Shown: positions 1-55,375 of the stretch, in pieces
Position numbering within the stretch: the stretch's first letter is position 1
Layout of the letters: every line of letters starts with the position of its first letter
NCBI GenBank assembly: GCA_937903325.1
Contig: CALCZR010000051.1
Coordinates: 1 to 55,375, forward strand
Source: an uncultured Candidatus Saccharibacteria bacterium
GTDB lineage: Bacteria; Patescibacteriota; Saccharimonadia; Saccharimonadales; AWTP1-31
Length of the DNA stretch: 55,375 nucleotides
Direction of reading: 5' to 3'
Notes under the pieces: generated by a model
Database searches by the model: none
Told to the model about the DNA's origin: nothing
The model's input: only the letters and a program-made list of their open reading frames with translations
Program-made: the position numbers and the translations under genes

Positions 1-50
1 GAGAGGATTAACGTCCCAGACAGTATTTACAGAATCACTAAATCCAAGGG

Positions 51-79
51 TTGACTAGTCGGGAGGAAAATGCTACCAT
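51..79 (+). promoter_or_regulatory. sigma70-type promoter, TTGACT-17 nt-TGcTACCAT
   Basis: TTGACT at 51-56, a 17-nt spacer, and a TG-extended -10 TACCAT at 74-79. AGGAGG (86-91) and the ATG at 97 follow. Confidence 0.5.
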
Positions 80-96
80 TGTTTCAGGAGGAAGAA

Positions 97-327
97 ATGA
101 CAAACCAGGAACTCACAGACAAGATCACAAAAACAATCATTCAGTATATGGAAAAGAATTCAATAGGAATAACCGAGCTCGAAAGAAGGTCAGGTGTTAT
201 CAGGCAAACCATCGTCCAGTATATCAATGGAGACATCGTTAAAATAGTCCCTAAGTCTGTAGTCAAGTTGCTAGATTTCTTCGAGCTAGAACTCGTTATA
301 AAACGCAAAGATCGGATCGTGGGCTAA
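97..327 (+). CDS. XRE-family helix-turn-helix transcriptional regulator
   Basis: The ORF track gives 70..327. The ATG at 97 has an AGGAGG 5 nt upstream and lies downstream of the promoter. The HTH-like segment is NSIGITELERRSGVIRQTIVQYINGD. Confidence 0.7.
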   Translation: MTNQELTDKITKTIIQYMEKNSIGITELERRSGVIRQTIVQYINGDIVKIVPKSVVKLLDFFELELVIKRKDRIVG

Positions 328-671
328 TGGAATACGGTACGAAAGTGTTTATCGGTAAAATCCTTAATAAGCCCCTTCGTGTCACAGCAAAGATTGCCAA
401 TGTAGACTTTGTAAGGCATATCGGTAGCTTTGTAAACACAGAGTTGTTCAGAGTAAATAGCTCAATTCTTTTCTCAACTACAGGTAAGGGTGGTACGATC
501 TGGGTATCAGATGGGGAACTAACAGATCAAGATGTGGAGCTTGTAGAGGAGTATATCCTTGGAAATGTTGAGAAGGACTACCTCGAGGAAGTGGGCATTG
601 ATAGTTTAGATGCAGCAGATGTAGAGTTCTTGCTAGCAGCAGCTGTAAGTAGATTCAACAGGGGGCATTAA
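327..671 (+). CDS. hypothetical protein (114 aa)
   Basis: Open frame whose start overlaps the previous stop (TAATG). No recognisable motif. Confidence 0.6.
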   Translation: MEYGTKVFIGKILNKPLRVTAKIANVDFVRHIGSFVNTELFRVNSSILFSTTGKGGTIWVSDGELTDQDVELVEEYILGNVEKDYLEEVGIDSLDAADVEFLLAAAVSRFNRGH

Positions 672-937
672 TGGAAGCATTTGTATTTGTGGGCTCAGTT
701 AGTAATAGTAAGATTAGATTCGCTAAACTGTCACATTTTAATCGATCAGACTTTAAGCAGGAACGGTTTGCGAAAAAGACATCGCTTCCTAAACAACTAA
801 ACGGCTTTAGACTTATAAATACTCAGCTTTTACGCATATTTAATCAACTGTTTGAGAGTACGTTGATAAAAACAGATGTAGAGATTGAGAATGTACTCTT
901 TGTAGTGCCAGTTAAACCACAGGTATCACTATTATGA
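671..937 (+). CDS. hypothetical protein (88 aa)
   Basis: Open frame with stop/start overlap on both sides. Confidence 0.55.
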   Translation: MEAFVFVGSVSNSKIRFAKLSHFNRSDFKQERFAKKTSLPKQLNGFRLINTQLLRIFNQLFESTLIKTDVEIENVLFVVPVKPQVSLL

Positions 938-1797
938 GTATGTTTAGACCTATGTTGGCAACACAAATACAAGATGCGCACAAGTTAGTTTATCCACTAT
1001 TTGCATCCCACAAGCTTGATGGCATTAGGGCGACTGTGCGTAAAGGGGTAGTATATAGCAGATCAAACAAGCCGATTCCTAACTTGCATGTACAAGCATT
1101 ATTCTCAGATTACGAACACCTAGACGGAGAGCTTATTTTGGGCGATCCATACGATGAGGATGTATTTAGCCGTACGACATCTGCTGTGATGCGACAGGAT
1201 GGCACCCCTGATGTAACATTTTATGTATTCGATCATATAAAGTATCCAGAGATATCGTATATAGATAGGCTATCTTTGATCTATAGTGCACCAAATGTAA
1301 TATCTTTACCGCAGACATATGTAACATCATATGGCGACGTATTAGATTTTGAAGGCAGAGCACTAGAGAGGGGCTATGAGGGTGTAATCCTAAGATCACC
1401 ATTTGCACCGTATAAATTCGGCAGGTCAACCTTAAGGTCACAACACCTACTTAAACTTAAGAGATTTACTGACGCCGAAGCAGAGATTGTTGGAGCAACT
1501 GAAAAGTTCCAAAACAACAATGAGCCGTACATTGACGATACAGGATACGTCAAAAGGAGCGAGATGAAGGATGGACTTGTAGGAACGGGAGTGCTTGGAT
1601 CATTTACCTGTGTAACAAAACATGGACTCGAGTTCAAGGTTGGTACTGGGTACACAGATGATGAGCGCAGCTATTATTGGGAGTACAAAGACGAATATAT
1701 TGGTAAAATACTTAAGTACAAGTATTTTGACGTTGGAGACTACGAAGTTCCAAGACACCCAGTATTCTTAGGCATTAGAGATGAGGCAGACCTTTAG
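934..1797 (+). CDS. ATP-dependent DNA ligase (small T7-like type)
   Basis: Adenylation motif I KxDG is present (SHKLDGIRAT). Motif III-like FYVFD, motif IV EGVILRS and motif V LLKLKR follow. The 287-aa length is typical of phage ligases. Confidence 0.85.
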   Translation: MSMFRPMLATQIQDAHKLVYPLFASHKLDGIRATVRKGVVYSRSNKPIPNLHVQALFSDYEHLDGELILGDPYDEDVFSRTTSAVMRQDGTPDVTFYVFDHIKYPEISYIDRLSLIYSAPNVISLPQTYVTSYGDVLDFEGRALERGYEGVILRSPFAPYKFGRSTLRSQHLLKLKRFTDAEAEIVGATEKFQNNNEPYIDDTGYVKRSEMKDGLVGTGVLGSFTCVTKHGLEFKVGTGYTDDERSYYWEYKDEYIGKILKYKYFDVGDYEVPRHPVFLGIRDEADL

Positions 1798-1814
1798 GAA
1801 TGGAGTCTGACTGA

Positions 1815-1843
1815 TTGCAATTACCAGTATTTAATGGTATACT
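1815..1843 (+). promoter_or_regulatory. candidate sigma70-type promoter overlapping a 9-bp stem-loop
   Basis: TTGCAA (1815-1820), a 17-nt spacer and TATACT (1838-1843). The same DNA forms the hairpin TACCAGTAT/ATACTGGTA (1822-1847). AAGGAG and the ATG lie downstream. Confidence 0.4.
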
Positions 1844-1866
1844 GGTAGTCCACCTTTTGAAAGGAG

Positions 1867-4800
1867 ATGGAAATGTCGTACGTATCAAATAAATTCATCC
1901 GGAACATCTTGCAAGAGCCGCCCAAGTGGGGTCCAATTGGTCAAATTGTATACCTACGTACATACAGTAGGTGGTTGCAGGACCAGGGTCGACGAGAGCA
2001 TTGGGGTGAGACAGTACGTAGGGTTGCGGATTATTCGGTTACATTAGATCCAACAATGACAGAACAGGAACGTGTCATTGAGGCAGAGAAGCTTTTTGAA
2101 ACTATATACCAAATGAGGGCATTCCCAGCTGGACGCACACTATGGGTTGGCGGTACTGAGCATAGTAAGACTCATGGTCAGAGTCAATTCAATTGCAGCT
2201 TTGCGAATATTAATTCATTAGATGATTTACATGACATAGTAATATTATTAATGAATGGAGTTGGCGTTGGAGTTGGCGTACGTACGGAAGAAGTTGACAG
2301 ATTCGCGTCTCAGGGCACCTTAAATCTAAATAAACAAGTTGTAGTTAAAGATTATGAATATATAGGTACTCCAGGTACGGGCGGTACGTATGATAAGTCT
2401 GACGGATCTGCATACTATACAATCCATGATAGCCGTGAAGGATGGGCAGAGTTTGTGCGAGACTTTCTTGGCGAATTATTATTTTCCCAAGATGTGCATA
2501 CGATCTACGTGAATCTAGACCACATTAGGCCTGAAGGTACTCCGCTTAAAACATTTGGTGGCAGAGCATCTGGGCCAAAAGCAGTAATAGACTTTATTGA
2601 TGGCATCCTGCAGATAACGCATGGCATGACTAAGATTAATGACATTTTCCTCCTTGATACAGCAAACATGCTAGGCAGGATGGTCGTAGCAGGTGGCACG
2701 CGAAGATGCTACCCCTCAGGTACAATAGTAAAAACTACAGATGGACCAATTGAGATCCAAAATGTAAAAGTTGGAATGAAAATAAGTACCCCAAAAGGAG
2801 AAAAGAGCGTAACAAATGTGTTCGACCAGGGCGTACAAAAAACGATAGCTGTGAATCACACATTTGGTAGCTTCCACTGCACCCCAAACCATCGAGTTGC
2901 AGTCTTTACAAGTATAAATGAGTGGGAATTCAAGGAAGCACAATACTTAACCCCGGAAGACAGGTTAGTCTGGGATTTTGAACCAATCCCGGGTACGCCA
3001 CAGAGGCTACCAACGCTTGAGGTTGTGCGTACATATGAGGCCTCATATGTAAGGAATGCAGGAAGGGCCGTAAAGTCTGTTAGATATCCAGATGTCACAT
3101 GTAGCGTAGATGGGTGTAGCCGTGGCTCAGCTACATTAAATGGTCCACACGGGGCACTATGTAATGCGCACTACCTGAGACTAAAGAAGTATGGGGATGC
3201 TCTTAAATTTAGAGGATGGGGTAGGGACGTCAATTTGCCAGAGTATATAGATACCGACCTAGCATGGCTTGTAGGGTACATACATGGTAATGGTCACGTT
3301 ATGAAAATAAGTGATTCAAAAGGCAGACTATCGATATCTTGTCCAACAGACCGACCCGAAATTATTGAGAAAGCGGCAGCTATGCTTACCACCCTGTGTC
3401 CAGACAGCAAAACTACAGTAAGGCAAGGAGATGGCAACTGGGTTAACATTATGGTATCCAATGCGAGACTTGTTTCCTGGCTATACGAATACGTGAAACG
3501 CCCATCCGAAGATATTACCATTCCAAGCTTTATAGCTATGGCAGAACCAGAAATTAGAGCAGCATACCTAGCTGGAGTATTCGACTCTGACGGTAGCATC
3601 CATAAGCACAATTTTAACGCAGTAGACACAATACATGAAGGTTTCGCAAATAGCATAGCGAAACTATACATGACACTTGGCATAGGAGCATCGGTAAAAC
3701 GTCGCGAGCGCAAAGAAGAAGGATGGAGCGACATATCTAGAGTTAGTATTATTGGCTCTGAATTTAAAGAGGCAGCACATGTCGCATTAAGACCATACGC
3801 ATCCACGAAGTTACAAGACAGCGTGCTCAACTGTAGAGGTAGTAATACTTTAACATTTAAACCTAAACAAAGCATGTCTGCAGGTGTTCCATCCGGAAGA
3901 GCTAGTGCCAATAGTGGAAACATGAGTCCAGCAGCGGTCCTTGAATATACAGACGTTAGCTTAATAGCCTACCCAGTGCCCGTCATATCAACTACGGAAG
4001 GTGTAACAGCTCAGACGTGGGATATCGAGGTTGAAGACATCCATCAATTTACAGCAGAAGGATTTGTTACACATAATAGCGCTCTTATAGCACTTGGAGA
4101 TTCAAAGTCAGTAGATTTTGAGAATGCCAAGATAGGTGATTGGTCGGAGCATTACCCATGGAGAGAGCAGGCAAACAACTCTAAAGTGTATTATTCAAAA
4201 CCAAGTAAGGAATCTATTAGAGAGGGATTTAAAAAGATTCTACAGTACGGAGAACCTGGCTTTATCAACGGCAACATGGCAAAATCTATCCGCAGAGATT
4301 GGGCTGGGTTAAACCCGTGCTTCACGGGAGATATGAGACTACTTACGGAAGATGGATGGGTGACGTTTAAAGATGCTTACGAACATGGTAGGCCGTTAAA
4401 GATCCTCCAGGATAGCCGAGTTACATATGAGGGAGAGGGAGAAGAAAAAGATGAACACTGGAAGATTGACCCAGAAAACACAGATTTACCAGTCATTACC
4501 CAAGCCTCACATGTGTTCTTAACCAGAAAGAACGCGGATATTGTGAAGTTAGAGTTTGTAGATGGAACTGTGTTAAGATGCACCCCCGACCATCTAATCG
4601 CAACAACCATTGGAATGGTTGAAGCAAGGAATCTAACTAAATACCATGATGTGTTGGCGCACAGAGTTGCTAGATGCGACCGGATTGCAAACTCAGAGCC
4701 AGAGACTGTTGAGCAACATAAGGCATTTGCTTTAGGAGCGATAGCTGCGTCAGGGTCCACCATGCTTAAATGGATCAAGCTGTGGGGCATGCAAAGCAGA

Positions 4801-6318
4801 GTGCAGGCTTCCATAAAGGCTGCGTACGGAGAAGAGCTAAAAGAAGATACGCATCGCAACATAAGTAAAGATGAGGTTAAGCGTCTAACCGGGTATAAGC
4901 CTATCGACTTACTTGACTCTGCTATCCCAGAGTGGATCTCAAGTAATGCTGACGACAAGGTGGGATCATGGTTTATCCGTGGCTTCCTGTCGATGGGGCT
5001 AAAGGAGCCCCGATATCCCAGTAAAGACGAAAGCTATTTTATGGAAATAGAAGAACCATCTATAGCATTTTTAGATAGCTTAAAAGATATGTTGTGGAGC
5101 AGAGGCATAAGCTCTGAATTTATTAAAACTAGAGACTGTCTATTCTATACGCCCACAAGTCTAGATGACCCAGGATACTACGGCACTGTATACACTATTA
5201 AGATTAATAGCGATATAGATATATATATGGACGCCATTGGCCTTACATTTAGCCTTCCGGACTATAAGTCGTCAACCGAAAAACCACGGCTTAAAAGATT
5301 GAAGTCCATTACGCCAGATGGCGTAGAGGATGTTTACTGCATCAAAGAAAATACACGGAGAACCTTGATTGTAGAAGGTATAGTAGCAAGAAGATGTGCG
5401 GAGATTTTGTTGTCTGACAAAGGATTTTGCAACCTTGTGACGACAAACTTAAAATACTTTGCAGAGCATGATAACGATGAACAAATGCTTAAAGATACGG
5501 TCGAAATTATAACCAGGCATAATTTACGCATTACAAATACAACTATCCATGGAGTGTCTCCCGAATGGGATATTGTGCAAAAGCGAGACCGCTTGTTGGG
5601 CGCATCATTTACAGGATATGGGGATCATGCAGATATCCTGGGCGAAGATGTAAGCCTTGCAACGCTTGGAAAAATGCGTAAATGGGTGAGGGAGGAGGCT
5701 AATAACTATGCAGATAAAATGGGGATCCCACACCCACTGCTTGCGACAACAGTTAAGCCAGAGGGTACTATCACACTCCTTTATGGGGCATCCAGTGGCA
5801 TACATGACGCATTCTCACCCTACTATATTCGTAGGGTGAGAATGAGCCGCACAGATGCACTTGCAGTCGTATTGGCAAAGATGGGAGTCCCAGTAGAGGA
5901 CGCAATCAACGCCCCTCAAACTGTGGTCTTCTCCTTCCCGGTAAAAACTGCAGCTAAACAAGCGGCAAGCAAAAAGTCTGCCGTTGAACAATTGGAGCGG
6001 TACAAGAATATCATGCAGACCTATGTTGACCATAACGCATCTAACACAATCTATATAGATGAGAGTGAGGTTGACGAAGTAGCCGATTGGCTACATGACA
6101 ACTGGGATTCATACGTGGCCGTGTCTTTCCTAGCTAAGTTTGGGCAATATGCACAAGCCCCAATGGAGGAAATTGACGAGGAAACATACAATAAACTTGC
6201 GGCCCAAATGCCAGACCTATCAGACTTACATGCCAGACTTGCGGAGGTGGAATACGAGATGTCAGCTGGAGATGAACTAGAAGGGTGTGATGTCGGTGGA
6301 TCTTGTCCTATACGATAA
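1867..6318 (+). CDS. nrdJ: class II (adenosylcobalamin-dependent) ribonucleotide reductase interrupted by two inteins
   Basis: The N-terminus VYLRTYSRW..REHWGETVRRV is NrdJ-like. Removing the inserts restores AGGTRR-SALIALGD and LNP-CAEILLSDKGFCNL. The C-terminal Cys pair is CDVGGSC. The extein is about 667 aa. The alternative ATG at 1873 has better SD spacing. Confidence 0.9.
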   Translation: MEMSYVSNKFIRNILQEPPKWGPIGQIVYLRTYSRWLQDQGRREHWGETVRRVADYSVTLDPTMTEQERVIEAEKLFETIYQMRAFPAGRTLWVGGTEHSKTHGQSQFNCSFANINSLDDLHDIVILLMNGVGVGVGVRTEEVDRFASQGTLNLNKQVVVKDYEYIGTPGTGGTYDKSDGSAYYTIHDSREGWAEFVRDFLGELLFSQDVHTIYVNLDHIRPEGTPLKTFGGRASGPKAVIDFIDGILQITHGMTKINDIFLLDTANMLGRMVVAGGTRRCYPSGTIVKTTDGPIEIQNVKVGMKISTPKGEKSVTNVFDQGVQKTIAVNHTFGSFHCTPNHRVAVFTSINEWEFKEAQYLTPEDRLVWDFEPIPGTPQRLPTLEVVRTYEASYVRNAGRAVKSVRYPDVTCSVDGCSRGSATLNGPHGALCNAHYLRLKKYGDALKFRGWGRDVNLPEYIDTDLAWLVGYIHGNGHVMKISDSKGRLSISCPTDRPEIIEKAAAMLTTLCPDSKTTVRQGDGNWVNIMVSNARLVSWLYEYVKRPSEDITIPSFIAMAEPEIRAAYLAGVFDSDGSIHKHNFNAVDTIHEGFANSIAKLYMTLGIGASVKRRERKEEGWSDISRVSIIGSEFKEAAHVALRPYASTKLQDSVLNCRGSNTLTFKPKQSMSAGVPSGRASANSGNMSPAAVLEYTDVSLIAYPVPVISTTEGVTAQTWDIEVEDIHQFTAEGFVTHNSALIALGDSKSVDFENAKIGDWSEHYPWREQANNSKVYYSKPSKESIREGFKKILQYGEPGFINGNMAKSIRRDWAGLNPCFTGDMRLLTEDGWVTFKDAYEHGRPLKILQDSRVTYEGEGEEKDEHWKIDPENTDLPVITQASHVFLTRKNADIVKLEFVDGTVLRCTPDHLIATTIGMVEARNLTKYHDVLAHRVARCDRIANSEPETVEQHKAFALGAIAASGSTMLKWIKLWGMQSRVQASIKAAYGEELKEDTHRNISKDEVKRLTGYKPIDLLDSAIPEWISSNADDKVGSWFIRGFLSMGLKEPRYPSKDESYFMEIEEPSIAFLDSLKDMLWSRGISSEFIKTRDCLFYTPTSLDDPGYYGTVYTIKINSDIDIYMDAIGLTFSLPDYKSSTEKPRLKRLKSITPDGVEDVYCIKENTRRTLIVEGIVARRCAEILLSDKGFCNLVTTNLKYFAEHDNDEQMLKDTVEIITRHNLRITNTTIHGVSPEWDIVQKRDRLLGASFTGYGDHADILGEDVSLATLGKMRKWVREEANNYADKMGIPHPLLATTVKPEGTITLLYGASSGIHDAFSPYYIRRVRMSRTDALAVVLAKMGVPVEDAINAPQTVVFSFPVKTAAKQAASKKSAVEQLERYKNIMQTYVDHNASNTIYIDESEVDEVADWLHDNWDSYVAVSFLAKFGQYAQAPMEEIDEETYNKLAAQMPDLSDLHARLAEVEYEMSAGDELEGCDVGGSCPIR
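2707..4077 (+). mobile_element. intein 1 (457 aa) with LAGLIDADG homing-endonuclease domain and a Cys/His zinc-ribbon-like insert
   Basis: It starts with Cys (CYPSGTIVKTTDG) and has block B CTPNH. The LAGLIDADG motifs are LAWLVGYIHGNGH and AAYLAGVFDSDGS. It ends with canonical FVTHN followed by +1 Ser. Confidence 0.85.
4318..5394 (+). mobile_element. intein 2 (359 aa), degenerate endonuclease domain, non-canonical Arg-Arg C-terminus
   Basis: Block A is CFTGDMRLLTEDGW and block B is LRCTPDH. The block F/G-like stretch VEDVYCIKENTRRTLIVEGIVARR is followed by +1 Cys. The insert lies inside the NPC(G/A)EI active-site motif. Confidence 0.75.
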
Positions 6319-6370
6319 TTAAACGCAGTTGAGACTTAAAAATCTGTAGACACAATTAGTAGTAAATGAT

Positions 6371-6403
6371 AAGATAAGAGGAGTAGAGGCCTCTTATCTT
6401 TTG
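6371..6403 (+). terminator. rho-independent terminator after nrdJ
   Basis: Stem AAGATAAGAGG / CCTCTTATCTT with an 8-nt loop, followed by TTG. Confidence 0.6.
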
Positions 6404-6421
6404 CTTCTACAGGAGGGTAAA

Positions 6422-6514
6422 ATGTATATAACACCAGGCGAAACACTCCTACTTATACTTATGATCCTAGTAGCACTAGGACTGTTCCAAGGAGAAGAAA
6501 AAGATGATGACTGA
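6422..6514 (+). CDS. small membrane peptide (30 aa), not in ORF track
   Basis: AGGAGG lies 4 nt upstream of the ATG. The product MYITPGETLLLILMILVALGLFQGEEKDDD has a hydrophobic core and an acidic tail. Confidence 0.4.
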   Translation: MYITPGETLLLILMILVALGLFQGEEKDDD

Positions 6515-6773
6515 TAGTAATAGGATCACAGAGAAGAAAGTAAGGAAAGTTCTGTCATCAGAAATGTCGCCCGGTAGGATTGCATTTTACTTTACCGAGC
6601 TTGATACTGTTAGAGTGGATGGCGTAGACCTTACGACTATTATAGCGTATATCGAATACATAGAAAATAGTATTAGAGGCACTAAAGAAGGTAGAGAGGC
6701 GTTGGAATTGGAGTTATTTGGTGTAATCGATCCCACACTATGCTTTATCGAGTTTGAGTGGGCGAGGGAATGA
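6504..6773 (+). CDS. hypothetical protein (89 aa)
   Basis: Open frame with AAGGAG 9 nt upstream. Confidence 0.6.
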   Translation: MMTDSNRITEKKVRKVLSSEMSPGRIAFYFTELDTVRVDGVDLTTIIAYIEYIENSIRGTKEGREALELELFGVIDPTLCFIEFEWARE

Positions 6774-6901
6774 AGGAATTTATGGACGCAATAGACACGT
6801 TAACTCTACTAAGAGACATTACGATCTTGTTTGGATCAGCAACAGTAGTGCTTGTGATTCTATACGTAATAGCAATATTCCAAAGAGAGGACGACAAATG
6901 A
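6770..6901 (+). CDS. small single-pass membrane protein (43 aa), not in ORF track
   Basis: ATGA overlaps occur at both ends (6770-6773 and 6898-6901). The product is MKEFMDAIDTLTLLRDITILFGSATVVLVILYVIAIFQREDDK. Confidence 0.5.
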   Translation: MKEFMDAIDTLTLLRDITILFGSATVVLVILYVIAIFQREDDK

Positions 6902-7533
6902 TACTCACAGACTGGATGATTAATAGTATTGGACATAGGCTAGTTAAAGAGTTTGATTCGTCACTAGTTAATCCAGCATCTCTTGACTGCAGACTTGCTG
7001 ACGACATTAAGCTACAAGTGTTCCACGGCATTGAGCTACCAGATCTTCCGGCCAGACTGTTTCCAGACGGCACGATGGAATTGTCTGTACTTGGCGATGT
7101 ATTCCGTACCAGATCTTACTTCCACAAGGGTGACGCATTTCTAGCATCAACCGTGGAGTCATTTACGCTCCCTCGCTGGTTATCATTCCAATGGATCGAC
7201 AAGTCAAGCACGGGTAGAGAGGGTTTGGCACACAGACATGCAGGATGGGCAGAAGCAGATTGGCATGGCAATTTAACACTTGAGTACGATGTAGCACGAT
7301 CAGGATCTCTCGTTCCGTTCCAGCCTATTGGTCAAGTGGTATTTCAAACCACATTCGTAGCTAGTCCGTATAGCAAGAGGAAGAACAGTAGATACCACAA
7401 GCAAGTAGGAACAGTAAGTAATAAGAATAAGAAGCAGCTCGCCTTTACAGCGTCAGCACCTGGGACTTACGGACATCAAATGGCAATGCTACGTAATATA
7501 CTGATCGCTATGTCGAAAGAATCTAATGGATGA
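6898..7533 (+). CDS. dCTP deaminase / dUTPase-superfamily protein
   Basis: The N-terminus is MILTDWMI....VNPASLDCRLAD. The core is SSTGREGLAHRHAGWAEADWHGNLTLEY...IGQVVFQ. This matches the dCTP-deaminase pattern (G.SS.AR.G...AG.ID.GF.G..TLE...I.Q..F). The track ORF 6754.. carries a spurious N-terminal extension. Confidence 0.6.
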   Translation: MILTDWMINSIGHRLVKEFDSSLVNPASLDCRLADDIKLQVFHGIELPDLPARLFPDGTMELSVLGDVFRTRSYFHKGDAFLASTVESFTLPRWLSFQWIDKSSTGREGLAHRHAGWAEADWHGNLTLEYDVARSGSLVPFQPIGQVVFQTTFVASPYSKRKNSRYHKQVGTVSNKNKKQLAFTASAPGTYGHQMAMLRNILIAMSKESNG

Positions 7534-7747
7534 GTATGTATTGAGTTACGACACAGTTAAAGGAAGAAAGCATATTGGCACCTATAACTCCTTTGAAGAA
7601 GCAGAACAGGTATGCAACAGAATGTTAGGCACTCAGAGTCTAGAAATTGGCGAACCAGATAATAGCCAGCCAGTATTTATATTTAAAGGTGTAACGGAAT
7701 CTCTTGGAACTTACATCATGGTCATGAAGAAGAGTAGTAATGGATGA
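7526..7747 (+). CDS. hypothetical protein (73 aa), paralog of the next gene
   Basis: Open frame. It shares its length, MDE start, and the GTYNSFEEAEQV / GLYRSLDDAKDA segment with 7740..7961. Confidence 0.55.
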   Translation: MDEYVLSYDTVKGRKHIGTYNSFEEAEQVCNRMLGTQSLEIGEPDNSQPVFIFKGVTESLGTYIMVMKKSSNG

Positions 7748-7961
7748 GATATTTGTAGTCTATTTTACTACAGACACAGATGTTGAAATCTTTGGGCTTT
7801 ACAGGTCACTAGACGACGCAAAAGATGCAGCCTTTGAGTATTTTGGATGGGATAGAGGAGACTTTAAGTTTAGGTATATAGCAGACGATGGAGAGACAGA
7901 ACTGTACGCATACAAAGATGATAGCTACACGCTCCTTATAGAAAGGATGGAAGTTAAATAA
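7740..7961 (+). CDS. hypothetical protein (73 aa), paralog of the previous gene
   Basis: Open frame. The junction sequence aatggATGAg is duplicated. Confidence 0.55.
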   Translation: MDEIFVVYFTTDTDVEIFGLYRSLDDAKDAAFEYFGWDRGDFKFRYIADDGETELYAYKDDSYTLLIERMEVK

Positions 7962-8647
7962 TGTTACAACTAGACCCACTAAATGACGGAATTTCATCTG
8001 TGCAGTTGGTAGAGCATCTCGGAGGGGATCGTAGTATAACCCAGGCTGCACGAGTGTCATTTGCCAATGATCTAACTGTGTACACAGACGAAAGAGACTA
8101 TAAGCTTATTAGGTTCCTACTAAAAGAAGGGCACGGTACGCCATTTGAATCAAACCTGCTTAAGTTCAGAATTAAATGCCCTATCTTTGTAGATCGCCAT
8201 TTCGTCAAATATCGTGCAGGCGTATCCAAATCAGAGCAGTCTTTGAGATACACAGAGGTACAAGATGAGTTTTATATCCCAAATGAATTCCGTTCTCAGT
8301 CTAAATCAAACAGACAGGCATCGATCGAGGGTGGCTTAACGGAGGGTCAGCAAACTTCTGCCAGGAAAAGAGTTACCGAAGCTAACTTCAATGCACTCGC
8401 GGTGTACAAAGACTTGCTTAGGATTGGCGTAGCAAGAGAACAGGCACGAGCAGTACTACCTCTGAGCACTTACGTAGCCAGTTATTACACCATGAACCTG
8501 CGTGCACTCCTGCATATTATTGCACAGAGAGATCATGCAGACGCCCAGTGGGAGACTAGACAGTTCGCAATCGCTATGAGACAGCTTGCGGAACCACTTT
8601 TCCCAATGACATTTAGAGCGCTCGAAGAACTGAGGCTACACAAATGA
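7961..8647 (+). CDS. thyX: flavin-dependent thymidylate synthase
   Basis: ThyX signature RH(R/F)xxxRxxxSxSExSxRY is present as VDRHFVKYRAGVSKSEQSLRY. The 228-aa length fits. Confidence 0.85.
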   Translation: MLQLDPLNDGISSVQLVEHLGGDRSITQAARVSFANDLTVYTDERDYKLIRFLLKEGHGTPFESNLLKFRIKCPIFVDRHFVKYRAGVSKSEQSLRYTEVQDEFYIPNEFRSQSKSNRQASIEGGLTEGQQTSARKRVTEANFNALAVYKDLLRIGVAREQARAVLPLSTYVASYYTMNLRALLHIIAQRDHADAQWETRQFAIAMRQLAEPLFPMTFRALEELRLHK

Positions 8648-8997
8648 TAGACGAGATCAATAAAAGAGTTGCTGCAAATTATTACTTAATCTATGGCAAT
8701 AGGCACTACGTTGATGTTGTCGGACTTATCGATGTTCAAGAAAATAAGGGGTTAAACAAATATGGGACCACGATAATGGAATACAATGGCAATACAAAAG
8801 ACCATATCCAGCACGCACTCGAAGAAGCAGTCGACCTGGCCGTGTACCTGGAGAAGCTACTATTCCTGCTTGAATCCGATCCCAACTATTCAGACCAATC
8901 TGAAATTAGAATCCTTAGCGGACTACTTAAGTCAGATAAGAAAGATATCTATGGCTTGCTGAATGCCCTTTTAACGGCACTAAATACAGTAAGTTGA
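8644..8997 (+). CDS. hypothetical protein, possibly an all-alpha MazG-like NTP pyrophosphohydrolase
   Basis: ATGA-coupled start. The segment KGLNKYG....HIQHALEEAVDLAVYLEKL weakly resembles MazG-like phage proteins. Confidence 0.5.
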   Translation: MIDEINKRVAANYYLIYGNRHYVDVVGLIDVQENKGLNKYGTTIMEYNGNTKDHIQHALEEAVDLAVYLEKLLFLLESDPNYSDQSEIRILSGLLKSDKKDIYGLLNALLTALNTVS

Positions 8998-9021
8998 CAA
9001 GGAGGCCATACAAGGTATACA
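8994..9021 (+). promoter_or_regulatory. sigma70-type promoter, TTGACA-16 nt-TATACA
   Basis: TTGACA at 8994-8999 and TATACA at 9016-9021. The ATG at 9029 lies 7 nt after the -10 box and has no SD. Confidence 0.45.
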
Positions 9022-9028
9022 ATTAGTT

Positions 9029-9325
9029 ATGGCTATTAACTACAACAATAAGGCAGCCATATTATTTTTACTCAAGACTGGCCTCCTATCATCAGAGGCC
9101 AGGGGAGAAGAAAAGCTATGGTGCGGGATACTAGACAAGTGCAGGCTGGAGGCAATAGATAATGACAAGTACGGGTCGTATGAAGGAGCTTTTGCAGCGT
9201 CTCTCAAAGAAAAGCCGTGGGTCCCCGATAGCAAAGCTAGCTTTAGCGATATTTGGAGTGTCTATTGGTACTTTGCTTGTTTATACATGGAGGAAGAGGA
9301 ATCAAAAGACATCAACAAAATATGA
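9029..9325 (+). CDS. hypothetical protein (98 aa)
   Basis: The open frame starts right after a promoter. Its 3' 164 nt overlap the next ORF in another frame, so its extent is uncertain. Confidence 0.4.
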   Translation: MAINYNNKAAILFLLKTGLLSSEARGEEKLWCGILDKCRLEAIDNDKYGSYEGAFAASLKEKPWVPDSKASFSDIWSVYWYFACLYMEEEESKDINKI

Positions 9326-9560
9326 GGCTTGGCCAACATTAGATGAAATCCTTGAAGAAATAGAGACAAATACTGCACATAGAGAGGTAACAGATGCCAT
9401 AAACAAGACTAAGATATGGGGCACGTTTGGGGATAGGGCAGTTATAGAGGACATAATGTTAGCCCGGAGAGTTAAGCAATACGCACAACAAATTGGGTTG
9501 GACGTAGTTGTAGTTGGATCAGGCGAGGATTACGATGACGAAGATGAAGATGATTTTTAG
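9162..9560 (+). CDS. membrane-anchored protein with acidic C-terminus (132 aa)
   Basis: GGAGG lies 9 nt upstream. The N-terminus is basic, followed by the TM segment IAKLALAIFGVSIGTLLVY and the acidic tail EDYDDEDEDDF. Confidence 0.55.
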   Translation: MTSTGRMKELLQRLSKKSRGSPIAKLALAIFGVSIGTLLVYTWRKRNQKTSTKYEAWPTLDEILEEIETNTAHREVTDAINKTKIWGTFGDRAVIEDIMLARRVKQYAQQIGLDVVVVGSGEDYDDEDEDDF

Positions 9561-10200
9561 TGCACTAGCAGCAACGGTCTCAATCGCAACAGCAGCAGCG
9601 CCAAGTGCGGTAATGAAGGCTAGTCAAGCGGCTGCTAACATTATGCTCCAGGACAAGAACACGAATAATTGGATGACTATTTGTTCTGGATCATTCGTGG
9701 ATTTGCCTCTATTTAAGGGTGAGAAAGTTATTGTAACAGCTGGCCACTGCGTAGATGACTTGCCTAATAATGCTTACTCTGCCCATTTATTTAACAAGGA
9801 CGATGTCGACCTTGAACTTGTAGACCATATGTTTGCATGGCCTATTGGAGACTACGCTATCTTCCGGGTAGTAGAAAAAGATCAGGCTGCACTTAAGAAC
9901 ATTAAGCCACTTAAAGTTGGAAAGAAATTGTCCACACCAGGAGAGCCTGTTTATATGTTTAGTGGACCACTTGGCACAGTGTTAAACTATTACGAGGGAT
10001 ATTACTCTGGCAAGATGGGGTGGGTGGATAGTCCAACCTCAGTTGACGAAATGGATTGGGTCATCATGAATGCCGCACCAGGCTCATCTGGATCTGTTGT
10101 ACTTAACGCTAAAGGCGAAGCAGTCGGAATACTGGTTGCTGGAATGGATACAGATGTAAAACTTTTTGGGGCTTTATTGTCAGACCTACCTCTTAATTAA
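9535..10200 (+). CDS. secreted trypsin-like (S1 family) serine protease
   Basis: The signal-peptide-like N-terminus is MTKMKMIFSALAATVSIATAAA. The catalytic triad motifs are TAGHCV (His), DYAIFRV (Asp) and APGSSGSVV (Ser). GAGGA lies 5 nt upstream of the ATG at 9535. Confidence 0.7.
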   Translation: MTKMKMIFSALAATVSIATAAAPSAVMKASQAAANIMLQDKNTNNWMTICSGSFVDLPLFKGEKVIVTAGHCVDDLPNNAYSAHLFNKDDVDLELVDHMFAWPIGDYAIFRVVEKDQAALKNIKPLKVGKKLSTPGEPVYMFSGPLGTVLNYYEGYYSGKMGWVDSPTSVDEMDWVIMNAAPGSSGSVVLNAKGEAVGILVAGMDTDVKLFGALLSDLPLN

Positions 10201-10202
10201 TA

Positions 10203-10229
10203 TTGACATTTAATCCTAATTGCTATAAT
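10203..10229 (+). promoter_or_regulatory. near-consensus sigma70 promoter, TTGACA-15 nt-TGcTATAAT
   Basis: TTGACA at 10203-10208 and a TG-extended TATAAT at 10224-10229. The ATG at 10238 lies 8 nt downstream and has no SD. Confidence 0.6.
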
Positions 10230-10237
10230 ATTTAAAT

Positions 10238-10366
10238 ATGAATACAGAAGAACCTAGATTCACGGAAGAGGAATTGGCTAAAGCAAGAGAGATCTTAGAC
10301 GTGAAATTACAAGGCAAGATGGAATTAACAGAAAGTAACGCTTTATGGTGGCTAGAAGAAGAATAA
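10238..10366 (+). CDS. small acidic protein (42 aa), not in ORF track
   Basis: The product is MNTEEPRFTEEELAKAREILDVKLQGKMELTESNALWWLEEE. The gene is bracketed by its own promoter and a terminator. Confidence 0.45.
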   Translation: MNTEEPRFTEEELAKAREILDVKLQGKMELTESNALWWLEEE

Positions 10367-10372
10367 TAAATT

Positions 10373-10399
10373 ACCCTCCTAATTAGGAGGGTTTGCTTT
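10373..10399. terminator. bidirectional rho-independent terminator
   Basis: Stem ACCCTCCT / AGGAGGGT with loop AATT. It is flanked by a T-run on one strand and an A-run on the other, and sits between convergent small genes. Confidence 0.65.
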
Positions 10400-10622
10400 A
10401 CCAGTGCCCATCTCTACAGTACACATCGGGATCTGGCCCAAAAGCTGCTCTAACATCTCCTTCCGTAAGATCACCAAATTGCCCATCTGTATATGCCCAC
10501 AAACCTAAATTCCCAGAGTGGATATTCCATGCTCCCAAAAACATGGCAATACCCTTCCAGTTTGACCCCAAAGACGCTGCACCCGTATTATCCGACATTT
10601 CCTGCGTAATTAAACAAAACAT
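10398..10622 (-). CDS. hypothetical protein (74 aa)
   Basis: AAGGAG lies 4 nt upstream of the ATG. It has its own promoter and ends at the bidirectional terminator. It is preferred over the overlapping plus-strand ORF 10393..10710, which has no SD. Confidence 0.6.
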   Translation of the reverse strand: MFCLITQEMSDNTGAASLGSNWKGIAMFLGAWNIHSGNLGLWAYTDGQFGDLTEGDVRAAFGPDPDVYCRDGHW

Positions 10623-10663
10623 GATTCTCCTTAATCTATGTTACCGAATTTGGCAACCTAAAT

Positions 10664-10692
10664 ATTATACCACAGCTATTGAGGATTTTACA
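10664..10692 (-). promoter_or_regulatory. extended -10 promoter, TGgTATAAT
   Basis: On the minus strand: TGTAAA, a 17-nt spacer and TGgTATAAT (-10 at 10669..10664). It is back-to-back with the plus-strand promoter. Confidence 0.5.
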
Positions 10693-10707
10693 GGGATATG
10701 GTACAAT
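10679..10707 (+). promoter_or_regulatory. sigma70-type promoter, TTGAGG-17 nt-TACAAT
   Basis: TTGAGG at 10679-10684 and TACAAT at 10702-10707. The ATG at 10713 lies 5 nt downstream with no SD. Confidence 0.5.
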
Positions 10708-10712
10708 TAATT

Positions 10713-10892
10713 ATGTTTAATAATTGGTGGGTAGCAAGATATATCGACGAAGAGAATAAGGTCCGTATCGTAGCCTGTGACGACAGGCAAAAATTAGCCG
10801 ACCATTTAAAGACGATCGGCGTAGATGAGTACAATATTGCTAAGGAAACTTTCGAGAATCTTGCGGCAGAAATGAAAGCTAAGGACGAGTAA
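10713..10892 (+). CDS. hypothetical protein (59 aa), probably leaderless
   Basis: The track ORF is 10698..10892. The in-frame ATG at 10713 coincides with the predicted transcription start. The 3' end overlaps the convergent lipoprotein gene by 14 nt. Confidence 0.5.
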   Translation: MFNNWWVARYIDEENKVRIVACDDRQKLADHLKTIGVDEYNIAKETFENLAAEMKAKDE

Positions 10893-11208
10893 AGGTTCTG
10901 CCTTTTCCATCTTTGTCCATATAGTTCATCTCGACCGAGTTAATAATTCCCCTAAATGGTAGTTGGTAAGATTTAAGTGACTGATACATACACTTAACTA
11001 AATTACCAACTATCGTGCATTTTGGGTCATTAAATGTTAAATCAGTACCTCTGATATTTAGAGATACATTGTAGATGGTATTTTCAGACTGTATCTGCAT
11101 AACTGTGTAATCAGATTCCTGCAAATAGGTCAAGCTAATACCGTCCTGTTCCATAATAGTAGGAACACAGGATACAAGTAGCATCCCTAGGACGATATAT
11201 TTAATCAC
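10879..11208 (-). CDS. lipoprotein at the end of the lysis cassette
   Basis: Signal peptide with lipobox: MIKYIVLGMLLVSC. ATGA-type overlap with the holin gene. Confidence 0.65.
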   Translation of the reverse strand: MIKYIVLGMLLVSCVPTIMEQDGISLTYLQESDYTVMQIQSENTIYNVSLNIRGTDLTFNDPKCTIVGNLVKCMYQSLKSYQLPFRGIINSVEMNYMDKDGKGRTFTRP

Positions 11209-11414
11209 CGCTCTCCACCTTGGGGTAGAGTTGGGTCTTGTTTTGGCGTATTATTTGCAGGAGCGGCAGCGTCCTGTGCAAGTACACCAACCAATGCGGT
11301 CACGGCAATAGAGATTGCCTGGATTGGAGTGAGATCTCCCGTAAAATAGCCACTAAGAGCTGCGACTAAACCTGCGATACCTGCCCATGTTGTTTTTTGT
11401 TTAAGGATACCCAT
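11205..11414 (-). CDS. holin (two TM segments)
   Basis: The TM segments are WAGIAGLVAALSGYF and IQAISIAVTALVGVLA, followed by a hydrophilic tail. It lies directly downstream of the endolysin. The alternative start is 11429. Confidence 0.65.
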   Translation of the reverse strand: MGILKQKTTWAGIAGLVAALSGYFTGDLTPIQAISIAVTALVGVLAQDAAAPANNTPKQDPTLPQGGER

Positions 11415-11418
11415 GTTA

Positions 11419-11991
11419 CTATTCCTCATATTTGCCCGTATAGGCTTTATAGCTACCGTCTTCTTTTTTTACCAAAGTTATAGTGTCAATCAGCTTATTG
11501 CTAATAGCGCTATAAAGTGGTATCTTGACCTGATTTTGTACTTTAGGTGCGACCACTGGCTTAGTCTCAATAAGCCTAGATCCAACAATTACATCTCTCT
11601 TGATACCGTGTTGTTTTGCATATTCCTGGCCTCCCTTGATCTGTAGATGAGGTCTTTCAAAATCAAGTGTTTCCAGTCCAAAGAGACTAGGATCGACCTC
11701 TCTATACAGTTTATCATAGCCAGCCCAATCAGCTCGACCACTCACCAAAGGCACAAGATCTGCAGCCAACCCGTACCTGTGACAACTATCCATTGTATAG
11801 GTAAGATATCTTCCAAATGGTGGCCTACTACGTCCAGCGCCATAAAGCCATTGCTGTCTCTCTGGCGTCCTAAAGGTTTCGTACACAAGGATATCGTACC
11901 CTTGCGCGGCAGCAGCATCAAGCCACTTATCTAGGCGCTCGCGAAAGTCTGGATGTAATGCATTCTTATCTCTGTTCTGCACGGGCTCCAT
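11419..11991 (-). CDS. endolysin, peptidase M15 (VanY / L-Ala-D-Glu peptidase-like)
   Basis: Zn-binding motifs are SCHRYGLAADL (SxHxxGxAxD) and ERPHLQ. RTPERQ is present upstream. Confidence 0.85.
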   Translation of the reverse strand: MEPVQNRDKNALHPDFRERLDKWLDAAAAQGYDILVYETFRTPERQQWLYGAGRSRPPFGRYLTYTMDSCHRYGLAADLVPLVSGRADWAGYDKLYREVDPSLFGLETLDFERPHLQIKGGQEYAKQHGIKRDVIVGSRLIETKPVVAPKVQNQVKIPLYSAISNKLIDTITLVKKEDGSYKAYTGKYEE

Positions 11992-11994
11992 GGT

Positions 11995-12405
11995 TTATTC
12001 CTTGTCGTCTATGATGTCTATAACCCTTAGATTAGTTGCTCCACCATCTCCAGTTGCATAAACAAAATTTGTTACACCTTCAAGGCTTAGGGTAGCCCCT
12101 GCTGCCAGAGGGTAGCCATAACTAATAATAGTGGCAGCATTATTGCTCATTGGATTTGGGTCCACATGGCGCAAATACACAGGCACACTGCCCGCATTTG
12201 TAATATGGCAAGCTATCCTCTTACTATCCTGCGTGATAACATCAGCAATCTCGTCCACGGCACAGACAACTTTTCTTACCTCAAATTTCCTATCTACATA
12301 TCCGCCAAGACTATTCCGCAAAACCTTATATGCGAGCAGATCTCTCATAGTTTGTATAAATTCGTTTTGCCCGTTTGCCGTAAAACCACCAAAATTAGAT
12401 TCCAT
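11995..12405 (-). CDS. hypothetical protein (136 aa)
   Basis: GGAGGAGGAG lies upstream of the ATG at 12405 (MESNFGG). The track start at 12441 is less likely. Confidence 0.6.
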   Translation of the reverse strand: MESNFGGFTANGQNEFIQTMRDLLAYKVLRNSLGGYVDRKFEVRKVVCAVDEIADVITQDSKRIACHITNAGSVPVYLRHVDPNPMSNNAATIISYGYPLAAGATLSLEGVTNFVYATGDGGATNLRVIDIIDDKE

Positions 12406-12592
12406 TATTCTCCTCCTCCGTATTGTAGACATAGTTCTCATCTACCCCATCGTATGCATACATATATCCAGCTTTTGTATGTCCATTAAACTTAATTTCA
12501 AATCCATACTTTTTGTCTGGATGTTCGTGTGATTCTGTAATTGGATTAAGTAGATTATATACTTGTTGCCAAACTGCATCCTTATCTATCAT
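12395..12592 (-). CDS. hypothetical protein (65 aa)
   Basis: Open frame, ATGA-coupled to the upstream gene. Confidence 0.5.
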   Translation of the reverse strand: MIDKDAVWQQVYNLLNPITESHEHPDKKYGFEIKFNGHTKAGYMYAYDGVDENYVYNTEEENNGI

Positions 12593-12876
12593 TTACTAGC
12601 CTCCTTAGCTACTGGCGGTTGCGAAGATATGTACTGCACAACCTGTGTTGTACCAAATGACAATAATGCTGACAGTATGATGCTTATGGGGATTAGCATA
12701 GTGCGCATTCGGATTCTCTCTTCCTCTAAGACGCGTACCCTTAATTCTAAAGCCGTATGATCGGCCTTAAGTATACGGTTCGCCTCTCTTACCTCCTCAA
12801 AGAGTTCATCCATTTTTTCTCTCATATGATGCAGATCACGCTGCATAGAGGCAAACTTAACTTCTAACGATTCCAT
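12589..12876 (-). CDS. coiled-coil protein with C-terminal TM anchor (95 aa)
   Basis: The start is MESLEVKF, with GAGGAG upstream and TAATG coupling. The C-terminal hydrophobic segment is MLIPISIILSALLSFG. Confidence 0.55.
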   Translation of the reverse strand: MESLEVKFASMQRDLHHMREKMDELFEEVREANRILKADHTALELRVRVLEEERIRMRTMLIPISIILSALLSFGTTQVVQYISSQPPVAKEASK

Positions 12877-13007
12877 TATCCAAATCTCCTCGGCCAAGTT
12901 ATGCCAATGGATAGATGCATGGTTATGAGTCCTACATTGGTAATCCCCCGTTTAAATACTGCATTTGGTGCAGCTGTACCAACAACAACTCCACTATAAG
13001 TAGCCAT
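12876..13007 (-). CDS. small protein (43 aa), not in ORF track
   Basis: The product is MATYSGVVVGTAAPNAVFKRGITNVGLITMHLSIGITWPRRFG. TAATG overlaps occur at both ends and GAGGA lies upstream. Confidence 0.4.
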   Translation of the reverse strand: MATYSGVVVGTAAPNAVFKRGITNVGLITMHLSIGITWPRRFG

Positions 13008-13762
13008 TATACAATCCTCACTACGGCACTATTACCACTAGCACCAATTACGAAATACTCCTCGACACCAACCGAAACCTGTATGATGTCTCCATAAGCA
13101 ATACCAGATAGTCCAGTTTCGGCTACATCAGTAAACCATCCGACCACACCCGTGACCACCGAATATAGGCATTTAGGACCCCATACTTGACGTTTAGATC
13201 CAGCCCAAGTTGCGGCCGCTACAGAGGTAAGGTTTAAACTATTCATCGAAGCTGTAGTAATACCCCCCGAACCAGCAGATACATACATGCTACCCATACT
13301 AGATGAGGATGGCACATAACAGTGCCTGTAGGTACTCTCTGGCCAAGTTGTAGTACTAATCGTTGCAGGCTTGATGTAGCCGATAATTAGCCTGCTACTA
13401 TTATTCGTCAGGACCATAAATCTGCCCTCTGGACCTACAAACTTATCCGCTACCGCACTTGTACTATTTGACCACGTTAATGTTGATGAGGTGGTTGGAC
13501 CAGTACCAGTATGGGTACCACTATTCCATGTATCATAGGCAACTATGCTTATCTGTGTTGGACTAACTTGTACCCTTACAATAAAAGTACCTTTAGCCGA
13601 TCCGTTAGTGGCGTAGCTGTAAACGCGGAAATCATCAGTAGCTACGTAACTATCAATCTGTGTAAATCCAAGACTTGTAGTCATTACGCCATCTATAAAT
13701 GATACTAGTGTTGCCTGGCTAAACCCGGATGCCTGGGTTGATGTCGTATAAGTAAAGGCCAT
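13007..13762 (-). CDS. tail-fibre-associated protein, paralog B (251 aa)
   Basis: The start is MAFTYTT, with GAGGA upstream and a TAATG overlap. It shares WN(S/A)GTHTGT and overall layout with 13762..14547. Confidence 0.6.
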   Translation of the reverse strand: MAFTYTTSTQASGFSQATLVSFIDGVMTTSLGFTQIDSYVATDDFRVYSYATNGSAKGTFIVRVQVSPTQISIVAYDTWNSGTHTGTGPTTSSTLTWSNSTSAVADKFVGPEGRFMVLTNNSSRLIIGYIKPATISTTTWPESTYRHCYVPSSSSMGSMYVSAGSGGITTASMNSLNLTSVAAATWAGSKRQVWGPKCLYSVVTGVVGWFTDVAETGLSGIAYGDIIQVSVGVEEYFVIGASGNSAVVRIV

Positions 13763-14547
13763 TATCTTATCCTCACTGCGGCTGTAGTTGATATACAAAA
13801 ATATCTCTGAGATGCATCATTAGCATCCTGCAAAATATATCCAAATGAGCTACTGCCGTACCCTACATCCGCCCAATCTTCACTGAATCTGCCATATACG
13901 CCACCAGAAGAGCCATTAGAATACAGGACTTTAGATCCAGGAGCATATGGCCTTACATAGTTGTCTGCAGATATAGGGGATGTACTACTTAAGATTGTAG
14001 ATATGTTGACCGTTGAAACAATAACAGATCTTGGAGTAGTAAATGATGTCATGTTTGTGCTGTTGACCAAGAAGTAGAATGCGTTGCTAGCCTCGTCGTA
14101 ACTACTATGCTTCGTACCTGGGCGCACCCATCCAGCTGCACCTGTCACACTAGTTGTGCCACCGTTAATAAATAGGGCAAATTTGCCCTCTCCAGCATCA
14201 GATTGAAATATATATACCGATGTGGGGAGTGTCGGATAAAGTGTTATCCCAGCAGTTTGAGAGATTTGCGTAGTCCCCGTATGGGTACCAGCATTCCAAG
14301 TCACCCAAGTTGATAAATTTGGCGAGAAAAATGTCGCAGATGTGGCAGTGGTAAAAGTATATTGCAAGTATACGGTACCAGTCGCAGATGCATTTTGCAC
14401 CAACTGGTAAACCCTAATAGTGTTACCACCAGATGTATAGGAGTCGTACACGGTCATACCACATGCTATCATCACGTTGTCAAATTGCACCAACAGATCT
14501 GTTAGACTTAGGCCACCAGGTATAATAGTTGTACTTAAGTCAAACAT
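13762..14547 (-). CDS. tail-fibre-associated protein, paralog A (261 aa)
   Basis: Open frame immediately downstream of the tail fibre gene. It is Ser/Thr/Gly rich. Confidence 0.6.
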   Translation of the reverse strand: MFDLSTTIIPGGLSLTDLLVQFDNVMIACGMTVYDSYTSGGNTIRVYQLVQNASATGTVYLQYTFTTATSATFFSPNLSTWVTWNAGTHTGTTQISQTAGITLYPTLPTSVYIFQSDAGEGKFALFINGGTTSVTGAAGWVRPGTKHSSYDEASNAFYFLVNSTNMTSFTTPRSVIVSTVNISTILSSTSPISADNYVRPYAPGSKVLYSNGSSGGVYGRFSEDWADVGYGSSSFGYILQDANDASQRYFCISTTAAVRIR

Positions 14548-16322
14548 TATGCCTCCAACTTTAGGTATGTTACAGTAACTGTTACTGTACTGCTAGACCC
14601 GGATAAGTTGTATACGTTGATAGCAATAGATGTTGTTGGGGATCCCTCCATATTGCTGACTAGTCCAGATGCTGTGCCAGACATATAGTACGTAGCAGCG
14701 CCAGTACTAACAACTTCTAAGTACGTCCCATTTGGTGGATCAACAAGCACAGCTCTACCAACATCAGCATCCCTAATTGCAGTTGTTGCATAAAATGCAA
14801 CTCTAGCAGCTCTATCTAACTCTATAGATAAAATCCTAGCTGTCTTCCCAAGCGTTATTGTAGTACTACTAGACGCCCCGTTAGCAAGAGATCCGGTTGT
14901 AAGCGTTGCAGTTGCTCTGGACTCTAGGCCCGCCATTGTAGGTAATTGACTAGATGGTACTTTACCAGTTACATCTAATGTAGCAACCCCACTATTCGCA
15001 CCCTTCTCGCTAGCCGGTATCTTTGCTGCTAGGTCTGTCACTAAGTTTGTAATGTCAGACTGGGGATGCGTATGGGCCGACGGGGCGAATGTGCTTGGTT
15101 TACCTGTAATTCCAGCCCAAGGCACGGCTTCTGCAGCATCAACGATACCGTTGTTATTGGTGTCGTACACAGATTGGAGCATGTCTCCGGTACCACCCAT
15201 TGGAGGCAATTGAGCTGATGGGACTTTGCCAGATCCATCTAGTGTAGCAACTCCACTAGCTGCACCAAGCAGAGATGTATCTACTTTGCCAGCCAGGGCT
15301 GTAACTAGGCCAGTTACATCAGACTGAGGATGCGTATGAGTCGTACTTGCTTTGCCCGCAAGATCGGCAACAAGATTTGTAATATCTGACTGAGCATGAG
15401 TGTGCGTAGACGGAGTAAATGTACTAGGTTTGCCCGTAATGCCTGCCCATGGCGCAGTAGCAGCCGAGTCCACTATGCCATCATTATCTGTGTCATAAGT
15501 GGATTTCAACATATCTCCACTACCCATTGCAGGTAGCTGACTGGTGGGCACCTTGCCAGATCCATCCAGGGTTGCAACACCGCTTGCCGCACCCTTTTCT
15601 GTTGCTGGTATCTTTGCTGCTAGGTCTGTCACTAAGTTTGTAATGTCGGACTGAGCGTGAGTATGAGTGGCAGGAGTAAATGTACTGGGCTTGCCGGTGA
15701 TTCCAGCCCAAGGAGCACTTTCTGCCGCGTCCACAATACCATCATTATCGGTATCGTACACAGACTTGGTCATATCTCCAGTGCCTATACCAGCAGGCGC
15801 TTGGGATGGAGTGAGTTTACCGGATCCATCTAGCGTAGCTACACCACTATTTGCGCCAAGTAAAGATGTTTCAACTTTGGCGTCTAGTGCAGTCTGCAAC
15901 CCTGTTACCGTAGATATCGCCTGAGTGCCGGTGTGATTTGCCCTAGCTTTAAGATTAGCATCTGTATCATTTACAGTTGCACCAGTTGCAATGCTATCTA
16001 ACTTGGTTTTATCAGCTGCAGACATTAATCCAGCTGCCATAGTGGTTGCAACATCAGTGTCGGTATACAATTCATTTGCCTTGTAGCAATCGATTGTAAC
16101 CATTCCAGTACCTTTTGTTATTTTGATTGTTTCTCCATCCAGCCAATCAGCTGGATATGCTCCAATTGCTGAAAATGTACCAGGAGCTCCAGTGGTATCT
16201 TTTTCAATCGTAGTCCCCATCGGAGGATTTTCTATCTTAAGAGTCCCTAGCCTTGTGATATTTAAGTATTCATAGACCCCAGCCCGTCTGGGAAGTGTAA
16301 TTGAGTATGGTAGACTTTTCAT
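14547..16322 (-). CDS. tail fibre protein with tandem repeats
   Basis: Repeated units have the form GVATLDGSGKVP.SQLP...GDM..S.YDT.N.GIVD.A...PWAGITGKPSTF.P..HTH.QSDIT.LV.DLA.K. This is typical phage fibre repeat chemistry. Confidence 0.8.
   Translation of the reverse strand: MKSLPYSITLPRRAGVYEYLNITRLGTLKIENPPMGTTIEKDTTGAPGTFSAIGAYPADWLDGETIKITKGTGMVTIDCYKANELYTDTDVATTMAAGLMSAADKTKLDSIATGATVNDTDANLKARANHTGTQAISTVTGLQTALDAKVETSLLGANSGVATLDGSGKLTPSQAPAGIGTGDMTKSVYDTDNDGIVDAAESAPWAGITGKPSTFTPATHTHAQSDITNLVTDLAAKIPATEKGAASGVATLDGSGKVPTSQLPAMGSGDMLKSTYDTDNDGIVDSAATAPWAGITGKPSTFTPSTHTHAQSDITNLVADLAGKASTTHTHPQSDVTGLVTALAGKVDTSLLGAASGVATLDGSGKVPSAQLPPMGGTGDMLQSVYDTNNNGIVDAAEAVPWAGITGKPSTFAPSAHTHPQSDITNLVTDLAAKIPASEKGANSGVATLDVTGKVPSSQLPTMAGLESRATATLTTGSLANGASSSTTITLGKTARILSIELDRAARVAFYATTAIRDADVGRAVLVDPPNGTYLEVVSTGAATYYMSGTASGLVSNMEGSPTTSIAINVYNLSGSSSTVTVTVTYLKLEA
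14928..15941 (-). repeat. about 3.5 in-frame tandem repeats (87-110 codons) inside the tail fibre gene
   Basis: Repeat units start at aa 159, 247, 357 and 444 of the 591-aa protein. Confidence 0.8.
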
Positions 16323-16984
16323 TTATCTCCTAAATATGGGTGTACTGCAGATACTTTACCTAACATCTCGATATCTGAATCTGTATATACAGGTCTAAAT
16401 CTATTGACTATGCCTTCCCAAGTGCCTACAGATAGACCAAGTCTCTTTATTATATCACAGAGTACGATCTCTTCGATTATGATTGGTTGCTCGTCCCTCT
16501 CCTCATGGGGGTGAATATTTTGGGTGTACCTAGGATAGCCCTGTAACTTCTTGTATTTACTTTGGTCTATCCAGTACTTGTAATCTGACATCATCTTCTT
16601 GGCTGCATCGAATTTCATCCCGAATATTCCACCAGTTGGTACCTGCCCATGGGGAAATTTGATAATAGAGCCAAAGATATCGGCATCAGGTGGCTCCATA
16701 AACCTATCTAAAATTAGAGTATCTGGATCTATCTTAATAATATATTTGCAACCACTGATAAAGCCTTCGTTTATATACCTTATAAGCCAAAGTGCTCCAT
16801 ATTCCGCGATTTTAACCCTTTCAAATGACTTTACAGACACTCTAGGGTGTTGGTAGGTATACTGGGTACCATCCAAAAGTACCTTAATTACGCAGTCTGG
16901 ATAGAGATCTAACAATCTGTCTATTAATATAGTTGCAAGCTCTTGGTCCTTGTATACGTTTACTACAAAGCAATAATCTCTCAT
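16319..16984 (-). CDS. glycosyltransferase-like (GT-A fold) protein
   Basis: The N-terminal beta-strand is YCFVVNVY and the DxD-like motif is KIDPDT. ATG 16984 is TAATG-coupled. Assignment is by pattern only. Confidence 0.4.
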   Translation of the reverse strand: MRDYCFVVNVYKDQELATILIDRLLDLYPDCVIKVLLDGTQYTYQHPRVSVKSFERVKIAEYGALWLIRYINEGFISGCKYIIKIDPDTLILDRFMEPPDADIFGSIIKFPHGQVPTGGIFGMKFDAAKKMMSDYKYWIDQSKYKKLQGYPRYTQNIHPHEERDEQPIIIEEIVLCDIIKRLGLSVGTWEGIVNRFRPVYTDSDIEMLGKVSAVHPYLGDK

Positions 16985-19350
16985 TATTGCACCCACAGTA
17001 TGAGTTGAGATAACGGATACTTAGCTTCTACGTACACGTAGACGTCAGATGGATGAGTGTCAAAACTATCTATATCTATAGGGCAGGCAAAAGTCCTGTA
17101 CTGATCTTTCTTCTCAGGCATTGGTGATACAAGATAAGATACTGGATAATCCCAAATACCATTGTACTGAGGGAAAAACTGAGGCCCGTAAGACGAAAGA
17201 TCGTCACTCATAACCCTAACGATGAGAGTACTAATGTCACCCATATATCTACCCATTAAGACGCAACCATCCTTTTGCATTAGATCGGATAGGTTAAACT
17301 TGGCAATGTATTTACCAGTAATCCCCGTTTTGTCATCGGTCTCGTCTGGCCAGGCATTTTGCAAATACATCTTTTTAGCTATTTTTGGTAGGTCTGCAGA
17401 CGCATCAACAGTAGTTATAGGTCCAGTTACCTTCCTTAAGTCTATTGGTAGCTTTGCACTGTCTGATGAGCTTGGGCTAATCCTAGCCCACGGTTTCTGG
17501 CTGAAAAAGAAGAAATCCTTTGGATGTACGATTGTATCTGGGTTATACGGAGGCGGAACAAGCTCATAAAGAGTCTTTCCGTCCAATATGCCTGCTGCTA
17601 CATATGCATCATAGTCAGCTTTAGACGCAGGCCTTTTAACTCCAAATTGCTTCCATCTTTCTGCGCTACTATCGTGGTACGGGTCATAAGCTCCAAACCT
17701 TACCTGTGTTGTATTAAAATCAATCAGTCCATTATGATTACGTTCGTTCTTGTGGCCTAGAGCACAGTAGCCTTTGTATGCAGATGTTAGCCCAAAATAA
17801 CTAAGGAATGGTAAGTCTGCTACATCTACAAATATCTTGTTAAATGATCCACCGTTGGATTCGTAAACAATAATATGATCAGAGTCAAATGGTGTAAATA
17901 TAATACAGATAAGGCTATCGGATTCCCCGTAATTAAAGTGAGTCCACCCGTTCATTTTATTATTGCCCAACCTATCTGTGACTTCAATGCCATTTACTTC
18001 GGCTTTGAACCATGATAGATTGTCTATATTAAAAGTACCTAAATTACCTCTAGACCCAGTATATGGATAGACTATGTAGCTTCCAGCCGGATATACTTTT
18101 GATTTGTAAACATAGTTCTCGGTATTAGTCCAGTCTGGCGGATCTGAAAATACACCAGGTACAAGTGCTAAAGTCATAAAATACGGGATTAATGGACCAT
18201 CTCCTGGGGCCAGCAGTTTGTATTGAGCTGGCAGATAATTGTCCTCAACATCTACACCTCTGGCAATCACTTGATCGTCAGCTATCCAGATAGGTATATT
18301 TCCGCGCCAAGTCGGCATACCAATAATCTCAAATGATAAGTATATCACGGGGATTGGATATGGATTTCTCGGATCGCTAGTATAATGTTTAACATAATGA
18401 GCGCTCTCGCCAACAAGCACAGTGCCTAGGTCGCTATTCCAGAAGTAGAATCTTACCCGAACCCATCCAATCGAACTTGAGCCCAGTAGATAAGGAGTAG
18501 AAGCAGGATCTGGCGTGGTGATGCCAGTATTTAGATCAAACCTGCTAAATCTCGGGTCAATCCAATATGCATTAATACTGCCCGATGGCATGGTATGCCA
18601 TCTCAAAAGTGGATACGACAACCCTATGGTCCCCCAATCTGAGGCAGTCGTTGGTTCCGGGGCAGATTCTATACTTACCCATGGCCGGCTTGTTGGTCCA
18701 ATCAGCGGGAACGGTAGCAAATTGCTACCCAGAGGGGGGGGTGGATAATCATCCCCAACGACGTACCCAAGTTCCAACTGATTACACTTTTCTGTAGTTC
18801 TGTCAATTGAGTATCTATGGAGCCCATCAATAGTCCCATCTGCAGCCATGTTGTCCTGCAACGAAATAAGTCCAACCAGGCTATCGTTCGTACCTGGGTC
18901 ACTGAAAGAAGTTAGATGGAATTCCGTTGCCATACCCCTATTTATAGGATCCAATATTGGACTAACAACAAAATCATGAGTTACCATCTCATACTCACCA
19001 TATATATCAGAAAGCCTAATATGAGCCGGAGTTTGAGATGATCCAGCGTAAGATTTAGAAGATCCCATAATAAGCATATCGTCTTGCGGGATTGGCCTAA
19101 CCGACGGTCTATTGGGCTGCAGTCTGCCAGTTATATAGTTTTTGCAGTCAACCAAAAATGTTTGTCCTGGCCTAAGATTTATCCACTGTTTAGATGGATA
19201 TACGCTGCCATCTGTCGCCACAATCAGATCTTGCGAAATAGATGCCACAGTCTTTTCAACTATGGGACAATCATCGGCCTTATTTTTAGCTGTCTTTTCT
19301 GGTCTACATAAGCATAGTAATTTACAGCAACAGCTCATCCAATCGCCCAC
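16984..19350 (-). CDS. large tail / receptor-binding candidate protein (788 aa)
   Basis: Long open frame in the distal tail module. The N-terminus is Cys-rich (MSCCCKLLCLC). No recognisable catalytic motif. Confidence 0.6.
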   Translation of the reverse strand: MGDWMSCCCKLLCLCRPEKTAKNKADDCPIVEKTVASISQDLIVATDGSVYPSKQWINLRPGQTFLVDCKNYITGRLQPNRPSVRPIPQDDMLIMGSSKSYAGSSQTPAHIRLSDIYGEYEMVTHDFVVSPILDPINRGMATEFHLTSFSDPGTNDSLVGLISLQDNMAADGTIDGLHRYSIDRTTEKCNQLELGYVVGDDYPPPPLGSNLLPFPLIGPTSRPWVSIESAPEPTTASDWGTIGLSYPLLRWHTMPSGSINAYWIDPRFSRFDLNTGITTPDPASTPYLLGSSSIGWVRVRFYFWNSDLGTVLVGESAHYVKHYTSDPRNPYPIPVIYLSFEIIGMPTWRGNIPIWIADDQVIARGVDVEDNYLPAQYKLLAPGDGPLIPYFMTLALVPGVFSDPPDWTNTENYVYKSKVYPAGSYIVYPYTGSRGNLGTFNIDNLSWFKAEVNGIEVTDRLGNNKMNGWTHFNYGESDSLICIIFTPFDSDHIIVYESNGGSFNKIFVDVADLPFLSYFGLTSAYKGYCALGHKNERNHNGLIDFNTTQVRFGAYDPYHDSSAERWKQFGVKRPASKADYDAYVAAGILDGKTLYELVPPPYNPDTIVHPKDFFFFSQKPWARISPSSSDSAKLPIDLRKVTGPITTVDASADLPKIAKKMYLQNAWPDETDDKTGITGKYIAKFNLSDLMQKDGCVLMGRYMGDISTLIVRVMSDDLSSYGPQFFPQYNGIWDYPVSYLVSPMPEKKDQYRTFACPIDIDSFDTHPSDVYVYVEAKYPLSQLILWVQ

Positions 19351-19541
19351 TCATCATTTGATGTCTGCCGTACAGGTAGGCCGCCTTCGCCTACCTCCTG
19401 GTTTATACTAGATATTTTATACTTATCTGATGCCGGAACCACTACGCCGGCTATCAGCTCCCCGTCATCGTATATGTCTAATCTTAGCTGAACCATTCCG
19501 TTCGGTAGCCTTGACAATACAGTACCTTTATAGGTGATCAT
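19335..19541 (-). CDS. hypothetical small tail-module protein (68 aa)
   Basis: Open frame with overlapping coupling on both sides. Confidence 0.5.
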   Translation of the reverse strand: MITYKGTVLSRLPNGMVQLRLDIYDDGELIAGVVVPASDKYKISSINQEVGEGGLPVRQTSNDEWAIG

Positions 19542-22129
19542 GATGTACTCTCCATTGTAAAGTCAACCTCGCATGAGGAGGCCGTTATACTAATATTAAC
19601 AGATGTAGCCTGACCATATCGTTCTGGAACCACAGGTACAAAAAATGTGCCATTCGTTCTGGTTTTATTAACCAGCTTATTAACTTCAACATACTTTTCA
19701 GCCAGTCCCGCAAGGGTAGAAGTTAAACTTACTCCTGGCGCAGCCTGTAGGAATGGAAGATTAATAGTTATTGGATCACCTCTTCCGCTTGTATATAACG
19801 TGTATTTAGTTGGCTCATCATAAGAATACCCGTTTTTGATAATATCTGGCTCTTCGACACAGATTACGTCAGAGCCAGATTCGGATGTCTTATTGTTGCT
19901 TTTTGTTGCATACTCAGGTGGTGTATCTGTTTCCTCGAGTGCCGTATAAAGCGTCTCATTGTACGACTCTAGTGTAACACCATATTTTGTGGCCTCATCA
20001 TATGCGGGGTCCCCTATATCCTGCAGTGTTCTAACCCTTCTAGGCATCTCTGTCGATACCTCTTTGAGCCACCTGCCGCCACCTAGGGGTGTGTATTTTT
20101 CAACCATTGTAGATACTTTATATACAGGGTATCTATACACACCTATCCCGTTGATTCCTGTAGTTGCCACTTCAAGTCTCCTGCTTGATACAAAGTAATC
20201 AAGGGTTGCAGAAACGACTGTCTTACGCATTAGATATCCGGAATAATGGAACTGCTTAGTTACAGTCTCTGTTTCAACAATATCCTGTGGACCATCTAGG
20301 CTACCGAATAGCGCTATCCCCTCTATGTCTCTTTTAGACCTAACTGTAGTTATTCTGGTTGCTGTTAAATCAAACCTAGAATCAAGATATTCATAGCTAA
20401 TCTTCTCATTGTACTGTCTTTCCCATACATAATCCTGCCATCCACTCAACCTAGTTACTGTTATGTATCCATCTCTTTGTTTTGTCTGGTAACTGAGCTT
20501 CCCATTAGATTTCTTGCTTAAAGTTTTTTCAATAGCTATTGTGATATCATTCTGAGTTGTTTTCTCAACATGCAGATCCCTATTAAAGTTGCCAGCTAAT
20601 CTGAGCGTCAACAAGGAGCCATATATATATTTGGTCGTAGAAATAGAACCATTCGGATCCTTCTCAAACGTGTCGGAGTCAGACTCTTCAATATTAATTA
20701 CTTCGACTTCTCCACTTGGCTCTGTATCTAGGGGTGGCAACCACTTTCTATATGACGCACCCGTGATAATAATTGAACTAGGAAGTGTATATGACCCATC
20801 TGGCGGTATTGGCGTAGAAGAAGTTGTTCCACCATCATTTATCATTTCCACAGAATATTTATTGAGCAAGTTTGATTCTTCCATGAACCCCGAACTGAGT
20901 TTGCCACCCTCTACCGCAGCTTGGGTTTCAGCTATCTTATCTTTATGGCCAATGTAGACGACCCCACGTACGATCTTGTAAGTATAACCAACTGCACCCC
21001 AGAATTCATCCATGAAATCTAATGGCTTTTTGCCAGATGTACTAGCTGAGGTTCCTATAAGTGTACCTGCTGGATCTGGGTATCCACCATTTGTAATAAG
21101 GTTCTCAGCAAATATCTTAGAGCCGGGAAATGGAGGCGGAGAAACCAGTATATATGGTATTGGCAAATAAGATAATGCCTTTATAACAAGTTGATCTATG
21201 AGCATTGATCTATCATCATAGAGCGCTTTTTGTAACGGGAGGCATTTTAGTTTCTTGCGCAAGACTCTTTCTGCTCTATCTTTTTCTCTACGCCACTTAG
21301 CTTGATCCAATGGAGAGTACGATTTTTGGATCTCCCAAGGCACCAGCTCTGGCAATTCCGGCATCTTTTGACTAGGATCTTCGGTATTGGTATCCTCCAA
21401 GGTTGTATCTTTAAAGTAAAACCTAGTTGTCCATCCATTATTGGATTTGGTCTGCTGATATCCACCCACAGATTTAAAAGGACCATAAGTAGCTTGGTAT
21501 ACAGTTCCGTAAGCATCTGTTGCTTTGCTTGAGACGTATATATCTCCTGGCAGACTACTGATCCGTCCAAGTATCGTAATGTCACCCGTAGGCACCCCTG
21601 TATCTGTGTATGAGGCGTTAAAACTTATCATTGGATATGTTGCCATTGGTATACTTGGTGTATTAACAATATGGAAGACTAAGGATTCCCCTCCGAATGA
21701 TCCGTCACCCGTATTAGAGCCACCACCACTCGACCCCGGTCCTGGTCCCGTAGGTCCTGTTCCTGGATTTGTTCCAGCGCCCGGATTAGATACGGCCCCA
21801 GGTAATAATGCGGTGCTCCCAATCATCGATAGAGACAACTGATATAAGCCTGCCTTTTGTGTCGTACCAGACATATAAATACTATATGCGTAGTTATCCT
21901 TATTGGAAGTCTTACCCTCTAACGGAAGGGTAAGATAATAATTCATTGTTGCGCCAGACATCGCAAGCTGGAACTGATAGTTTGCCGTACGACCAACCAT
22001 GTCAAGGTTGAGACTATAGTTCTCGGTACGGCCAACCATATCGATACTGTACTCGTAATTGTCAGTACGACCTACTAGATCTAAGCTAAAAGTGTATGCA
22101 TCTAGGTCTGAATAGCCTAAAAATGGCAT
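19538..22129 (-). CDS. distal tail / baseplate-hub-like protein (863 aa)
   Basis: It lies downstream of the tape measure. The N-terminus has 13-aa repeats (NY.YSIDMVGRT) followed by a Gly/Pro-rich linker. Confidence 0.6.
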   Translation of the reverse strand: MPFLGYSDLDAYTFSLDLVGRTDNYEYSIDMVGRTENYSLNLDMVGRTANYQFQLAMSGATMNYYLTLPLEGKTSNKDNYAYSIYMSGTTQKAGLYQLSLSMIGSTALLPGAVSNPGAGTNPGTGPTGPGPGSSGGGSNTGDGSFGGESLVFHIVNTPSIPMATYPMISFNASYTDTGVPTGDITILGRISSLPGDIYVSSKATDAYGTVYQATYGPFKSVGGYQQTKSNNGWTTRFYFKDTTLEDTNTEDPSQKMPELPELVPWEIQKSYSPLDQAKWRREKDRAERVLRKKLKCLPLQKALYDDRSMLIDQLVIKALSYLPIPYILVSPPPFPGSKIFAENLITNGGYPDPAGTLIGTSASTSGKKPLDFMDEFWGAVGYTYKIVRGVVYIGHKDKIAETQAAVEGGKLSSGFMEESNLLNKYSVEMINDGGTTSSTPIPPDGSYTLPSSIIITGASYRKWLPPLDTEPSGEVEVINIEESDSDTFEKDPNGSISTTKYIYGSLLTLRLAGNFNRDLHVEKTTQNDITIAIEKTLSKKSNGKLSYQTKQRDGYITVTRLSGWQDYVWERQYNEKISYEYLDSRFDLTATRITTVRSKRDIEGIALFGSLDGPQDIVETETVTKQFHYSGYLMRKTVVSATLDYFVSSRRLEVATTGINGIGVYRYPVYKVSTMVEKYTPLGGGRWLKEVSTEMPRRVRTLQDIGDPAYDEATKYGVTLESYNETLYTALEETDTPPEYATKSNNKTSESGSDVICVEEPDIIKNGYSYDEPTKYTLYTSGRGDPITINLPFLQAAPGVSLTSTLAGLAEKYVEVNKLVNKTRTNGTFFVPVVPERYGQATSVNISITASSCEVDFTMESTS

Positions 22130-22130
22130 A

Positions 22131-22535
22131 TTAAACCTCTACGAAATTGATAAGGCCTGGTAAATTTGATGGTGAAACTGCTACCCCACCTGCTGGGCTC
22201 CATGTTACGTCTACTTGGAGTATGTCGTTAACTCGAAAGTCCGTTATGGTACTAGGTGTAAGCTCAGACAAGCTTGTCATACTATTCCACGCAAGCGTAT
22301 ACGTTCCTATAGTAGCTACACCGCGTTTATGGGTTACAGTTGCTGCTACTCCCTCTACTAGCACAGATGATGATACTCTTTGGGTCTGCATTACGAGGTC
22401 AAATGTCTCCGTACCCGTGTTCTTGGCGTCAAATTGTATAGCGGCAGAGCTTGCGCCAGGATCCACTTTTCCAAAAGAAACAAGTGAAATAGCTGTGGCT
22501 GTACCCCTAGTATATGTTGAAATCTGTTTGCTCAT
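22131..22535 (-). CDS. hypothetical tail protein (134 aa)
   Basis: Open frame in the tail module. The overlapping plus-strand ORF is a shadow. Confidence 0.55.
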   Translation of the reverse strand: MSKQISTYTRGTATAISLVSFGKVDPGASSAAIQFDAKNTGTETFDLVMQTQRVSSSVLVEGVAATVTHKRGVATIGTYTLAWNSMTSLSELTPSTITDFRVNDILQVDVTWSPAGGVAVSPSNLPGLINFVEV

Positions 22536-22536
22536 C

Positions 22537-22983
22537 TTACTCCTCCAGTAGTCCTATGGACATATCGTAGCTATAAAAATATCTCAATTCCTCGCCATCT
22601 AGTTGCACGAAGACAGGCTCTTTTAACATTATACACTTATTCCAGACCTTAGTGGACCCGTCGAACGTTGTGTAGTTTTCAGTCACAGTAAATGTGGCAG
22701 TAAGGATGTCGTCTAGGTTCCATAGGTTCATCAGGAGTTGAGCCATACTGCCAGGTATAGCATATCCATCTGGGGACTTTATGTTTAAAACTTTAACAAC
22801 TGCCTTTTTCCCAAATACGTAATATGTTTGTCCATTTATATTACTGCCAGTAGTAACAGCCCTTGGTCGCTCTAGGCTAACGCTACCCCTAGGGGGTAGG
22901 TAGCTATAGGGTACCAAAAGGGAGAGATCTTCAAACTTAATATCCTTAATTTGTAATTCATTGCTTATAACCGTCATTAGCAA
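22537..22983 (-). CDS. hypothetical tail protein immediately after the tape measure (148 aa)
   Basis: Open frame that overlaps the TMP stop. Its position is typical of a distal tail protein. Confidence 0.55.
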   Translation of the reverse strand: MLMTVISNELQIKDIKFEDLSLLVPYSYLPPRGSVSLERPRAVTTGSNINGQTYYVFGKKAVVKVLNIKSPDGYAIPGSMAQLLMNLWNLDDILTATFTVTENYTTFDGSTKVWNKCIMLKEPVFVQLDGEELRYFYSYDMSIGLLEE

Positions 22984-25900
22984 CCTCCTCCAAGATTTTC
23001 GAATTCATTCTTAATAAGTATCTTGATGTTTCTCCACAGTTTGGGTACGTCTTCTGGCGCCACCGACTGAGTATTCACATTCTGTGTTATATCGCCGAAG
23101 TTAAAGTTCACCGTCTTACTATTATCAACTGGTTGTAGACCAGATCTCTCTGGCGTAGATGGAGTAGGGGACTGAGGTACGTATGTGTCAGGCTTAGATA
23201 TCTCATCTTTTATAGATCTAAGTATATCTATTGCCCTCTCAGTATAGTCTCTCAGACTTCTTTGTGCAGCATCTGACCAGCTCTTGTTGGCTTCCAATAT
23301 TCTCTTAATAGCATCAGTTACGCCAGCAAGAGTATTGTCGCCAGATCTGCCTTTTGTATCTTTGAGCTGCTGTCTCAGTATTTCCGTAGCGAGCTCAGCC
23401 TGTTTTACTCTCTCTTCGTTTATCTTGATATTTGCAGCTAGGTCGCTCTCCCTTTGGTCTAATTCCATATTCTTCAGTCTGCCGGCATATCTTTCTTTAT
23501 ACTCTGCCTCAGCTTTTGTAGCTTGCGCCATAGCCTTTCTAGCCTCAAGTTCTGCTTTCTCTGCCTCAAGTATCTGCTGGCTTAGGTTAGCCTGTCTATC
23601 CGCGAATTGTTTAGCTGCCCTAGCTTGCTCACTTGCAAGGTCTGCCATCGCTTGAGAGGCTGCAGCCGCAGAGTATAATGATGTAGTTACTGCCTCGGCT
23701 TGATTTACTGATTCACGCGCAAGACCTATCTCTGCCTCTAGTTTTGCTATTGGTGCGCGTACCTTTAGTTTCTCAAGAGTCAACCTGTCTGCTGCCATTA
23801 CTGTGGCCTGATCGTATTTATCAAATCGCCTTTGGTACTCCTTTAATACATCGGCTTCGGTCTTCTTGTATACCGCAGCAGCCTCTATCTCCATATCGGC
23901 TCTAATATTTCTTGCTGTAGCTATTTTCTCTGTGGCTTTAGCCTCTTGCTCGGCCGCTCTCTTTTGTGCCATGTATGTTTCAAGTTCTGTTTTCGCGATA
24001 TTATCTTTGTTTTTAATCTTCTTTTGATTGATCGCTTTGCTAATTTCTCCTTCTACTCTTGCGTTCTCTAGCTTGTTGGTGGCTATCTGTTCGTTAACCT
24101 CAGCTTCCTTGAGTTTAGCTTTGTACAAGGCTTGATTGGCAGCCACCTCCTCTTTCGCTGACGCGGCTCGAATTTCGTTTTGTATAGCGATCGCTTTTAC
24201 AGCCTCTGCGTTATATCTATTATCTATTGCTATGCCTTCATTAATTAATTTCTGTTGAGTCAAGTACTCTTTAGCTAAATCTTCGGCAAGTTTTTTATTT
24301 GTAGCGCTGCTAGCATTGTTATCTATAAAACTTAGTTTTGATGGATCATTCAGCTTGCTAAAATCTCTATTCTCCTGCTTAGGTTGAGCATTGCTAGATA
24401 GATCCTTGATCATCGGACTTCCATTTTGGAAAGTTTTTACAAATAGATTTAGAGCATTAGCTAGATTATTCTGCGATTCATTTATAGCATCCTGCCTAGC
24501 TTTTTTAGCCTCTTCTTCTGCTTTTGCTATTTCGCTTGCTTTCTTCCTTGCCAGAGTTATAACTTTAGGATCTAAACCAAATCCGTCCGATATAGACTTC
24601 TTAATCTCTGATCCCGCAGCCTCAGCAGCGCTATTAAAGTTTTTAACAAAGCCTTGCCTGTCTTGCTCTGCGCTTGTAAGGTCATTTAATGCAGACGAGA
24701 TCATTTGAGCAGTAGCCGTGCTGTCTTTAAGTAGGCTACTTAGACGGGTAGCTAATTGCGTTTTAAGTTGAGAGGCTGAATTTATTAGATCTTCATATAC
24801 AGCCATCTGTTCTCTGGCATTTGATTTTGTAAGTGGCTCAGCAGCTGCTGAGAAAACCTGTTGCGCAGACATTACACTCTTAGATAGAGTTATTGCATTT
24901 TGTATTTGGTCTTCATAGGCCTTTGCCAAACTGTCTAGAGCAGATCTTTGACTCTGTATGGCAGAGGTCATCTGAGATATAGCATTCGTTGCCGTTGAAA
25001 CATCCGATGCAAGTATCTGCCCGTTGTTGCTTAATTTAGATAGTATTTCATTGGCCATATTGCCGGCTTGACTCAGTGTCCTGTTGGCATCTGATAGTGC
25101 TCGCTGTGCCTGGATAACGCCAGAATCTATGCCGGATGGCTGATACGACAGGGCATTTCCAAGATTGAATTGTGCATTTGCAAGTTGCTCTCTGACTCTA
25201 ATATCGTTAATCTCTGCATCTCTAAGTTGTTTGCGTGCATCCACTTCTTTGGCAATTGCATCTAAATACTGTGACTGCAACTGATTCCTTTCTTTGGCAT
25301 TTGCGATCTGCTCATCAATCGACCTAGCAGGCTTGCTGTCTAACAGCTCTATTTCCTTAAGCTTTTGAGCTCTTTCTGAGATTGCAGAGTTTATAGCTAA
25401 CTGTGCATCTAGTACTGTATTGCCATCTGAGCCCTGTAGTTTAAGATTTACGGACGCCTGTTTTTCGAGCAGCTGAATTTGACTATTCTGGAGATCTAGT
25501 TGGGACTTTTGCCTACTATAAATAGCATCTTCTATTGCCGACATATCCCTTCTGATGTCGGCCTGTTTTTGCAGCACAGTTATAAGGGCAGCGTTCCTTT
25601 CTTCCTGATTCTTGGCCATAGCAAGTTTTGTATTTGCAACAGCAAGGTCCATTTGGTCTACCAGTAGCTTTTGCTGTGCACTTTTTACGATATCCTTCTC
25701 GGCTCCAGATATCGCAGCACTTAAAGCGAGTTGCGCCTGTGCAATAGCAGTTTGTTGCTCCATGGACTTGATTATTTTCTGCTTCTGCGCATCCTCTAGT
25801 CTAGCTCTATCTTGTGCAGCTTTGATTTGAGCATTTACTAAGTCTAATTCAGCCTTTTGTCTATCGTCATTATTTGTAGCAAGCGCTAGTTTTTGCTGCG

Positions 25901-28900
25901 CTAGCGCTACTAGTTGTTCATCAGCAGCTATTTGAGCCATAAGGCTTTCGATACTACCTTCGTCATATCCGGCCTGCAGCAGACTTAGCTGAGCCTTTGC
26001 GTATTGTATATCTATCGATGCACGTTGAGACTCTATCCCGGCATCTTGTAGAGACTTCTGATCCTCATACTGTTTCTTCAGGACTTGATTAATCTGTATC
26101 GATATTCTCTTCTTCTCGTTGATGTCGCTTGTAGTAGCAAGTTGTTCTTGTAATATACCTACAAGCTCTGCATCGGTAGCTAGATTGAGTTGGGCCTGAT
26201 TTGCGGCAGTATTCTGGCCAGATGCCACAAGGCTTAACTCTCTTGCGGACACAGACTGATCAAGTGATAGCTTCCTGTTATCCGCTATAGACTTGGCTTT
26301 TGCGTCCTGGAGATTGAGCAGATTGAGTTGCTCGTCGTAAAGCTGCTTCATCAACTGCTCTTTAGCAACCTTACTCGATGTGGCCTGGAGCTGTGTTTTT
26401 AATACATCAACCAATTCGCTAGACCTAGATGCCTGGATACGTATTGCCTCAACTGAGTCTTGTCCGTATCCAGCTTGTCTTGCTTCTAGTACCAGTTGTG
26501 CATTCAGGAGGTCTATGCTTGCTCGTCTTTGATTGGCTATGAGCTCAACTTTTTGCTGGTTAAGAGTCAGTATTTTTCCTTCTTGCTCTAGGATGGCAAC
26601 TTCATTGTCTTTGCCCGCATTAGATCCTGGTGCAAAATCTAACCTTCTCGCTCTTAATATTTCCAGTGATTTGACTGCTGCGTTGATTTGGATCGTCTGT
26701 GCAGCAACCTCGTCGCCAGCCTGGGTCGTTAGCGCGAGTCTTGCCTGTGCGATCCTGAGGTCTCTCTCGTTCTGATCGTTGGAGTCTTTAAATCTCAGGT
26801 CTGCTTCAAGTTTAACAAGTTCATTCTTCTGTTTCTGGATTTCCAGGAATTTATCTTGATAATCCTGATAAGCCTTACCGTAGCTAACCAAGTCTTGCGC
26901 AGTTCTGAGTTCTTCAGCGATTAGCGCCAACTTACGCTGTGCTATATCTATCTCTATCTTAGCGTTCTCAACTTGATCGTTGCCTATGCCAGATATATCC
27001 AGTGCAAGCTTACGTCTTTTCTCTTCTCGGTCAAGCAGCTGATTTGCGCTTGATAGTTCAGCTTCGGCCAAGTTCTTTCTAGCCTCTGCCTCTTGCTGCA
27101 GTGCTGTGGATACATCTTTGTTCGCAGATCTACCTGCTGCACTATCTAAGCCTCTGGAGTTTGATGGCAAGGAGCTTAGTCTTTCCTCGGCTACCCTTCT
27201 GCGCTCCTCGGCAATCTTTAAATCTGTTCTAGCGGTCTCAACTGCATCCCTGGATTTGCCAGCAATTGCATCTTGGGCCTTAAGGATTGCTTCTTTGGTC
27301 TGCAGTTCATCTGTTTGGATCTTAAACAGCTCTTCTTGCTTCTGTTTTTGCAGATCAATGCTGTTAGCCTGCTCATTAACAACATCAACATTCCGCTGAG
27401 CTATATCTTTAACAATTTGAGCCGCAGAGGCCTTGTAGCTACCAGCAGTATTTACATCTCCGGCCTTCTGAGCTGCTTCTGCTAAGGACAGATATTTATC
27501 TCTAAGTGTTCCTAGCGCACTTATTTCATCCTTATAGATCTTGACCTGTTCTTTAGACTGATCAATGCGAGCCTGGTAAACATTTAGTACCTGCGAATCT
27601 GTGACTGCAGTTTTGCTCTGTAGGTTGATCTCAGCCTGCTTAAGAGATATAAGGGCCTGCACTGACTCTTTTTGTTGTGCCAATCCATCTAATTCGACTT
27701 GCACCCTCTTCTGCACAATACCATCAATATCTCTATTGAGTTGCAAGACTTGAGCCAGAGCGTCTAGTCTTTCTTTTTCAGACGACGGGTTCTTTAAGAT
27801 ATCCAATTGTATCTTAAGCTGTTCTCTCATCCTCTCCAAGATTGCATCCAGTATTGCTGTCTTTTGCCCTTCAGGTGCAGCGGAGTCTAATTGGTATTGC
27901 AACGATTCTATATCTAGCTTTAGGGCCTGCTCTCTTATTTGTTTCTGGTCTGCGAGTATCTGATTTCGCCTATCATATACTTCGTTTAGTTTATCCTCAA
28001 TAGATGATACTTCTGCTGCTCGCTCTTGTGGATCCTGATTCTGTTTCGCAATCTCAAGTCTTCTCTTCCAGTAGTCTTCATAAAGAGATAGTGCTTGTTC
28101 GTACGCTTTTGCATCCTGACTCTTATCATACGTTCTGCCAGCAAGAGTTGCAGTTCTGTCTGCTGCATTATCATTAAGGTTGCGCTGGTACAGATTAGCT
28201 GCAGCAGTTTTGGCTTGCTCTGCTTTTGAGTTTGCTTGATCAATGAGACCCTGTAGCCTAGTCAGTAGGGCTTGTTGTGCTGGTGTGGCAACGCCTGCTC
28301 TGTCTATCAGGTCCTTAATTTGTTGCATCTGTTCTTTCGCTTTTTCGACCACAGATAGGTATTTGCCTGCCGCTTGATCGATAAACTTAGATAGACTGTT
28401 GTCTTGGTTGTTTATAGCTGCATTGAGCTGCTTAGAGGTATCTTCTACGCCCTTAATCAACTCTGGAGTCTTACGCGTAAATTCATCAAGGTTAGATTGC
28501 TGCTGGTCCTTAACTTTCTTGGCAAATTCATTTATTAAGCTGGCTGATCTACTGTTTCCAGCCGTAGCTTGGGTCTTAGATTCTGCCTCTAATTTAGTTT
28601 GTAGAGCTTTAAGTTCTTTGGCTGATAGAGTGTCGATAAACCTAGTCTCGTTCTCATAGAGCGCCCTCTGTTGATCAAGCTTAGTTTTGTAGTACGTCTC
28701 ATTAAGTGCGCGCCTATGGTCGGATACCTGTTTATCAAAGCTAATCTCTGAATCTCTTATCTGCTCTGCGTATTTGATATTAATGCTCTTGATCTGCTCG
28801 CTATAGTTTGCTTTAGCAGTCTGGACTATTTGCCCCCTTTGAGCTGTGTTATCAACCTTAGATGCGTCACGCAGTGTAGCTTCGAGCTGCTGTTTTGCTA

Positions 28901-31900
28901 CACTCTTTTCGACCTTGGCCTGCTCTTCTGCGATGCGTTTGGTGTTCGAAAGTATTTTCTCTCTATATTTTGCATCTATGTCTATCTTCTTTTGTACATT
29001 ATCTCTAGCAATATCCAATTCGCTTGCGTATTGCTTCTCGACAACTGACCCATAGTTTTTAAGCAGCTCAAGTTGTATGTTTATAGATTGCTGTCTAAGT
29101 GCAACAATTTTATTGTTCACTTCAGCTTCTTTGTCTACCCTTTGTTGCTCAATAACTTTTTGATCTACAGCTTCTTTTTGTCTAGCTACTTTAATTGCCT
29201 CAGACTTATTCTTCTCTGATTGGGTCACGGCAGAAGATAGGTCTGCAATCTGAGATGGATTAGCATTCTTGCTTTGCTGGGCCTGCTGGAGATTCTTTCT
29301 TGCCAATTCTATTTGTTTATTGTACTTAGTCTCCAGATCCTTAAGCTCTTGTTCGAGTTCTAGTTTACGTTTCTGTGACTGATCCTTAAGGATAGAGGTT
29401 TTCTCTTTCTCGATCGCAGCGAAATCATCTGCATTCTTAGCCTTTGCATCAATCACAGCTTTATCAACTGCAGCCGCCTTAAGATTATTCTCAAGTGCAG
29501 TAAATTTATCAACATATGCCTGGTATGCTTTTGCATTGCCAGAGATCTCTGGGATGTCGTCGAGTCCCTTAATTAGTTCTCTTATACCCGCAGAAATATC
29601 AAGGAATGTCTTATCTAGCCCTTGATCCTTAATTTCTTTAAATCTAAGCGCGGTAGACTGAGCTCTTTCATTGAGTGCATCAATAGACTTCTGGGTTTCG
29701 TCAGACACAGAGAATGTGGAAGCAGTATCTACTGCATACTTCTTCAGCTCAGCCTGGATTTCGGCCCTAGTCTTGTTAAGACTCGCAATCGCGTCTTGTA
29801 TCTCTTTAACGCTTGTATCTGGAGATTGGCCAAGAGTTTTAACTTTGTCAAGCTGTACTACTTCCCTAGCTCTCAGATTTCCAAGCTCAGGAGATACCCT
29901 GTTACCCTCTGCTCTAGCCTTCTTTAGAGACTCTAAAAACTGTGTATTCTTCTCGATCTGCTTCTCAGATGCAGCTGCCATATCTTCATAGTTCTTGGTT
30001 GCGAATGCGATTGCGCCACCGAGTGCTACAAATGCCGCTGTTGCTGTTGCGATAACTGGATTGAGTACCAATAGCGCAGATGCCTTTTGGAATAGTCCAA
30101 CTGATACGGCTGCAAGTTTTGCAGAGAGCGAAAGTCTTGCAAATGCAATGTTTGTACCGGCCAAGGTTACGATACCGGCCTGACCAAGTGGGATCGCTAG
30201 AGCTGTAACTGTATTGTATGCTGCTACGCCAACTGCTGCCAGTTTAGATGCATTGGAGATGAAAAGTGCTGCAGCACCTAATGCAAGAAGCGACTGGGTA
30301 AATGCAGGAGTGGACGAAAGTGTATTAAGTACATCTCTAAACCCTCCAACAACAGCTGTTGCGGCTTTTAGCCCTGCAACAAGGCTTGGTCCAACGAGTT
30401 GAAACAGGTTAGTGCCAGCATCTTTTGCTGATGCCTTAAGTTGGTCAAGGCTACCAGTAAATGTCTTACTCAGAGTCTCTGCATAGTCTTGTGCGGCACC
30501 TTTACCATCACGGTACTTATTGGCAAGACCCTCCACACCATCAGAGAGAGACAGGATTGCTGCGAATCCTCTAGTTCTAAATAGTGTTGACGCTGCTGCT
30601 ACTGCATCTGCATTTCCCCTGATCTCACCAGTTAATTCATCATATGTAACTCTAGCATTTGACAGTACGTGAACAAGGTCAAATATGATGTCTCTACCCT
30701 GCCTAGTCTTACCCGCACTATCAACAAGATCTACCCCCAGCTGTTTGGCTGCATTCCTAAATGCTACCGTTGGAGATGTGGCTGCAGCAAGCACGTTACG
30801 AAGTGCAGTTGCTCCTTTATCGGCAGCGCTCAAACCTTTATTATCCAACTGTACAAGTGCCGCAAGTGTCTCTTCGAAGCTAAATCCTGCTTGTTTAGCA
30901 ATAGCACCCACAGTATTAAGGCCCTTTGAGAGATCAGATTGGGTGCCTACAGCGTCATTGGATGCGAGGGTGAGGCTATCAACTGCTCGTGCAGCATCTT
31001 TTGCGGTCATTTGAAACTGTAGCAAGTTTCTGGTTAGCTCTATTGCTGTGTCTGAAAGGTTTGTGCCTTCGGCGCTGGCCAGGAATGATGCCTGCTTAAG
31101 GATCTCTAGGCCTTCTGCGCCAGTCTGTCCTGCCCGAGTAAGGTTTGCGAGCGCCTCTGCATAATCTGCCAATCCACGCCTAGCAGTTGATATATCTGTA
31201 TCTCTAATTGCCTCAAGACTTGTCTTCACAGCTTTAAGCGTCTCAACTCCGTTGGCCTTAAGGATTGCGAATGCATTCTCAAGCTTTTGGCCCTGCTCTA
31301 CAGCCGTTGCTCCGAGTGCAATCAGAACTCCTATGAGGGCTCCAATGGACGTTACGAGAGCGATCGTATTAAATTTGCCTAAAGTAGTGGTTGTATTGTA
31401 TAAACCCATAGACTCGGCAACTCGACCAGTCCAATAAAACATACTAGACATCTGTGGGCTAATCAATCCAATTGCCCCAGCAAATGATCTCGCATAGTTA
31501 CTATACAGGCCAAAGCTTTGACCAAGTTGAGATATCTGATTAACTCCAGTGGTTGGGAGCTGTATATTTACATTAATCCCATTGAGCTTCTGGAGTGTTG
31601 GGATCAGCTGATTAAGAGCTTGAGTCACTCTACTTACATCAAGTTTTGCAATGTCATTAAGAGACTTAAGGTTAAGGTTTACGTTGATACCCTCTAGGGA
31701 CTTGAGTGCCTTTGCAAGCTGCGGTATCTGCGTTAATACATTCTGTATGTTTAGACTAGACAAAGCCTGTATGCCAGTTAGTCCTATGTTTAACTTAATA
31801 CCGTTTAATGATTTTACGGAAGCCGCAAAGCCAGATAGCTGGGTCGTAATGTTACCAAGGTTAAGGGTAGATAATTTTTGTAACTCTGATAGATTGACGC

Positions 31901-32360
31901 TAAAATTAGCAGAGCCTAAGCTCTTCATTGAGTTCATAAACCCTGTGATTTGCTTTGTGATCGCATCTAGGTTTACCTTACTCAAATCCTGGAAAGCCTT
32001 GGTATTAAACGTAAAATTATTGCTTTTTAGCTCAGTAAGCGTCTTAGACAGGCTGGCCAGCTGATTAGTAGTCTCCCCTAAGCCCTTTGAGACCGCCACC
32101 AATTTCTTGAAAGGTGTAAAGCTTAGCTTGATGTCGGAGATGCGCCTCATAGCCGATTCTAGCTGCTTAAAATTATTGGCAATGCGGTCAAAACCCACTT
32201 TTCCTAGGTTATCCAGTGCCTTTGTATTGATAGAGAGGTCGATTTCAAATTTCTTCTTGCTCAGCTGTCTCTCAAATGCGTTGACTTCATCACCTAGCTT
32301 TTTGAGACTACGCTGAAATCCAGTTATGTCAAGACTTGCAAATGACTCTAATTTTGCCAT
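22977..32360 (-). CDS. tail tape measure protein (about 3127 aa)
   Basis: Giant coiled-coil ORF downstream of the G/GT chaperone. A central hydrophobic block is present (LAAVSVGLFQKASALLVLNPVIATATAAFVALGGAIAFA). The ATG at 32360 has GGAGGGTGG upstream. The track start is 32369. Confidence 0.9.
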   Translation of the reverse strand: MAKLESFASLDITGFQRSLKKLGDEVNAFERQLSKKKFEIDLSINTKALDNLGKVGFDRIANNFKQLESAMRRISDIKLSFTPFKKLVAVSKGLGETTNQLASLSKTLTELKSNNFTFNTKAFQDLSKVNLDAITKQITGFMNSMKSLGSANFSVNLSELQKLSTLNLGNITTQLSGFAASVKSLNGIKLNIGLTGIQALSSLNIQNVLTQIPQLAKALKSLEGINVNLNLKSLNDIAKLDVSRVTQALNQLIPTLQKLNGINVNIQLPTTGVNQISQLGQSFGLYSNYARSFAGAIGLISPQMSSMFYWTGRVAESMGLYNTTTTLGKFNTIALVTSIGALIGVLIALGATAVEQGQKLENAFAILKANGVETLKAVKTSLEAIRDTDISTARRGLADYAEALANLTRAGQTGAEGLEILKQASFLASAEGTNLSDTAIELTRNLLQFQMTAKDAARAVDSLTLASNDAVGTQSDLSKGLNTVGAIAKQAGFSFEETLAALVQLDNKGLSAADKGATALRNVLAAATSPTVAFRNAAKQLGVDLVDSAGKTRQGRDIIFDLVHVLSNARVTYDELTGEIRGNADAVAAASTLFRTRGFAAILSLSDGVEGLANKYRDGKGAAQDYAETLSKTFTGSLDQLKASAKDAGTNLFQLVGPSLVAGLKAATAVVGGFRDVLNTLSSTPAFTQSLLALGAAALFISNASKLAAVGVAAYNTVTALAIPLGQAGIVTLAGTNIAFARLSLSAKLAAVSVGLFQKASALLVLNPVIATATAAFVALGGAIAFATKNYEDMAAASEKQIEKNTQFLESLKKARAEGNRVSPELGNLRAREVVQLDKVKTLGQSPDTSVKEIQDAIASLNKTRAEIQAELKKYAVDTASTFSVSDETQKSIDALNERAQSTALRFKEIKDQGLDKTFLDISAGIRELIKGLDDIPEISGNAKAYQAYVDKFTALENNLKAAAVDKAVIDAKAKNADDFAAIEKEKTSILKDQSQKRKLELEQELKDLETKYNKQIELARKNLQQAQQSKNANPSQIADLSSAVTQSEKNKSEAIKVARQKEAVDQKVIEQQRVDKEAEVNNKIVALRQQSINIQLELLKNYGSVVEKQYASELDIARDNVQKKIDIDAKYREKILSNTKRIAEEQAKVEKSVAKQQLEATLRDASKVDNTAQRGQIVQTAKANYSEQIKSINIKYAEQIRDSEISFDKQVSDHRRALNETYYKTKLDQQRALYENETRFIDTLSAKELKALQTKLEAESKTQATAGNSRSASLINEFAKKVKDQQQSNLDEFTRKTPELIKGVEDTSKQLNAAINNQDNSLSKFIDQAAGKYLSVVEKAKEQMQQIKDLIDRAGVATPAQQALLTRLQGLIDQANSKAEQAKTAAANLYQRNLNDNAADRTATLAGRTYDKSQDAKAYEQALSLYEDYWKRRLEIAKQNQDPQERAAEVSSIEDKLNEVYDRRNQILADQKQIREQALKLDIESLQYQLDSAAPEGQKTAILDAILERMREQLKIQLDILKNPSSEKERLDALAQVLQLNRDIDGIVQKRVQVELDGLAQQKESVQALISLKQAEINLQSKTAVTDSQVLNVYQARIDQSKEQVKIYKDEISALGTLRDKYLSLAEAAQKAGDVNTAGSYKASAAQIVKDIAQRNVDVVNEQANSIDLQKQKQEELFKIQTDELQTKEAILKAQDAIAGKSRDAVETARTDLKIAEERRRVAEERLSSLPSNSRGLDSAAGRSANKDVSTALQQEAEARKNLAEAELSSANQLLDREEKRRKLALDISGIGNDQVENAKIEIDIAQRKLALIAEELRTAQDLVSYGKAYQDYQDKFLEIQKQKNELVKLEADLRFKDSNDQNERDLRIAQARLALTTQAGDEVAAQTIQINAAVKSLEILRARRLDFAPGSNAGKDNEVAILEQEGKILTLNQQKVELIANQRRASIDLLNAQLVLEARQAGYGQDSVEAIRIQASRSSELVDVLKTQLQATSSKVAKEQLMKQLYDEQLNLLNLQDAKAKSIADNRKLSLDQSVSARELSLVASGQNTAANQAQLNLATDAELVGILQEQLATTSDINEKKRISIQINQVLKKQYEDQKSLQDAGIESQRASIDIQYAKAQLSLLQAGYDEGSIESLMAQIAADEQLVALAQQKLALATNNDDRQKAELDLVNAQIKAAQDRARLEDAQKQKIIKSMEQQTAIAQAQLALSAAISGAEKDIVKSAQQKLLVDQMDLAVANTKLAMAKNQEERNAALITVLQKQADIRRDMSAIEDAIYSRQKSQLDLQNSQIQLLEKQASVNLKLQGSDGNTVLDAQLAINSAISERAQKLKEIELLDSKPARSIDEQIANAKERNQLQSQYLDAIAKEVDARKQLRDAEINDIRVREQLANAQFNLGNALSYQPSGIDSGVIQAQRALSDANRTLSQAGNMANEILSKLSNNGQILASDVSTATNAISQMTSAIQSQRSALDSLAKAYEDQIQNAITLSKSVMSAQQVFSAAAEPLTKSNAREQMAVYEDLINSASQLKTQLATRLSSLLKDSTATAQMISSALNDLTSAEQDRQGFVKNFNSAAEAAGSEIKKSISDGFGLDPKVITLARKKASEIAKAEEEAKKARQDAINESQNNLANALNLFVKTFQNGSPMIKDLSSNAQPKQENRDFSKLNDPSKLSFIDNNASSATNKKLAEDLAKEYLTQQKLINEGIAIDNRYNAEAVKAIAIQNEIRAASAKEEVAANQALYKAKLKEAEVNEQIATNKLENARVEGEISKAINQKKIKNKDNIAKTELETYMAQKRAAEQEAKATEKIATARNIRADMEIEAAAVYKKTEADVLKEYQRRFDKYDQATVMAADRLTLEKLKVRAPIAKLEAEIGLARESVNQAEAVTTSLYSAAAASQAMADLASEQARAAKQFADRQANLSQQILEAEKAELEARKAMAQATKAEAEYKERYAGRLKNMELDQRESDLAANIKINEERVKQAELATEILRQQLKDTKGRSGDNTLAGVTDAIKRILEANKSWSDAAQRSLRDYTERAIDILRSIKDEISKPDTYVPQSPTPSTPERSGLQPVDNSKTVNFNFGDITQNVNTQSVAPEDVPKLWRNIKILIKNEFENLGGGC

Positions 32361-32839
32361 TACTTCCACCCTCCAAGTAACTTATTAAATATTGCTTCCA
32401 TGGTTATCCTTGATTTTACTGTGGCCGGCATTATAAATGGACCAGGCAGCATATAGTTTATACCAGATCGACCAAAGGTAATCCCTTTACCTTGTGACGC
32501 CTCTGATAATTGTTGTAGCAATCCTGGATCTATTTCTGAGGTTCCAGATCCATACTCTATGTCAGATGCATAGTCTACGCTCGATGCAAGCTTGATCGTA
32601 AACACGCCATTCTTCGAAATGTCTGATGCGCTGGTGTTGCCGAGCGACTTAAGGTTCCCCGTTCTTATGTACACAGCTCCAGGCGCGGTCCCGTACACCG
32701 ATGCAAATAGATTGGCCTGCAGATCATTGTTTGCTTGATCTACAATTGGCTTAATCGCACTGGTTAATCCAGTCTCAATTTCAGCCAGAAATCTATCTAC
32801 TTCAGATTTAAATTTTAGTCCTTCAGTCCTAATCCCCAT
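32360..32839 (-). CDS. HK97 gp10-like tail-completion family protein
   Basis: The motif DYASDIEYGSGT resembles the YA..vE.GT signature of the gp10 family. It sits unusually between the GT chaperone and the TMP. Confidence 0.45.
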   Translation of the reverse strand: MGIRTEGLKFKSEVDRFLAEIETGLTSAIKPIVDQANNDLQANLFASVYGTAPGAVYIRTGNLKSLGNTSASDISKNGVFTIKLASSVDYASDIEYGSGTSEIDPGLLQQLSEASQGKGITFGRSGINYMLPGPFIMPATVKSRITMEAIFNKLLGGWK

Positions 32840-33590
32840 TTACCACCATCCATCATCATTTTGCGAATATTGCTCCGTACTCTCTCTTGCTCGCGTCTTG
32901 CTATCTCCTCTGCGCTAAATCTTTCTGGCCAAGCTATCTTCTCGTAATATCTAAGCTGCTTGTATGCATTCTGTGGTTCAGTCCGATACTCGTTCATTTT
33001 CCTGCTTGGAGGACTCCCAATACCAACCATGCCCATCTCTGCGCCGTCTGCCATTCCACTATTAAGCAAATCATAATATTTATCTGCGTAATACTTTCTC
33101 ATCTTCTCTTCGGCTAAATCACTCAGGTACCACATTGGGTACTCAAGTAGGTATGGAGCTATATCTGTGACACCAAGAGATACGGCTAAACTTACGTCTG
33201 CCTGGACCTCTCTTCTAGGTATGCCTCTACCGTCTTCTTCATCACTATCTGATAGAGGCTCATCACTTTTTTTGTTCCACCACCATCTAGTCCGTTCATT
33301 TCCCACAGCTCTGCTGCTATCGATAATTTGTCGTCAAAGCTGATAGAGTCGAAATCTAGATCGATACCATCTGATACTCTTGATACTTCTATTAATTGCT
33401 CGAGTTTCTCAAATGCATCCCCAAGCGAGGCTTCGTCTGCATCTCCGGTCTCAGCTGCCTTGCCAAATGCAACTGCAAAGTTAAACAGTATATTGACGTA
33501 CTTGGATCTTCTTACTTCGCCCCAGGCTCTAAATGTTATTTGCTCACCATCTGATAGTTTTATAGTTTTAAAAAGCTGCCGATGCTGCAT
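32815..33590 (-). CDS. tail assembly chaperone, GT fusion via -1 frameshift (about 258 aa)
   Basis: The overlapping ORF 32815..33306 is in the -1 frame relative to G and has no credible independent start. The slip at A_AAA_AAA joins ...GGTKK to SDEPLSDSDEED... Confidence 0.7.
33192..33590 (-). CDS. tail assembly chaperone, G product (132 aa)
   Basis: Acidic small protein between the major tail and tape measure genes. It contains the slippery heptamer. Confidence 0.75.
   Translation of the reverse strand: MQHRQLFKTIKLSDGEQITFRAWGEVRRSKYVNILFNFAVAFGKAAETGDADEASLGDAFEKLEQLIEVSRVSDGIDLDFDSISFDDKLSIAAELWEMNGLDGGGTKKVMSLYQIVMKKTVEAYLEERSRQT
33267..33273 (-). promoter_or_regulatory. -1 programmed ribosomal frameshift slippery heptamer A_AAA_AAA
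   Basis: On the minus strand the sequence is GGA ACA AAA AAA GTG, a run of 7 A in X_XXY_YYZ register of the G frame. Confidence 0.7.
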
Positions 33591-33609
33591 GTATCAATTA
33601 TACAACAAT

Positions 33610-33636
33610 GTAGCGGGCTTTTTTGCGACCCGCTAC
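33610..33636 (-). terminator. stem-loop / partial terminator after the major tail gene
   Basis: Stem GTAGCGGG / CCCGCTAC with an 11-nt loop lies in the 70-nt gap between the major tail protein and chaperone genes. Confidence 0.45.
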
Positions 33637-33660
33637 ATCTTATGGTTGTACTAGCTAAGC

Positions 33661-34287
33661 TTAAGGCTCAGCGTCAATTTTGTCGAGCAATGCTGGCAAT
33701 TGTGCCAAGTTGGTCAAGAGGAAGTTGATACCGTAATCAGAGCTTGTGTTGCTCGAGTAAGTACCGAGTGCTGCGTCAGGCACATATCCTGCTTTTGCCA
33801 AGCGGTCAATCTTGAATTTGAGGGTGTGGTAACCGTCTTGCTCGCCTTCTCCGTTTCCAGAGACTGCTGCGGCGGGCATCCACATAACCATTGCAGTTCC
33901 GCCAGCGTTGTCTTCTTGGACCCAAATGCAGCGTCCGAGAGTCGTGCCTGCTTTGAGAGCGAAGCCCGTAGCATTTGTAATGCCGGTACCACCAGCTACT
34001 GCAGTGCCACCAGTGTACAAGCTGTAGACGTCAGAATCTTTGACAGACACGGTGTCAAATTCTACTCCGAATGCTGCTTCGGTCATGTCGTTACGGAGCT
34101 GTACTGCAACACCAGTTCTGTTTCCCATCAATTGAGAAAAGGTGATGTTCTGAGTTGGCGATACATTAAAGGGCCAGCCAAAGTCAACCCAGGTTATTGC
34201 GCCTGTTTTGCGGAAATAGATTTTATTTCCAGTACGAAGGATTTTTGAAGTGTCAGTTACCGAGCTGTTTGTGACTGCGAAAGCCAT
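33661..34287 (-). CDS. major tail protein (208 aa)
   Basis: It lies immediately upstream of the G/GT chaperone. GC content is locally raised and a hairpin follows. Confidence 0.7.
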   Translation of the reverse strand: MAFAVTNSSVTDTSKILRTGNKIYFRKTGAITWVDFGWPFNVSPTQNITFSQLMGNRTGVAVQLRNDMTEAAFGVEFDTVSVKDSDVYSLYTGGTAVAGGTGITNATGFALKAGTTLGRCIWVQEDNAGGTAMVMWMPAAAVSGNGEGEQDGYHTLKFKIDRLAKAGYVPDAALGTYSSNTSSDYGINFLLTNLAQLPALLDKIDAEP

Positions 34288-34290
34288 GTC

Positions 34291-34512
34291 TTACTCCTTT
34301 TCCTCTTCTTGAGGTTGAATAAATTCTGCGAGTTTATTTGCTTCTAACCACTCTAGGATTATATTATTTACTTCTACTTCAACAGGGATATCAAGTATCC
34401 TTTTGCGCGTAGTTGGATCAATTACATAATCATCGAATGCTATAGCAAGTGGGCCTCTAACAACAAATATTGTCTTTGGTGCATCCCTTTGCTGGTTTAC
34501 TTTATCATCCAT
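34291..34512 (-). CDS. hypothetical head-tail joining module protein (73 aa)
   Basis: GGAGGT lies upstream of the ATG at 34512 (MDDKVNQQ). The track start at 34575 is less likely. Confidence 0.5.
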   Translation of the reverse strand: MDDKVNQQRDAPKTIFVVRGPLAIAFDDYVIDPTTRKRILDIPVEVEVNNIILEWLEANKLAEFIQPQEEEKE

Positions 34513-34528
34513 AATACCTCCACCTTTA

Positions 34529-34924
34529 TTATAACGGATTAAAAAACTGTGTGGCCTCGAACGAGAGGACGCCATAAATACTCCCTATCTTACTTGTATC
34601 AACCTGGTAATTTATAAACCGATAAGGCGAGCTACTTCTGAGCGGGATGCCGCCAACTGCTTTCCTAACTGTGTCATAAAGTTGTGACAACACGGATTGC
34701 GAATTGGCGTATATGTGGACAGATACCAAGTATGTATCCATGCCAGACTGACTATACAGCAGGTTTGGATCTCCTAAGTAAACCCATCCAGATGCACCGT
34801 AATCTGTATGCATCTTATCAAGTCCCATTTGTTGCATGACATAACCTTCCTGTGGCTCAAGGACGAGCTGTACAGGTGTAGACCAGTTTATTAGCCTACT
34901 CTTTATGTCACTTACGATACTCAT
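34529..34924 (-). CDS. tail-completion / neck protein candidate (131 aa)
   Basis: Called by position between the connector and major tail genes. Coupled start. Confidence 0.5.
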   Translation of the reverse strand: MSIVSDIKSRLINWSTPVQLVLEPQEGYVMQQMGLDKMHTDYGASGWVYLGDPNLLYSQSGMDTYLVSVHIYANSQSVLSQLYDTVRKAVGGIPLRSSSPYRFINYQVDTSKIGSIYGVLSFEATQFFNPL

Positions 34925-35580
34925 GTAGTCATCCTTTTGAGTACAAGTATGTGGCCAAGCGCATACTTATGTCTCTCTTCTGACCTGTGCATTATTTTAA
35001 CGTTTGTACCAGATATGGTAGTTGTGCTACCAACTGGAGGTACGGGTGATGATGGATGCGTTATCGCAAACAGCATATCTGCACTGTAATCAAAGTTTGA
35101 AATAAAGCTACGTGTGAAATCCTCTGCTGTAAGCTTGGGATCCCAAAACATATATGTTGCCAACATCGATGCGCTAGTACCATGAGACCATGATCCACTA
35201 GATACCGAGCCTGCATTTGTAAATGTCCAAGTAGACGACATGTATGCCGGAGTATATGTATTTACTTTGTAGTAATCGGACAAAATAGCTACATCTATTG
35301 GCATTTCAGTCGTAACCAGTGTTAATCCATTATACTGATAAAATGAGGGCTCCATTGGCATATCCATGGCGTCAATATAAATCACAGACATACTAGCTCT
35401 GAATTGACCGAGATCAAATCTGGCAGTATTGTTGCTGCGTCCCTGTATAGATCCTTTTATCGTAGATGTGGACAAGGTTGGCGCTGGGATAGATCCGTTA
35501 GCTAATGGAGATGCGTAGGTTGGCGTGACTACGTCTATGTTTTTTAAATATTCTTTAAATGCGACCTTAATATCTATCAT
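34921..35580 (-). CDS. hypothetical head-tail module protein (219 aa)
   Basis: GGAGGA lies upstream of the ATG at 35580. ATGA overlap with the upstream gene. Confidence 0.55.
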   Translation of the reverse strand: MIDIKVAFKEYLKNIDVVTPTYASPLANGSIPAPTLSTSTIKGSIQGRSNNTARFDLGQFRASMSVIYIDAMDMPMEPSFYQYNGLTLVTTEMPIDVAILSDYYKVNTYTPAYMSSTWTFTNAGSVSSGSWSHGTSASMLATYMFWDPKLTAEDFTRSFISNFDYSADMLFAITHPSSPVPPVGSTTTISGTNVKIMHRSEERHKYALGHILVLKRMTT

Positions 35581-35939
35581 ATGCCGTCCTCCATCCATAA
35601 CTGGGCGAAGAATGGCCTAGACAATAATACTACATTGGATAGCATTAATGCTTTCTGCATATCCGCTCTTAGCATTTTTAGGAATACACTCACATCTTTA
35701 GTTACAGAGATTTGGTCTAGCCTCTTCGTCTGTGGTTCAGATGCTAATACTTTTATCCATGCATTAATGGTCATTGCTTTGGCGTGTTGATACTTTTGTT
35801 CTGCTGTTGCCGTTGGTCTAAGTGTATCTGCCAAATCGAGGAATGCTGACAGTTTATTATTTAGAGCCGTAGAGTCGGCCAGCCCTAGATCCTCTGGGGA
35901 TATGTTAAGTTCTAGTTTTAGCCGCTCTAAGTCTGTCAT
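35577..35939 (-). CDS. gp6-like head-tail connector protein
   Basis: The N-terminus MTDLERLKLELNISPED is typical of the phage gp6-like connector family. It lies after the capsid gene. Confidence 0.55.
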   Translation of the reverse strand: MTDLERLKLELNISPEDLGLADSTALNNKLSAFLDLADTLRPTATAEQKYQHAKAMTINAWIKVLASEPQTKRLDQISVTKDVSVFLKMLRADMQKALMLSNVVLLSRPFFAQLWMEDGI

Positions 35940-36049
35940 TTTTTACCCTTTTCCTGTGGTTTAGGTTCTTCTACTTTCTTTGGTAAATCGATTGGATTTC
36001 CCCAGGGATCAACCAATACACCATTAACCGTAAAATATACCTTATCCAT
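35936..36049 (-). CDS. small protein (37 aa), not in ORF track
   Basis: The product is MDKVYFTVNGVLVDPWGNPIDLPKKVEEPKPQEKGKK. It starts 1 nt after the capsid stop and is ATGA-coupled to the connector gene. Confidence 0.4.
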   Translation of the reverse strand: MDKVYFTVNGVLVDPWGNPIDLPKKVEEPKPQEKGKK

Positions 36050-36050
36050 A

Positions 36051-37106
36051 TTATGTTGGATCTGCGTAGGTTGCGTTGCCGATGTACAGGATTGCTGCGG
36101 CTCCACGGTTTTTTACACCAAACCCGAAGAAGTTTTCGAAGTACTCAGACTGCAACGGGAACGTAGACATACGGCCTGCGACATGGAGGCCAGATGGCTT
36201 CTCAGTTGGGAGACGCATGCGTAGAACTCTCGATTGAGCATTGACATCGATAGCAACAATGTAGTTAGCGTAAACCCAAGGCTTAACGTATACTTCGGCA
36301 CCATTATAGATACCGATAAAACGTTTCTGGGTATTGTTGACATCCAGACGTTGGTTGCTCATGGTCACAGTGTTTGCAACCATAACGCGTGGGTCCCAAG
36401 CAGCGATAAATCCGGTGAGTCCACGAACTGCAGCTTCTTGGGCCTGATTAATGTGGAGTTGGACGTTTGCATTGCTGGTGTGCTCTGTAATGTTAAGGAT
36501 CAGTGCATCAAGTGCAGCTGTGGTCAACGTTGCTGTTCCCATGTAGTGGGAGTGCGAGCCGGAGAAGGTTTCTCCGTTGGGCCCGTTAGGTGGGATCCGT
36601 CCGTCTGCGTTAAGCAAAGCCTTGATATCCAAGTCGATGTTGTTCCGGACATGAGGGTCAGAAACCGTACGGTTGGTTGGCTTAAACAGAGCTTTCTTCA
36701 TCAGCTCCATCTTTTTACGGACGTCAGCATCTTGAACATTCAGTGCGATGACCGCAATGTCTGCTGGTGTTGCGCGTTCCAAGTAGTCAATCGTCCATCC
36801 GTTTGCCATTTGGAAGCGCAGGAGTGGGAATGCTACTTTTTGCCCGCCGCTGAGCTTTTGCGTGCGTACACGCGAGAATTCGTCGGCTTCTTCGAATTCG
36901 CCATCGAGAATCTGTCCGAGTCCGTCTGCCTCTTCACGCTCTGTCGTCGTTGTGGCATATTGGCCGAACATGTCCATCATGAGTTGGTCGTGAGCCAGAA
37001 ATTCTGCTCTCACGATATCTTGGATTGCATCCAATCCAAATGTTACAGCAGTGATATTGGTAAACTGCTGGAGATCTTTTAATGTATAAGCGCCAGTTCT
37101 AGACAT
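36051..37106 (-). CDS. major capsid protein (351 aa)
   Basis: It lies after the scaffold and decoration-like genes. Size and locally raised GC fit a highly expressed gene. The 282-aa antisense ORF is a shadow. Confidence 0.8.
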   Translation of the reverse strand: MSRTGAYTLKDLQQFTNITAVTFGLDAIQDIVRAEFLAHDQLMMDMFGQYATTTTEREEADGLGQILDGEFEEADEFSRVRTQKLSGGQKVAFPLLRFQMANGWTIDYLERATPADIAVIALNVQDADVRKKMELMKKALFKPTNRTVSDPHVRNNIDLDIKALLNADGRIPPNGPNGETFSGSHSHYMGTATLTTAALDALILNITEHTSNANVQLHINQAQEAAVRGLTGFIAAWDPRVMVANTVTMSNQRLDVNNTQKRFIGIYNGAEVYVKPWVYANYIVAIDVNAQSRVLRMRLPTEKPSGLHVAGRMSTFPLQSEYFENFFGFGVKNRGAAAILYIGNATYADPT

Positions 37107-37116
37107 TTTCTACTCC

Positions 37117-37506
37117 TTAGTTAAGTTTCCCGACTCGAACGATCATAAGATCATTGGCGCTAACGCGTGTAAATGCCCCTACAGTATCGTCTGTGGTTGC
37201 AGCTGTATCAATTGCTCCAGCTACGTTGACATAGTACAAATCCCCAGTCAGTGCCGTTGAGGAAACATAAAAACGTGTGCCTAGGCCAAAAACAGTAAGT
37301 GGCTCTCCAGCTTTTGCTGTTCTTGCTGCGATACCAATAAAAATTTTACCGGTTGCAAACTTATAAATCTTGTCGTCAGATTGCTTCAGATATACGGGTT
37401 GGCCTGCATTGATGTCTTCCCCAGCTACTTTGCCGCTAAGCTGCATTGCATATTGGGCAGTGGAAATATCCACCGATGCGTTGGCGCTAATTGTGATTGC
37501 TGCCAT
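37117..37506 (-). CDS. DUF2190-like head decoration candidate (129 aa)
   Basis: Small Ala/Gly/Thr-rich protein directly upstream of the capsid gene. Confidence 0.45.
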   Translation of the reverse strand: MAAITISANASVDISTAQYAMQLSGKVAGEDINAGQPVYLKQSDDKIYKFATGKIFIGIAARTAKAGEPLTVFGLGTRFYVSSTALTGDLYYVNVAGAIDTAATTDDTVGAFTRVSANDLMIVRVGKLN

Positions 37507-37514
37507 AAATCTCC

Positions 37515-38162
37515 TTAAGGATTATAATCCCCAGATTCTAGTTTCTTTTGTTTAATGTAGTCAAATGAGATTGTCGGACTCTCTCCAACTGGCTTCTGAG
37601 CTGGGAACGTTGGCCTTGCAACATTTTTCTGCTCCTGGGGTTCCTGCTTAGGCTGCGTAAGTAATGACGGTGTAAAATCTTTCCACTCAGTCTCAATATA
37701 TTGATCCAGTGAGATTTCTTGATCGTTAATCTTCACAAATGCAGTCTTTTTAGTCTGCCCATCTACCTCTACACTCTTAACATCAAACTCTAAATTAGAT
37801 CCTAGTTTTTCGAACACAGATGTTTTAAGGTTGTATGTCTCTGCAATTTCTCGCATCTGACCTTTTCTCTTAAGTGTCTTAAGTTCTTCTTGGGCTCCTT
37901 GAGCTTCCCCAAGCATGCTAGCGATCTCGTCCGGTTTACCAAACCTAACATACTGTGTCCATCTATCCGCGTCTGCTTTACTTAAAACTACAGACCCGTC
38001 AGGAGCAGCTTTGTCTCTAAGCTTGCGGTTATCAGATTCAAGGTCTATAACTTTTTGGATGAGTTTGTCAAATTCTTGATTTCTCAACTCGCCTTGTCTC
38101 TTAGTCTTCCACTCTGACTCGCTTAATCTTAGATCGTCGTTTGGCTTGTTTTCGTCACTCAT
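37515..38162 (-). CDS. scaffolding protein (215 aa)
   Basis: Charged helical sequence (KLIQKVIDLESDNRKLRDK) between the portal and capsid genes. Confidence 0.6.
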   Translation of the reverse strand: MSDENKPNDDLRLSESEWKTKRQGELRNQEFDKLIQKVIDLESDNRKLRDKAAPDGSVVLSKADADRWTQYVRFGKPDEIASMLGEAQGAQEELKTLKRKGQMREIAETYNLKTSVFEKLGSNLEFDVKSVEVDGQTKKTAFVKINDQEISLDQYIETEWKDFTPSLLTQPKQEPQEQKNVARPTFPAQKPVGESPTISFDYIKQKKLESGDYNP

Positions 38163-38223
38163 TTGTTCCCCTTGTTAACAATAAGTAATGCACTTTGCAT
38201 TTCTGACTAAAGTATATCATATA

Positions 38224-39795
38224 TTATTTTTTCTGTTTCCCATCTAACCCTGTACTAACCTGCGTATTTGCATCATTCGTAGGGTTCTGGTCAGTACTCA
38301 TACCAGCTGATTGACTATCTTGAATATGGTTTTGGTCCACCTTGGCAGACTCAAGATCGATCCTTGAGATCTCTGCATCTACATCATCAATTCCAGCGCG
38401 CATCATTGCTGTCTCCCTGCTCACCAGCTGTGCAGCATACTCTTCGAGATTAACCCTACGCTCATCTGCAGTTGGTGCAAATGCTGTGACTTTTGCTTCC
38501 GCTACAACTCTTGCCTCTAAAAATGACTGATTATTCATCATAACGCCAGCCAGATTGAGTGCAAATTCGAGCATATCTCTGTATACACCTTCGATCTCTC
38601 GAGCTACCCTCTCCTCGATGTTCATATAGTCGCCAGCAGCAACTTCTCTAGATCTGCCGGATGCGTATTGTTGGTCATTCATAAGCGCAAAAGACTGGCG
38701 TGCAATTGCTAGGATAGCTGACTCAGCTGTATCAGCTGCGACTTTCATTGCTTCCACAGATGATGGTTCAAATCGTCCGTAGCTTGCTGGCAGAGACTTA
38801 GATGTAATCTTAGTGCTACCATCTGCCTCCGTTATAACCTCTTCGTACGCTGATGGTTGATAAAAGTTAATCGCACCAGGTCCAGTCACAGGTTTAATGG
38901 GGCTTCCATCTTCATTATACGCATTAATACCAATACCGTAGCGCTCAGTAAAGCCAGCATAGTGAGTGTTGCGCTGCATCATTGTAAGTGCGACATTTAA
39001 TGCAGACTGTTGTTGGATCATATCCTCTGTGACCAACTCTTTGTTGACTTGGCCTTGGATATGCCAGAGTTTACCTCCGAGATCTAGTCTAATCTCTTCG
39101 ACGCCATCCTGAGACATAATCTTTAGGACGGTAAGACCGTTGTCATCTACATATGTTAGCTCGAGTTCGTTTTTGTTGAGATATTGATATATATTGATGC
39201 CAATGGTATCGAGTGTATAATCGTCTACAATTACGCTGCAGTTAAAGTTTGATGGCAAGAGTACATGTATTGCATTTAATGCCTCATCGAGCGTCGAAAA
39301 TGATGGCATTGCCCCATCTTTACCTCTAAATCGTTGTGGGATAACAAATCTAAGTGTAGATCTGCCAAGGGCAACCATTTGTACGCCAAATTTCCATAGG
39401 AGTGTATTGAGGCGCCTCTTGTCAAACCATTTGGTCAAAGACTCTTCAATCATCTTGGTGTCAGCTGCTCCGTCCACCATCCACTTGACTTCATTGCCAA
39501 GGATACCATCTACCATGCGCTCGCAGACTTCAGCTATCATGTTTCTACTGGTAAAACTGCTCTTGAGTGCATCAACCATACGGGTATATTCAGCATGACT
39601 TGTTGGGAGCATTGGTCCCGCCCAATAATCGATCGCTGTGTCTGTGGATCCCAGCTGTTTGCCGGCCAAGAAATCGTATGCCTTTTTGCTCTTCTTGTCG
39701 TAAAAAGCATTGATAAGTATGCCTTGGTCAAAATACGTAAGGTCCTCAAAGCTCTTCTTTGTTACACCGTCTAATAAATAGGTCATCCGTACCAC
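38224..39795 (-). CDS. portal protein (523 aa)
   Basis: Called from size and from its position directly downstream of, and overlapping, the large terminase. Confidence 0.75.
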   Translation of the reverse strand: MVRMTYLLDGVTKKSFEDLTYFDQGILINAFYDKKSKKAYDFLAGKQLGSTDTAIDYWAGPMLPTSHAEYTRMVDALKSSFTSRNMIAEVCERMVDGILGNEVKWMVDGAADTKMIEESLTKWFDKRRLNTLLWKFGVQMVALGRSTLRFVIPQRFRGKDGAMPSFSTLDEALNAIHVLLPSNFNCSVIVDDYTLDTIGINIYQYLNKNELELTYVDDNGLTVLKIMSQDGVEEIRLDLGGKLWHIQGQVNKELVTEDMIQQQSALNVALTMMQRNTHYAGFTERYGIGINAYNEDGSPIKPVTGPGAINFYQPSAYEEVITEADGSTKITSKSLPASYGRFEPSSVEAMKVAADTAESAILAIARQSFALMNDQQYASGRSREVAAGDYMNIEERVAREIEGVYRDMLEFALNLAGVMMNNQSFLEARVVAEAKVTAFAPTADERRVNLEEYAAQLVSRETAMMRAGIDDVDAEISRIDLESAKVDQNHIQDSQSAGMSTDQNPTNDANTQVSTGLDGKQKK

Positions 39796-41225
39796 CCTCT
39801 CGGTTTTTTGAGTATTACTTGTTGATATCTTGGCTTGGCATCATAAAATGCATAAACAACAGCGTCACCTTTATCTGGAGATCTGTTTAGGGATGCACTT
39901 ATTTCATCTTTGGCTTGCACCTGTATTCCATTTGGAGTAAGTCTCCATGTTGGTGTGCACAGATCTTCAAGCATTTGCTCGTCTGGTGGCAAAGCAAGGT
40001 CAGACCCAGTGGATGGATCAAGCTTTTCCCTTAATTCCCAGTATAGTTGGGCTCTAAGATTGCGAAACTTAAACTGCCTGGTCTTATCCATTGATGACGA
40101 GCGTGCTGCACCGTTTACGGGATATACATAGTCTCGTCTGTCTTTGAGGTGGTCATAAACAGACGATCCAATACCAATCACGTCTACATTTATAGCTGTG
40201 GATGACTCGGTAGATTGCATCACCAATGCAGCAACTGCTGCGCCATCTGGAGTCGTTTTACCAGGATAAGATTTAATCTCTCCAACGTAATTTCCCCACC
40301 TTGGAGCTAGGACAGTCTTATCCTTACCTCCCCGTGCAGGGTCGACCCCGATAGCGTCAGGAGTTCCATCAGGTTGAGCAACCGCTTTCCAGCGATCCAT
40401 TGCTTTTGTAACCCATTCTCTAGGTATTACTCTCCAGACGGATTCTTCAATATCGCTAAACTCACCCATGATTTCCTGTGAGATAGCTTCTTGTGGATAG
40501 TTGTCAATCGTCCTCTGGATCTCTTCGGGTGACATCCATGGATTATCGTAGGTTGTATATCTCTTGCCGTAATAGCCAGCTTCTCCATCTAAGCACTTCT
40601 GCCACAGTTTGTAAAAGAGGTTCCTCCCCTTTGGAGTTCCTGCTGCGATCAACTGTGAGTTTGGAAAGTCCATAAGCATTGGCAATACAGCGTTATAGTA
40701 GAGATATTCGTCTTCTAGCACCAAGCCTGCTTCGTTAATAAAGATAACTTGATACGCAAAGCCTTCCCAGTTCTCAGGGTTCTGAGCGGACCGGAAGTCT
40801 ATATATCCACCATTCTCGCCTATTTTTAATACTTTCTTCTGTGCGCTCCATCTGTATTGGATGTTACGCTTACGCATTGCTGGGATAAACATCCGCTCAA
40901 CGTATCTATCCAAGTTGGACTGTGTTACGTCTCCCCACATAAGTGGATATCCCCATAGTGCAAACTCTATAAATGCGTGTGCCGCACCTCTAGTTGCACC
41001 AAGACGACGTCCCTTGGGATGGATCCTAAATCTACCCTTTTTAGCGCCATCAAAAAATATATCTCTCTGAGCTGGGGAATACTCAAAAGGATCGTACTTT
41101 GGGGGTACGATCTTGCCATTGATAGAATCTTTTGACTCAGTTGAAGAAATTAGGGATGCCAGCATCGTCTGCGTCTGACGATCCAGTCCTATCATTGTTT
41201 GCCAATTGTTTGGTAATTTCTTCAA
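39783..41225 (-). CDS. terL: terminase large subunit
   Basis: Walker A-like motif is HPKGRRLGATRGAAH and Walker B-like motif is VIFINEAG. A C-terminal nuclease-like region with conserved Asp residues follows. Confidence 0.85.
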   Translation of the reverse strand: MKKLPNNWQTMIGLDRQTQTMLASLISSTESKDSINGKIVPPKYDPFEYSPAQRDIFFDGAKKGRFRIHPKGRRLGATRGAAHAFIEFALWGYPLMWGDVTQSNLDRYVERMFIPAMRKRNIQYRWSAQKKVLKIGENGGYIDFRSAQNPENWEGFAYQVIFINEAGLVLEDEYLYYNAVLPMLMDFPNSQLIAAGTPKGRNLFYKLWQKCLDGEAGYYGKRYTTYDNPWMSPEEIQRTIDNYPQEAISQEIMGEFSDIEESVWRVIPREWVTKAMDRWKAVAQPDGTPDAIGVDPARGGKDKTVLAPRWGNYVGEIKSYPGKTTPDGAAVAALVMQSTESSTAINVDVIGIGSSVYDHLKDRRDYVYPVNGAARSSSMDKTRQFKFRNLRAQLYWELREKLDPSTGSDLALPPDEQMLEDLCTPTWRLTPNGIQVQAKDEISASLNRSPDKGDAVVYAFYDAKPRYQQVILKKPRGWYG

Positions 41226-41550
41226 AAGCGGTCTCCCTAGTGATTATCTTGTCCATTACCTCGATAAACCTATTGATCTTATTCATATCAAACTCTGTAT
41301 TTAGTAAATACAGGTTTCGGTGTATCGCCCGAGTCCGAGCATCCATTGGCGTAGCCTCAGTTCTGGGTTGTCCCCTGTTAAGCTCGGCTACAATCTCTTC
41401 GTCAGTAAATTCTTCTTTAATCTTCCATCTTACAATTGTTTTTGCATTTACATTCATTTCTCGAGCGGTCTTTTCCACATTTCCGCTGTGTTTCCGGAGC
41501 AACACCATTGCTTTCAGTCGTGCTTCCCTCGAGTATTCTATCTCTGCCAT
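41137..41550 (-). CDS. terS: terminase small subunit (HTH)
   Basis: The HTH segment is GNVEKTAREMNVNAKTIVRWK. It is directly upstream of, and overlapping, terL, with GAGGAG upstream. Confidence 0.6.
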   Translation of the reverse strand: MAEIEYSREARLKAMVLLRKHSGNVEKTAREMNVNAKTIVRWKIKEEFTDEEIVAELNRGQPRTEATPMDARTRAIHRNLYLLNTEFDMNKINRFIEVMDKIITRETAFEEITKQLANNDRTGSSDADDAGIPNFFN

Positions 41551-41636
41551 CTTTATTACTCCTCATTATTTCAGACCCTTCTTTAATTGAGTCTAGTAAA
41601 AGTTTAAACATTTCTTCTTCCACTGATCGCCCTCTC

Positions 41637-41666
41637 TTGACATTATAGCACAGATTGTGCTAGGAT
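41637..41666 (+). promoter_or_regulatory. sigma70-type promoter, TTGACA-18 nt-TGcTAGGAT
   Basis: TTGACA at 41637-41642 and TAGGAT at 41661-41666. The ATG at 41672 lies 5 nt downstream with no SD. Confidence 0.5.
41642..41650 (-). promoter_or_regulatory. extended -10 promoter, TGcTATAAT, candidate late-operon promoter
   Basis: The minus strand reads TGCTATAAT, embedded in the spacer of the divergent plus-strand promoter. It lies about 90 nt upstream of terS. Confidence 0.45.
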
Positions 41667-41671
41667 CGCTT

Positions 41672-41893
41672 ATGGAGTACTTTTTCTACAAGTGGGGAGA
41701 TCGGTTCATCCAGGTTTCCCGTGACTCTAGGGGTGTCATCTCAAGTACCTTTTATGATAGTGAGGAGCGTAAATGGGTTCAGAGCAGAATATTGCATACT
41801 GAAATGAAGAAATCCGATAGATCAGAAATAAAGCGGTATAAATCTCAATGGTTATGGGCATTAGATTTCGCCAGACATCTCCAAGTTGAATAA
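41672..41893 (+). CDS. hypothetical protein (73 aa), probably leaderless
   Basis: The track ORF 41657.. begins with a non-ATG codon. The in-frame ATG at 41672 (MEYFFYKWGD) matches the predicted TSS. Confidence 0.5.
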   Translation: MEYFFYKWGDRFIQVSRDSRGVISSTFYDSEERKWVQSRILHTEMKKSDRSEIKRYKSQWLWALDFARHLQVE

Positions 41894-41895
41894 AG

Positions 41896-41919
41896 AAATG
41901 GGCTTAGCGGCCCATTTTT
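41896..41919. terminator. bidirectional terminator hairpin
   Basis: Stem AAATGGGC / GCCCATTT with a 6-nt loop, flanked by A- and T-runs. Confidence 0.6.
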
Positions 41920-42046
41920 ACTGTTCATCTGATTTATAGTCGACAACTTCTTTCCCGACATCTTTGCCCCAATCCACTTCCTGCATAACGAATCCATCAG
42001 GTATACTTAATAATATTTCCTCTAATGTCATATCTCCCCAATGCAT
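41918..42046 (-). CDS. small protein (42 aa), not in ORF track
   Basis: The product is MHWGDMTLEEILLSIPDGFVMQEVDWGKDVGKEVVDYKSDEQ, with GGTGGA upstream. Confidence 0.3.
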   Translation of the reverse strand: MHWGDMTLEEILLSIPDGFVMQEVDWGKDVGKEVVDYKSDEQ

Positions 42047-42089
42047 TTTCCACCCGTTTGATTTCGGGTGGATTCTTTCAGTACTTGTT

Positions 42090-42314
42090 TTACTTACTCC
42101 GACTGGCCATTGCTACTCCGATATCAAGGTTTGGGAATAAATCCTTAACTTCTTGCACCAGGTTCCTAGCCATATCTTTGTTATAGTCTTTTGCCTTAAC
42201 GTATAACATAACATAAAATCTTTTTGGAGCTCCTCTAGACACAGGTGCAAAACCATCGATGATTTGTTTGGTCTGTAAATCTACTAAGTGTTGCTCGATT
42301 TCATGTTTTGTCAT
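42090..42314 (-). CDS. hypothetical protein (74 aa)
   Basis: Open frame with protein-like composition. Confidence 0.55.
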   Translation of the reverse strand: MTKHEIEQHLVDLQTKQIIDGFAPVSRGAPKRFYVMLYVKAKDYNKDMARNLVQEVKDLFPNLDIGVAMASRSK

Positions 42315-42396
42315 TTTAGTCTCTCTTCAGCTATGTGGATTGCGGATGGATTTTTAGCCGATGCATCTTTTACGTGTATGCTCACGAGATGATGGA

Positions 42397-42600
42397 TCAC
42401 CTACCTTTCTGTTTGATACTAAGCCTATCTTGATATGTTTCGTAAGTTTCTCTCGGTGCTCGATTGTACGCCTGATTGAGCGCTTGTGAGTCTTTTGTAA
42501 ATACGAGGTGTTGTTCACTTAACCTGAAAATACTTGTATCCAACTTAGGTTCCTCCATTTCTCTGGTATCTACAAGGCACTTTGTAGATATATCCATCAT
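42397..42600 (-). CDS. hypothetical protein (67 aa)
   Basis: Open frame; first gene leftward of the divergent control region. Confidence 0.5.
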   Translation of the reverse strand: MMDISTKCLVDTREMEEPKLDTSIFRLSEQHLVFTKDSQALNQAYNRAPRETYETYQDRLSIKQKGR

Positions 42601-42660
42601 AGCACAAAATCATATCTTCAACCACTGGGTGGTGCCTGTAAACTGCTTTTTTAGGATTGT

Positions 42661-42745
42661 TGTCTAGGACGCAATAATGCTCTAGGTTAGTACATAAAGA
42701 GTATAAAACACAGTAAAATAATTAATACTTATATAGTACTTATTA
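42661..42745 (-). repeat. conserved intergenic element, copy A (minus orientation)
   Basis: The reverse complement reads AGTACTATATAAGTATTAATTATTTTACTGTGTTTTATACTCTTTATGTACTAACCTAGAGCATT... It is near-identical to copies B, C and D. Confidence 0.8.
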
Positions 42746-42844
42746 TTGGTAGCGCTGAGTATCTTGAGCAGAATGTGTAAGGTATCTAGCTATAGTCATT
42801 GGCGGTAGACGTGAGAACCAAATGAGGCACCTGGGTATTGTACA

Positions 42845-42910
42845 TATATAGTACTTAATTAGTATTAGATATTTGTTCTGTGTTTTATATTCTTTATGTA
42901 CTAACCTAGG
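42845..42910 (+). repeat. conserved intergenic element, copy B
   Basis: The sequence is ATATAGTACTTAATTAGTATTAGATATTTGTTCTGTGTTTTATATTCTTTATGTACTAACCTAGG. It forms an inverted pair with copy A. Confidence 0.8.
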
Positions 42911-42953
42911 GAAGAAATGCATGCCAGACGCGTATCATCAAACATGCATTAAT

Positions 42954-42982
42954 TTGACTTTTATTCATCCATTTGGTATAAT
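42954..42982 (+). promoter_or_regulatory. sigma70-type promoter, TTGACT-17 nt-TATAAT
   Basis: TTGACT at 42954-42959 and TATAAT at 42977-42982. The ATG at 42989 lies 6 nt downstream with no SD. Confidence 0.65.
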
Positions 42983-42988
42983 AAACAT

Positions 42989-43309
42989 ATGTTTAGGCAT
43001 AAGTTCAAAAACAAAATAACAGAATATAAAGGGGTGAAGTACAGATCTAAACTCGAAGCTGATTATGCAAAGCACTTGTTTAAACTTAAGGATGAAGGCA
43101 CTCTCCTATGGTTTAACAGGCAAGTGATATTTGATTTTCCAGATGGAAACAGCTATAGGGTAGACTTCCTTGCATTCTATGCAAATGGCGATATGGATGT
43201 CGTCGACACCAAGGGCGTAGAGACCCCAGACTTTAAGCGCAACATTAAGAGTATGGAGTACTACTATCCATATTTTAATGTTAAGATTGTAAAGAGAGGT
43301 GATTTCTGA
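42989..43309 (+). CDS. DUF1064-like PD-(D/E)XK nuclease
   Basis: The pattern is YKGVKYRSKLEADYAKHL ... YRVDFLAFYANGDMDVVDTKG, giving a D...(D/E)xK arrangement. Confidence 0.55.
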   Translation: MFRHKFKNKITEYKGVKYRSKLEADYAKHLFKLKDEGTLLWFNRQVIFDFPDGNSYRVDFLAFYANGDMDVVDTKGVETPDFKRNIKSMEYYYPYFNVKIVKRGDF

Positions 43310-43310
43310 A

Positions 43311-43709
43311 ATGGCTAAATGTCGCATCCCAAAGAGGTATGGTTTTTTCATACATGCTGATATCCCAATATATGTCGTTGTTAAGCGTAATAAATATGTC
43401 CATGCCTTACATTGGTACGATCTTGATGGCACATGGGTCAGCGACGAAACAGACCTAAGTGATATTTATATATCCGCCGATGACATAACCATACAGCTCT
43501 CATACCTTGAGTGGATACAGCACCTTAAGGTATCTGGTATCACAAACTACCCAAGGTACCTGGTTAGCTACACAGTTAAGCAAGTTGCAAGGCTTAACGA
43601 GATATTTGCTGGCGATAAGATGCGATTTGAGGATATTGAGCTCTTCAAATTCAATGAAATTAAATCTGTGTCTGAACTCGATGGGTTAATCTACAAAGGG
43701 GTGCAATAA
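43311..43709 (+). CDS. hypothetical protein (132 aa)
   Basis: AGAGGTG lies 9 nt upstream of the ATG at 43311. The track start is 43299. Confidence 0.55.
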   Translation: MAKCRIPKRYGFFIHADIPIYVVVKRNKYVHALHWYDLDGTWVSDETDLSDIYISADDITIQLSYLEWIQHLKVSGITNYPRYLVSYTVKQVARLNEIFAGDKMRFEDIELFKFNEIKSVSELDGLIYKGVQ

Positions 43710-44035
43710 TGAGTACGAAACGTAAAAGCTCTAAACCGCCAAGGAAACCTCAGGAAGATAGCAAAAAGAGCCCAAGTAGAAAGAAAGGGCCGCGCATTAG
43801 ATTCACAGAGCGCTACTTTATGTACTTCTCTACGGCCCATGAGACCGGAATTGTTGATCTTTCAAACTGGGAAGGATCTGCAGTTTATAGCACAGATAAG
43901 AAGGATTTCGATCTCGGTAACGAATGGATCTACAATATGAGAGATGGAGACGGAGATTGTTTCTACGTATACAACCGAAAACTTACAGAAGAGATGTGTG
44001 ATCTTATATTCGATCAGCGTCCTAGATGGTTTTAG
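43709..44035 (+). CDS. hypothetical protein with highly basic N-terminus (108 aa)
   Basis: TAATG-coupled. The N-terminus is KRKSSKPPRKPQEDSKKSPSRKKGPR. Confidence 0.55.
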   Translation: MSTKRKSSKPPRKPQEDSKKSPSRKKGPRIRFTERYFMYFSTAHETGIVDLSNWEGSAVYSTDKKDFDLGNEWIYNMRDGDGDCFYVYNRKLTEEMCDLIFDQRPRWF

Positions 44036-44064
44036 TTGACTTTTGTAAGCTTAGGATATATAAT
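44036..44064 (+). promoter_or_regulatory. sigma70-type promoter, TTGACT-17 nt-TATAAT
   Basis: TTGACT at 44036-44041 and TATAAT at 44059-44064. The ATG at 44070 lies 5 nt downstream with no SD. Confidence 0.65.
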
Positions 44065-44069
44065 AAATT

Positions 44070-45137
44070 ATGATACCTGACAGTGACTTTTACAATCAAA
44101 ACGGAGACCTCTTAAGCTGTAGATCTCTCGGTAAAAAACTCGGCATCTCTAAGAGCGCAGCCAGCCTCTTAATCCGGAAATTCAAAGCGCGGCATAGTAC
44201 ATTTGATGATGAATATAGCCTGCCTGGCAAAGTAGAGGAATCGGAATCAGTAGAGGCTGCCGACGAAACAGAACTACTAATTAGTAATCCAGTGAACGCT
44301 AAGCGGTTATTCCAATCAATTGACGAACTTAGGCCAAAAGAGCCTAAGAAGCAATTTGAAGTAAAGATGCCCAAGCGTGCACATAGGAATATTATCATTC
44401 TAAACGACATTCACTTTCCATACCATGATGAAGCCATCCTAGAGAGTGTGATGCATTACATCTACGATTCCCAAGTAGACATGGTTGTGCTCAATGGAGA
44501 CACGTTAGATTGTGAAGCACTAAGTACATTTCAGGATGCGGACCGAGCACCATTTGGTGAAGAGCTTGACTTGGCACGCAGCTTTATTAAGCAACTCACA
44601 AAGATCGCAAGGCACAATAATGCTGGTTGTGAATTCGTCTGGATTGACGGAAACCATGAAGCTAGGTTAGAAAAGTACCTAGTTAGGCAAGCGCCAGAGC
44701 TTCTTGGTCTTTCTGTGGAAGGAAACAAAGTTTTATCCATACGTAACCTGATGGGACTAGATGAGCTCGGATGGCAATACTTATCTTACTCGGAGTTTCT
44801 TGCCCTTCCAGGAGATCTCTATATCCAGCACGGTCACAAGGTCTCAAAGCACAGTAGTAGTAGTGTAGGTAATTCTATGAGAGATCAAGGCGGATCTGTA
44901 ATTATAGGGCACGTCCATAGACTTGGTGCATTTTACGTAACCAACAGACTTGGTACCTTTAGGGGATTTGAAAATGGATGCCTATGTAAGCAGCCTAAAT
45001 ACCTTCCAAAGGATTCTGCTAACTGGCAGAGAGGATTCTGTAAGGTTACTTACACTGACGAAACAACTTGGCATGTTCAACAGGCCTTTATTCAAGATGG
45101 CAAATTCATGATGGATGGTAAGCTATATGGAGCTTAA
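44070..45137 (+). CDS. calcineurin-like metallophosphoesterase with N-terminal HTH-like extension
   Basis: Motifs are NDIHFPYHD (DxH), NGDTLD (GDxxD), DGNHE (GNHE), QHGH and GHVH. The N-terminal segment is LGKKLGISKSAASLLIRKF. Confidence 0.8.
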   Translation: MIPDSDFYNQNGDLLSCRSLGKKLGISKSAASLLIRKFKARHSTFDDEYSLPGKVEESESVEAADETELLISNPVNAKRLFQSIDELRPKEPKKQFEVKMPKRAHRNIIILNDIHFPYHDEAILESVMHYIYDSQVDMVVLNGDTLDCEALSTFQDADRAPFGEELDLARSFIKQLTKIARHNNAGCEFVWIDGNHEARLEKYLVRQAPELLGLSVEGNKVLSIRNLMGLDELGWQYLSYSEFLALPGDLYIQHGHKVSKHSSSSVGNSMRDQGGSVIIGHVHRLGAFYVTNRLGTFRGFENGCLCKQPKYLPKDSANWQRGFCKVTYTDETTWHVQQAFIQDGKFMMDGKLYGA

Positions 45138-45169
45138 TCCTGACTAAACTGCTCGGAATTAACCAGTTA

Positions 45170-45199
45170 CCCTCCCAATAATACGGGAGGGATTTAAAT
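45170..45199 (+). terminator. rho-independent terminator
   Basis: Stem CCCTCCC / GGGAGGG with an 8-nt loop, followed by ATTTAAATT. Confidence 0.6.
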
Positions 45200-45227
45200 T
45201 GCGGTTATTCTATTTCTGTGATATAAT
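45199..45227 (+). promoter_or_regulatory. sigma70-type promoter, TTGCGG-17 nt-TGaTATAAT
   Basis: TTGCGG at 45199-45204 and a TG-extended TATAAT at 45222-45227. A leader of about 65 nt with an SD follows. Confidence 0.55.
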
Positions 45228-45299
45228 ATTTTTAACCAAGACGCTAGGCGGAAGTCGGTTTGTCTACCTGACAATAGATTAGCGATTGGTTAAGAAAGG

Positions 45300-45578
45300 A
45301 TGAAGATGCACAGCAACGTAAAAATCCTATTGTTCAAACTACAAAACTGCGACCCATGCACACAATTAGCAGATTTTATAAACACAGGAGAGATGGAGGC
45401 GTTAAGGCCTAGTATAGATCAGTACCTGGCAAGTGACGATATATCTCCTTTCAAAAAGTATAGGGTATCTGGGGCTCCTCAAGTTGTAATATTACAAAAT
45501 GGACTGGAACTGCAGAGGGCAAAAGGCTTTGATGACTGTGTCGGCCTACTTAGGCGCGTACTTGAGGATGATTACTGA
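45300..45578 (+). CDS. thioredoxin/glutaredoxin-like redox protein
   Basis: The CxxC motif sits in thioredoxin context (KILLFKLQNCDPCTQL). The cis-Pro-like segment is VSGAPQVVIL. Confidence 0.65.
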   Translation: MKMHSNVKILLFKLQNCDPCTQLADFINTGEMEALRPSIDQYLASDDISPFKKYRVSGAPQVVILQNGLELQRAKGFDDCVGLLRRVLEDDY

Positions 45579-46195
45579 TGGGCACATACGATGCCTATGT
45601 GCAAATAATTGAAAACGAAAACATCAAAACTAAACATATCGAAGGTGGCTCGATGAATTTCATTGATTTTGAATTCATCGCTAGGAAGGCTCATGAGATA
45701 TCTAGGTTAGGGTACAGGGTAAATACTTTAGATTATTCCAGTAAGGACTCTGCATTCATCTACATTAATCTGTACGTCGATGCAAACATAACTGGGAGAC
45801 TCATCGTTGAATACACAGAAGAAGATGATTTCTCTAAAAAGAGGAAGATATCTCAACCCAGAATGTGGCTCGTAGGTCTATCTCAGGACGCACTGGATCT
45901 CATTGAGGAGCATATTAAGGTACTTGGTACCAATGACCTACATATCGTGCATAGGGCAGTGACAAAGTACCTACAGGGTACTACCTATGCGGCTAAAGTA
46001 GATAATAAACTACTGGCAATGTTCCCAGAGGAGATCGCTGATTTCTTCCTGTGGAAAGATGTCTACTGTAGAGAGCTCTCAAAGAAAGAAGCCAGGGAAA
46101 TAACCAAGTATTTAATAAGTAAAGATAAGACAGAAGTCAATAAGCCACTTATAAAGAAATTCCTTACAGCTGTGTTCCTAAACTTCTCCATGTGA
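45578..46195 (+). CDS. hypothetical protein (205 aa)
   Basis: Open frame, TGATG-coupled. Confidence 0.6.
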   Translation: MGTYDAYVQIIENENIKTKHIEGGSMNFIDFEFIARKAHEISRLGYRVNTLDYSSKDSAFIYINLYVDANITGRLIVEYTEEDDFSKKRKISQPRMWLVGLSQDALDLIEEHIKVLGTNDLHIVHRAVTKYLQGTTYAAKVDNKLLAMFPEEIADFFLWKDVYCRELSKKEAREITKYLISKDKTEVNKPLIKKFLTAVFLNFSM

Positions 46196-46426
46196 CTTCT
46201 TAACCCTACTGTTCCTCCTTTGACTCAAATGATACGCAGGCCAAATAGCCAAGAGATCAGCCCCAAGCTCTTCGGCTATTTTCCTTGCCACATGATTAGG
46301 AGGTAGGTTTCTACCAATACAATACTCAACAAGAGTCTTCCTAGGTACACCAAGATACCTGGCAAAAGTCGTTTGGTTAAATCCTGCATCTACTATGTAT
46401 TTATTAAGATTATTTTTATGCCTCAT
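46178..46426 (-). CDS. Cro/CI-type HTH regulator (82 aa), probably leaderless
   Basis: The HTH segment is FNQTTFARYLGVPRKTLVEYCIGRN. The ATG at 46426 lies 6 nt after an extended -10 box. The track N-terminal extension to 46486 is unlikely. Confidence 0.65.
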   Translation of the reverse strand: MRHKNNLNKYIVDAGFNQTTFARYLGVPRKTLVEYCIGRNLPPNHVARKIAEELGADLLAIWPAYHLSQRRNSRVKKSHGEV

Positions 46427-46432
46427 AGATAG

Positions 46433-46461
46433 ATTATAACACAGTAAGACTGGGGTGCCCA
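46433..46461 (-). promoter_or_regulatory. extended -10 promoter, TGGGCA-17 nt-TGtTATAAT
   Basis: On the minus strand the -35-like box is at 46461..46456 and the -10 box at 46438..46433. Confidence 0.55.
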
Positions 46462-46970
46462 GTGTGGTGATACATAGAACATACACTCATAGGACTCTCA
46501 TAAACATATAGAGTATTCTTATTAGATATTTTTAGGCTACATAATTTGTGCCTGTTGATGCCTCTTAAATTATACATGTTGGATATATAATAAATACTTT
46601 GTTGACTGTACTCATATCGTATCCGTTGGAAGTATTTGTAGAATATCTGTTGGTTGTACTTATTATGTATTTGTTGGCTGTACAATATGGTACTTATTGA
46701 GTACTTGTTATAAGTATTAATTCTGTTTAACAATATTCTCATAATCAAGTAAAGTAATGGGTTTACCTGCGACTACGGTAAGAAATAGGTCTCATGAAAT
46801 ACTCATGATAGTCCTAATAAATCTATTTTGCCTATCGAGACGGTAAAGTTCCACCCCTCCAAATCCAAACATCGGTTTTTTCCTACCCCACCTCTAATCC
46901 CTCAGAAGGATTTATAGGCACCTTAATGAGGCTTACAATCGCCTATAATTTAGAGCACTCATAATGAGGT

Positions 46971-47134
46971 CCTTGTTGATAGTACTCATTATGTATTTGT
47001 TGAGTATTAGTTGGTAGGTACTGTCGATGCACTAGTTGAGAGCCTTGTTGATAGTACTCATTATGCGCTTAATATGTACATGTTGGTAGGTACTGTCGAT
47101 GCACTAGTTGAGAGCCTTGTTGATAGTACTCATT
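46971..47134 (+). repeat. 72-bp-period tandem repeat, about 2.3 units
   Basis: Identical 52-bp blocks lie at 47011-47062 and 47083-47134 (TTGGTAGGTACTGTCGATGCACTAGTTGAGAGCCTTGTTGATAGTACTCATT). They are separated by different 20-bp segments. A partial copy lies at 46971-46990. Confidence 0.85.
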
Positions 47135-47245
47135 GGTGTTACTCTGTCGGTAACAGTTTACTATGTATAATTATACTAGGTACATGATGGCATGGGTGGA
47201 ATTGGTTGGTAGTGACTGTTGGTGAGAGGTGATCGAAGTTTCACC

Positions 47246-47277
47246 TGATTTATTAGTTGGATGATTTATTAGTTGGA
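47246..47277 (+). repeat. perfect 16-bp direct tandem repeat, x2
   Basis: TGATTTATTAGTTGGA occurs twice back to back. The hairpin AGGTGA/TCACCT (47227-47246) precedes it. Confidence 0.85.
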
Positions 47278-47460
47278 ACTCACACAACATTATATCCTCT
47301 ATAACCGCTCTAACCCCAATCACTAAAACCATCTCTGGCACTCATAACAAGTACTTAATATGTACCAGAAGGTACTGTACCTTGGTACTCATAATAGAGA
47401 GTCTCGTTGGTAAGTACTCTATAGATGCATATTAAGTACCTCCAGATGCCTCCCATAACA

Positions 47461-47575
47461 CTTAAAAGGCTCCCATTAAGGGAGCCCATCTATCTACTTT
47501 ACTTTTCAATCCACTTTTCTTACTTTGGCATTTGCTTTCATACCTAATAGTACCATATCCTCCCCTCCCAGTCAA
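47461..47575 (-). ncRNA. autonomous about 80-nt transcription unit: promoter, 11-codon leaderless ORF, intrinsic terminator
   Basis: On the minus strand, TTGACT (47575..47570), a 17-nt spacer and TACTAT (47552..47547). After 5 nt comes the ATG at 47541 (MKANAKVRKVD, stop at 47506). The hairpin GGCTCCC/GGGAGCC (47486..47468) plus TTTTAAG closes the unit. Confidence 0.4.
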
Positions 47576-47660
47576 CCAATCGAGCAGCGTTTTAAAACTA
47601 CAATCCTTCGTTAAGACTTTCCTAAGACTTTATTAAGGTACCATTAAGGTACATAAAGTA

Positions 47661-47699
47661 ACCCCAAGGTTTGGGCGTACAAGCAGAGGCCTTTGGGGT
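47661..47699 (-). terminator. hairpin downstream of the 47782..48192 gene
   Basis: CCCCAAAGG / CCTTGGGG imperfect stem with a large loop, followed on the minus strand by TTACTTTAT. Confidence 0.35.
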
Positions 47700-47781
47700 C
47701 TTATCGAGATACATTATGCCATAGTTGGAGTAGTCATTACGTTTACCATCTGTTTACTCTTTAATTACTGTGCTCTAAAAT

Positions 47782-48192
47782 TTACCAAACATACAGACCC
47801 TTATCTGTTGCGTACTCGATTGGCAACTGTTTGTCATACGTTCTGCGGAGCAGCTTGATATCAGACTGTAACATGATATATCCATCCTTGGTCCAGATAT
47901 CACCAACAGCGTTGGTGGCTACAAAGATCATGCCTGCGTTGATCTGGTAGGCGGTGCAGAGGCTGCCTCCATGGCCAACTGCAAATAACTTGGTTGCTGG
48001 TGCAATACCGTGCTCAAGAGACAGCTGGAGTATCCTGCGGCAGCTGATGTCAACGCTGCCATTGTGATCATCCCATCGCCGAGCAGTCACCAGGCCATAC
48101 ACATCATGCTCGACTGCCTTCCAAACTCTAAGCTCTTGCACGGATTCGGCGCCAAGGAATTTTACCAATTGATCTACTTTTACATTCGTCAT
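47782..48192 (-). CDS. hypothetical protein (136 aa)
   Basis: AAGGAG lies upstream of the ATG at 48192 (MTNVKVDQ). The track start is 48234. Confidence 0.6.
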   Translation of the reverse strand: MTNVKVDQLVKFLGAESVQELRVWKAVEHDVYGLVTARRWDDHNGSVDISCRRILQLSLEHGIAPATKLFAVGHGGSLCTAYQINAGMIFVATNAVGDIWTKDGYIMLQSDIKLLRRTYDKQLPIEYATDKGLYVW

Positions 48193-48308
48193 GTTTACCA
48201 CTCCTTTGTAGTGTTCCCGCATCTCTGGGCTCATCCCTTTGATGTATTAATCATATCATGTATGTCTGGGTTACGCAATAGTCTGCTCCCGATCTCTACT
48301 TAGTAAAA

Positions 48309-48336
48309 CTATTAGCATCTTACTCTTAATACTCAA
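48309..48336 (-). promoter_or_regulatory. candidate promoter, TTGAGT-16 nt-TGcTAATAG
   Basis: On the minus strand the -35 box is at 48336..48331 and the TG-extended -10 box at 48314..48309. Confidence 0.4.
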
Positions 48337-48349
48337 CAATCCATATAAT

Positions 48350-48431
48350 ATATATACTATATAAGTACTTAACTAGTACTGTGCTTTATATCTTTTATGT
48401 ACTAACCTAGAGCATTTCGCTGGCTAGGACG
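48350..48431 (+). repeat. conserved intergenic element, copy C
   Basis: The sequence is ...TATATAAGTACTTAACTAGTACTGTGCTTTATATCTTTTATGTACTAACCTAGAGCATTTCGCTGGCTAGGACG. Confidence 0.8.
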
Positions 48432-48464
48432 TACAATAGAAATACCCAACCTTTTACAGTTGGG
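48431..48464 (-). terminator. rho-independent terminator of the dnaE operon
   Basis: Stem CCCAAC / GTTGGG (48445-48464), followed on the minus strand by TATTTCTATT. Confidence 0.55.
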
Positions 48465-48519
48465 CTTGTGAATTAATTACCTTGCTTACTACAATAATTA
48501 TTGAGTTTAGGTGTTACCA

Positions 48520-48756
48520 TTACTCTCCCAAATTGAGTCGTTGCCCTTCGGCAATCAACTCCTCTATGCCTTTAATCCTTACTGCTCGGTCAATCCTCTG
48601 TTGCTCGATTGCCACATCTGCTTCTGCCGCATCTGCTATACCTAGCTCCTCTAGCCCTAGCATAATGCTTACTTCTTCGATACTGTAAACCCGCTCCTCC
48701 CCAGAGCGGATTCTACGTAATATCTCCTGTATGTGGTTTAAAAATTCTTCTTCCAC
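48520..48756 (-). CDS. hypothetical acidic helical protein (78 aa), GTG start
   Basis: Open frame with AGGAAG upstream of the GTG. The antisense 68-aa plus-strand ORF is Ser/Ile-rich and judged a shadow. Confidence 0.55.
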   Translation of the reverse strand: MEEEFLNHIQEILRRIRSGEERVYSIEEVSIMLGLEELGIADAAEADVAIEQQRIDRAVRIKGIEELIAEGQRLNLGE

Positions 48757-48880
48757 TGCTTCCTACTTTCGGAGACCTTTGCAACCAATCGGTTGCCCAT
48801 CATCGCCCCGGATAAGATCGCCAGGGGCAAACACATCTCATGTGTTAATACTAGTACTTAACTGCTCCCAAGTCAATAGC

Positions 48881-51800
48881 CTATCTGCCGCCTACGAACT
48901 GGAGTAATAACTTAGGCTCGTAAGTATAAACAACGTCTACACCACCTATCTTATCAAGTGCATCTCCGATCAATTTTGACACTCTTAGGTCTCCTAAATC
49001 CATGGTTACAATATCGTACCCAGTATCAATCCTAACAATACCCCTAGCGCCGTCTGTAGTGCCTCTAAAATCCTCAGTAAAGGTCTGTAGGATGTTTGTA
49101 TCCACCTCTAACATATCAAGGGTAATAACGGCGATCCTGGGAAGCAAAACTAAATCATCATAAGTCAGTATCCGCTTACCAACTAGTTTTGGACTGCCAT
49201 TGTCATCGTCTGGCGTTATATCACAGTAAAAGAGGGCCGAATTGTCTATGGTTGCGCCAACAGACATTTGCTGCCAATCATCGGCAAAGACGATCATCTC
49301 AACGACTGCAGTCTCATCCTCGATCATGAGCTTAGCCATGATTTGCCCTCTCTTGGTTTGGATCTTGGTGATACTAGATATAGTGCCAGCTATGATCCCT
49401 CTTACTCTATTTTGGTAATAAGCTGGCTGAGTACTGCACCAATCATTAATCCCAGCTATAGTAGATGATCTGGCGGCCTTAAACTCTGGGTAGCTATCGA
49501 GTGGATTGCCTGATACATAGAGTCCAATTGCGTCTCTCTCCAGCTTAAGTAGCTCAACAGGAGTATATGGAGTATAATCATCAACCAGCTGTCTTGGCTT
49601 AGGATTGCGCTTTGGCAGAGGTTTGCGCAAGATATCTATACTTGCCAACTGTTGGGATCTGTCACCCAGACTATCTAATGCTCCGGCTTTGATTAACATT
49701 CCAAGAGCCCTAGAGTTGAGATCACCCTTGCTTATCCTCTGTGTTATATCAATCAGATCATCAAATTGTCTCTCCTGTCTCGCCTCAAGGATTACATCTA
49801 TCGCCCCAACCCCAAGAGATTTAATTGCTGAGAGTCCAAAATAGATTACTCCATCTGTTATTGCAAACTCTCTATGTGATTTGTTGATGTCTGGTGGCAA
49901 CACTTTAATACCATATCTACGTGCATCTTGGATATACTCTGCTACCTTATCTTGATCTCCATATTCTACAGATAATAAGGCTGCATAAAATACATCTGGA
50001 TGATTAACTTTAAGCCATGCTGTTTGATAGCTAAGCACCGAATAAGCAACTGCGTGACTACGGTTAAATCCGTAATTTGCAAACTTATTCAGCAATTCAA
50101 ATAATCTTTCAGCCTCTTCTGGGTCTACGCCATTCGCAGTCTTTGCTCCATCGATAAACTTTGTCCGTTGTTTATCCATCTCGGATTGTGATTTTTTTCC
50201 CATTGCCCTTCTCAGCAAATCGGACTCAGCTAAAGTGTATCCAGCAACAGAAGTAGAGATATGCATAATTTGCTCTTGGTATACAGGAATGCCGTAAGTC
50301 TCGGATAAGATGCTTGACAGTAGATGGCCAGATTGCGGGAAATCCTTATAAGATATCTCCTCAAGCCCATGTCTACGCTTAATATACGTACCAATGTTAT
50401 CCATTGGGCCTGGTCTATATAAACTTGTAAGTGCTACTATATCTTCGAATCGCTCTGGTTTAAGACTCTTAGATGCCTGAGAGATACCAGATCCTTCTAG
50501 TTGGAATATTCCTTTATTATCACCTCTAGATAGTAGCTTGTATACTTTAGGGTCATCTAATGGTACATCATTAAACACTACAGATATACCCTTATGTTGC
50601 AACAAGAGATCTCTAGCCTTTTCTAAGAATGTTAAAGTTCTTAAACCCAGGAAGTCCATCTTTACAAGTCCAATATCCTCAACATCATGCATATCATATT
50701 GACTAACTGATTTACCTGTAGATCTATCTACTGTTAGTGGTATCAGGTCTGTAAGAGGAGTATCGCTAATGATTAGCCCAGATGCGTGGACTCCACTGCT
50801 ACGTATTGTTCCCTCCAGGTTGAACGCATAATAATAAGCTCTCTTTACATCTTCATGCACGTCTAGGAAATCCCTAATCTCTTGCGATGAATTGTATGCC
50901 TCCATTAGTGTGGATGGCTTACCGAATTTTACAGGGATCATGCCGGTTAGGATGTTAATAATGTCATGAGGTAAACCCATTGATCTTGCTACATCTTTTA
51001 AACAGGATCTAGATAGCATGGCTCCATAAGTACCAATCATGCATACATGATCTTCGCCATATTTTTCCCTTACGTATGCAATCACCTTTTCTCTACCAGT
51101 GTCACTTATGTCAATGTCGTAATCCGCCATGGAAACTCTGTCTGGGTTGAGAAATCTCTCAAAGATTAATCCGTACTTAATTGGGTCGACGTCAGTTATA
51201 CCAATAGCATAGCCTATTAGAGACCCCGCGCCTGATCCACGACCAAGGCCAACTGCTATCCCTTGCTTCTTAGCCCAGTTGACGTAATCTTGTACGATGA
51301 GGAAGTAATCAGTAAAGCCCATCTTCTTAATCACAGTTAATTCATACTCTGCTCTCCTAATCTTATCAGGAGTAAGATCTGCACCGTATCTCTTGCGTAG
51401 CCCCTTATTGACAAGTCTGTATATCTTTGCATCAGAGGTGTCGCCCTCTTGTAACTTTGGCTGGGGGATCCTGTAGGTCCTCTTGCTACCAATTGGCAAC
51501 TCTACATTGCAAGACTCTGCAATTAATACTGTGTTATCATAGATTTCGTCTCCCCAAGTTGATCTAGGTAGGAATAGCTCCATTTCTCCTACTGACTTTG
51601 TATAAAACTCATCGCATGGGAATTTAAATCTATTCTCGTCAGACAATCTTGCTTTGGTTTGTATGGCCAAGAGAGTGTCATGCGTATCACTATCTGTCTT
51701 TTTAATGTAATGCCCATCATTGGTAGCAACCATGCCAATCCCATACTCTTTGGCTAACTCCATCAACACAGGATTAACAAGTTGTTGCTCTTGTAGGCCG

Positions 51801-52342
51801 TGATTTTGGATCTCAATAAAGTAGTTGCCTTTAAAGACTCTAAGGTACCACTCGATGGTAGATCTAGCAGATTGCATGTCTCCATTAAGGATATATTGCT
51901 GCAACTCTGCGCCAAGGCAGCCAGACATTGCTATTACACCCTTACTGTGTTGTTCTAAGATCTCATGGTCAATCCTGGGTTTGTAGTAATAGCCTTCTGA
52001 GTTGGCGAGATAGTTAAGGCGGCACAGGTTCTGGTAGCCCTCAAAGTCTTTAGCTAGCAAAGTTAAGTGATATGTCTTCTCACCCTTTTGCTTGGTATGC
52101 CTACTTCCAGCAGTTATGTATGCCTCATAACCTAAGATTGGTTTGACTCCGAATTGGATTGCATACTTGTAAAACTGTAAGACTCCCGACATATTGCCGT
52201 GGTCAGTCATTGCACATGATGGGTCTGTATCTGTAGTGTCTTTTACCCATTGCAGTAGATCTTTAATATTGCTTAGTCCATCAAGTAGGCTATAAGACGT
52301 ATGCTGATGTAAGTGGGAAAACTTAGTCATTTGGTGCTCCAT
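48881..52342 (-). CDS. dnaE: DNA polymerase III alpha subunit (DnaE-type, N-terminal PHP domain)
   Basis: The PHP motif is FSHLHQHTSYSLLDG. The palm motif is GLGRGSGAGSLIGYAIGIT, with DIDISD and FNRSHAVAYS also present. Length is 1153 aa. Confidence 0.95.
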   Translation of the reverse strand: MEHQMTKFSHLHQHTSYSLLDGLSNIKDLLQWVKDTTDTDPSCAMTDHGNMSGVLQFYKYAIQFGVKPILGYEAYITAGSRHTKQKGEKTYHLTLLAKDFEGYQNLCRLNYLANSEGYYYKPRIDHEILEQHSKGVIAMSGCLGAELQQYILNGDMQSARSTIEWYLRVFKGNYFIEIQNHGLQEQQLVNPVLMELAKEYGIGMVATNDGHYIKKTDSDTHDTLLAIQTKARLSDENRFKFPCDEFYTKSVGEMELFLPRSTWGDEIYDNTVLIAESCNVELPIGSKRTYRIPQPKLQEGDTSDAKIYRLVNKGLRKRYGADLTPDKIRRAEYELTVIKKMGFTDYFLIVQDYVNWAKKQGIAVGLGRGSGAGSLIGYAIGITDVDPIKYGLIFERFLNPDRVSMADYDIDISDTGREKVIAYVREKYGEDHVCMIGTYGAMLSRSCLKDVARSMGLPHDIINILTGMIPVKFGKPSTLMEAYNSSQEIRDFLDVHEDVKRAYYYAFNLEGTIRSSGVHASGLIISDTPLTDLIPLTVDRSTGKSVSQYDMHDVEDIGLVKMDFLGLRTLTFLEKARDLLLQHKGISVVFNDVPLDDPKVYKLLSRGDNKGIFQLEGSGISQASKSLKPERFEDIVALTSLYRPGPMDNIGTYIKRRHGLEEISYKDFPQSGHLLSSILSETYGIPVYQEQIMHISTSVAGYTLAESDLLRRAMGKKSQSEMDKQRTKFIDGAKTANGVDPEEAERLFELLNKFANYGFNRSHAVAYSVLSYQTAWLKVNHPDVFYAALLSVEYGDQDKVAEYIQDARRYGIKVLPPDINKSHREFAITDGVIYFGLSAIKSLGVGAIDVILEARQERQFDDLIDITQRISKGDLNSRALGMLIKAGALDSLGDRSQQLASIDILRKPLPKRNPKPRQLVDDYTPYTPVELLKLERDAIGLYVSGNPLDSYPEFKAARSSTIAGINDWCSTQPAYYQNRVRGIIAGTISSITKIQTKRGQIMAKLMIEDETAVVEMIVFADDWQQMSVGATIDNSALFYCDITPDDDNGSPKLVGKRILTYDDLVLLPRIAVITLDMLEVDTNILQTFTEDFRGTTDGARGIVRIDTGYDIVTMDLGDLRVSKLIGDALDKIGGVDVVYTYEPKLLLQFVGGR

Positions 52343-52985
52343 CTGGGAAGTTTAGGTATGCAAACTCTCCATGGTATTTCTTAGCCGCGTCATCATACGC
52401 AAGAGCTGCCTCTATTGCGGTTGGGTATGAGCCTATGCAAATCCTGGTCCCATTTGCGCAGATACGTGATTGATACGTCGTACATCCACTATTTGCTGTT
52501 ACGCCTTTGTATCCAAGCTTGTTGCGCTTGTGGGGCCCAGAGTTGGCTCGATTTTGATATCTGTTTGCGCTACGCAGATTACTCTTCCTGTTATCTAATT
52601 TATTTCTATTGACATGGTCAACCATTCCTGCATGCAGCAGGAATCGGTGTAGCGATATCTTCCTTGTCTCAGGCGCAATTGAAACATACCCAGATGACAT
52701 GTAAAACTTATAGTCGATGTATTTCTCAAAGTCATCAATGTCAATTATGAACCATAGATCATTTTTGCCATAAACTTTAACCTCAATTGCGCCTGTATAG
52801 TCGGACGATCTAATTATATTACTATATGGTTTTCTAGGCGTACTTCTCAACCCGCTATTTTCATACTTGCGAGATAGTGCTCTATTGCAAGCTCTACATC
52901 CGTAGGTATACCCATCTTTTGAATGCTTATCCTTATGGAAAGAATCCAGTGGCTTCTCAATACCACACTTTGTACACTTCTTCAT
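52323..52985 (-). CDS. HNH homing endonuclease with AP2 DNA-binding domain
   Basis: The N-terminal zinc finger is CTKCGIEKP...CRACN. The HNH_3-like motif is VDHVNRNKLDNRKSNLR. The AP2-like domain is YKGVT...YQSRICANGTRICIGSYPTAIEAALAYDDAAKKYHGEFAYLNF. Confidence 0.85.
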   Translation of the reverse strand: MKKCTKCGIEKPLDSFHKDKHSKDGYTYGCRACNRALSRKYENSGLRSTPRKPYSNIIRSSDYTGAIEVKVYGKNDLWFIIDIDDFEKYIDYKFYMSSGYVSIAPETRKISLHRFLLHAGMVDHVNRNKLDNRKSNLRSANRYQNRANSGPHKRNKLGYKGVTANSGCTTYQSRICANGTRICIGSYPTAIEAALAYDDAAKKYHGEFAYLNFPDGAPND

Positions 52986-53371
52986 GACTCACCCATTTTT
53001 AATTTCAACCAACTTGTTAACCCATGATCTGTAGCTGGATGCAGAGCTTGCTTGGCAAACGACCTAATGTTGCAATACATTTGCATAAATCGTTCGTCGG
53101 GAAAGAGAGACCAGTATTTCTGGACTAGGTCTAACATCTCATCATTTGGCGCAATTCTAGATGCTGGCCAATGTAGTATTCTCGCATAGCTTAGGTTCTC
53201 TTCTTTTAGCCACAGTGTAAGTGCGTCATCCTCCATATAGTAGGAATCGTAATCTACAGACTCGGCAATCTTGTTGACGATAAAGTCAAATGGTCTATCT
53301 ACGTGGCCATACTGGTACCAGTATTGCTCAATCTGTTCCATGACTTCGTATATTCTGCCAATAGGCCTCAT
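52982..53371 (-). CDS. hypothetical protein (129 aa)
   Basis: Open frame, ATGA-coupled. Confidence 0.6.
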   Translation of the reverse strand: MRPIGRIYEVMEQIEQYWYQYGHVDRPFDFIVNKIAESVDYDSYYMEDDALTLWLKEENLSYARILHWPASRIAPNDEMLDLVQKYWSLFPDERFMQMYCNIRSFAKQALHPATDHGLTSWLKLKMGES

Positions 53372-53511
53372 ATGCCTTCCTCCCTCTCTAGGCGTTCCTT
53401 CTCTAGTATAGCCATTATTCTGGCGATATCAACCCTATAACCTGCCTCGCTTAGCGATTCCCTTATACTTTCTGCCATGCGTCGTTGACCACGCTTCTGC
53501 TTTTCGTTCAT
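53368..53511 (-). CDS. small basic/acidic helical protein (47 aa), not in ORF track
   Basis: AAGGAGATAAA lies upstream of the ATG at 53511. ATGA overlaps occur at both ends. The product is MNEKQKRGQRRMAESIRESLSEAGYRVDIARIMAILEKERLEREEGI. Confidence 0.55.
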   Translation of the reverse strand: MNEKQKRGQRRMAESIRESLSEAGYRVDIARIMAILEKERLEREEGI

Positions 53512-53759
53512 TTTATCTCCTTGATTTTCAGGTGAAACTGAGACACCAACATCCTGAGGTCAAGGCTATGGATGGTGTAGACACGGTCGTAGATCACAGT
53601 TACAGAGTATGGGTCAGCCTGGTCGGTGTGGGCGCTAATAAGGTATCTGTATGCCGATGGAGTAATGTTGATATCCTTGATTTCGTATTTCATGGCCCTG
53701 CCTCCTAAGTTGACTTTTACGCTGCGTTTGTGAGCCGGACTGGTAAGGTTTACTCGCAT
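53508..53759 (-). CDS. hypothetical protein (83 aa, or 61 aa from ATG 53693)
   Basis: The ATG at 53759 lies 6 nt after a TTGACA-17-TACCAT promoter, a leaderless architecture. The internal ATG at 53693 has AGGAGG upstream. Confidence 0.55.
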   Translation of the reverse strand: MRVNLTSPAHKRSVKVNLGGRAMKYEIKDINITPSAYRYLISAHTDQADPYSVTVIYDRVYTIHSLDLRMLVSQFHLKIKEIK

Positions 53760-53765
53760 GTCCTA

Positions 53766-53794
53766 ATGGTACATCTACTGCCCGGATATGTCAA
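53766..53794 (-). promoter_or_regulatory. sigma70-type promoter, TTGACA-17 nt-TACCAT
   Basis: On the minus strand the -35 box is at 53794..53789 and the -10 box at 53771..53766. Confidence 0.6.
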
Positions 53795-53865
53795 GATTTC
53801 CTCCCGATTTGAACTTGATTTACTCTGTAGTATTTTACTCCCGAAATCTGTTATTTATAGTACTA

Positions 53866-53938
53866 TATATATACTTATTATTTTACTGTGTTTTATATCT
53901 TTTATGTACTAACCTAGAGCATTTCGACGTCTAGGACG
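53866..53938 (+). repeat. conserved intergenic element, copy D
   Basis: The sequence is TATAGTACTATATATATACTTATTATTTTACTGTGTTTTATATCTTTTATGTACTAACCTAGAGCATTTCGACGTCTAGGACG. Confidence 0.8.
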
Positions 53939-53966
53939 CAGTTTAGAATTATCGATCAGATATTGC

Positions 53967-53995
53967 TTGACATCGGTTGTTGCAAATGGTATGCT
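53967..53995 (+). promoter_or_regulatory. sigma70-type promoter, TTGACA-17 nt-TATGCT
   Basis: TTGACA at 53967-53972 and TATGCT at 53990-53995. A leader of about 50 nt with AAGGGAGA precedes the ATG. Confidence 0.6.
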
Positions 53996-54049
53996 TGTTT
54001 CATCACCAAGCGGAGTTGGATGGTGAAGATTTAGAACGAGAAAGGGAGA

Positions 54050-54355
54050 ATGAATATGGTAGAGATGAATAGGATTGACCTAATTGAAGATGGCAGTGGC
54101 GGCTTGTGGGCAGAAGCAAGAGATCTTCACGCATTCATAGGCATAGATAGGGGTTACGAGGAATGGCTGGATGATACGATTCTTAACCCCAGTCATGGAT
54201 TTATAGAAGGAGTCGATTACGAAGTGTATCTAGATGGGTCAACTAAAGAGTACTACATTAGCAGGATCATGACCGGGGATTTGGCTATGATGGCGCATGG
54301 AGAGCAAAGGGGTAGAGAGGCTAGAATCCATATGGCAAAAGGAGAGCGAATATGA
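54050..54355 (+). CDS. AntA/AntB-type antirepressor N-terminal domain protein
   Basis: The segment is ARDLHAFIGIDRGYEEWLDDTILNPSHGFIEGVDYEV. The alternative ATG is 54056. Confidence 0.55.
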   Translation: MNMVEMNRIDLIEDGSGGLWAEARDLHAFIGIDRGYEEWLDDTILNPSHGFIEGVDYEVYLDGSTKEYYISRIMTGDLAMMAHGEQRGREARIHMAKGERI

Positions 54356-55028
54356 TTCAAATCAAAGAGCATAATGGCAAACAACTAGTAGACGGAAGAG
54401 AACTTCACACATTTCTTGGGGTGGGTAGGCGATTACACCTTGGATCCAAGTGGTAATCGCTGAATACGAGTTTTTAGAGGGTGAAGATTTTGTTGTCCTG
54501 GAGAACTTCCCCGATCGGGGAGATATTACAAGAACTGTTGGGAGGCCCTCGAAGGAGTATGCAATTACTCTTGATATGGCAAAGCAGCTAACGATGGTTG
54601 ATCGTAGCGATAAAGGCAAAGAGGCTAGAAAATATTTTCTAGCCTGCGAGAGACAACTAGAGCAGATTCGCAAACAGATCACACCACTTGGGGCAACGTT
54701 GGAAAATGCTCTACGTCAAATGGTAGAGTCAGAGGTTGGCCGTATAACCGCAGAGATCATGGGCGACATGCGTCTGGCTGTAAGTGAACTTAAGGCTCTA
54801 GGCGCCACAGCACAACTAGAGACAAACTTTGTAACCATAGCTGGATTCCTTAGTATAACTGGAGTGAAGTATAAGACGGAAAATGAGATCAAGATATTGG
54901 GTCAGCGGGTCAGTAGATACTGTAAGGAGAATGGCATACCGATTACGAAAGTACATTCGCCCAAGTGGGGCAAAGTCAATGCCTACCCTAAAGAAGTCTT
55001 AGAAATGTTGATCGGAGCTACCGCATGA
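54352..55028 (+). pseudogene. antirepressor (Ant N-domain plus KilAC-like C-domain) split by a -1 frame change
   Basis: The N-terminal fragment 54352..54456 encodes MIQIKEHNGKQLVDGRELHTFLGVGRR.. The rest, in the -1 frame and open from 54429, encodes TPWIQVVIAEYEFLEGEDF...GRPSKEYAITLDMAKQLTMVDRSDKGKEARKYFLACE. Together they mirror the intact domain of the upstream gene. Confidence 0.55.
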
Positions 55029-55210
55029 ATCCTAATAGCCTTAAAAACTTAACCAAGAACAGAAACATGAGGGATGGGGTCCTTAAAGAAGGTCAGTTAT
55101 CACATACGATTAGAGTCAGGATCTCTGCAGAAATCAAAGAGCTACTCAAAGAAACATCCCCAGAAGAGCTAGGTCGTATACTCACAGAAGCACTTAAGTC
55201 TCGCCTCTAA
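55025..55210 (+). CDS. hypothetical protein (61 aa)
   Basis: Open frame, ATGA-coupled. Confidence 0.5.
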   Translation: MNPNSLKNLTKNRNMRDGVLKEGQLSHTIRVRISAEIKELLKETSPEELGRILTEALKSRL

Positions 55211-55227
55211 ACATAATACAAATAAGC

Positions 55228-55253
55228 ATCCCGGGGTTATTCCCGGGATTTAT
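55228..55253. terminator. bidirectional terminator hairpin
   Basis: Stem ATCCCGGG / CCCGGGAT with a 6-nt loop, between convergent genes. Confidence 0.65.
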
Positions 55254-55257
55254 CTTA

Positions 55258-55375
55258 TTAGAATTCTAAACTTAAGACTGGATCTTTCTTAACTGGCTTC
55301 TTCTCCGACTTTCGACTCCTCTGAACATTGCGTACGAATGCAATTATATCTGGGGTCGGCATTGGTAGATCTTTA
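55258..55375 (-). CDS. 3' end of a minus-strand gene truncated by the window edge
   Basis: The open minus frame reads ...KDLPMPTPDIIAFVRNVQRSRKSEKKPVKKDPVLSLEF, with stop TAA at 55260..55258. Confidence 0.35.
   Translation of the reverse strand, partial: KDLPMPTPDIIAFVRNVQRSRKSEKKPVKKDPVLSLEF

Follow-up and report, generated by a model that had tools for sequence, protein, structure and literature searches.

An arginine-terminated intein at the catalytic cysteine of a phage ribonucleotide reductase: a candidate for altered third-step splicing chemistry

The class II ribonucleotide reductase (RNR) encoded in the window, the whole 55,375-nucleotide stretch of DNA analyzed here, is interrupted directly before its thiyl-radical cysteine by an intein that ends in Arg-Arg in place of His-Asn. 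This element, intein 2, belongs to a conserved, phage-only group whose members all end in Arg and which is therefore probably excised by a chemistry not yet described. We think it rather probable, judging from sequence, that intein 2 is a functional protein-splicing element whose third-step machinery has been exchanged as a set. That step, the cyclization of a terminal Asn, Gln, Asp or Glu, is common to the three accepted intein classes. We know of no intein with a C-terminal Arg that has been shown to splice, and found no earlier description of Arg-ending inteins in the searchable literature.

Table 1. Coordinates of the RNR gene, its two inteins and the residues discussed in the text.
Feature	Position	Strand	Basis
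Class II (RTPR-like, adenosylcobalamin) ribonucleotide reductase precursor, 1483 aa	1867..6318	+	Pfam domains, RTPR identity, motifs
Intein 1, canonical (C...THN/S), 457 aa, aa 281-737	2707..4077	+	Match to intein_Cterm TIGR01443 above cutoff
Intein 2, Arg-terminated, 359 aa, aa 818-1176	4318..5394	+	Homology break against canonical-intein phage
Block A, CFTGDMRLLTEDGW; Cys1 (4318-4320), N-terminal nucleophile	4318..4359	+	TIGR01445 match
Trp48 (HWKID), signature of the Arg-terminated clade	4459..4461	+	Enrichment in Arg-enders
Block B, T-P-D-H (Thr89, His92; LRCTPDH)	4582..4593	+	Conservation
LAGLIDADG-fold middle domain, both catalytic acids replaced (AFALGAIAASGS, SWFIRGFLSMGL)	4675..5262	+	Foldseek, alignment
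Block F start, D-V-Y-C; Cys341 at F:4 (5338-5340)	5329..5340	+	Conservation
Arg348 (AGA) at the block-F catalytic His position (F:13), 12 residues before the +1 Cys	5359..5361	+	Covariation
Penultimate Arg358 and terminal Arg359 (AGA AGA), replacing His-Asn	5389..5394	+	Codons read directly
+1 Cys (5395-5397, TGT; RNR thiyl-radical Cys), Ala and +3 catalytic Glu of the C-extein	5395..5403	+	+1 Cys, +3 Glu invariant

The host ORF has the predicted barrel, the Asn-x-Cys-x-Glu finger loop, the redox Cys pair and the C-terminal Cys pair of a class II, RTPR-type RNR, matches the Pfam models RNR_Alpha, RNR-II_ins_dom and Ribonuc_red_lgC, and is 53% identical to the Deinococcus RTPR. Removal of both inteins leaves a predicted spliced extein of 667 aa with all RNR catalytic motifs intact (FNCSF, NPCAE, FCNL and the C-terminal CxxxxC), and this is the only RNR alpha homologue within the window. 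The window is phage DNA and the enzyme is the vitamin-B12 ribonucleotide reductase of the phage. Intein 1, which is absent from the initial annotation of this DNA, contains both a LAGLIDADG endonuclease and a Cys motif resembling HNH; it is 88% identical to the intein of P0004, while the exteins are only 69% identical.

The anatomy of intein 2 given in the initial annotation stands: an insert on the catalytic-Cys finger loop with intein blocks A and B and a block F/G-like end, here DVYCIKENTRRTLIVEGIVARR, whose last two codons are AGA AGA, followed by TGT. Excision of aa 818-1176 (359 codons) in silico restores ...WAGLNP/CAEILLSDKGFCNL (a slash marks a splice junction) and with it NP-CAEI, so that the insert directly follows NP and directly precedes the thiyl-radical Cys. 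The NCBIfam model intein_Nterm (TIGR01445) matches intein 2 with 29 bits, above its cutoff of 24.5, and Pfam Intein_splicing reaches 24 bits, below its cutoff of 35.8; a search with intein_Cterm (TIGR01443), which does match intein 1, gave no match to intein 2. A confident AlphaFold2 model (pLDDT 85.6) has an intein plus endonuclease fold, and a Foldseek search of the PDB with it places TliVMA, PI-PfuI and PI-SceI at the top, together with mini-inteins; I-Tsp061I was also found for the middle domain. Intein 2 is thus modeled with a Hint fold. It shares with class 1 inteins the in-frame insertion, the block A Cys, the block B TxxH and the +1 Cys, and lacks both a cyclizable C-terminal Asn, Gln, Asp or Glu and the assisting His residues at F:13 and G:6. 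In a review of inteins, only Asn, Gln, Asp and Glu appear as C-terminal residues (PMC4031507). The degenerate LAGLIDADG motifs reported earlier were borne out by alignment to intact family members, where GDG has become ASG and DG has become MG. We therefore do not regard intein 2 as a canonical LAGLIDADG homing endonuclease, since the fold is present and the catalytic acids are replaced; from sequence the endonuclease is probably inactive. The acids are also replaced in two relatives (P0001 and P0003) and are intact in distant Arg-ending members.

Comparison with related phages defines the limits of the insert. Versions of intein 2 ending in ARR/C occur in two diverged relatives, P0001 (locus L001) and P0003 (locus L002); the last intein codon, AGA in the window, is AGG in L001. 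A phage near-isogenic to L001, L003 (protein P0002), has the same gene neighborhood and an RNR about 90% identical to the window extein; it carries a canonical intein (...TVHSGN/CAEILL) at the same insertion point to the nucleotide, but this intein is unrelated in sequence to intein 2, ends in Asn and has an intact LAGLIDADG_3 domain. The DNA flanking the inteins of L001 and L003 is 95-98% identical, and divergence is confined to a stretch from about 15 nt past the Cys1 codon through the last Arg codon; for the window, homology to the intein-swapped L003 picks up again at 5395. Both boundaries of intein 2 are defined by this break in DNA homology, and because the break falls exactly at R/C the junction cannot shift to an Asn, Gln or Asp elsewhere, which had been raised as a way out of the anomaly. 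The codons CAY AAY, looked for at the junction in the relatives, were absent.

The gene is under strong purifying selection. Across three phages, all keeping the intein, extein dN/dS is 0.009-0.06 with dS about 1.2 or saturated, and the N-terminal splicing domain of intein 2 has a dN/dS of 0.066 at dS > 1. For the LAGLIDADG-fold middle domain the value is 0.18 (window against L002). The RNR ORFs of the relatives are intact, and with the low dN/dS this contradicts the idea that the gene is decaying in them. From this selection on the exteins we infer that intein 2 splices; the mechanism set out below is a proposal.

An exhaustive HMMER search combined with DNA-pattern scans, including IMG/VR, recovered 53 Arg-ending members: 42 of the 59 same-site inteins in the full HMMER search and 11 more from IMG/VR. 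All sit at NP/C of class II RNRs, of both the RTPR and the NrdJ_Z type, and all come from metagenome assemblies, with no cultured phage among the sources; none was found among 185,579 cellular genomes searched. Natural mini-inteins of 158-162 aa, which have no endonuclease, share the Arg end. Cys1 is invariant (40/40 aligned Arg-enders), block B retains Thr in 95% and His in 98%, and the Trp48 position holds Trp in 95% of Arg-enders versus 21% of Asn/Gln-ending relatives. Position -12, that of the block-F His, is Arg in 53/53 Arg-enders and in 0/17 Asn/Gln-enders, where it is His (12), Asn (3), Ala (1) or Glu (1). In canonical inteins this F:13 position assists the cyclizing residue (PMC4031507). 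Arg also predominates at the penultimate position (43/53; Ala in 7/53); phage inteins lacking the penultimate His alone are known (PMC5050341). The codons turn over, the terminal Arg being encoded by AGA, AGG or CGA and the block-F Arg by AGA, AGG, CGC, CGA or CGT. The same family includes seven Gln-ending members, and in a neighbor-joining tree without bootstrap VRN, VKN, TRQ and MRQ enders nest within the Arg clade; P0156 (VRN) and P0131 (VRR) are 54% identical. By the codon table, one A-to-G change suffices to turn either a His or a Gln codon into an Arg codon. On these sequence data the Arg-enders are a large, conserved, previously undescribed clade, so far only viral or metagenomic.

Known Hint elements resemble intein 2 in part. 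Class 3 inteins have no N-terminal nucleophile, keep the terminal Asn and carry the WCT set of block B Trp, F:4 Cys and G:5 Thr. The class 3 intein of mycobacteriophage Bethlehem DnaB shares with the Arg clade an F:4 Cys, phage association and a covarying signature set; however, the Arg clade has an invariant Cys1, no Trp in block B and Ala or Val at G:5, and its altered step is the C-terminal one; we reject a class 3 identity. Bacterial intein-like (BIL) domains are Hint domains of variable, non-essential proteins; they usually lack a +1 nucleophile, and their sites are not conserved ones. This identity is rejected too, as intein 2 lies at the RNR catalytic Cys and has a +1 Cys. Inteins of cultured-phage class I RNRs, such as Bacillus phage SPbeta bnrdE, are distant relatives by sequence, 25-28% identical over the full length, and occupy the homologous catalytic-Cys site (NL/C.../C[ST]E), but their hosts differ in class and all ends examined are Asn or Gln (TGN, TSN, TGQ, AGN). 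Among PDB sequences the NrdJ-1 split intein (8ubs), likewise from a metagenomic NrdJ, comes closest to the N-terminal splicing region, though the match is very weak (E = 0.03), and the protein is split with an unrelated block F/G. C-terminal-Gln class 1 inteins (Chilo iridescent virus RNR and Pyrococcus abyssi Pol II; PMC4031507) resemble intein 2 in the Hint fold, Cys1, block B TxxH and the +1 nucleophile, and also in that their last residue has a long side chain and is not Asn. The chemistry accepted for Gln is cyclization to a six-membered ring, whereas the terminal Arg of intein 2 has no carboxamide or carboxylate, and its assisting block-F and penultimate His are both Arg.

We propose that the replaced set consists of block-F His to Arg, penultimate His usually to Arg, and terminal Asn or Gln to Arg. 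The first two steps would be canonical: an N-S acyl shift at Cys1, aided by the block B Thr and His, followed by transfer of the N-extein to the +1 Cys. In the third, the Arg/Cys peptide bond would be broken autocatalytically without Asn. In our preferred chemistry, N-epsilon of the terminal Arg, which corresponds in topology to the nitrogen with which the C-terminal Gln of sister inteins attacks, would add to the carbonyl of its own residue to give a six-membered lactam; by this analogy Arg cyclization probably mimics the Gln-ending relatives. At physiological pH a guanidinium group is a very weak nucleophile, which counts against such a cyclization. The two neighboring Arg residues would lower the pKa of the Arg that bears N-epsilon and stabilize the oxyanion; the geometry of Arg348, Arg358 and Arg359 is that suggested by their homology with blocks F and G of canonical inteins. 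A final S-N shift would finish ligation and free active RNR. We tentatively suggest that these inteins may constitute a fourth mechanistic class, defined by Cys1, Trp48, block B TxxH, block-F Cys and Arg, and Arg-Arg before the +1 Cys. Its branched intermediate would be resolved by the terminal Arg acting as an 'arginine peptide lyase' through the six-membered lactam, or by another Asn-independent step, and the class would have arisen through single A-to-G changes in ancestors ending in Gln and be confined to phage class II RNRs.

Splicing could also be autonomous with the C-terminal bond broken by thiol chemistry, not Arg cyclization, which we regard as unlikely. Either the +1 Cys would undergo an N-S acyl shift onto the Arg carbonyl, with the freed amine taking the N-extein from Cys1, or block-F Cys341 and block-B His92 would act as a protease-like dyad; in both versions the Arg residues would merely position the bond or stabilize the oxyanion. 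Of the 53 Arg-enders, 52 have the F:4 Cys and all have the +1 Cys, the family being restricted to a Cys +1 site, and the F:4 Cys of class 3 inteins has been proven to act as a nucleophile (PMC4031507). However, the F:4 Cys does not mark the Arg state specifically, as 13 of the 17 Asn/Gln-enders carry it too, and the residue that does covary with the terminal Arg is F:13, which canonically serves the cyclizing residue. Help in trans, one of the readings in the initial annotation, seems less plausible still: a host or phage protease with its cut site after Arg-Arg would expose the amine of the +1 Cys for capture of the Cys1 thioester. RR/C resembles a dibasic cleavage site and the window encodes a trypsin-like peptidase (9514-10200), but the N-terminus of this peptidase looks like a signal peptide, its gene also adjoins the canonical-intein allele of L003, and it was not found in 14 other Arg-intein loci; nor was any linked helper gene found. 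A penultimate Ala in some members, an invariant partner, the block-F Arg, that is buried instead of exposed at the surface, and a distribution over very different phages (contigs of 12-340 kb) also argue against it.

That the C-terminal junction of intein 2 is dead, with an inactive or decaying RNR, as was first considered, is very improbable. Every residue known to perform step 3 is missing, the homing endonuclease has no catalytic acids, and one IMG/VR locus (L009) comprises only the C-terminal half of the gene. Against this stand the constraint on the exteins and splicing domain at saturated dS in phages that all retain the intein, the intact ORFs and RNR catalytic residues, the persistence of the terminal and -12 Arg in 53 diverged members despite synonymous codon turnover, and the same end in mini-inteins free of an endonuclease. 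The chance that sequencing or assembly went wrong, that the junction is misplaced, or that the insert is recoded or removed from the RNA is negligible: independent assemblies from different samples agree on the Arg end, the homology break sets the junction, AGA and AGG encode conserved Arg residues of the extein, so that the genetic code is standard, and an Rfam intron search of 1700-6500 found none. An undescribed C-terminal chemistry, also among the readings first offered, fits best, and is reinforced by the terminal Arg being strictly coupled to the block-F Arg.

Taken together, a selected Arg clade with a covarying Arg at the position of the catalytic His implies that either the guanidino group works or the Hint fold has a second route to C-terminal cleavage. 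Motif-based intein finders that expect His-Asn systematically miss this phage-specific group, which goes unseen by NCBIfam intein_Cterm and falls below threshold in Pfam Intein_splicing. Either outcome would revise the textbook splicing mechanism and would add a self-cleaving chemistry for protein engineering, for instance C-terminal cleavage that responds differently to pH or redox state. If a terminal Arg does act as a lyase, this way of cleaving a peptide bond would have no known precedent in biology.

The reductase gene in the window encodes a class II ribonucleotide reductase (RNR) precursor that carries two in-frame inteins. Removal of both leaves a 667-aa RTPR-type reductase with every catalytic motif intact, and the spliced extein shares 53% identity with a Deinococcus enzyme and about 45% with RNRs of Thermus phages. 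No other homologue of RNR alpha was found in the window. Intein 2 is inserted at NP/CAEI (the slash marks the splice junction), between the Pro and the thiyl-radical Cys. It begins CFTGDM and terminates in DVYCIKENTRRTLIVEGIVARR, and its last two codons are followed directly by TGT, which confirms the Arg-Arg end reported in the initial annotation.

Coordinates of features in the window and on related viral contigs (L-numbers)
Feature	Contig	Positions	Strand	Remarks
ATP-dependent DNA ligase	Window	934-1797		Flanks RNR
Class II RNR precursor ORF	Window	1867-6318	+	1483 aa; Pfam RNR_Alpha, RNR-II_ins_dom, Ribonuc_red_lgC, with intein and LAGLIDADG domains
Intein 1	Window	2707-4077	+	aa 281-737; in-frame insert; canonical, C...THN/S
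Intein 2	Window	4318-5394	+	aa 818-1176 (359 aa); in-frame insert
Homology breakpoints at intein 2	Window	4333 and 5395		Same as between L001 and L003
Final codons of intein 2	Window	5389-5394		AGA AGA
dCTP deaminase-like protein	Window	6754-7533		Flanks RNR
ThyX	Window	7961-8647		Flanks RNR
Trypsin-like peptidase	Window	9514-10200		Pfam Trypsin_2; signal-peptide-like N-terminus; nucleotide-metabolism/early region; conserved in L001 and L003
Very long ORF	Window	22977-32369	-	3130 aa; structural module
DNA polymerase III alpha subunit	Window	48881-52342	-	Full length; PHP, DNA_pol3_alpha, finger and HHH_6 domains
Repeat, core TACTGTGTTTTATATCTTTTATGTACTAACCTAGAGCATT	Window	42649-42729, 42861-42909, 48364-48416, 53872-53931		About 40-80 nt; intergenic; both orientations
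Same repeat	L001, L003	First ~80 nt		
Same repeat	L002	619-733		
Additional 77-aa ORF	L002	2519-2752		Between ligase and RNR; absent from window
Partial Arg-terminated intein	L009	1456-3453		IMG/VR; fused to C-extein

By its predicted fold and N-terminal chemistry, intein 2 is an intein. It scores above the cutoff of the NCBIfam model intein_Nterm; the model intein_Cterm gives no match to it, yet matches intein 1 of the same protein. The AlphaFold2 model is confident (pLDDT 85.6, pTM 0.80, from a 55-sequence alignment), and its Foldseek matches include the endonuclease-containing inteins TliVMA (7qsu), PI-PfuI (1dq3) and PI-SceI, together with many mini-inteins. In this model the middle domain adopts a LAGLIDADG fold. 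The loss of its acidic residues, noted earlier, is borne out by the family alignment, where both catalytic acids are substituted in the window and in the related proteins P0001 and P0003; GDG and DG are kept in remoter family members.

Comparison with these relatives fixes the C-terminal junction. An extein search recovered the same intein at the same site in P0001 (locus L001) and P0003 (locus L002), ending ENTRRTLIVEGIVARR/CAEILL; in P0002 (locus L003) the identical site is occupied by a canonical intein of unrelated sequence, ending TVHSGN/CAEILL. L001 and L003, two near-isogenic phages of one sample series (SRR31616091 and SRR31616034), differ by exchange of the whole intein at a single site and constitute a natural allelic pair, Arg-terminated versus Asn-terminated. 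They are 94.8% identical upstream and 98.1% identical downstream of the intein; homology ends 15 nt inside it and restarts with the opening base of the codon for the +1 Cys, which makes the Arg codon the last one of the mobile element. The initial annotation had left room for a true junction at another Asn, Gln or Asp, or for an assembly error concealing CAY AAY. The former, including an internal Asn (KEN/T), is ruled out by the homology break and by the alignment of the terminal Arg with the terminal Asn or Gln of relatives; the latter is contradicted by the relatives, which also end in Arg, encoded in L001 by AGG rather than the AGA of the window. Reassignment of AGA can be dismissed, as conserved Arg positions in the extein also use AGA and AGG as codons. 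The gene contains no Rfam intron, and an intron of group I or II, or some other RNA element, is rejected on that ground. On these sequence comparisons, the Arg end is neither an error nor a misplaced junction. The L002 RNR ORF is intact from MEMSNY; its JGI gene call begins 64 codons late.

Ligase, RNR, dCTP deaminase-like protein and ThyX form a module whose synteny extends to L001, L002 and L003. Intein 1, which combines LAGLIDADG with an HNH-like CxxC...CxxH segment, is missing from all three loci; it is 88% identical to the intein of P0004, whose RNR extein reaches only 69% identity, and this suggests that it recently moved horizontally by homing. The repeat with core TACTGTGTTTTATATCTTTTATGTACTAACCTAGAGCATT is common to related phage contigs and may be a phage promoter or regulatory element. 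The phage has a GC content of 43%, and its terminase has no close cultured relative (identity at most 35-42%), which indicates a novel phage lineage.

The Arg end is widespread among related inteins. HMMER, run exhaustively over 1.84 billion representative proteins, gave 123 matches; together with the window, P0001, P0002 and P0003, this set yielded 59 sequences with an intein at the RNR NP/C...C-x-E site. Forty-two of the 59, the window included, end in Arg (mostly xRR, with some AVR, AQR, MSR, VAR and AAR), ten in Asn and seven in Gln. A word-indexed protein search with the intein alone as query returned nothing and so missed P0001 and P0003 in the same database, even though their splicing domains are about 65-85% identical. 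A strict degenerate DNA pattern of the block F/G end found 14 loci on IMG/VR viral contigs of 12-340 kb; among bacterial and archaeal genomes it matched none of 185,579 species representatives. Because the patterns demanded Asp/Val-Tyr-Cys as well as a +1 Cys, divergent members, or inteins at other sites, may have escaped them. Four relaxed-pattern matches in the same genomes were all random and contained no inteins, and lifting the +3 Glu requirement added no true match in the viral contigs, the single extra match being random. The clade occupies class II RNRs of RTPR type as well as of NrdJ_Z type, and three natural mini-inteins of 158-162 aa (P0122, P0132 and P0164) retain the Arg end; P0122, for instance, has 161 aa and ends ARR/C. 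Every member is metagenome-derived, and the evidence is comparative throughout. The gene had no megablast match among GenBank phages, and tblastn of the intein against cultured phages returned only an unrelated canonical DnaB-type mini-intein of a Streptococcus phage. SPbeta bnrdE and other cultured-phage relatives occupy the homologous site in RNRs of class I and have Asn or Gln as their last residue.

The terminal Arg does not stand alone. Counting backward from the +1 Cys in 53 Arg-enders and 17 Asn/Gln-enders, position -12, which corresponds to the catalytic block-F His, is Arg in all 53 of the former, whereas the latter have His (12), Asn (3), Ala (1) or Glu (1). The penultimate residue is Arg in 43/53 and 3/17, respectively, and position F:4 is Cys in 52/53 and 13/17. 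In a column-by-column comparison of the 42 Arg-enders from protein searches with 14 Asn/Gln-enders (P0002, P0195 and P0205 excluded), only -12, -1, Trp48 and, less strongly, -2 were class-specific; Cys1, Thr and His of block B, and the +1 Cys show essentially no variation. Both invariant Arg residues are encoded by AGR- and CGN-family codons, and selection thus acts on the amino acid. Judged from the alignment, the replacement of the C-terminal residues is coordinated. In an unbootstrapped neighbour-joining tree, a single large group comprises the Arg-enders and, nested among them, four Asn/Gln-enders (VKN, VRN, TRQ and MRQ). P0156, a VRN-ender with His at -12, shares 54% identity with P0131, a VRR-ender with Arg there. 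By the codon table, His to Arg and Gln to Arg each require a single A-to-G transition, which makes a route like H...H-Q to H...R-Q to R...R-R a short one.

Pairwise Nei-Gojobori comparisons among the window, L001 and L002 gave dN/dS values of 0.009-0.06 for the exteins, 0.066 for the first 115 intein residues (dS about 1.2 or saturated), 0.18 for the middle domain (window versus L002) and 0.24-0.33 for the last 45 residues, the final 26 being nearly identical. A dead precursor would not keep its RNR exteins so constrained, and these values contradict the earlier suggestion of a splicing-dead intein in an inactive RNR. At L009, only the C-terminal part of an Arg-terminated intein is present, starting within the endonuclease domain, and all upstream frames are closed; possible explanations are a chimeric contig, decay of this copy and a fractured gene.

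In all intein classes a terminal Asn (or, in its place, Gln, Asp or Glu) cyclizes to resolve the block-G branched intermediate, and two His residues assist, one in block F (F:13) and one at the penultimate position (G:6) (Mills, Johnson and Perler 2014, PMC4031507). In intein 2, steps 1 and 2 would be canonical, because their residues are conserved. For step 3 we favor cyclization of the terminal Arg through N-epsilon, which would give a six-membered ring; ring size and attacking-nitrogen position match those for the terminal Gln of sister inteins, and two adjacent Arg residues could lower the pKa. Carboxyl-activated Arg forms a lactam as a familiar side reaction of peptide synthesis. The main mechanistic rival to Arg cyclization is a thiol route, in which either the +1 Cys would undergo an N-S shift or the block-F Cys and block-B His would act as a dyad. 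Cleavage by a trans-acting protease is less likely, because the trypsin-like gene of the window is seemingly secreted, also lies beside the canonical-intein allele and was not found in the 14 other Arg-intein loci; its distribution does not support it as a trans helper.

We found no description of an Arg-terminated intein in openly searchable full texts, and a prior mention elsewhere is possible; the only loss reported in a mycobacteriophage survey is that of the penultimate His (PMC5050341). From the comparative evidence, there is a fair chance that the Arg-terminated inteins represent a new mechanistic class of intein.

Follow-up and report, generated by a model that had tools for sequence, protein, structure and literature searches.

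A conserved repeated cassette, possibly carrying a factor-dependent promoter, in the divergent control regions of a lineage of uncultured siphoviruses

The stretch of 55,375 nucleotides analysed here (the window) belongs to a novel, uncultured tailed phage, a siphovirus of about 59.6 kb found in wastewater and freshwater, and carries a cassette of about 95 bp that is repeated in the gaps between divergent promoters. This element is strongly conserved and acts as DNA rather than as folded RNA. We propose that it is a DNA-level transcription-control unit, private to one lineage of uncultured siphoviruses, whose core would be a factor-dependent promoter, a tentative reading that we place somewhat short of an even chance. 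Among the roles listed in an earlier note on this DNA, those of phage-specific promoter and of operator or enhancer are still alive, in view of a constrained DNA signal, GTAC palindromes and the lack of a sigma70 match, and together they hold most of the probability, whereas the evidence does not support the third, that of the 5′ portion of a small RNA.

Copies, anatomy and position of the cassettes

Four occurrences of the 35-bp core, ACTGTGYTTTATAYYYTTTATGTACTAACCTAGRG, are present in the window, where none is expected by chance. A pattern search allowing at most three mismatches returned exactly four matches, at 42680-42714 on the minus strand (copy A) and, on the plus strand, at 42877-42911 (copy B, with one mismatch), 48378-48412 (copy C) and 53885-53919 (copy D), against none in the 100 dinucleotide-preserving shuffles that served as control. 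The four-copy repeat described in the earlier note is thus borne out, and its count is right for the window but missed a fifth copy, E. Positions 1-3 of the window (GAG) are the final three core bases of this copy, which is cut by the window start and is found complete in full-genome contigs (L081, 9643-9677; L076, 12584-12618). Logan contigs at the window start all reach exactly 27 nt further upstream before breaking, the behaviour expected at a repeat with k=31. When the reconstructed 59.6-kb genome was searched with a profile of the entire cassette, five cassettes were found, the next match having E=0.23.

Each cassette combines two GTAC-centred palindromes, the asymmetric core, exactly 10 variable nucleotides and a second box, YAGRAC (box 2). 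The core delimited previously is indeed conserved, but conservation runs further than had been claimed, YAGRAC lying exactly 10 nt downstream in 12 of 12 copies. Cassette A (42661-42755, minus strand) has its AT-rich GTAC palindromes at 42715-42755 and its box 2, GTCCTAGAC, at 42662-42670, and is directed into the structural/late operon. In its neighbour B (42837-42931, plus strand), the AT-rich boxes occupy 42843-42876 and box 2, TGCCAGAC, 42922-42929. The AT-rich boxes of cassette C (48337-48431, plus strand) display three GTAC/ATAC centres with a spacing of 11 bp, and its box 2, GCTAGGAC, is at 48423-48430; this cassette is an orphan, a same-strand gene being absent downstream. Cassette D (53848-53938, plus strand) carries AT-rich boxes at 53848-53884 and box 2, TCTAGGAC, at 53930-53937, and the tail of E (1-27, plus strand) comprises the core end GAG, the 10-nt variable stretch and box 2, TCCCAGAC, at 14-21. 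The AT-rich palindromes are perfect or near-perfect (TATAGTACTATA, TTAAGTACTTAA), with GTAC centres 11 bp apart, and the pattern [AT][AT]AGTACT[AT][AT] is confined to the five cassettes. A third GTACTA half-site lies inside the invariant heart of the core.

All copies are intergenic, as had been noted, and all five cassettes occupy gaps between back-to-back (divergent) sigma70-type promoters. A and B do form the inverted pair that had been described, their AT-rich ends being about 100 bp apart and their core starts 162 bp apart. Every cassette is co-oriented with a sigma70-type promoter 32-47 nt downstream (about 70 nt in the case of A), and weaker homology continues past the cassette into this promoter, extending into TTGAC...TAnnnT in A, B, D and E. 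The two such promoters recognised earlier, about 45 nt after B and D, were found 42 and 47 nt past the core, and a sigma70-like promoter follows the other copies as well, although it is decayed in C. The one after B (42954-42991, plus strand) reads TTGACT-17-TATAAT (42954-42982) with an upstream TG, and its TATAAT is followed by 6 nt and then by the ATG of a DUF1064 gene, which suggests a leaderless start; this arrangement is retained in six lineages. After D, TTGACA-17-TATGCT (53967-53995, plus strand), again with an upstream TG, is predicted to drive two AntA-domain genes, and the leftward promoter of the DnaE operon, TTGACA-17-TACCAT (53766-53794, minus strand), diverges from this cassette. 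After E, TTGACT-17-TACCAT (51-79, plus strand) lies 47 nt past the core, has the same sequence in L081 (9725-9753) and is predicted to drive the HTH gene 97-327 together with a nucleotide-metabolism operon. The late-operon start facing A (42568-42604, minus strand) consists of an extended -10, TGcTATGAT (42596-42604), then a palindrome with an 8-bp stem, ATCTACAAAGTGCCTTGTAGAT (42568-42589), both conserved in L001 and L084. Downstream of C (48444-48495) are found the terminator hairpin of the minus-strand DnaE operon (48444-48465) and a weak plus-strand TTGTGA-18-TACAAT (48466-48495), which lines up, in decayed form, with the sigma70 promoters that follow the other cassettes (cTTGCT versus TATGCT in D). 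The distance from core to promoter is 47 nt in D and E, 41-42 nt in three B copies and 32 nt in L091, one helical turn (10 bp) less than in the other B copies.

Conservation and polymorphism among relatives

Conservation in related genomes, a check proposed in the earlier note, was found in 12 copies from at least five lineages. In this set, 24 of the 35 core positions are invariant, 6 more vary in one copy only, and not one indel occurs from the core through box 2, while neighbouring proteins are 59-72% identical across the same lineages and adjacent spacers are unalignable. Population data from four metagenome runs contain no variant base in the core of C, against about 24 variable sites in its flanks. 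These patterns point to strong selection on the element.

Copy B is present in the window, L084-L088 and L091 and absent from L001 and L089/L090; it appears to have been inserted, in certain lineages only, ahead of a promoter that was already complete. Copy C has retained a perfect core next to its decayed downstream promoter. Since the core of C is perfect beside a decayed -10 and B seems to have been added before a complete promoter, the core does not, to judge from these comparisons, depend on the promoter downstream. At core positions 14-16, the variation fails to track orthology, suggesting exchange between copies. Moreover, the sequence to the right of 48466, on the side of cassette C, is replaced in other strains, and a hybrid cassette exists in which an E-type body is joined to an AntA-type promoter. 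Two further joints, A-to-C on 'opposite strands' and C-to-D with a 'skip', share only 47-55 nt of cassette and are read as resemblance between copies, not as proven rearrangement.

The element is restricted in its distribution. Exact core patterns recovered one true relative from IMG/VR, L001, the other four 17-mer matches being due to chance, and a DnaE-based metagenome search gave 65 loci of at most 42% identity, except L049 (57% in its best segment, on a 780-kb contig), none of which contains core-like sequence or an analogous dispersed repeat. The A/B region had no blastn match among 50,697 phage records.

The core as a candidate promoter and competing readings

In the reading that we prefer, the 35-bp asymmetric core itself would be a promoter, of the middle or late class, used by host RNA polymerase only in association with a hypothetical phage-encoded specificity factor. 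Copy number, anatomy, position, orientation, conservation, the polymorphism of copy B and the missing conserved RNA fold are observed; promoter activity, start site, factor and timing we infer along the following lines. CTGTG would stand at the -35 place and TATGTAC-TAnnnT (TAACCT) at the -10 place, transcription would start just past CCTAGAG, and the 10 variable nucleotides with box 2 would be the first transcribed bases, within the polymerase footprint. The two upstream GTAC-centred palindromes would be operator or UP-like sites for a small phage HTH protein. Each cassette precedes an ordinary early sigma70 promoter in tandem, which would allow one operon to be expressed in two temporal modes, and cassettes would multiply and swap flanks through homologous recombination.

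The conserved stretch, about 40 bp of AT-rich DNA followed by the 35-bp core and 18 bp, is asymmetric and roughly of the size of a polymerase footprint; it is far larger than the operator of a dimeric HTH protein, which counts for the promoter. Scans with the sigma70 consensus (TTGACA-like and TATAAT-like hexamers 16-18 bp apart) gave no site within any core, the best hand alignment being CTGTGT-18-TAACCT, while nearby promoters are near-consensus, so the core would represent a different class of signal. In L088, the middle three bases of TAACCT are all changed (TAGAGT) and TA...T is retained, a single case that weakly supports a -10-like role. Promoter classes read by a redirected host polymerase include the middle promoters of T4 (MotA/AsiA) and those of SPO1 (gp28 and gp33/34), and T7 class promoters are read by the phage polymerase. 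Like these, the cassettes offer long near-identical sequences at operon starts, dissimilar to the host consensus and able to stand in tandem with early host-type promoters. Unlike in T4, SPO1 and T7, no homologue of a phage RNA polymerase, sigma factor, MotA or AsiA was detected here, and promoter activity is what we infer from the sequence. Other resemblances were considered and dropped: the MotA box (TGCTTTA is found only in copy C), recombinase/invertase sites (there is no recombinase gene), boxA, DnaA box, CRP half-sites, sigma-B/F/H/E/K, ECF and sigma-54 consensus, and TcdR-type promoters.

No sigma factor, RNA polymerase, RinA, ArpU, Alt or Ltr was found in the 59.6-kb genome via Pfam, PHROGs and NCBIfam, nor any RNA polymerase domain in Pfam/PHROGs scans of large and small ORFs or in Pfam scans of the genes of the 4.2-kb gap. 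PDB sequence searches with three ORFans were empty, and the AlphaFold (AF2) model of a 205-aa ORFan was of low confidence (pLDDT 59.5), without fold match. The required factor is consequently hypothetical. Several features also argue against a promoter. Four of the five copies precede early-looking operons with strong promoters, only A facing late genes, and about 79 nt past core A the late operon possesses a conserved extended -10 of its own. On an RNA started from B, no Shine-Dalgarno sequence would precede the DUF1064 start codon, and the near-constant spacing to the downstream promoter suits an upstream regulatory site equally well. A bolder version, which we hold to be unlikely, would make the core a new promoter class, CTGTG-N13-TATGTAC-TAnnnT with a box at +15, read by host polymerase only once reprogrammed by a phage ORFan unlike known factors; in that case the orphan C would drive antisense transcription into the DnaE replication operon and serve as a late shut-off.

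The main rival to a promoter, possible though on the doubtful side, is that the cassette is an operator or enhancer platform switching the flanking sigma70 promoters. It would be bound by the Xre-type HTH proteins (97-327, 46178-46486) or by the AntA-domain proteins; once bound, these would turn on the late promoter at A, which lacks a -35 box, and damp the early promoters of consensus type at B, D and E, possibly along with the leftward ones. In phi29, p4 switches between divergent early (A2b/A2c) and late (A3) promoters, and the cassettes recall this arrangement in their position between back-to-back promoters, one late without a -35 box and the others early with consensus -35 boxes, and in their phased T/A tracts. 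The GTAC palindromes, cassette-specific and of operator type, and the third half-site in the core fit such a platform. By our own counting, cassettes lie midway between divergent starts, at about -85 to -125 relative to the rightward and about -100 to -140 relative to the leftward start. The spacing to the -35 box is constant within copy types, with L091 as sole deviant. Cassette E stands directly upstream of an HTH gene, as autoregulation would predict, and orphan C could act on the leftward 150-aa gene. On the other side, 35 contiguous, asymmetric and near-invariant base pairs with a box at fixed distance exceed the needs of a known HTH operator or p4 site. Neither a p4 homologue nor a p4-type inverted repeat (CTTTTT-N15-AAAATG) was found, and the sites, five around the genome, are farther from the starts than those of p4 and of classical class I activators. 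In addition, the B-type (42 nt) and D/E-type (47 nt) distances differ by 5 bp, half a helical turn.

It is improbable that the repeats are mainly recombination substrates, or sites of replication or other DNA transactions, with no direct role in transcription; variants of this proposal invoke loading of an initiator or PrimPol next to AT-rich DNA that unwinds, or a mobile cassette of selfish nature. The presence or absence of copy B, the exchanged sequence to the right of C, the E/AntA hybrid and the behaviour of positions 14-16 would all suit such a role, and the phage encodes an NrS-1-like PrimPol, an enzyme type that recognises short template motifs (PMC8718748). Yet recombination needs homology only and not an invariant 35-mer, and purifying selection on the core, while its flanks diverge freely, speaks for a reader that recognises this sequence. 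Known PrimPol sites measure 3-8 nt (PMC8718748), against a core of 35 bp, and the region 46750-47780, with its tandem repeats, is a better origin candidate than the cassettes. No transposase, integrase or invertase was found, and terminal inverted repeats are absent.

Somewhat less probable again is an action of the core as RNA, namely as the 5′ leader of a transcript whose start would be set by a weak -10-like hexamer (TAATAT or TATTAT) located within the AT-rich part, 6-10 nt ahead of the core, with a sequence-specific role such as nut/put-like antitermination, a processing site or, at C, a short regulatory RNA. A weak sigma70-like match does end just before the core in D (TTTATA-16-TATTAT), and -10-like hexamers of similar kind are present in seven of nine full copies, but not in C and L090. 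The strong sigma70 promoters are situated past the core, which is therefore never part of their transcripts. A hairpin is found 32 nt downstream of C, but it carries its T-run on the opposite strand. The pairing CCTAG(A)/(T)CTAGG pointed out in the earlier note is present in C and D, that is in only two of 12 copies, and is missing from A, B, E and all relatives. Scanning both strands of the entire window against Rfam gave no match. RNAalifold, applied to six copies, returned weak consensus folds (-2.05 and -4.12 kcal/mol) with no pair changed on both sides and no covariation, and two variable core positions disrupt predicted pairs. Without an Rfam match, a conserved fold or covariation, the small RNA that had been proposed is not supported. 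The wastewater 'RNA-Seq' runs that hold the phage yielded contigs only, of flat depth and breaking at the repeat.

Finally, it is hardly credible that the core imitates a CRISPR repeat of the host, whether as a solitary repeat unit or as an RNA anti-CRISPR: its length of 35 bp and its single dispersed copies behind AT-rich DNA recall solitary repeat units, but exact core patterns of 19-23 nt had no counterpart in genomes representing 185,579 species or among metagenome contigs of JGI, and both a repeat-spacer-repeat arrangement and a conserved hairpin are absent.

Known repeated elements and the phage genome

The PeSL of T4-type phages are mobile regulatory cassettes uniting an early promoter with a terminator stem-loop (PMC2839356, PMC4122927). 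As with PeSL, the present cassette is a repeated, conserved, non-coding intergenic unit that holds an early sigma70 promoter (in A, B, D and E), is located at the borders of gene modules and marks insertion, deletion and replacement differences, as seen in the presence of B, the variable slot to the right of C and the hybrid E/D cassette. It differs in having no conserved stem-loop, only C adjoining a terminator, which is on the opposite strand; moreover, its most conserved part is a 35-bp non-sigma70 core upstream of the promoter, and it exists in five copies only, in a siphovirus unrelated to T4. Also comparable are motifs of actinobacteriophages, such as the five 30-bp repeats of Microbacterium Cluster EI and the 18-bp motif present 12 times in Cluster EC (PMC7302621). 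They share with our cassettes a lineage-private distribution, asymmetry, high conservation, a location in short intergenic gaps, an orientation that tracks transcription and a mostly unassigned function. There is, on the other hand, zero sequence similarity, and Cluster EI encodes a sigma factor, of which none was found here.

Stoperators of L5 are asymmetric sites of 13-14 bp, in 20-30 copies within transcription units, and the start-associated sequences of Cluster K overlap ribosome-binding sites. In contrast to the L5 sites, the cassettes number five, combine a 35-bp core with accessory boxes and stand upstream of promoters in non-transcribed gaps. The late activators RinA, ArpU, Ltr and Alt of phages of Gram-positive bacteria have sites upstream of terS (PMC3152322, PMC3753634). 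Copy A is similarly upstream of the terminase/structural operon, whereas no such protein family was found and four of the five copies lie away from the late operon.

Lineage-private repeated intergenic motifs have been reported in many phages, and a reader or mechanism has been assigned for almost none. The motif described here is of high information content, with its 24 invariant core positions and two accessory boxes at fixed distances, and resides in a phage in which no RNA polymerase, sigma factor or late activator could be recognised. Should the core be a promoter, it would imply an unknown way of redirecting host polymerase and would provide a clean bait for the factor; if it is a binding platform, it would show in compact form how a single site can co-ordinate early and late promoters that stand back to back. 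For practical purposes, the cassette flags operon starts for the annotation of this phage group, whose assemblies break or mis-join at the cassettes because these are repeated.

The nearest known proteins of the phage are distant (identity of at most 42% for DnaE, 27% for the capsid protein and 34% for PrimPol), and by this measure it appears to have no described relative; the TerL relatives L007-L010, at 51-56% identity, are phages of different organisation. The only isolate-phage matches of the capsid protein, at about 26% identity, are actinobacteriophages, and the host may be a low-GC Gram-positive or actinobacterial lineage. An endolysin search for host assignment found nothing, and a tRNA scan was empty. 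The genome also encodes a 3130-aa tape measure protein. Contigs of 65 kb show a 'tandem duplication' of the AntA-helicase-PrimPol module, which may be two strains, 97% identical, chained by the assembler through the repeat.

Copies, anatomy and conservation of the cassette

A pattern search with the core ACTGTGYTTTATAYYYTTTATGTACTAACCTAGRG gave four matches in the window: core A on the minus strand (42680-42714) and, on the plus strand, cores B (42877-42911, one mismatch), C (48378-48412) and D (53885-53919). The pattern had zero matches in 100 dinucleotide-preserving shuffles. When the genome was searched with a profile of the whole cassette, the same four sites came back, widened to about 95 bp (A, 42661-42755, minus strand; B, 42837-42931, C, 48337-48431 and D, 53848-53938, plus strand), and the best remaining match beyond the cassettes had E=0.23. 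Both searches recovered the four copies that the earlier note had described. The window opens with GAG, the end of a fifth core, E, and window 1-27 aligns with the post-core part of the other cassettes. Logan contigs from four runs all extend exactly 27 nt upstream of the window start and then end, as expected of a k=31 assembler meeting a repeat; copy E is complete in full-length ENA contigs (L081 9643-9677, L076 12584-12618).

From its 5′ end, the cassette comprises a left flank that is semi-conserved and exists in an A/C/D-like and a B/E-like type, an AT-rich segment, the core, exactly 10 poorly conserved nucleotides and box 2 (YAGRAC), past which a weaker homology reaches into the sigma70-type promoter. 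Palindromes centred on GTAC, TATAGTACTATA and T(T/A)AAGTACTTAA, make up the AT-rich segment; 11 bp separate their centres, and the pattern [AT][AT]AGTACT[AT][AT] is confined to the five cassettes. The 35-bp core is asymmetric, with CTGTG, TATA and TATGTACTA as invariant parts. The conserved stretch as a whole (roughly 40 bp of AT-rich DNA, the 35-bp core and a further 18 bp) is also asymmetric and comparable in size to a polymerase footprint.

A few relatives were found by pattern searches and by searches anchored on proteins. Cassette A alone is present in L001/L006 (72-83% nucleotide identity to the window) and L089/L090 (DUF1064 82% identical in amino acids), A and B in L084-L087 (DUF1064 72%), B in L088 (DUF1064 83%) and L091 (DUF1064 67%), and D in the variant strain L079. 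The earlier note had named conservation in related genomes among its tests of the element: across 12 copies, the relatives all belonging to one narrow lineage, 24 of the 35 core positions are invariant, six more are altered in one copy, and no indel occurs from core to box 2. Spacers adjoining the core are unalignable in a three-way alignment and identity of neighbouring ORFan proteins falls to 59-64%. In four metagenome runs, the flanks of copy C carry about 24 variable sites and several indels and core C none, with the caveat that reads from all copies collapse on the core. The cassette is a real feature under strong selection. Variation at core positions 14-16 is out of step with orthology, which suggests exchange between cassette copies.

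Flanking promoters and operon starts

All cassettes lie in the gap between back-to-back sigma70-type promoters, co-oriented with the downstream one. Cassette E has TGGAAA-17-TATAAT leftward and TTGACT-17-TACCAT rightward, the latter 47 nt past the core and followed by the HTH gene (97-327). Cassette D has TTGACA-17-TACCAT leftward and TTGACA-17-TATGCT rightward, again with 47 nt from core to -35. Cassettes A and B are divergent; B precedes TTGACT-17-TATAAT by 42 nt, so that the promoter which the earlier note placed about 45 nt downstream of B and D is borne out. On the side of A, an extended -10 (TGcTATGAT) without -35 stands about 79 nt from the core. Ahead of cassette C lies the terminator of the DnaE operon, which runs convergently; C has a weak leftward candidate (TTGCGT-17-TATGAT) and only a decayed rightward counterpart (TTGTGA-18-TACAAT).

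The start codon of the resolvase-like DUF1064 gene lies exactly 6 nt past the perfect TATAAT of B's rightward promoter (42977-42991), and this layout, without Shine-Dalgarno, is shared by six lineages (the window, L001, L084, L088, L089 and L091); read from sequence, the gene has a conserved leaderless mRNA, as is common in Actinobacteria and Deinococcus-Thermus. Directly after the late-operon extended -10 comes a palindrome with an 8-bp stem and 6-nt loop, ATCTACAAAGTGCCTTGTAGAT (42568-42589, minus strand), which L001 and L084 have kept. Its last bases, GTAGAT, resemble the 3′ handle of Cas12a repeats (UCUAC-loop-GUAGAU), and it may stabilise the 5′ end of the mRNA, serve as an operator or mimic a repeat. 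The AntA-domain gene pairs driven by D (54056-55028) and by E′ (L077 12888-13831) differ between strains and encode anti-repressor-like, probably DNA-binding proteins. The AntA operon is terminated by a GC-rich hairpin, CCCGGGGTTATTCCCGGG (55229-55250), with a T-run behind it; 125 bp later the window ends, within the helicase gene region.

What the cassette may do

The cassette belongs to a known kind, the lineage-private repeated intergenic regulatory cassettes of phages. Our tentative preference is for a phage-specific class of promoter that depends on a factor, given the footprint-sized asymmetry, the position at operon starts in the orientation of transcription, and independence from the downstream sigma70 promoter, since C retains its core although that promoter has decayed, and B came to stand before a promoter that was already complete. 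On this reading, CTGTG would take the place of the -35 and TATGTAC-TAACCT that of the -10, transcription would start directly past CCTAGAG, and the GTAC palindromes would be sites of operator or UP-like type. A single, weak hint comes from L088, where TA...T of TAACCT is retained and the three bases inside it are exchanged. Neither RNA polymerase, sigma factor nor known late activator was detected among the genome's genes, and a structure-based search for the factor (a low-confidence AF2 model of the 205-aa ORFan, pLDDT 59.5) gave no fold match. A sigma70 consensus promoter within the core was ruled out, and a phage-polymerase promoter was rejected because no polymerase gene was found.

The main rival, which we consider somewhat less likely, is a platform bound by phage HTH or AntA-type proteins that would activate the late promoter lacking a -35 and damp the consensus early promoters, as phi29 p4 does. 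The palindromes speak for it, as does the central position between divergent starts: counted from promoter sites, the core begins ~112-125 bp upstream of the rightward start, and the AT-rich boxes begin to appear ~100-140 bp upstream of the leftward start. A third point in its favour is that the distance to the downstream -35 is conserved: D and E both have 47 nt, three B copies 41-42 nt and L091 32 nt, shorter by one helical turn. The platform and the factor-dependent promoter are not mutually exclusive.

A purely recombinational or origin function is improbable. An RNA-level role is slightly more so: the small RNA proposed in the earlier note has no Rfam match in the window, and a conserved structure was rejected on consensus energies of -2 and -4 kcal/mol and the absence of compensatory pairs; the proposed hairpin does form in C and D and is confined to them. 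CRISPR mimicry is very remote, exact 19-23-nt core patterns having no match in representative genomes of 185,579 species or in metagenome contigs. Stoperator-type sites differ in size, number and position, and a primase site is unlikely, known PrimPol sites being 3-8 nt (PMC8718748).

Probable recombination at the cassettes, and the phage

The cassettes behave like recombination borders, as do the PeSL cassettes of T4-type phages (PMC2839356, PMC4122927). This is drawn from the presence or absence of B, a hybrid cassette and sequence replacement right of C. In lineages without B, the same DUF1064 promoter directly follows the left flank of A; the left flanks of B and E are alike, so B is probably a copied E-type cassette. 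In a co-occurring strain, an E-type body is joined at TTGAC to an AntA-type promoter, and 65-kb contigs place this hybrid in a second, tandem copy of the AntA-helicase-PrimPol module. Compared with L076 and L081 (59.5 kb), the ENA contigs L077 and L082 (65.3-65.4 kb) carry a second, 97%-identical helicase-PrimPol-213-aa module, different AntA genes and an E-type cassette at the border; they may reflect a real duplication or, equally, an assembly in which the repeat linked two strains of 97% identity. Other strains have a different sequence to the right of the terminator that follows C: in runs X5, X8, X9 and X14, loose ends show unrelated sequence in place of the 78-aa gene region (48466-48982), which reads as a variable gene slot.

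The genome is that of a siphovirus-type phage, with large terminase, portal, capsid protein and a 3130-aa tape measure, and a replication and nucleotide-metabolism set of DnaE-type Pol III alpha, intein-bearing class II ribonucleotide reductase, ThyX, dCTP deaminase and ligase. The 4,249 bp absent between window end and start, which bring the total to about 59.6 kb, carry genes for a helicase, an NrS-1-like PrimPol and a 213-aa protein. The phage comes from metagenomes of wastewater, activated sludge and freshwater, and no close described relative was found for it. Strong GGAGG ribosome sites, many GTG/TTG starts, TG-extended -10 boxes, the conserved leaderless start and capsid matches to actinobacteriophages only would loosely indicate a Gram-positive or actinobacterial host.

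A candidate replication origin is the non-coding stretch of about 1 kb at 46750-47780, which contains a 72-bp tandem repeat (x2.3, 46971-47134), a 16-bp repeat (x2, 47246-47277) and six copies of AGTACT. Directly upstream of the DnaE polymerase gene, the phage encodes a free-standing HNH endonuclease carrying an AP2 DNA-binding domain (52323-52985), and the ribonucleotide reductase (1867-6318) is split by an intein with a LAGLIDADG homing endonuclease. At the usual 0.15 nm per residue, the tape measure (22977-32369) implies a very long tail of roughly 0.45 micrometre.

Follow-up and report, generated by a model that had tools for sequence, protein, structure and literature searches.

The window, by which we mean the whole stretch of DNA analysed (55,375 nucleotides), derives from an uncultivated wastewater phage and lacks at least 4.2 kb of the phage genome. 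When ORFs of at least 60 aa were masked and gaps of at least 250 nt were sought, two gaps were found in the 55 kb, at positions 42668-42988 (321 nt) and 46749-47781. Once a 104-aa ORF on the minus strand (46434-46748) is dropped, the second one extends over 46427-47781 (1355 nt). No other ORF-free gap in the window comes near it in size, and it is referred to here as the region. Seven related contigs have an ORF-free gap of 1.17-1.4 kb at the same place and beside the same small HTH gene (1187 nt in L140 and 1169 nt in L142, which span it in full). In them, the HTH protein is 70-100% identical and a 205-aa neighbour protein 59-100% identical.

The 104-aa ORF, which the sequence-only reading had already taken for an artefact, was rejected as a gene, since it has no Pfam or PHROG match, an insertion of 11 nt splits its frame in L124, a ~95% strain, and no open frame of at least 45 codons exists in L125 and L126. 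A 26-codon ORF on the minus strand (46793-46872), lying over a C-rich block, is without an ATG in L125 and breaks off in L142 once 8 codons have been read; it is probably not coding. Except for a micro-gene of 11-18 codons, predicted to be leaderless, no ORF in the gap was conserved among the relatives or matched a protein family in Pfam or PHROG. This bears out the earlier view that no credible ORF lies between the Cro/CI-like gene and that at 47782..48192. The relatives likewise encode no proteins across this interval, with the sole exception of a mobile, homing HNH endonuclease inserted in L126. In addition, the tRNA scan found no tRNA, the Rfam 15 covariance-model scan gave no match in the region (outside it, only a chance tmRNA fragment, E=0.79), and a DNA similarity search with the region and 19 kb around it gave no match among GenBank phages and plasmids.

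Flanking genes and transcription signals

The genes and transcription signals at the edges of the region are the following.

46178..46426, minus strand: HTH gene of the XRE/Cro-CI type (HTH_3), 82 aa; Pfam HTH_3 E=4.8e-6, PHROG repressor families
46433..46461, minus strand: HTH gene promoter, TGGGCA-17-TGtTATAAT; promoter scan 10/12, with TG extension
47463..47487, minus strand: intrinsic terminator, GGCTCCC-TTAAT-GGGAGCC then TTTT; RNA fold -22 kcal/mol, z=-2.9
47506..47541, minus strand: micro-ORF MKANAKVRKVD*, 11 aa, predicted leaderless
47547..47575, minus strand: micro-ORF promoter, TTGACT-17-TGgTACTAT; promoter scan
47611..47698, no strand assigned: short tandem repeats TAAGACTTTCC (x2.5) and ATTAAGGTACC (x1.9), then a hairpin
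47782..48192, minus strand: gene of a 136-aa protein, Shine-Dalgarno sequence upstream; not a constant neighbour of the region

In all relatives the region has the HTH gene on its left, and the 82-aa form of this gene is correct because L119 carries an in-frame stop upstream of the ATG. As this ATG (46426) lies only 7 nt past the -10 box, the HTH gene mRNA is predicted to be leaderless. Within the promoter, CTGTGTTATAATC is invariant or nearly so in five aligned relatives, and the counterpart in L142 is TGATATAAT-N6-ATG. The promoter has no AGTACT box, the AGTACT-N5-AGTACT sites being at least 230 nt away.

At the right of the region, the terminator hairpin is kept with different letters in the strain represented by L139 and L140 (CTCCC-TTTAA-GGGAG followed by TTTTT). 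The micro-ORF has 18 aa in these two contigs, where the KVRKVD unit is duplicated with synonymous differences only between the copies (CGG/AGA, GTC/GTA, GAC/GAT), and its promoter conserves both hexamers with a diverged spacer. The segment 47611..47698 is nearly identical in L140; its hairpin (CCCCAAGG..CCTTTGGGG, 47662-47698) probably provides the 136-aa gene with its 3' end signal, and a direct repeat previously noticed near 47632 corresponds to its ATTAAGGTACC repeat (x1.9, 47632-47652). Sigma-70-like sites are not enriched in the region (11 vs. 9.1 expected). Three things had escaped the sequence-only reading: the HTH promoter with its predicted leaderless start, the micro-gene, conserved together with a promoter and a terminator, and the probable collapse of the 72-bp array described below.

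The region sits between two converging DNA-metabolism operons, one containing DUF1064, a metallophosphoesterase and a thioredoxin-like protein, and the other DnaE. The gene of this polymerase lies 1.1 kb to the right of the region, which corrects the earlier account; its leftward operon ends at the region's right edge, and the gap holds its terminators. The 136-aa neighbour was rejected as a box-binding protein: in another phage group, which lacks the boxes, its homologues lie beside the terminase genes, upstream of them. The 205-aa neighbour protein is linked to the region in the relatives. It had no sequence match in Pfam, PHROG or PDB, its AlphaFold model (pLDDT 59.5) gave no significant fold match, and it belongs to only two 50% clusters among 1.84 billion proteins, with no prophage or plasmid relatives found. 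Finally, the terminase genes are 5 kb from the region: the large terminase at 39783-41225 and, upstream, an ORF at 41137-41550 that we read as a putative small terminase from its position and HTH-like N-terminus.

Box arrays, palindromes and conserved blocks

The words GTACT, ACTCAT and GTTGR are 5-30x enriched in the region, almost all of them in the same orientation. GTACT occurs 13 times (9.6/kb vs. 1.3/kb elsewhere), so that both the earlier count of at least a dozen GTACT/AGTAC boxes and their supposed enrichment over the rest of the window hold. AGTACT occurs six times (4.4/kb vs. 0.39/kb elsewhere). ACTCAT is present nine times on the plus strand and never on the minus strand (0.31 expected, Poisson p ~6e-11), GTTGG 12 times and never, respectively, and the region holds five of the window's six plus-strand copies of GTACTCAT. 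The composite box GTTGRNNGTAC has nine exact matches in the window where 0.59 were expected; six of them are in the region, all on the plus strand. A degenerate pattern of this box gave only single chance matches in IMG/VR. The TTGTTG-type boxes listed earlier are real, but some had been placed about 10 nt off (46647 instead of 46637) and that near 47385 lacks the TTGTTG half.

The arrays, the blocks between them and the palindromes are located as follows.

46484..46546, plus strand: block ACTCAT..TCTCATAAAyA..GATATTTTTAGrsTAyCATAAT; alignment of five relatives, also in L142
46554..46716, plus strand: box cluster 1, six direct GTTGR(-NN-GTAC) boxes
46826..46900, plus strand: C-rich block with a T6 run (..ACGGTAAAG..CCAAATCCAAACATCGGTTTTTTCCTACCCC); all seven relatives
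46905..46965, plus strand: block GGCACCTyTATGAGGCTTACAATCGCCTATAATTT; alignment of the relatives
46971..47277, plus strand: box cluster 2, with a 72-bp tandem repeat, further GTTGR boxes and a 16-bp x2 repeat
47340..47440, no strand assigned: palindrome cluster; repeat and palindrome searches
42676-42740 (minus strand), 42873-42942, 48374-48444 and 53881-53951: conserved intergenic elements with AGTACT-N5-AGTAyT

The boxes of cluster 1 start at 46554, 46578, 46601, 46625, 46649 and 46673, thus spaced by 24, 23, 24, 24 and 24 bp, and the cluster terminates in the near-palindrome GGTACTTATTGAGTACT (46689-46705). A spacing of 23-25 bp is also found in L124, L125, L119 and L140. Cluster 2 contains 12 GTTGR boxes, all on the plus strand, and the two tandem repeats previously described were recovered in it, the 72-bp one at 46971-47134 (x2.3 as assembled) and the 16-bp one at 47246-47277 (x2). 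In three sequencing runs, whose depths are per-contig means, the unitigs of the 72-bp repeat had a k-mer depth 2-8x that of the flanks, and the array is therefore probably collapsed in the assembly and longer than assembled. A CRISPR-like array was rejected for this repeat (variable part of only 16 nt, no cas gene), as was the template repeat of a DGR (differences not adenine-specific, variable part of 16 nt, no RT gene). A direct terminal repeat, as raised depth might indicate, was rejected too, the excess being confined to repeat k-mers.

Over the seven relatives, GTTGR was counted 78 times on the plus strand versus four on the minus strand. The box type GTTGR-NN-GTAC is kept in them while single boxes and the intervening sequence turn over, drift or get replaced. 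In L142, the most distant one, the box type is largely replaced; the recognition region of the HTH protein and the palindrome ending cluster 1 are both conserved even there. The distant DnaE phage MT835501 has no comparable gap.

With respect to the conserved blocks, that at 46484..46546 has a promoter-like -10 and no conserved -35. The C-rich block is the best conserved non-box element, and assembly graphs show alternative paths at it, with loose ends at 46849 and 46897, which probably represent a duplication. The block at 46905..46965 contains a promoter-like TTTATA-17-TACAAT directed rightward into cluster 2; a 24-mer probe from it matched L119 exactly and found nothing in the JGI metagenomes. 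The duplex-stability minimum of the whole 55 kb at the 200-bp scale falls at 46565-46765, overlapping cluster 1, with the caveat that over 60-100 bp promoter regions reach a similar instability and that no 13-mer-like DUE repeats were defined. Long AT-only tandem tracts occupy the equivalent place in L125 and L142.

The palindrome cluster includes AGTACTTAATATGTACC (47350-47366), a 12-bp inverted repeat (GTACTTAATATG at 47351-47362 and CATATTAAGTAC at 47428-47439) and AAGGTACTGTACCTT (47369-47383), the 15-bp palindrome earlier placed near 47367. A 36-bp inverted repeat has its left arm at 46680-46715 and its right arm at 47340-47375, and its arm TAACAAGTACT is kept in L140, L124 and L119. Three AGTACT-N5-AGTACT palindromes are present in the gap and enclose the central 620 bp in inverted orientation. 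This site type, with 10 matches vs. 3.25 expected, recurs in the five promoter-associated elements that the phage conserves; as to the four intergenic elements said earlier to share an AGTACT box, these are real and carry AGTACT-N5-AGTAyT. Additionally, the leaderless micro-gene and the near-invariant 60-nt promoter-associated element are further candidate regulatory parts of the same phage.

A possible iteron-type origin

Our preferred reading, held tentatively and at somewhat less than an even chance, is that the interval is an iteron-type replication origin embedded in a zone of transcription convergence and control. A phage-encoded DNA-binding protein would bind cooperatively to the two direct GTTGR-NN-GTAC(T) arrays, and the resulting nucleoprotein complex would melt the adjoining A+T-rich DNA, the least stable 200 bp of the window. 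A helicase would be loaded next, and the phage DnaE, encoded directly to the right, would start synthesis. Through the AGTACT-N5-AGTACT palindromes, an HTH regulator would probably link the activity of the origin, or transcription nearby, to the programme of early genes. We infer protein binding, melting and initiation at the region from its sequence features.

This reading is plausible because the arrays are direct, equally phased and evolutionarily maintained, because the easiest-to-melt 200 bp of the window are in the region, because of its position between two DNA-metabolism operons, and because AT-rich tandem tracts are found at the same place in L125 and L142. Against it, no initiator, helicase, helicase loader or primase was recognised by Pfam or PHROG among the ORFs of the window, in agreement with the earlier statement and within a window that lacks the part of the genome indicated above. 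The neighbouring 205-aa product is an orphan, its structure model being of low confidence and matching no known fold, and the region has no DnaA or IHF sites (no TTATCCACA match at up to one mismatch, no IHF consensus). Moreover, a period of 24 bp does not correspond to a whole number of helical turns, L142 retains little of the box type, the distant DnaE phage has no comparable gap, and the polarity of the motifs is equally compatible with a function at the RNA level.

A repeat-array origin is a familiar kind of element, and one of these, with some control signals, is the likeliest candidate here. Clusters 1 and 2 both consist of at least three direct repeats of one box type, in the same orientation and at regular spacing, as iterons do. 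In lambda, iterons are spaced by about 24 bp. Plasmid origins have iterons of 17-22 bp, up to 76 bp, arrayed beside a DUE, and the arrays described here resemble RK2 oriV, P1 oriR, F oriS, R6K and lambda ori in their direct repeats, single orientation and spacing of about two helical turns, as well as in what may be adjoining, easily melted A+T-rich DNA and in having extra arrays, possibly for copy control (PMC4980987). Unlike those iteron-type theta origins, the locus has no recognisable Rep/O-type initiator gene near the repeats and no DnaA boxes. Its own boxes number at least 20 and fall into two clusters separated by 270 bp, of which one is a tandem array of the 72-bp unit.

In PLE, a Vibrio cholerae phage satellite, the origin has been mapped experimentally to 2.7 kb of non-coding DNA containing several repeat families, which serve as iterons for the initiator (PMC7145576). 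The kilobase-scale non-coding repeat region is common to both; PLE, in contrast, has a RepA_N initiator, experimental proof and semi-palindromic iterons around a poly-A tract, whereas the boxes here are asymmetric and come without a recognised initiator. Lactococcal and streptococcal siphophages (sk1, c2 and the Sfi21 'Per' elements) have intergenic, repeat-rich and A+T-rich origins between gene modules, that of c2 being transcribed into a non-coding RNA. These origins differ from the region in being a few hundred bp long with a handful of repeats, and they have no sequence similarity to it.

Competing readings and significance of the locus

A possible but rather doubtful alternative is a transcription control and termination zone, in which the two operons converge and end and phage regulators, namely the adjacent HTH protein and the binder of the five conserved promoter-associated elements, use the boxes as operators or decoys. 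Expression of the HTH gene and the micro-gene would be set at these sites, perhaps through a loop that joins the inverted AGTACT palindromes. The conserved leaderless HTH promoter at the left edge, the conserved right-hand unit that joins the micro-ORF to a promoter and a terminator, the terminator-like hairpins (47463-47487 and 47662-47698) and the enclosure of the centre by the 36-bp inverted repeat would all fit such a zone. So would the excess of AGTACT-N5-AGTACT, common to all conserved intergenic elements, and the conservation, even in L142, of the HTH recognition region and of the palindrome ending cluster 1. But there is no divergent protein gene to regulate, the HTH promoter lacks the AGTACT box, and sigma-70-like sites scarcely exceed expectation. 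Nor are the abundant boxes palindromic; they are direct, asymmetric repeats in a fixed phase, and more than 1 kb with more than 20 sites is far above the needs of known switches. The master operator cluster proposed earlier is the weaker reading for three of these reasons (no divergent gene, no AGTACT box in the HTH promoter, asymmetric direct repeats), even if a repressor-type HTH_3 gene does adjoin; palindromic operators over divergent promoters of two regulator genes, which define a Cro/CI-type switch, are not found. Among known regulatory sites, the stoperators of cluster A mycobacteriophages (L5 gp71) are numerous asymmetric 13-14 bp sites of a small HTH repressor in one orientation relative to transcription. 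They are scattered genome-wide in short intergenic gaps, in contrast to the GTTGR-NN-GTAC boxes, which are confined to one locus.

It is unlikely, albeit in keeping with the strict strand polarity of three motif classes in all relatives, that the region is a non-coding RNA locus. One or more rightward transcripts, starting for instance at the promoter-like blocks 46522-46546 or 46911-46947, would carry GUUGR..GUAC motifs acting in RNA (as protein sponge, primer or R-loop RNA), and the C-rich, G-poor tracts past each array would be Rho-entry sites. The region is indeed ORF-free, conserved -10-like elements are directed into each array, and each G+T-rich array is followed by such a tract. Nevertheless, there is neither an Rfam match nor a conserved -35, and L140 and L124 both lack the sole terminator-like hairpin of the plus strand (47227-47246). 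A single hairpin qualifies as a conserved candidate but is weak: it folds at -2.3 kcal/mol, and compensatory changes affect two of the eight base pairs, each time in one sequence only. In the two runs labelled RNA, contig depth is flat for genes and gap alike.

We consider improbable another type of protein-DNA scaffold, whether a centromere-like partition site, a packaging-recognition site or physical genome ends, whose direct-repeat arrays would recruit a ParR/ParB-like protein or the small terminase. F sopC (12 x 43 bp) and R1 parC consist of tandem units each with a protein-binding box, with two repeat blocks around a central segment. The large direct-repeat arrays, whose 72-bp tandem unit probably occurs 4-8 times, are similar to such centromeres, and unitig depths peak in the region. 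Unlike sopC and parC, no partition ATPase or adaptor gene was found in the window, where Pfam and PHROG recognised no ParA-type or other partition family and no parA/parB-type gene among the ORFs, and there is no sign of a plasmid lifestyle. Partition centromeres adjoin an operon of a ParA-type NTPase and its adaptor, which is lacking beside the region, and pac or cos sites lie beside or within the small-terminase gene, the candidate for which is 5 kb away (terminase genes at 39783-41550). As for genome ends, the depth excess occurs only in repeat k-mers, the flanking 1310-nt contig being at ~1.1-1.3x after shared k-mers are allowed for, and the assembly graph continues through the region. Searches for relatives among prophages and plasmids gave none.

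Fast-evolving repeat DNA without a function is improbable as well. The region would then be a recombination or insertion hot spot between operons and its motifs by-products of local duplication, which is compatible with the many indels and whole-segment replacements between close strains, the HNH endonuclease of L126 and the apparently variable copy number of the tandem repeat. However, box type, orientation and spacing persist where the intervening sequence has diverged by about 30%, several blocks are invariant across all relatives, and phage genomes this dense rarely tolerate 1.2-1.4 kb of useless DNA in the same conserved position. Most improbable is that the arrays act as a decoy or sponge, 20 to more than 40 same-sense sites in DNA or in an untranslated rightward RNA titrating a host or phage nucleic-acid-binding protein, for example one that senses infection for a defence system, one of the nucleoid, or an early regulator of the phage itself; the dose would be tuned by the number of 72-bp units, varying from strain to strain, and the KVRKVD-repeat peptide gene could be part of the same device.

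In its mode of evolution, the locus preserves the kind of box, its sense and its phase and exchanges copies, spacers and entire segments. It is also a warning that short-read assemblies under-represent such arrays. If the arrays are a replication origin, as we tentatively prefer, they would be the cis-element of a rare, uncultivated clade of DnaE-encoding siphophages without a recognisable initiator. The GTTGR-NN-GTAC box would then be a handle for the search of the initiator by DNA-affinity methods, with the 205-aa orphan, always linked to the region, as the first candidate.

Genomic setting of the ORF-free region

The window is one portion of the genome of a siphovirus-like phage found in wastewater metagenomes, and 94-96% of the words of the ORF-free region were present in three 2017 runs. 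A DNA similarity search against GenBank phages and PLSDB revealed nothing resembling the window DNA, and the nearest DnaE and terminase proteins were just 35-42% identical. The genome is incomplete in the window, as a contig of sequencing run X3 extends 4208 nt beyond position 55375.

Gene organization of the window (coordinates, strand, content)
70-10710, +: nucleotide-metabolism genes (ligase, ribonucleotide reductase, dCTP deaminase, thymidylate synthase)
10879-41550, -: structural genes, including a 3130-aa tape measure, major head protein and large terminase
42989-46195, +: operon of DUF1064, metallophosphoesterase, thioredoxin-like protein and an orphan 205-aa protein
46178-46426, -: 82-aa HTH_3 gene
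46427-47781, no strand: ORF-free interval
47782-53759, -: operon of a 136-aa orphan, DnaE-type polymerase III alpha (48881-52342) and HNH endonuclease

The tape-measure ORF (22977-32369) is very long, and the PHROG match of the 1483-aa ribonucleotide reductase ORF (1867-6318) spans residues 720-1483 only, a pattern pointing to a fusion or an intein. The 205-aa protein (45578-46195) belongs to a tiny orphan family, with two 50%-identity clusters among 1.84 billion proteins, and is always linked to the region; an identical copy is recorded on a 65.4-kb contig. No domain or fold match was found for it, and its predicted model had a pLDDT of 59.5. Homologues of the 136-aa orphan (47782-48192), 46-75% identical, occur in a different group of ~43-kb phages (loci L128-L138) encoding a primase-polymerase and a DEAD helicase, where the gene is the first of the late operon, directly upstream of the terminase genes. 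This mosaic gene shifts between genome contexts.

When ORFs of at least 60 aa were masked and gaps of at least 250 nt counted, two gaps only were obtained, a 321-nt divergent promoter region and 46749-47781. The 104-aa ORF that delimits the latter (46434-46748) had no family match, an insertion of 11 nt splits its frame in a strain ~95% identical to the window and it is not open in two further relatives. It was therefore discounted, as the sequence-only reading had proposed, giving a gap of 1355 nt. Seven homologous regions, only a handful, were recovered through the neighbouring proteins.

Relatives carrying the homologous region (contig, source, similarity)
L124, Logan: ~95% strain
L140, JGI: 82% over the gap; full span, 1187 nt
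L119, IMG/VR: 72-83%
L125, Logan: HTH protein 70%
L126, JGI: HTH protein 74%
L142, ENA: 205-aa protein 59%; full span, 1169 nt
L139, Logan: right part only

The ORF-free gap beside the HTH gene was retained in all relatives, in agreement with the expectation that they encode no proteins across it; in L126 a homing-type HNH endonuclease (3-530, like window 52323-52985) is inserted in the non-coding region. Relatives carry further mobile or accessory insertions: in L139 a HicB-like antitoxin gene (211-504) upstream of a 129-aa gene, and in L140 (6581-8653) an intein (Pfam Intein_splicing) within the DnaE homologue.

Repeat arrays and palindromes

Elements of the region and related intergenic elements (coordinates, strand, content)
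46433-46461, -: HTH promoter TGGGCA-17-TGtTATAAT, its -10 ending 6 nt before the ATG (46426)
right of the HTH promoter: conserved block TCTCATAAAyA..GATATTTTTAGrsTAyCATAAT
46554, 46578, 46601, 46625, 46649, 46673 (starts): six GTTGR boxes of cluster 1
46826-46900, right of cluster 1: C-rich block with a T6 run (..CATCGGTTTTTTCCTACCCC), found in 7/7 relatives
between C-rich block and cluster 2: second conserved block GGCACCTyTATGAGGCTTACAATCGCCTATAATTT
46971-47277: cluster 2, a 72-bp repeat, further GTTGR boxes and a 16-bp doublet
47340-47440: palindrome cluster
47575-47547, -: micro-gene promoter TTGACT-17-TGgTACTAT
47541-47506, -: micro-ORF MKANAKVRKVD*, 11 codons
47487-47463, -: micro-gene intrinsic terminator GGCTCCC-TTAAT-GGGAGCC-TTTT
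47662-47698: hairpin behind the 136-aa gene, with short tandem repeats
42676-42740 (-), 42873-42942, 48374-48444, 53881-53951: conserved intergenic elements (~60-70 nt); a fifth adjoins window position 1, at the end of the X3 extension

The tandem repeats, palindrome and hairpins previously noted by eye were all found in the region, and the proposed enrichment in GTACT boxes held on counting: 13 occur there (9.6/kb vs 1.3/kb elsewhere), together with six AGTACT. The region is a genuine feature, both conserved and polar. GTTGG and ACTCAT are found on the + strand only (12:0 and 9:0, the latter with 0.31 expected), and the composite GTTGRNNGTAC has nine exact matches in the window vs 0.59 expected, six of them in the region and all six on +. 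In most cluster 1 boxes GTTGR is followed by two bases and GTAC(T), and the cluster terminates in the near-palindrome GGTACTTATTGAGTACT.

The DNA between conserved blocks is heavily rearranged among relatives. The close strain carries 6 nt in place of an 80-nt stretch and has a 280-nt stretch wholly replaced. In L125 and L142 the place of cluster 2 is taken by tandem tracts of pure A+T. Nevertheless, GTTGR is found 78 times on + vs 4 on - across the seven relatives, with the consensus unit GTAyyTGTTGRwwGTACT, and cluster 1 boxes are spaced 23-25 bp apart in L124, L125, L119 and L140 as well. Copies thus turn over while the type, sense and phase of the motif persist, a signature expected of protein-binding-site arrays. 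The boxes are restricted to this locus and clade, and absent from the other loci with a 136-aa homologue. Being asymmetric, locus-specific direct repeats, they look like iterons.

The AGTACT palindromes should be kept apart from these boxes as a separate site class. AGTACT-N5-AGTACT near-palindromes (10 matches vs 3.25 expected) lie at all four conserved intergenic elements of the window, where a shared AGTACT box had been recognized, and at 46689, 46981 and 47350. These elements comprise an AGTACT-N5-AGTAyT pair plus CTGTGTTTTATATCTTTTATGTACTAACCTAGAG, and are almost unchanged even in L142, the relatives' proteins being just 59-70% identical. Sigma-70-like promoters follow them in the window (e.g., TTGACT-17-TATAAT at 42955); the element at 48374 is oriented against the surrounding - strand genes. 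An HTH dimer may use these palindromes, which are good candidates, as its operator; L142 conserves the recognition region of the HTH protein as well as the palindrome ending cluster 1. Since 47340-47375 repeats 46680-46715 in inverted orientation (36 nt, 83%), the central 620 bp are bracketed by AGTACTTGTTA / TAACAAGTACT, a bracket retained in L140, L124 and L119.

The contigs of runs X1-X3 break within 46850-47134, where k-mer depth at 46971-47134 was 2-8x that of the flanks.

Depth of the two unitigs holding the copy-specific parts of the 72-bp unit, each occurring once in the window (46971-47039; 47043-47111; flanks)
X1: 68; 82; 22-28
X2: 89; 141; 22-36
X3: 500; 592; 239-278

The shared unitig of the array reached depths of 136-192. 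Given the raised depth of both unitig types, the array is probably collapsed in the assembly, with 4-8 units in real genomes and a copy number varying between samples. The C-rich block, with alternative graph paths at 46849-46897 in the three runs, is perhaps collapsed also, and the gap likely measures 1.5-1.8 kb in reality.

Transcription units at the edges

Because its -10 ends 6 nt before the ATG, the HTH mRNA is predicted to be leaderless. The -10 region is unchanged or almost so in five aligned relatives, L142 reads TGATATAAT-N6-ATG, and the TGtTATAAT-N6-ATG arrangement is conserved in all. Gene callers picked a 102-aa form starting at GTG 46486; the in-frame stop upstream in L119 fixes the 82-aa form.

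At the right edge, 47463-47575 is likely a tiny gene within the otherwise ORF-free region, although an ORF of 11 codons would ordinarily be passed over. Its promoter hexamers and terminator are conserved in L139 and L140 with different spacer and stem letters, its ATG lies 5-6 nt past the -10, like that of the HTH gene, and the KVRKVD unit is duplicated in both relatives (18 aa), the copies differing at four nucleotides, all synonymous. These traits suggest that the micro-ORF is translated as a leaderless basic peptide.

Possible function as a replication origin

An iteron-type phage origin with attached control elements is the function that we tentatively favor, as it fits the arrays, the absence of genes and a location where two DNA-metabolism operons converge. 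Also counted toward an origin were the A+T tracts of two relatives and the 200 bp at 46565-46765, the least stable in the window. Iteron origins have been reviewed (PMC4980987), and experimental mapping in the satellite PLE placed an origin in a repeat-bearing non-coding region of kb scale (PMC7145576). Caution is advised by the orphan nature of the 205-aa protein, by the lack of DnaA and IHF sites in the region and by the fact that, as first observed, no initiator, helicase or primase is visible in the window. A purely regulatory zone seems unlikely; sigma-70-like sites are not enriched (11 vs 9.1 expected). A non-coding RNA locus is quite improbable, its sole conserved RNA hairpin candidate being weak, and slightly less probable still are neutral repeat DNA and some other protein-DNA scaffold (a centromere or packaging site, for instance). 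Besides its possible role as an iteron-type origin, the region certainly has transcriptional roles, as it holds the promoter of the HTH gene, the micro-gene unit and the 3' ends of operons.
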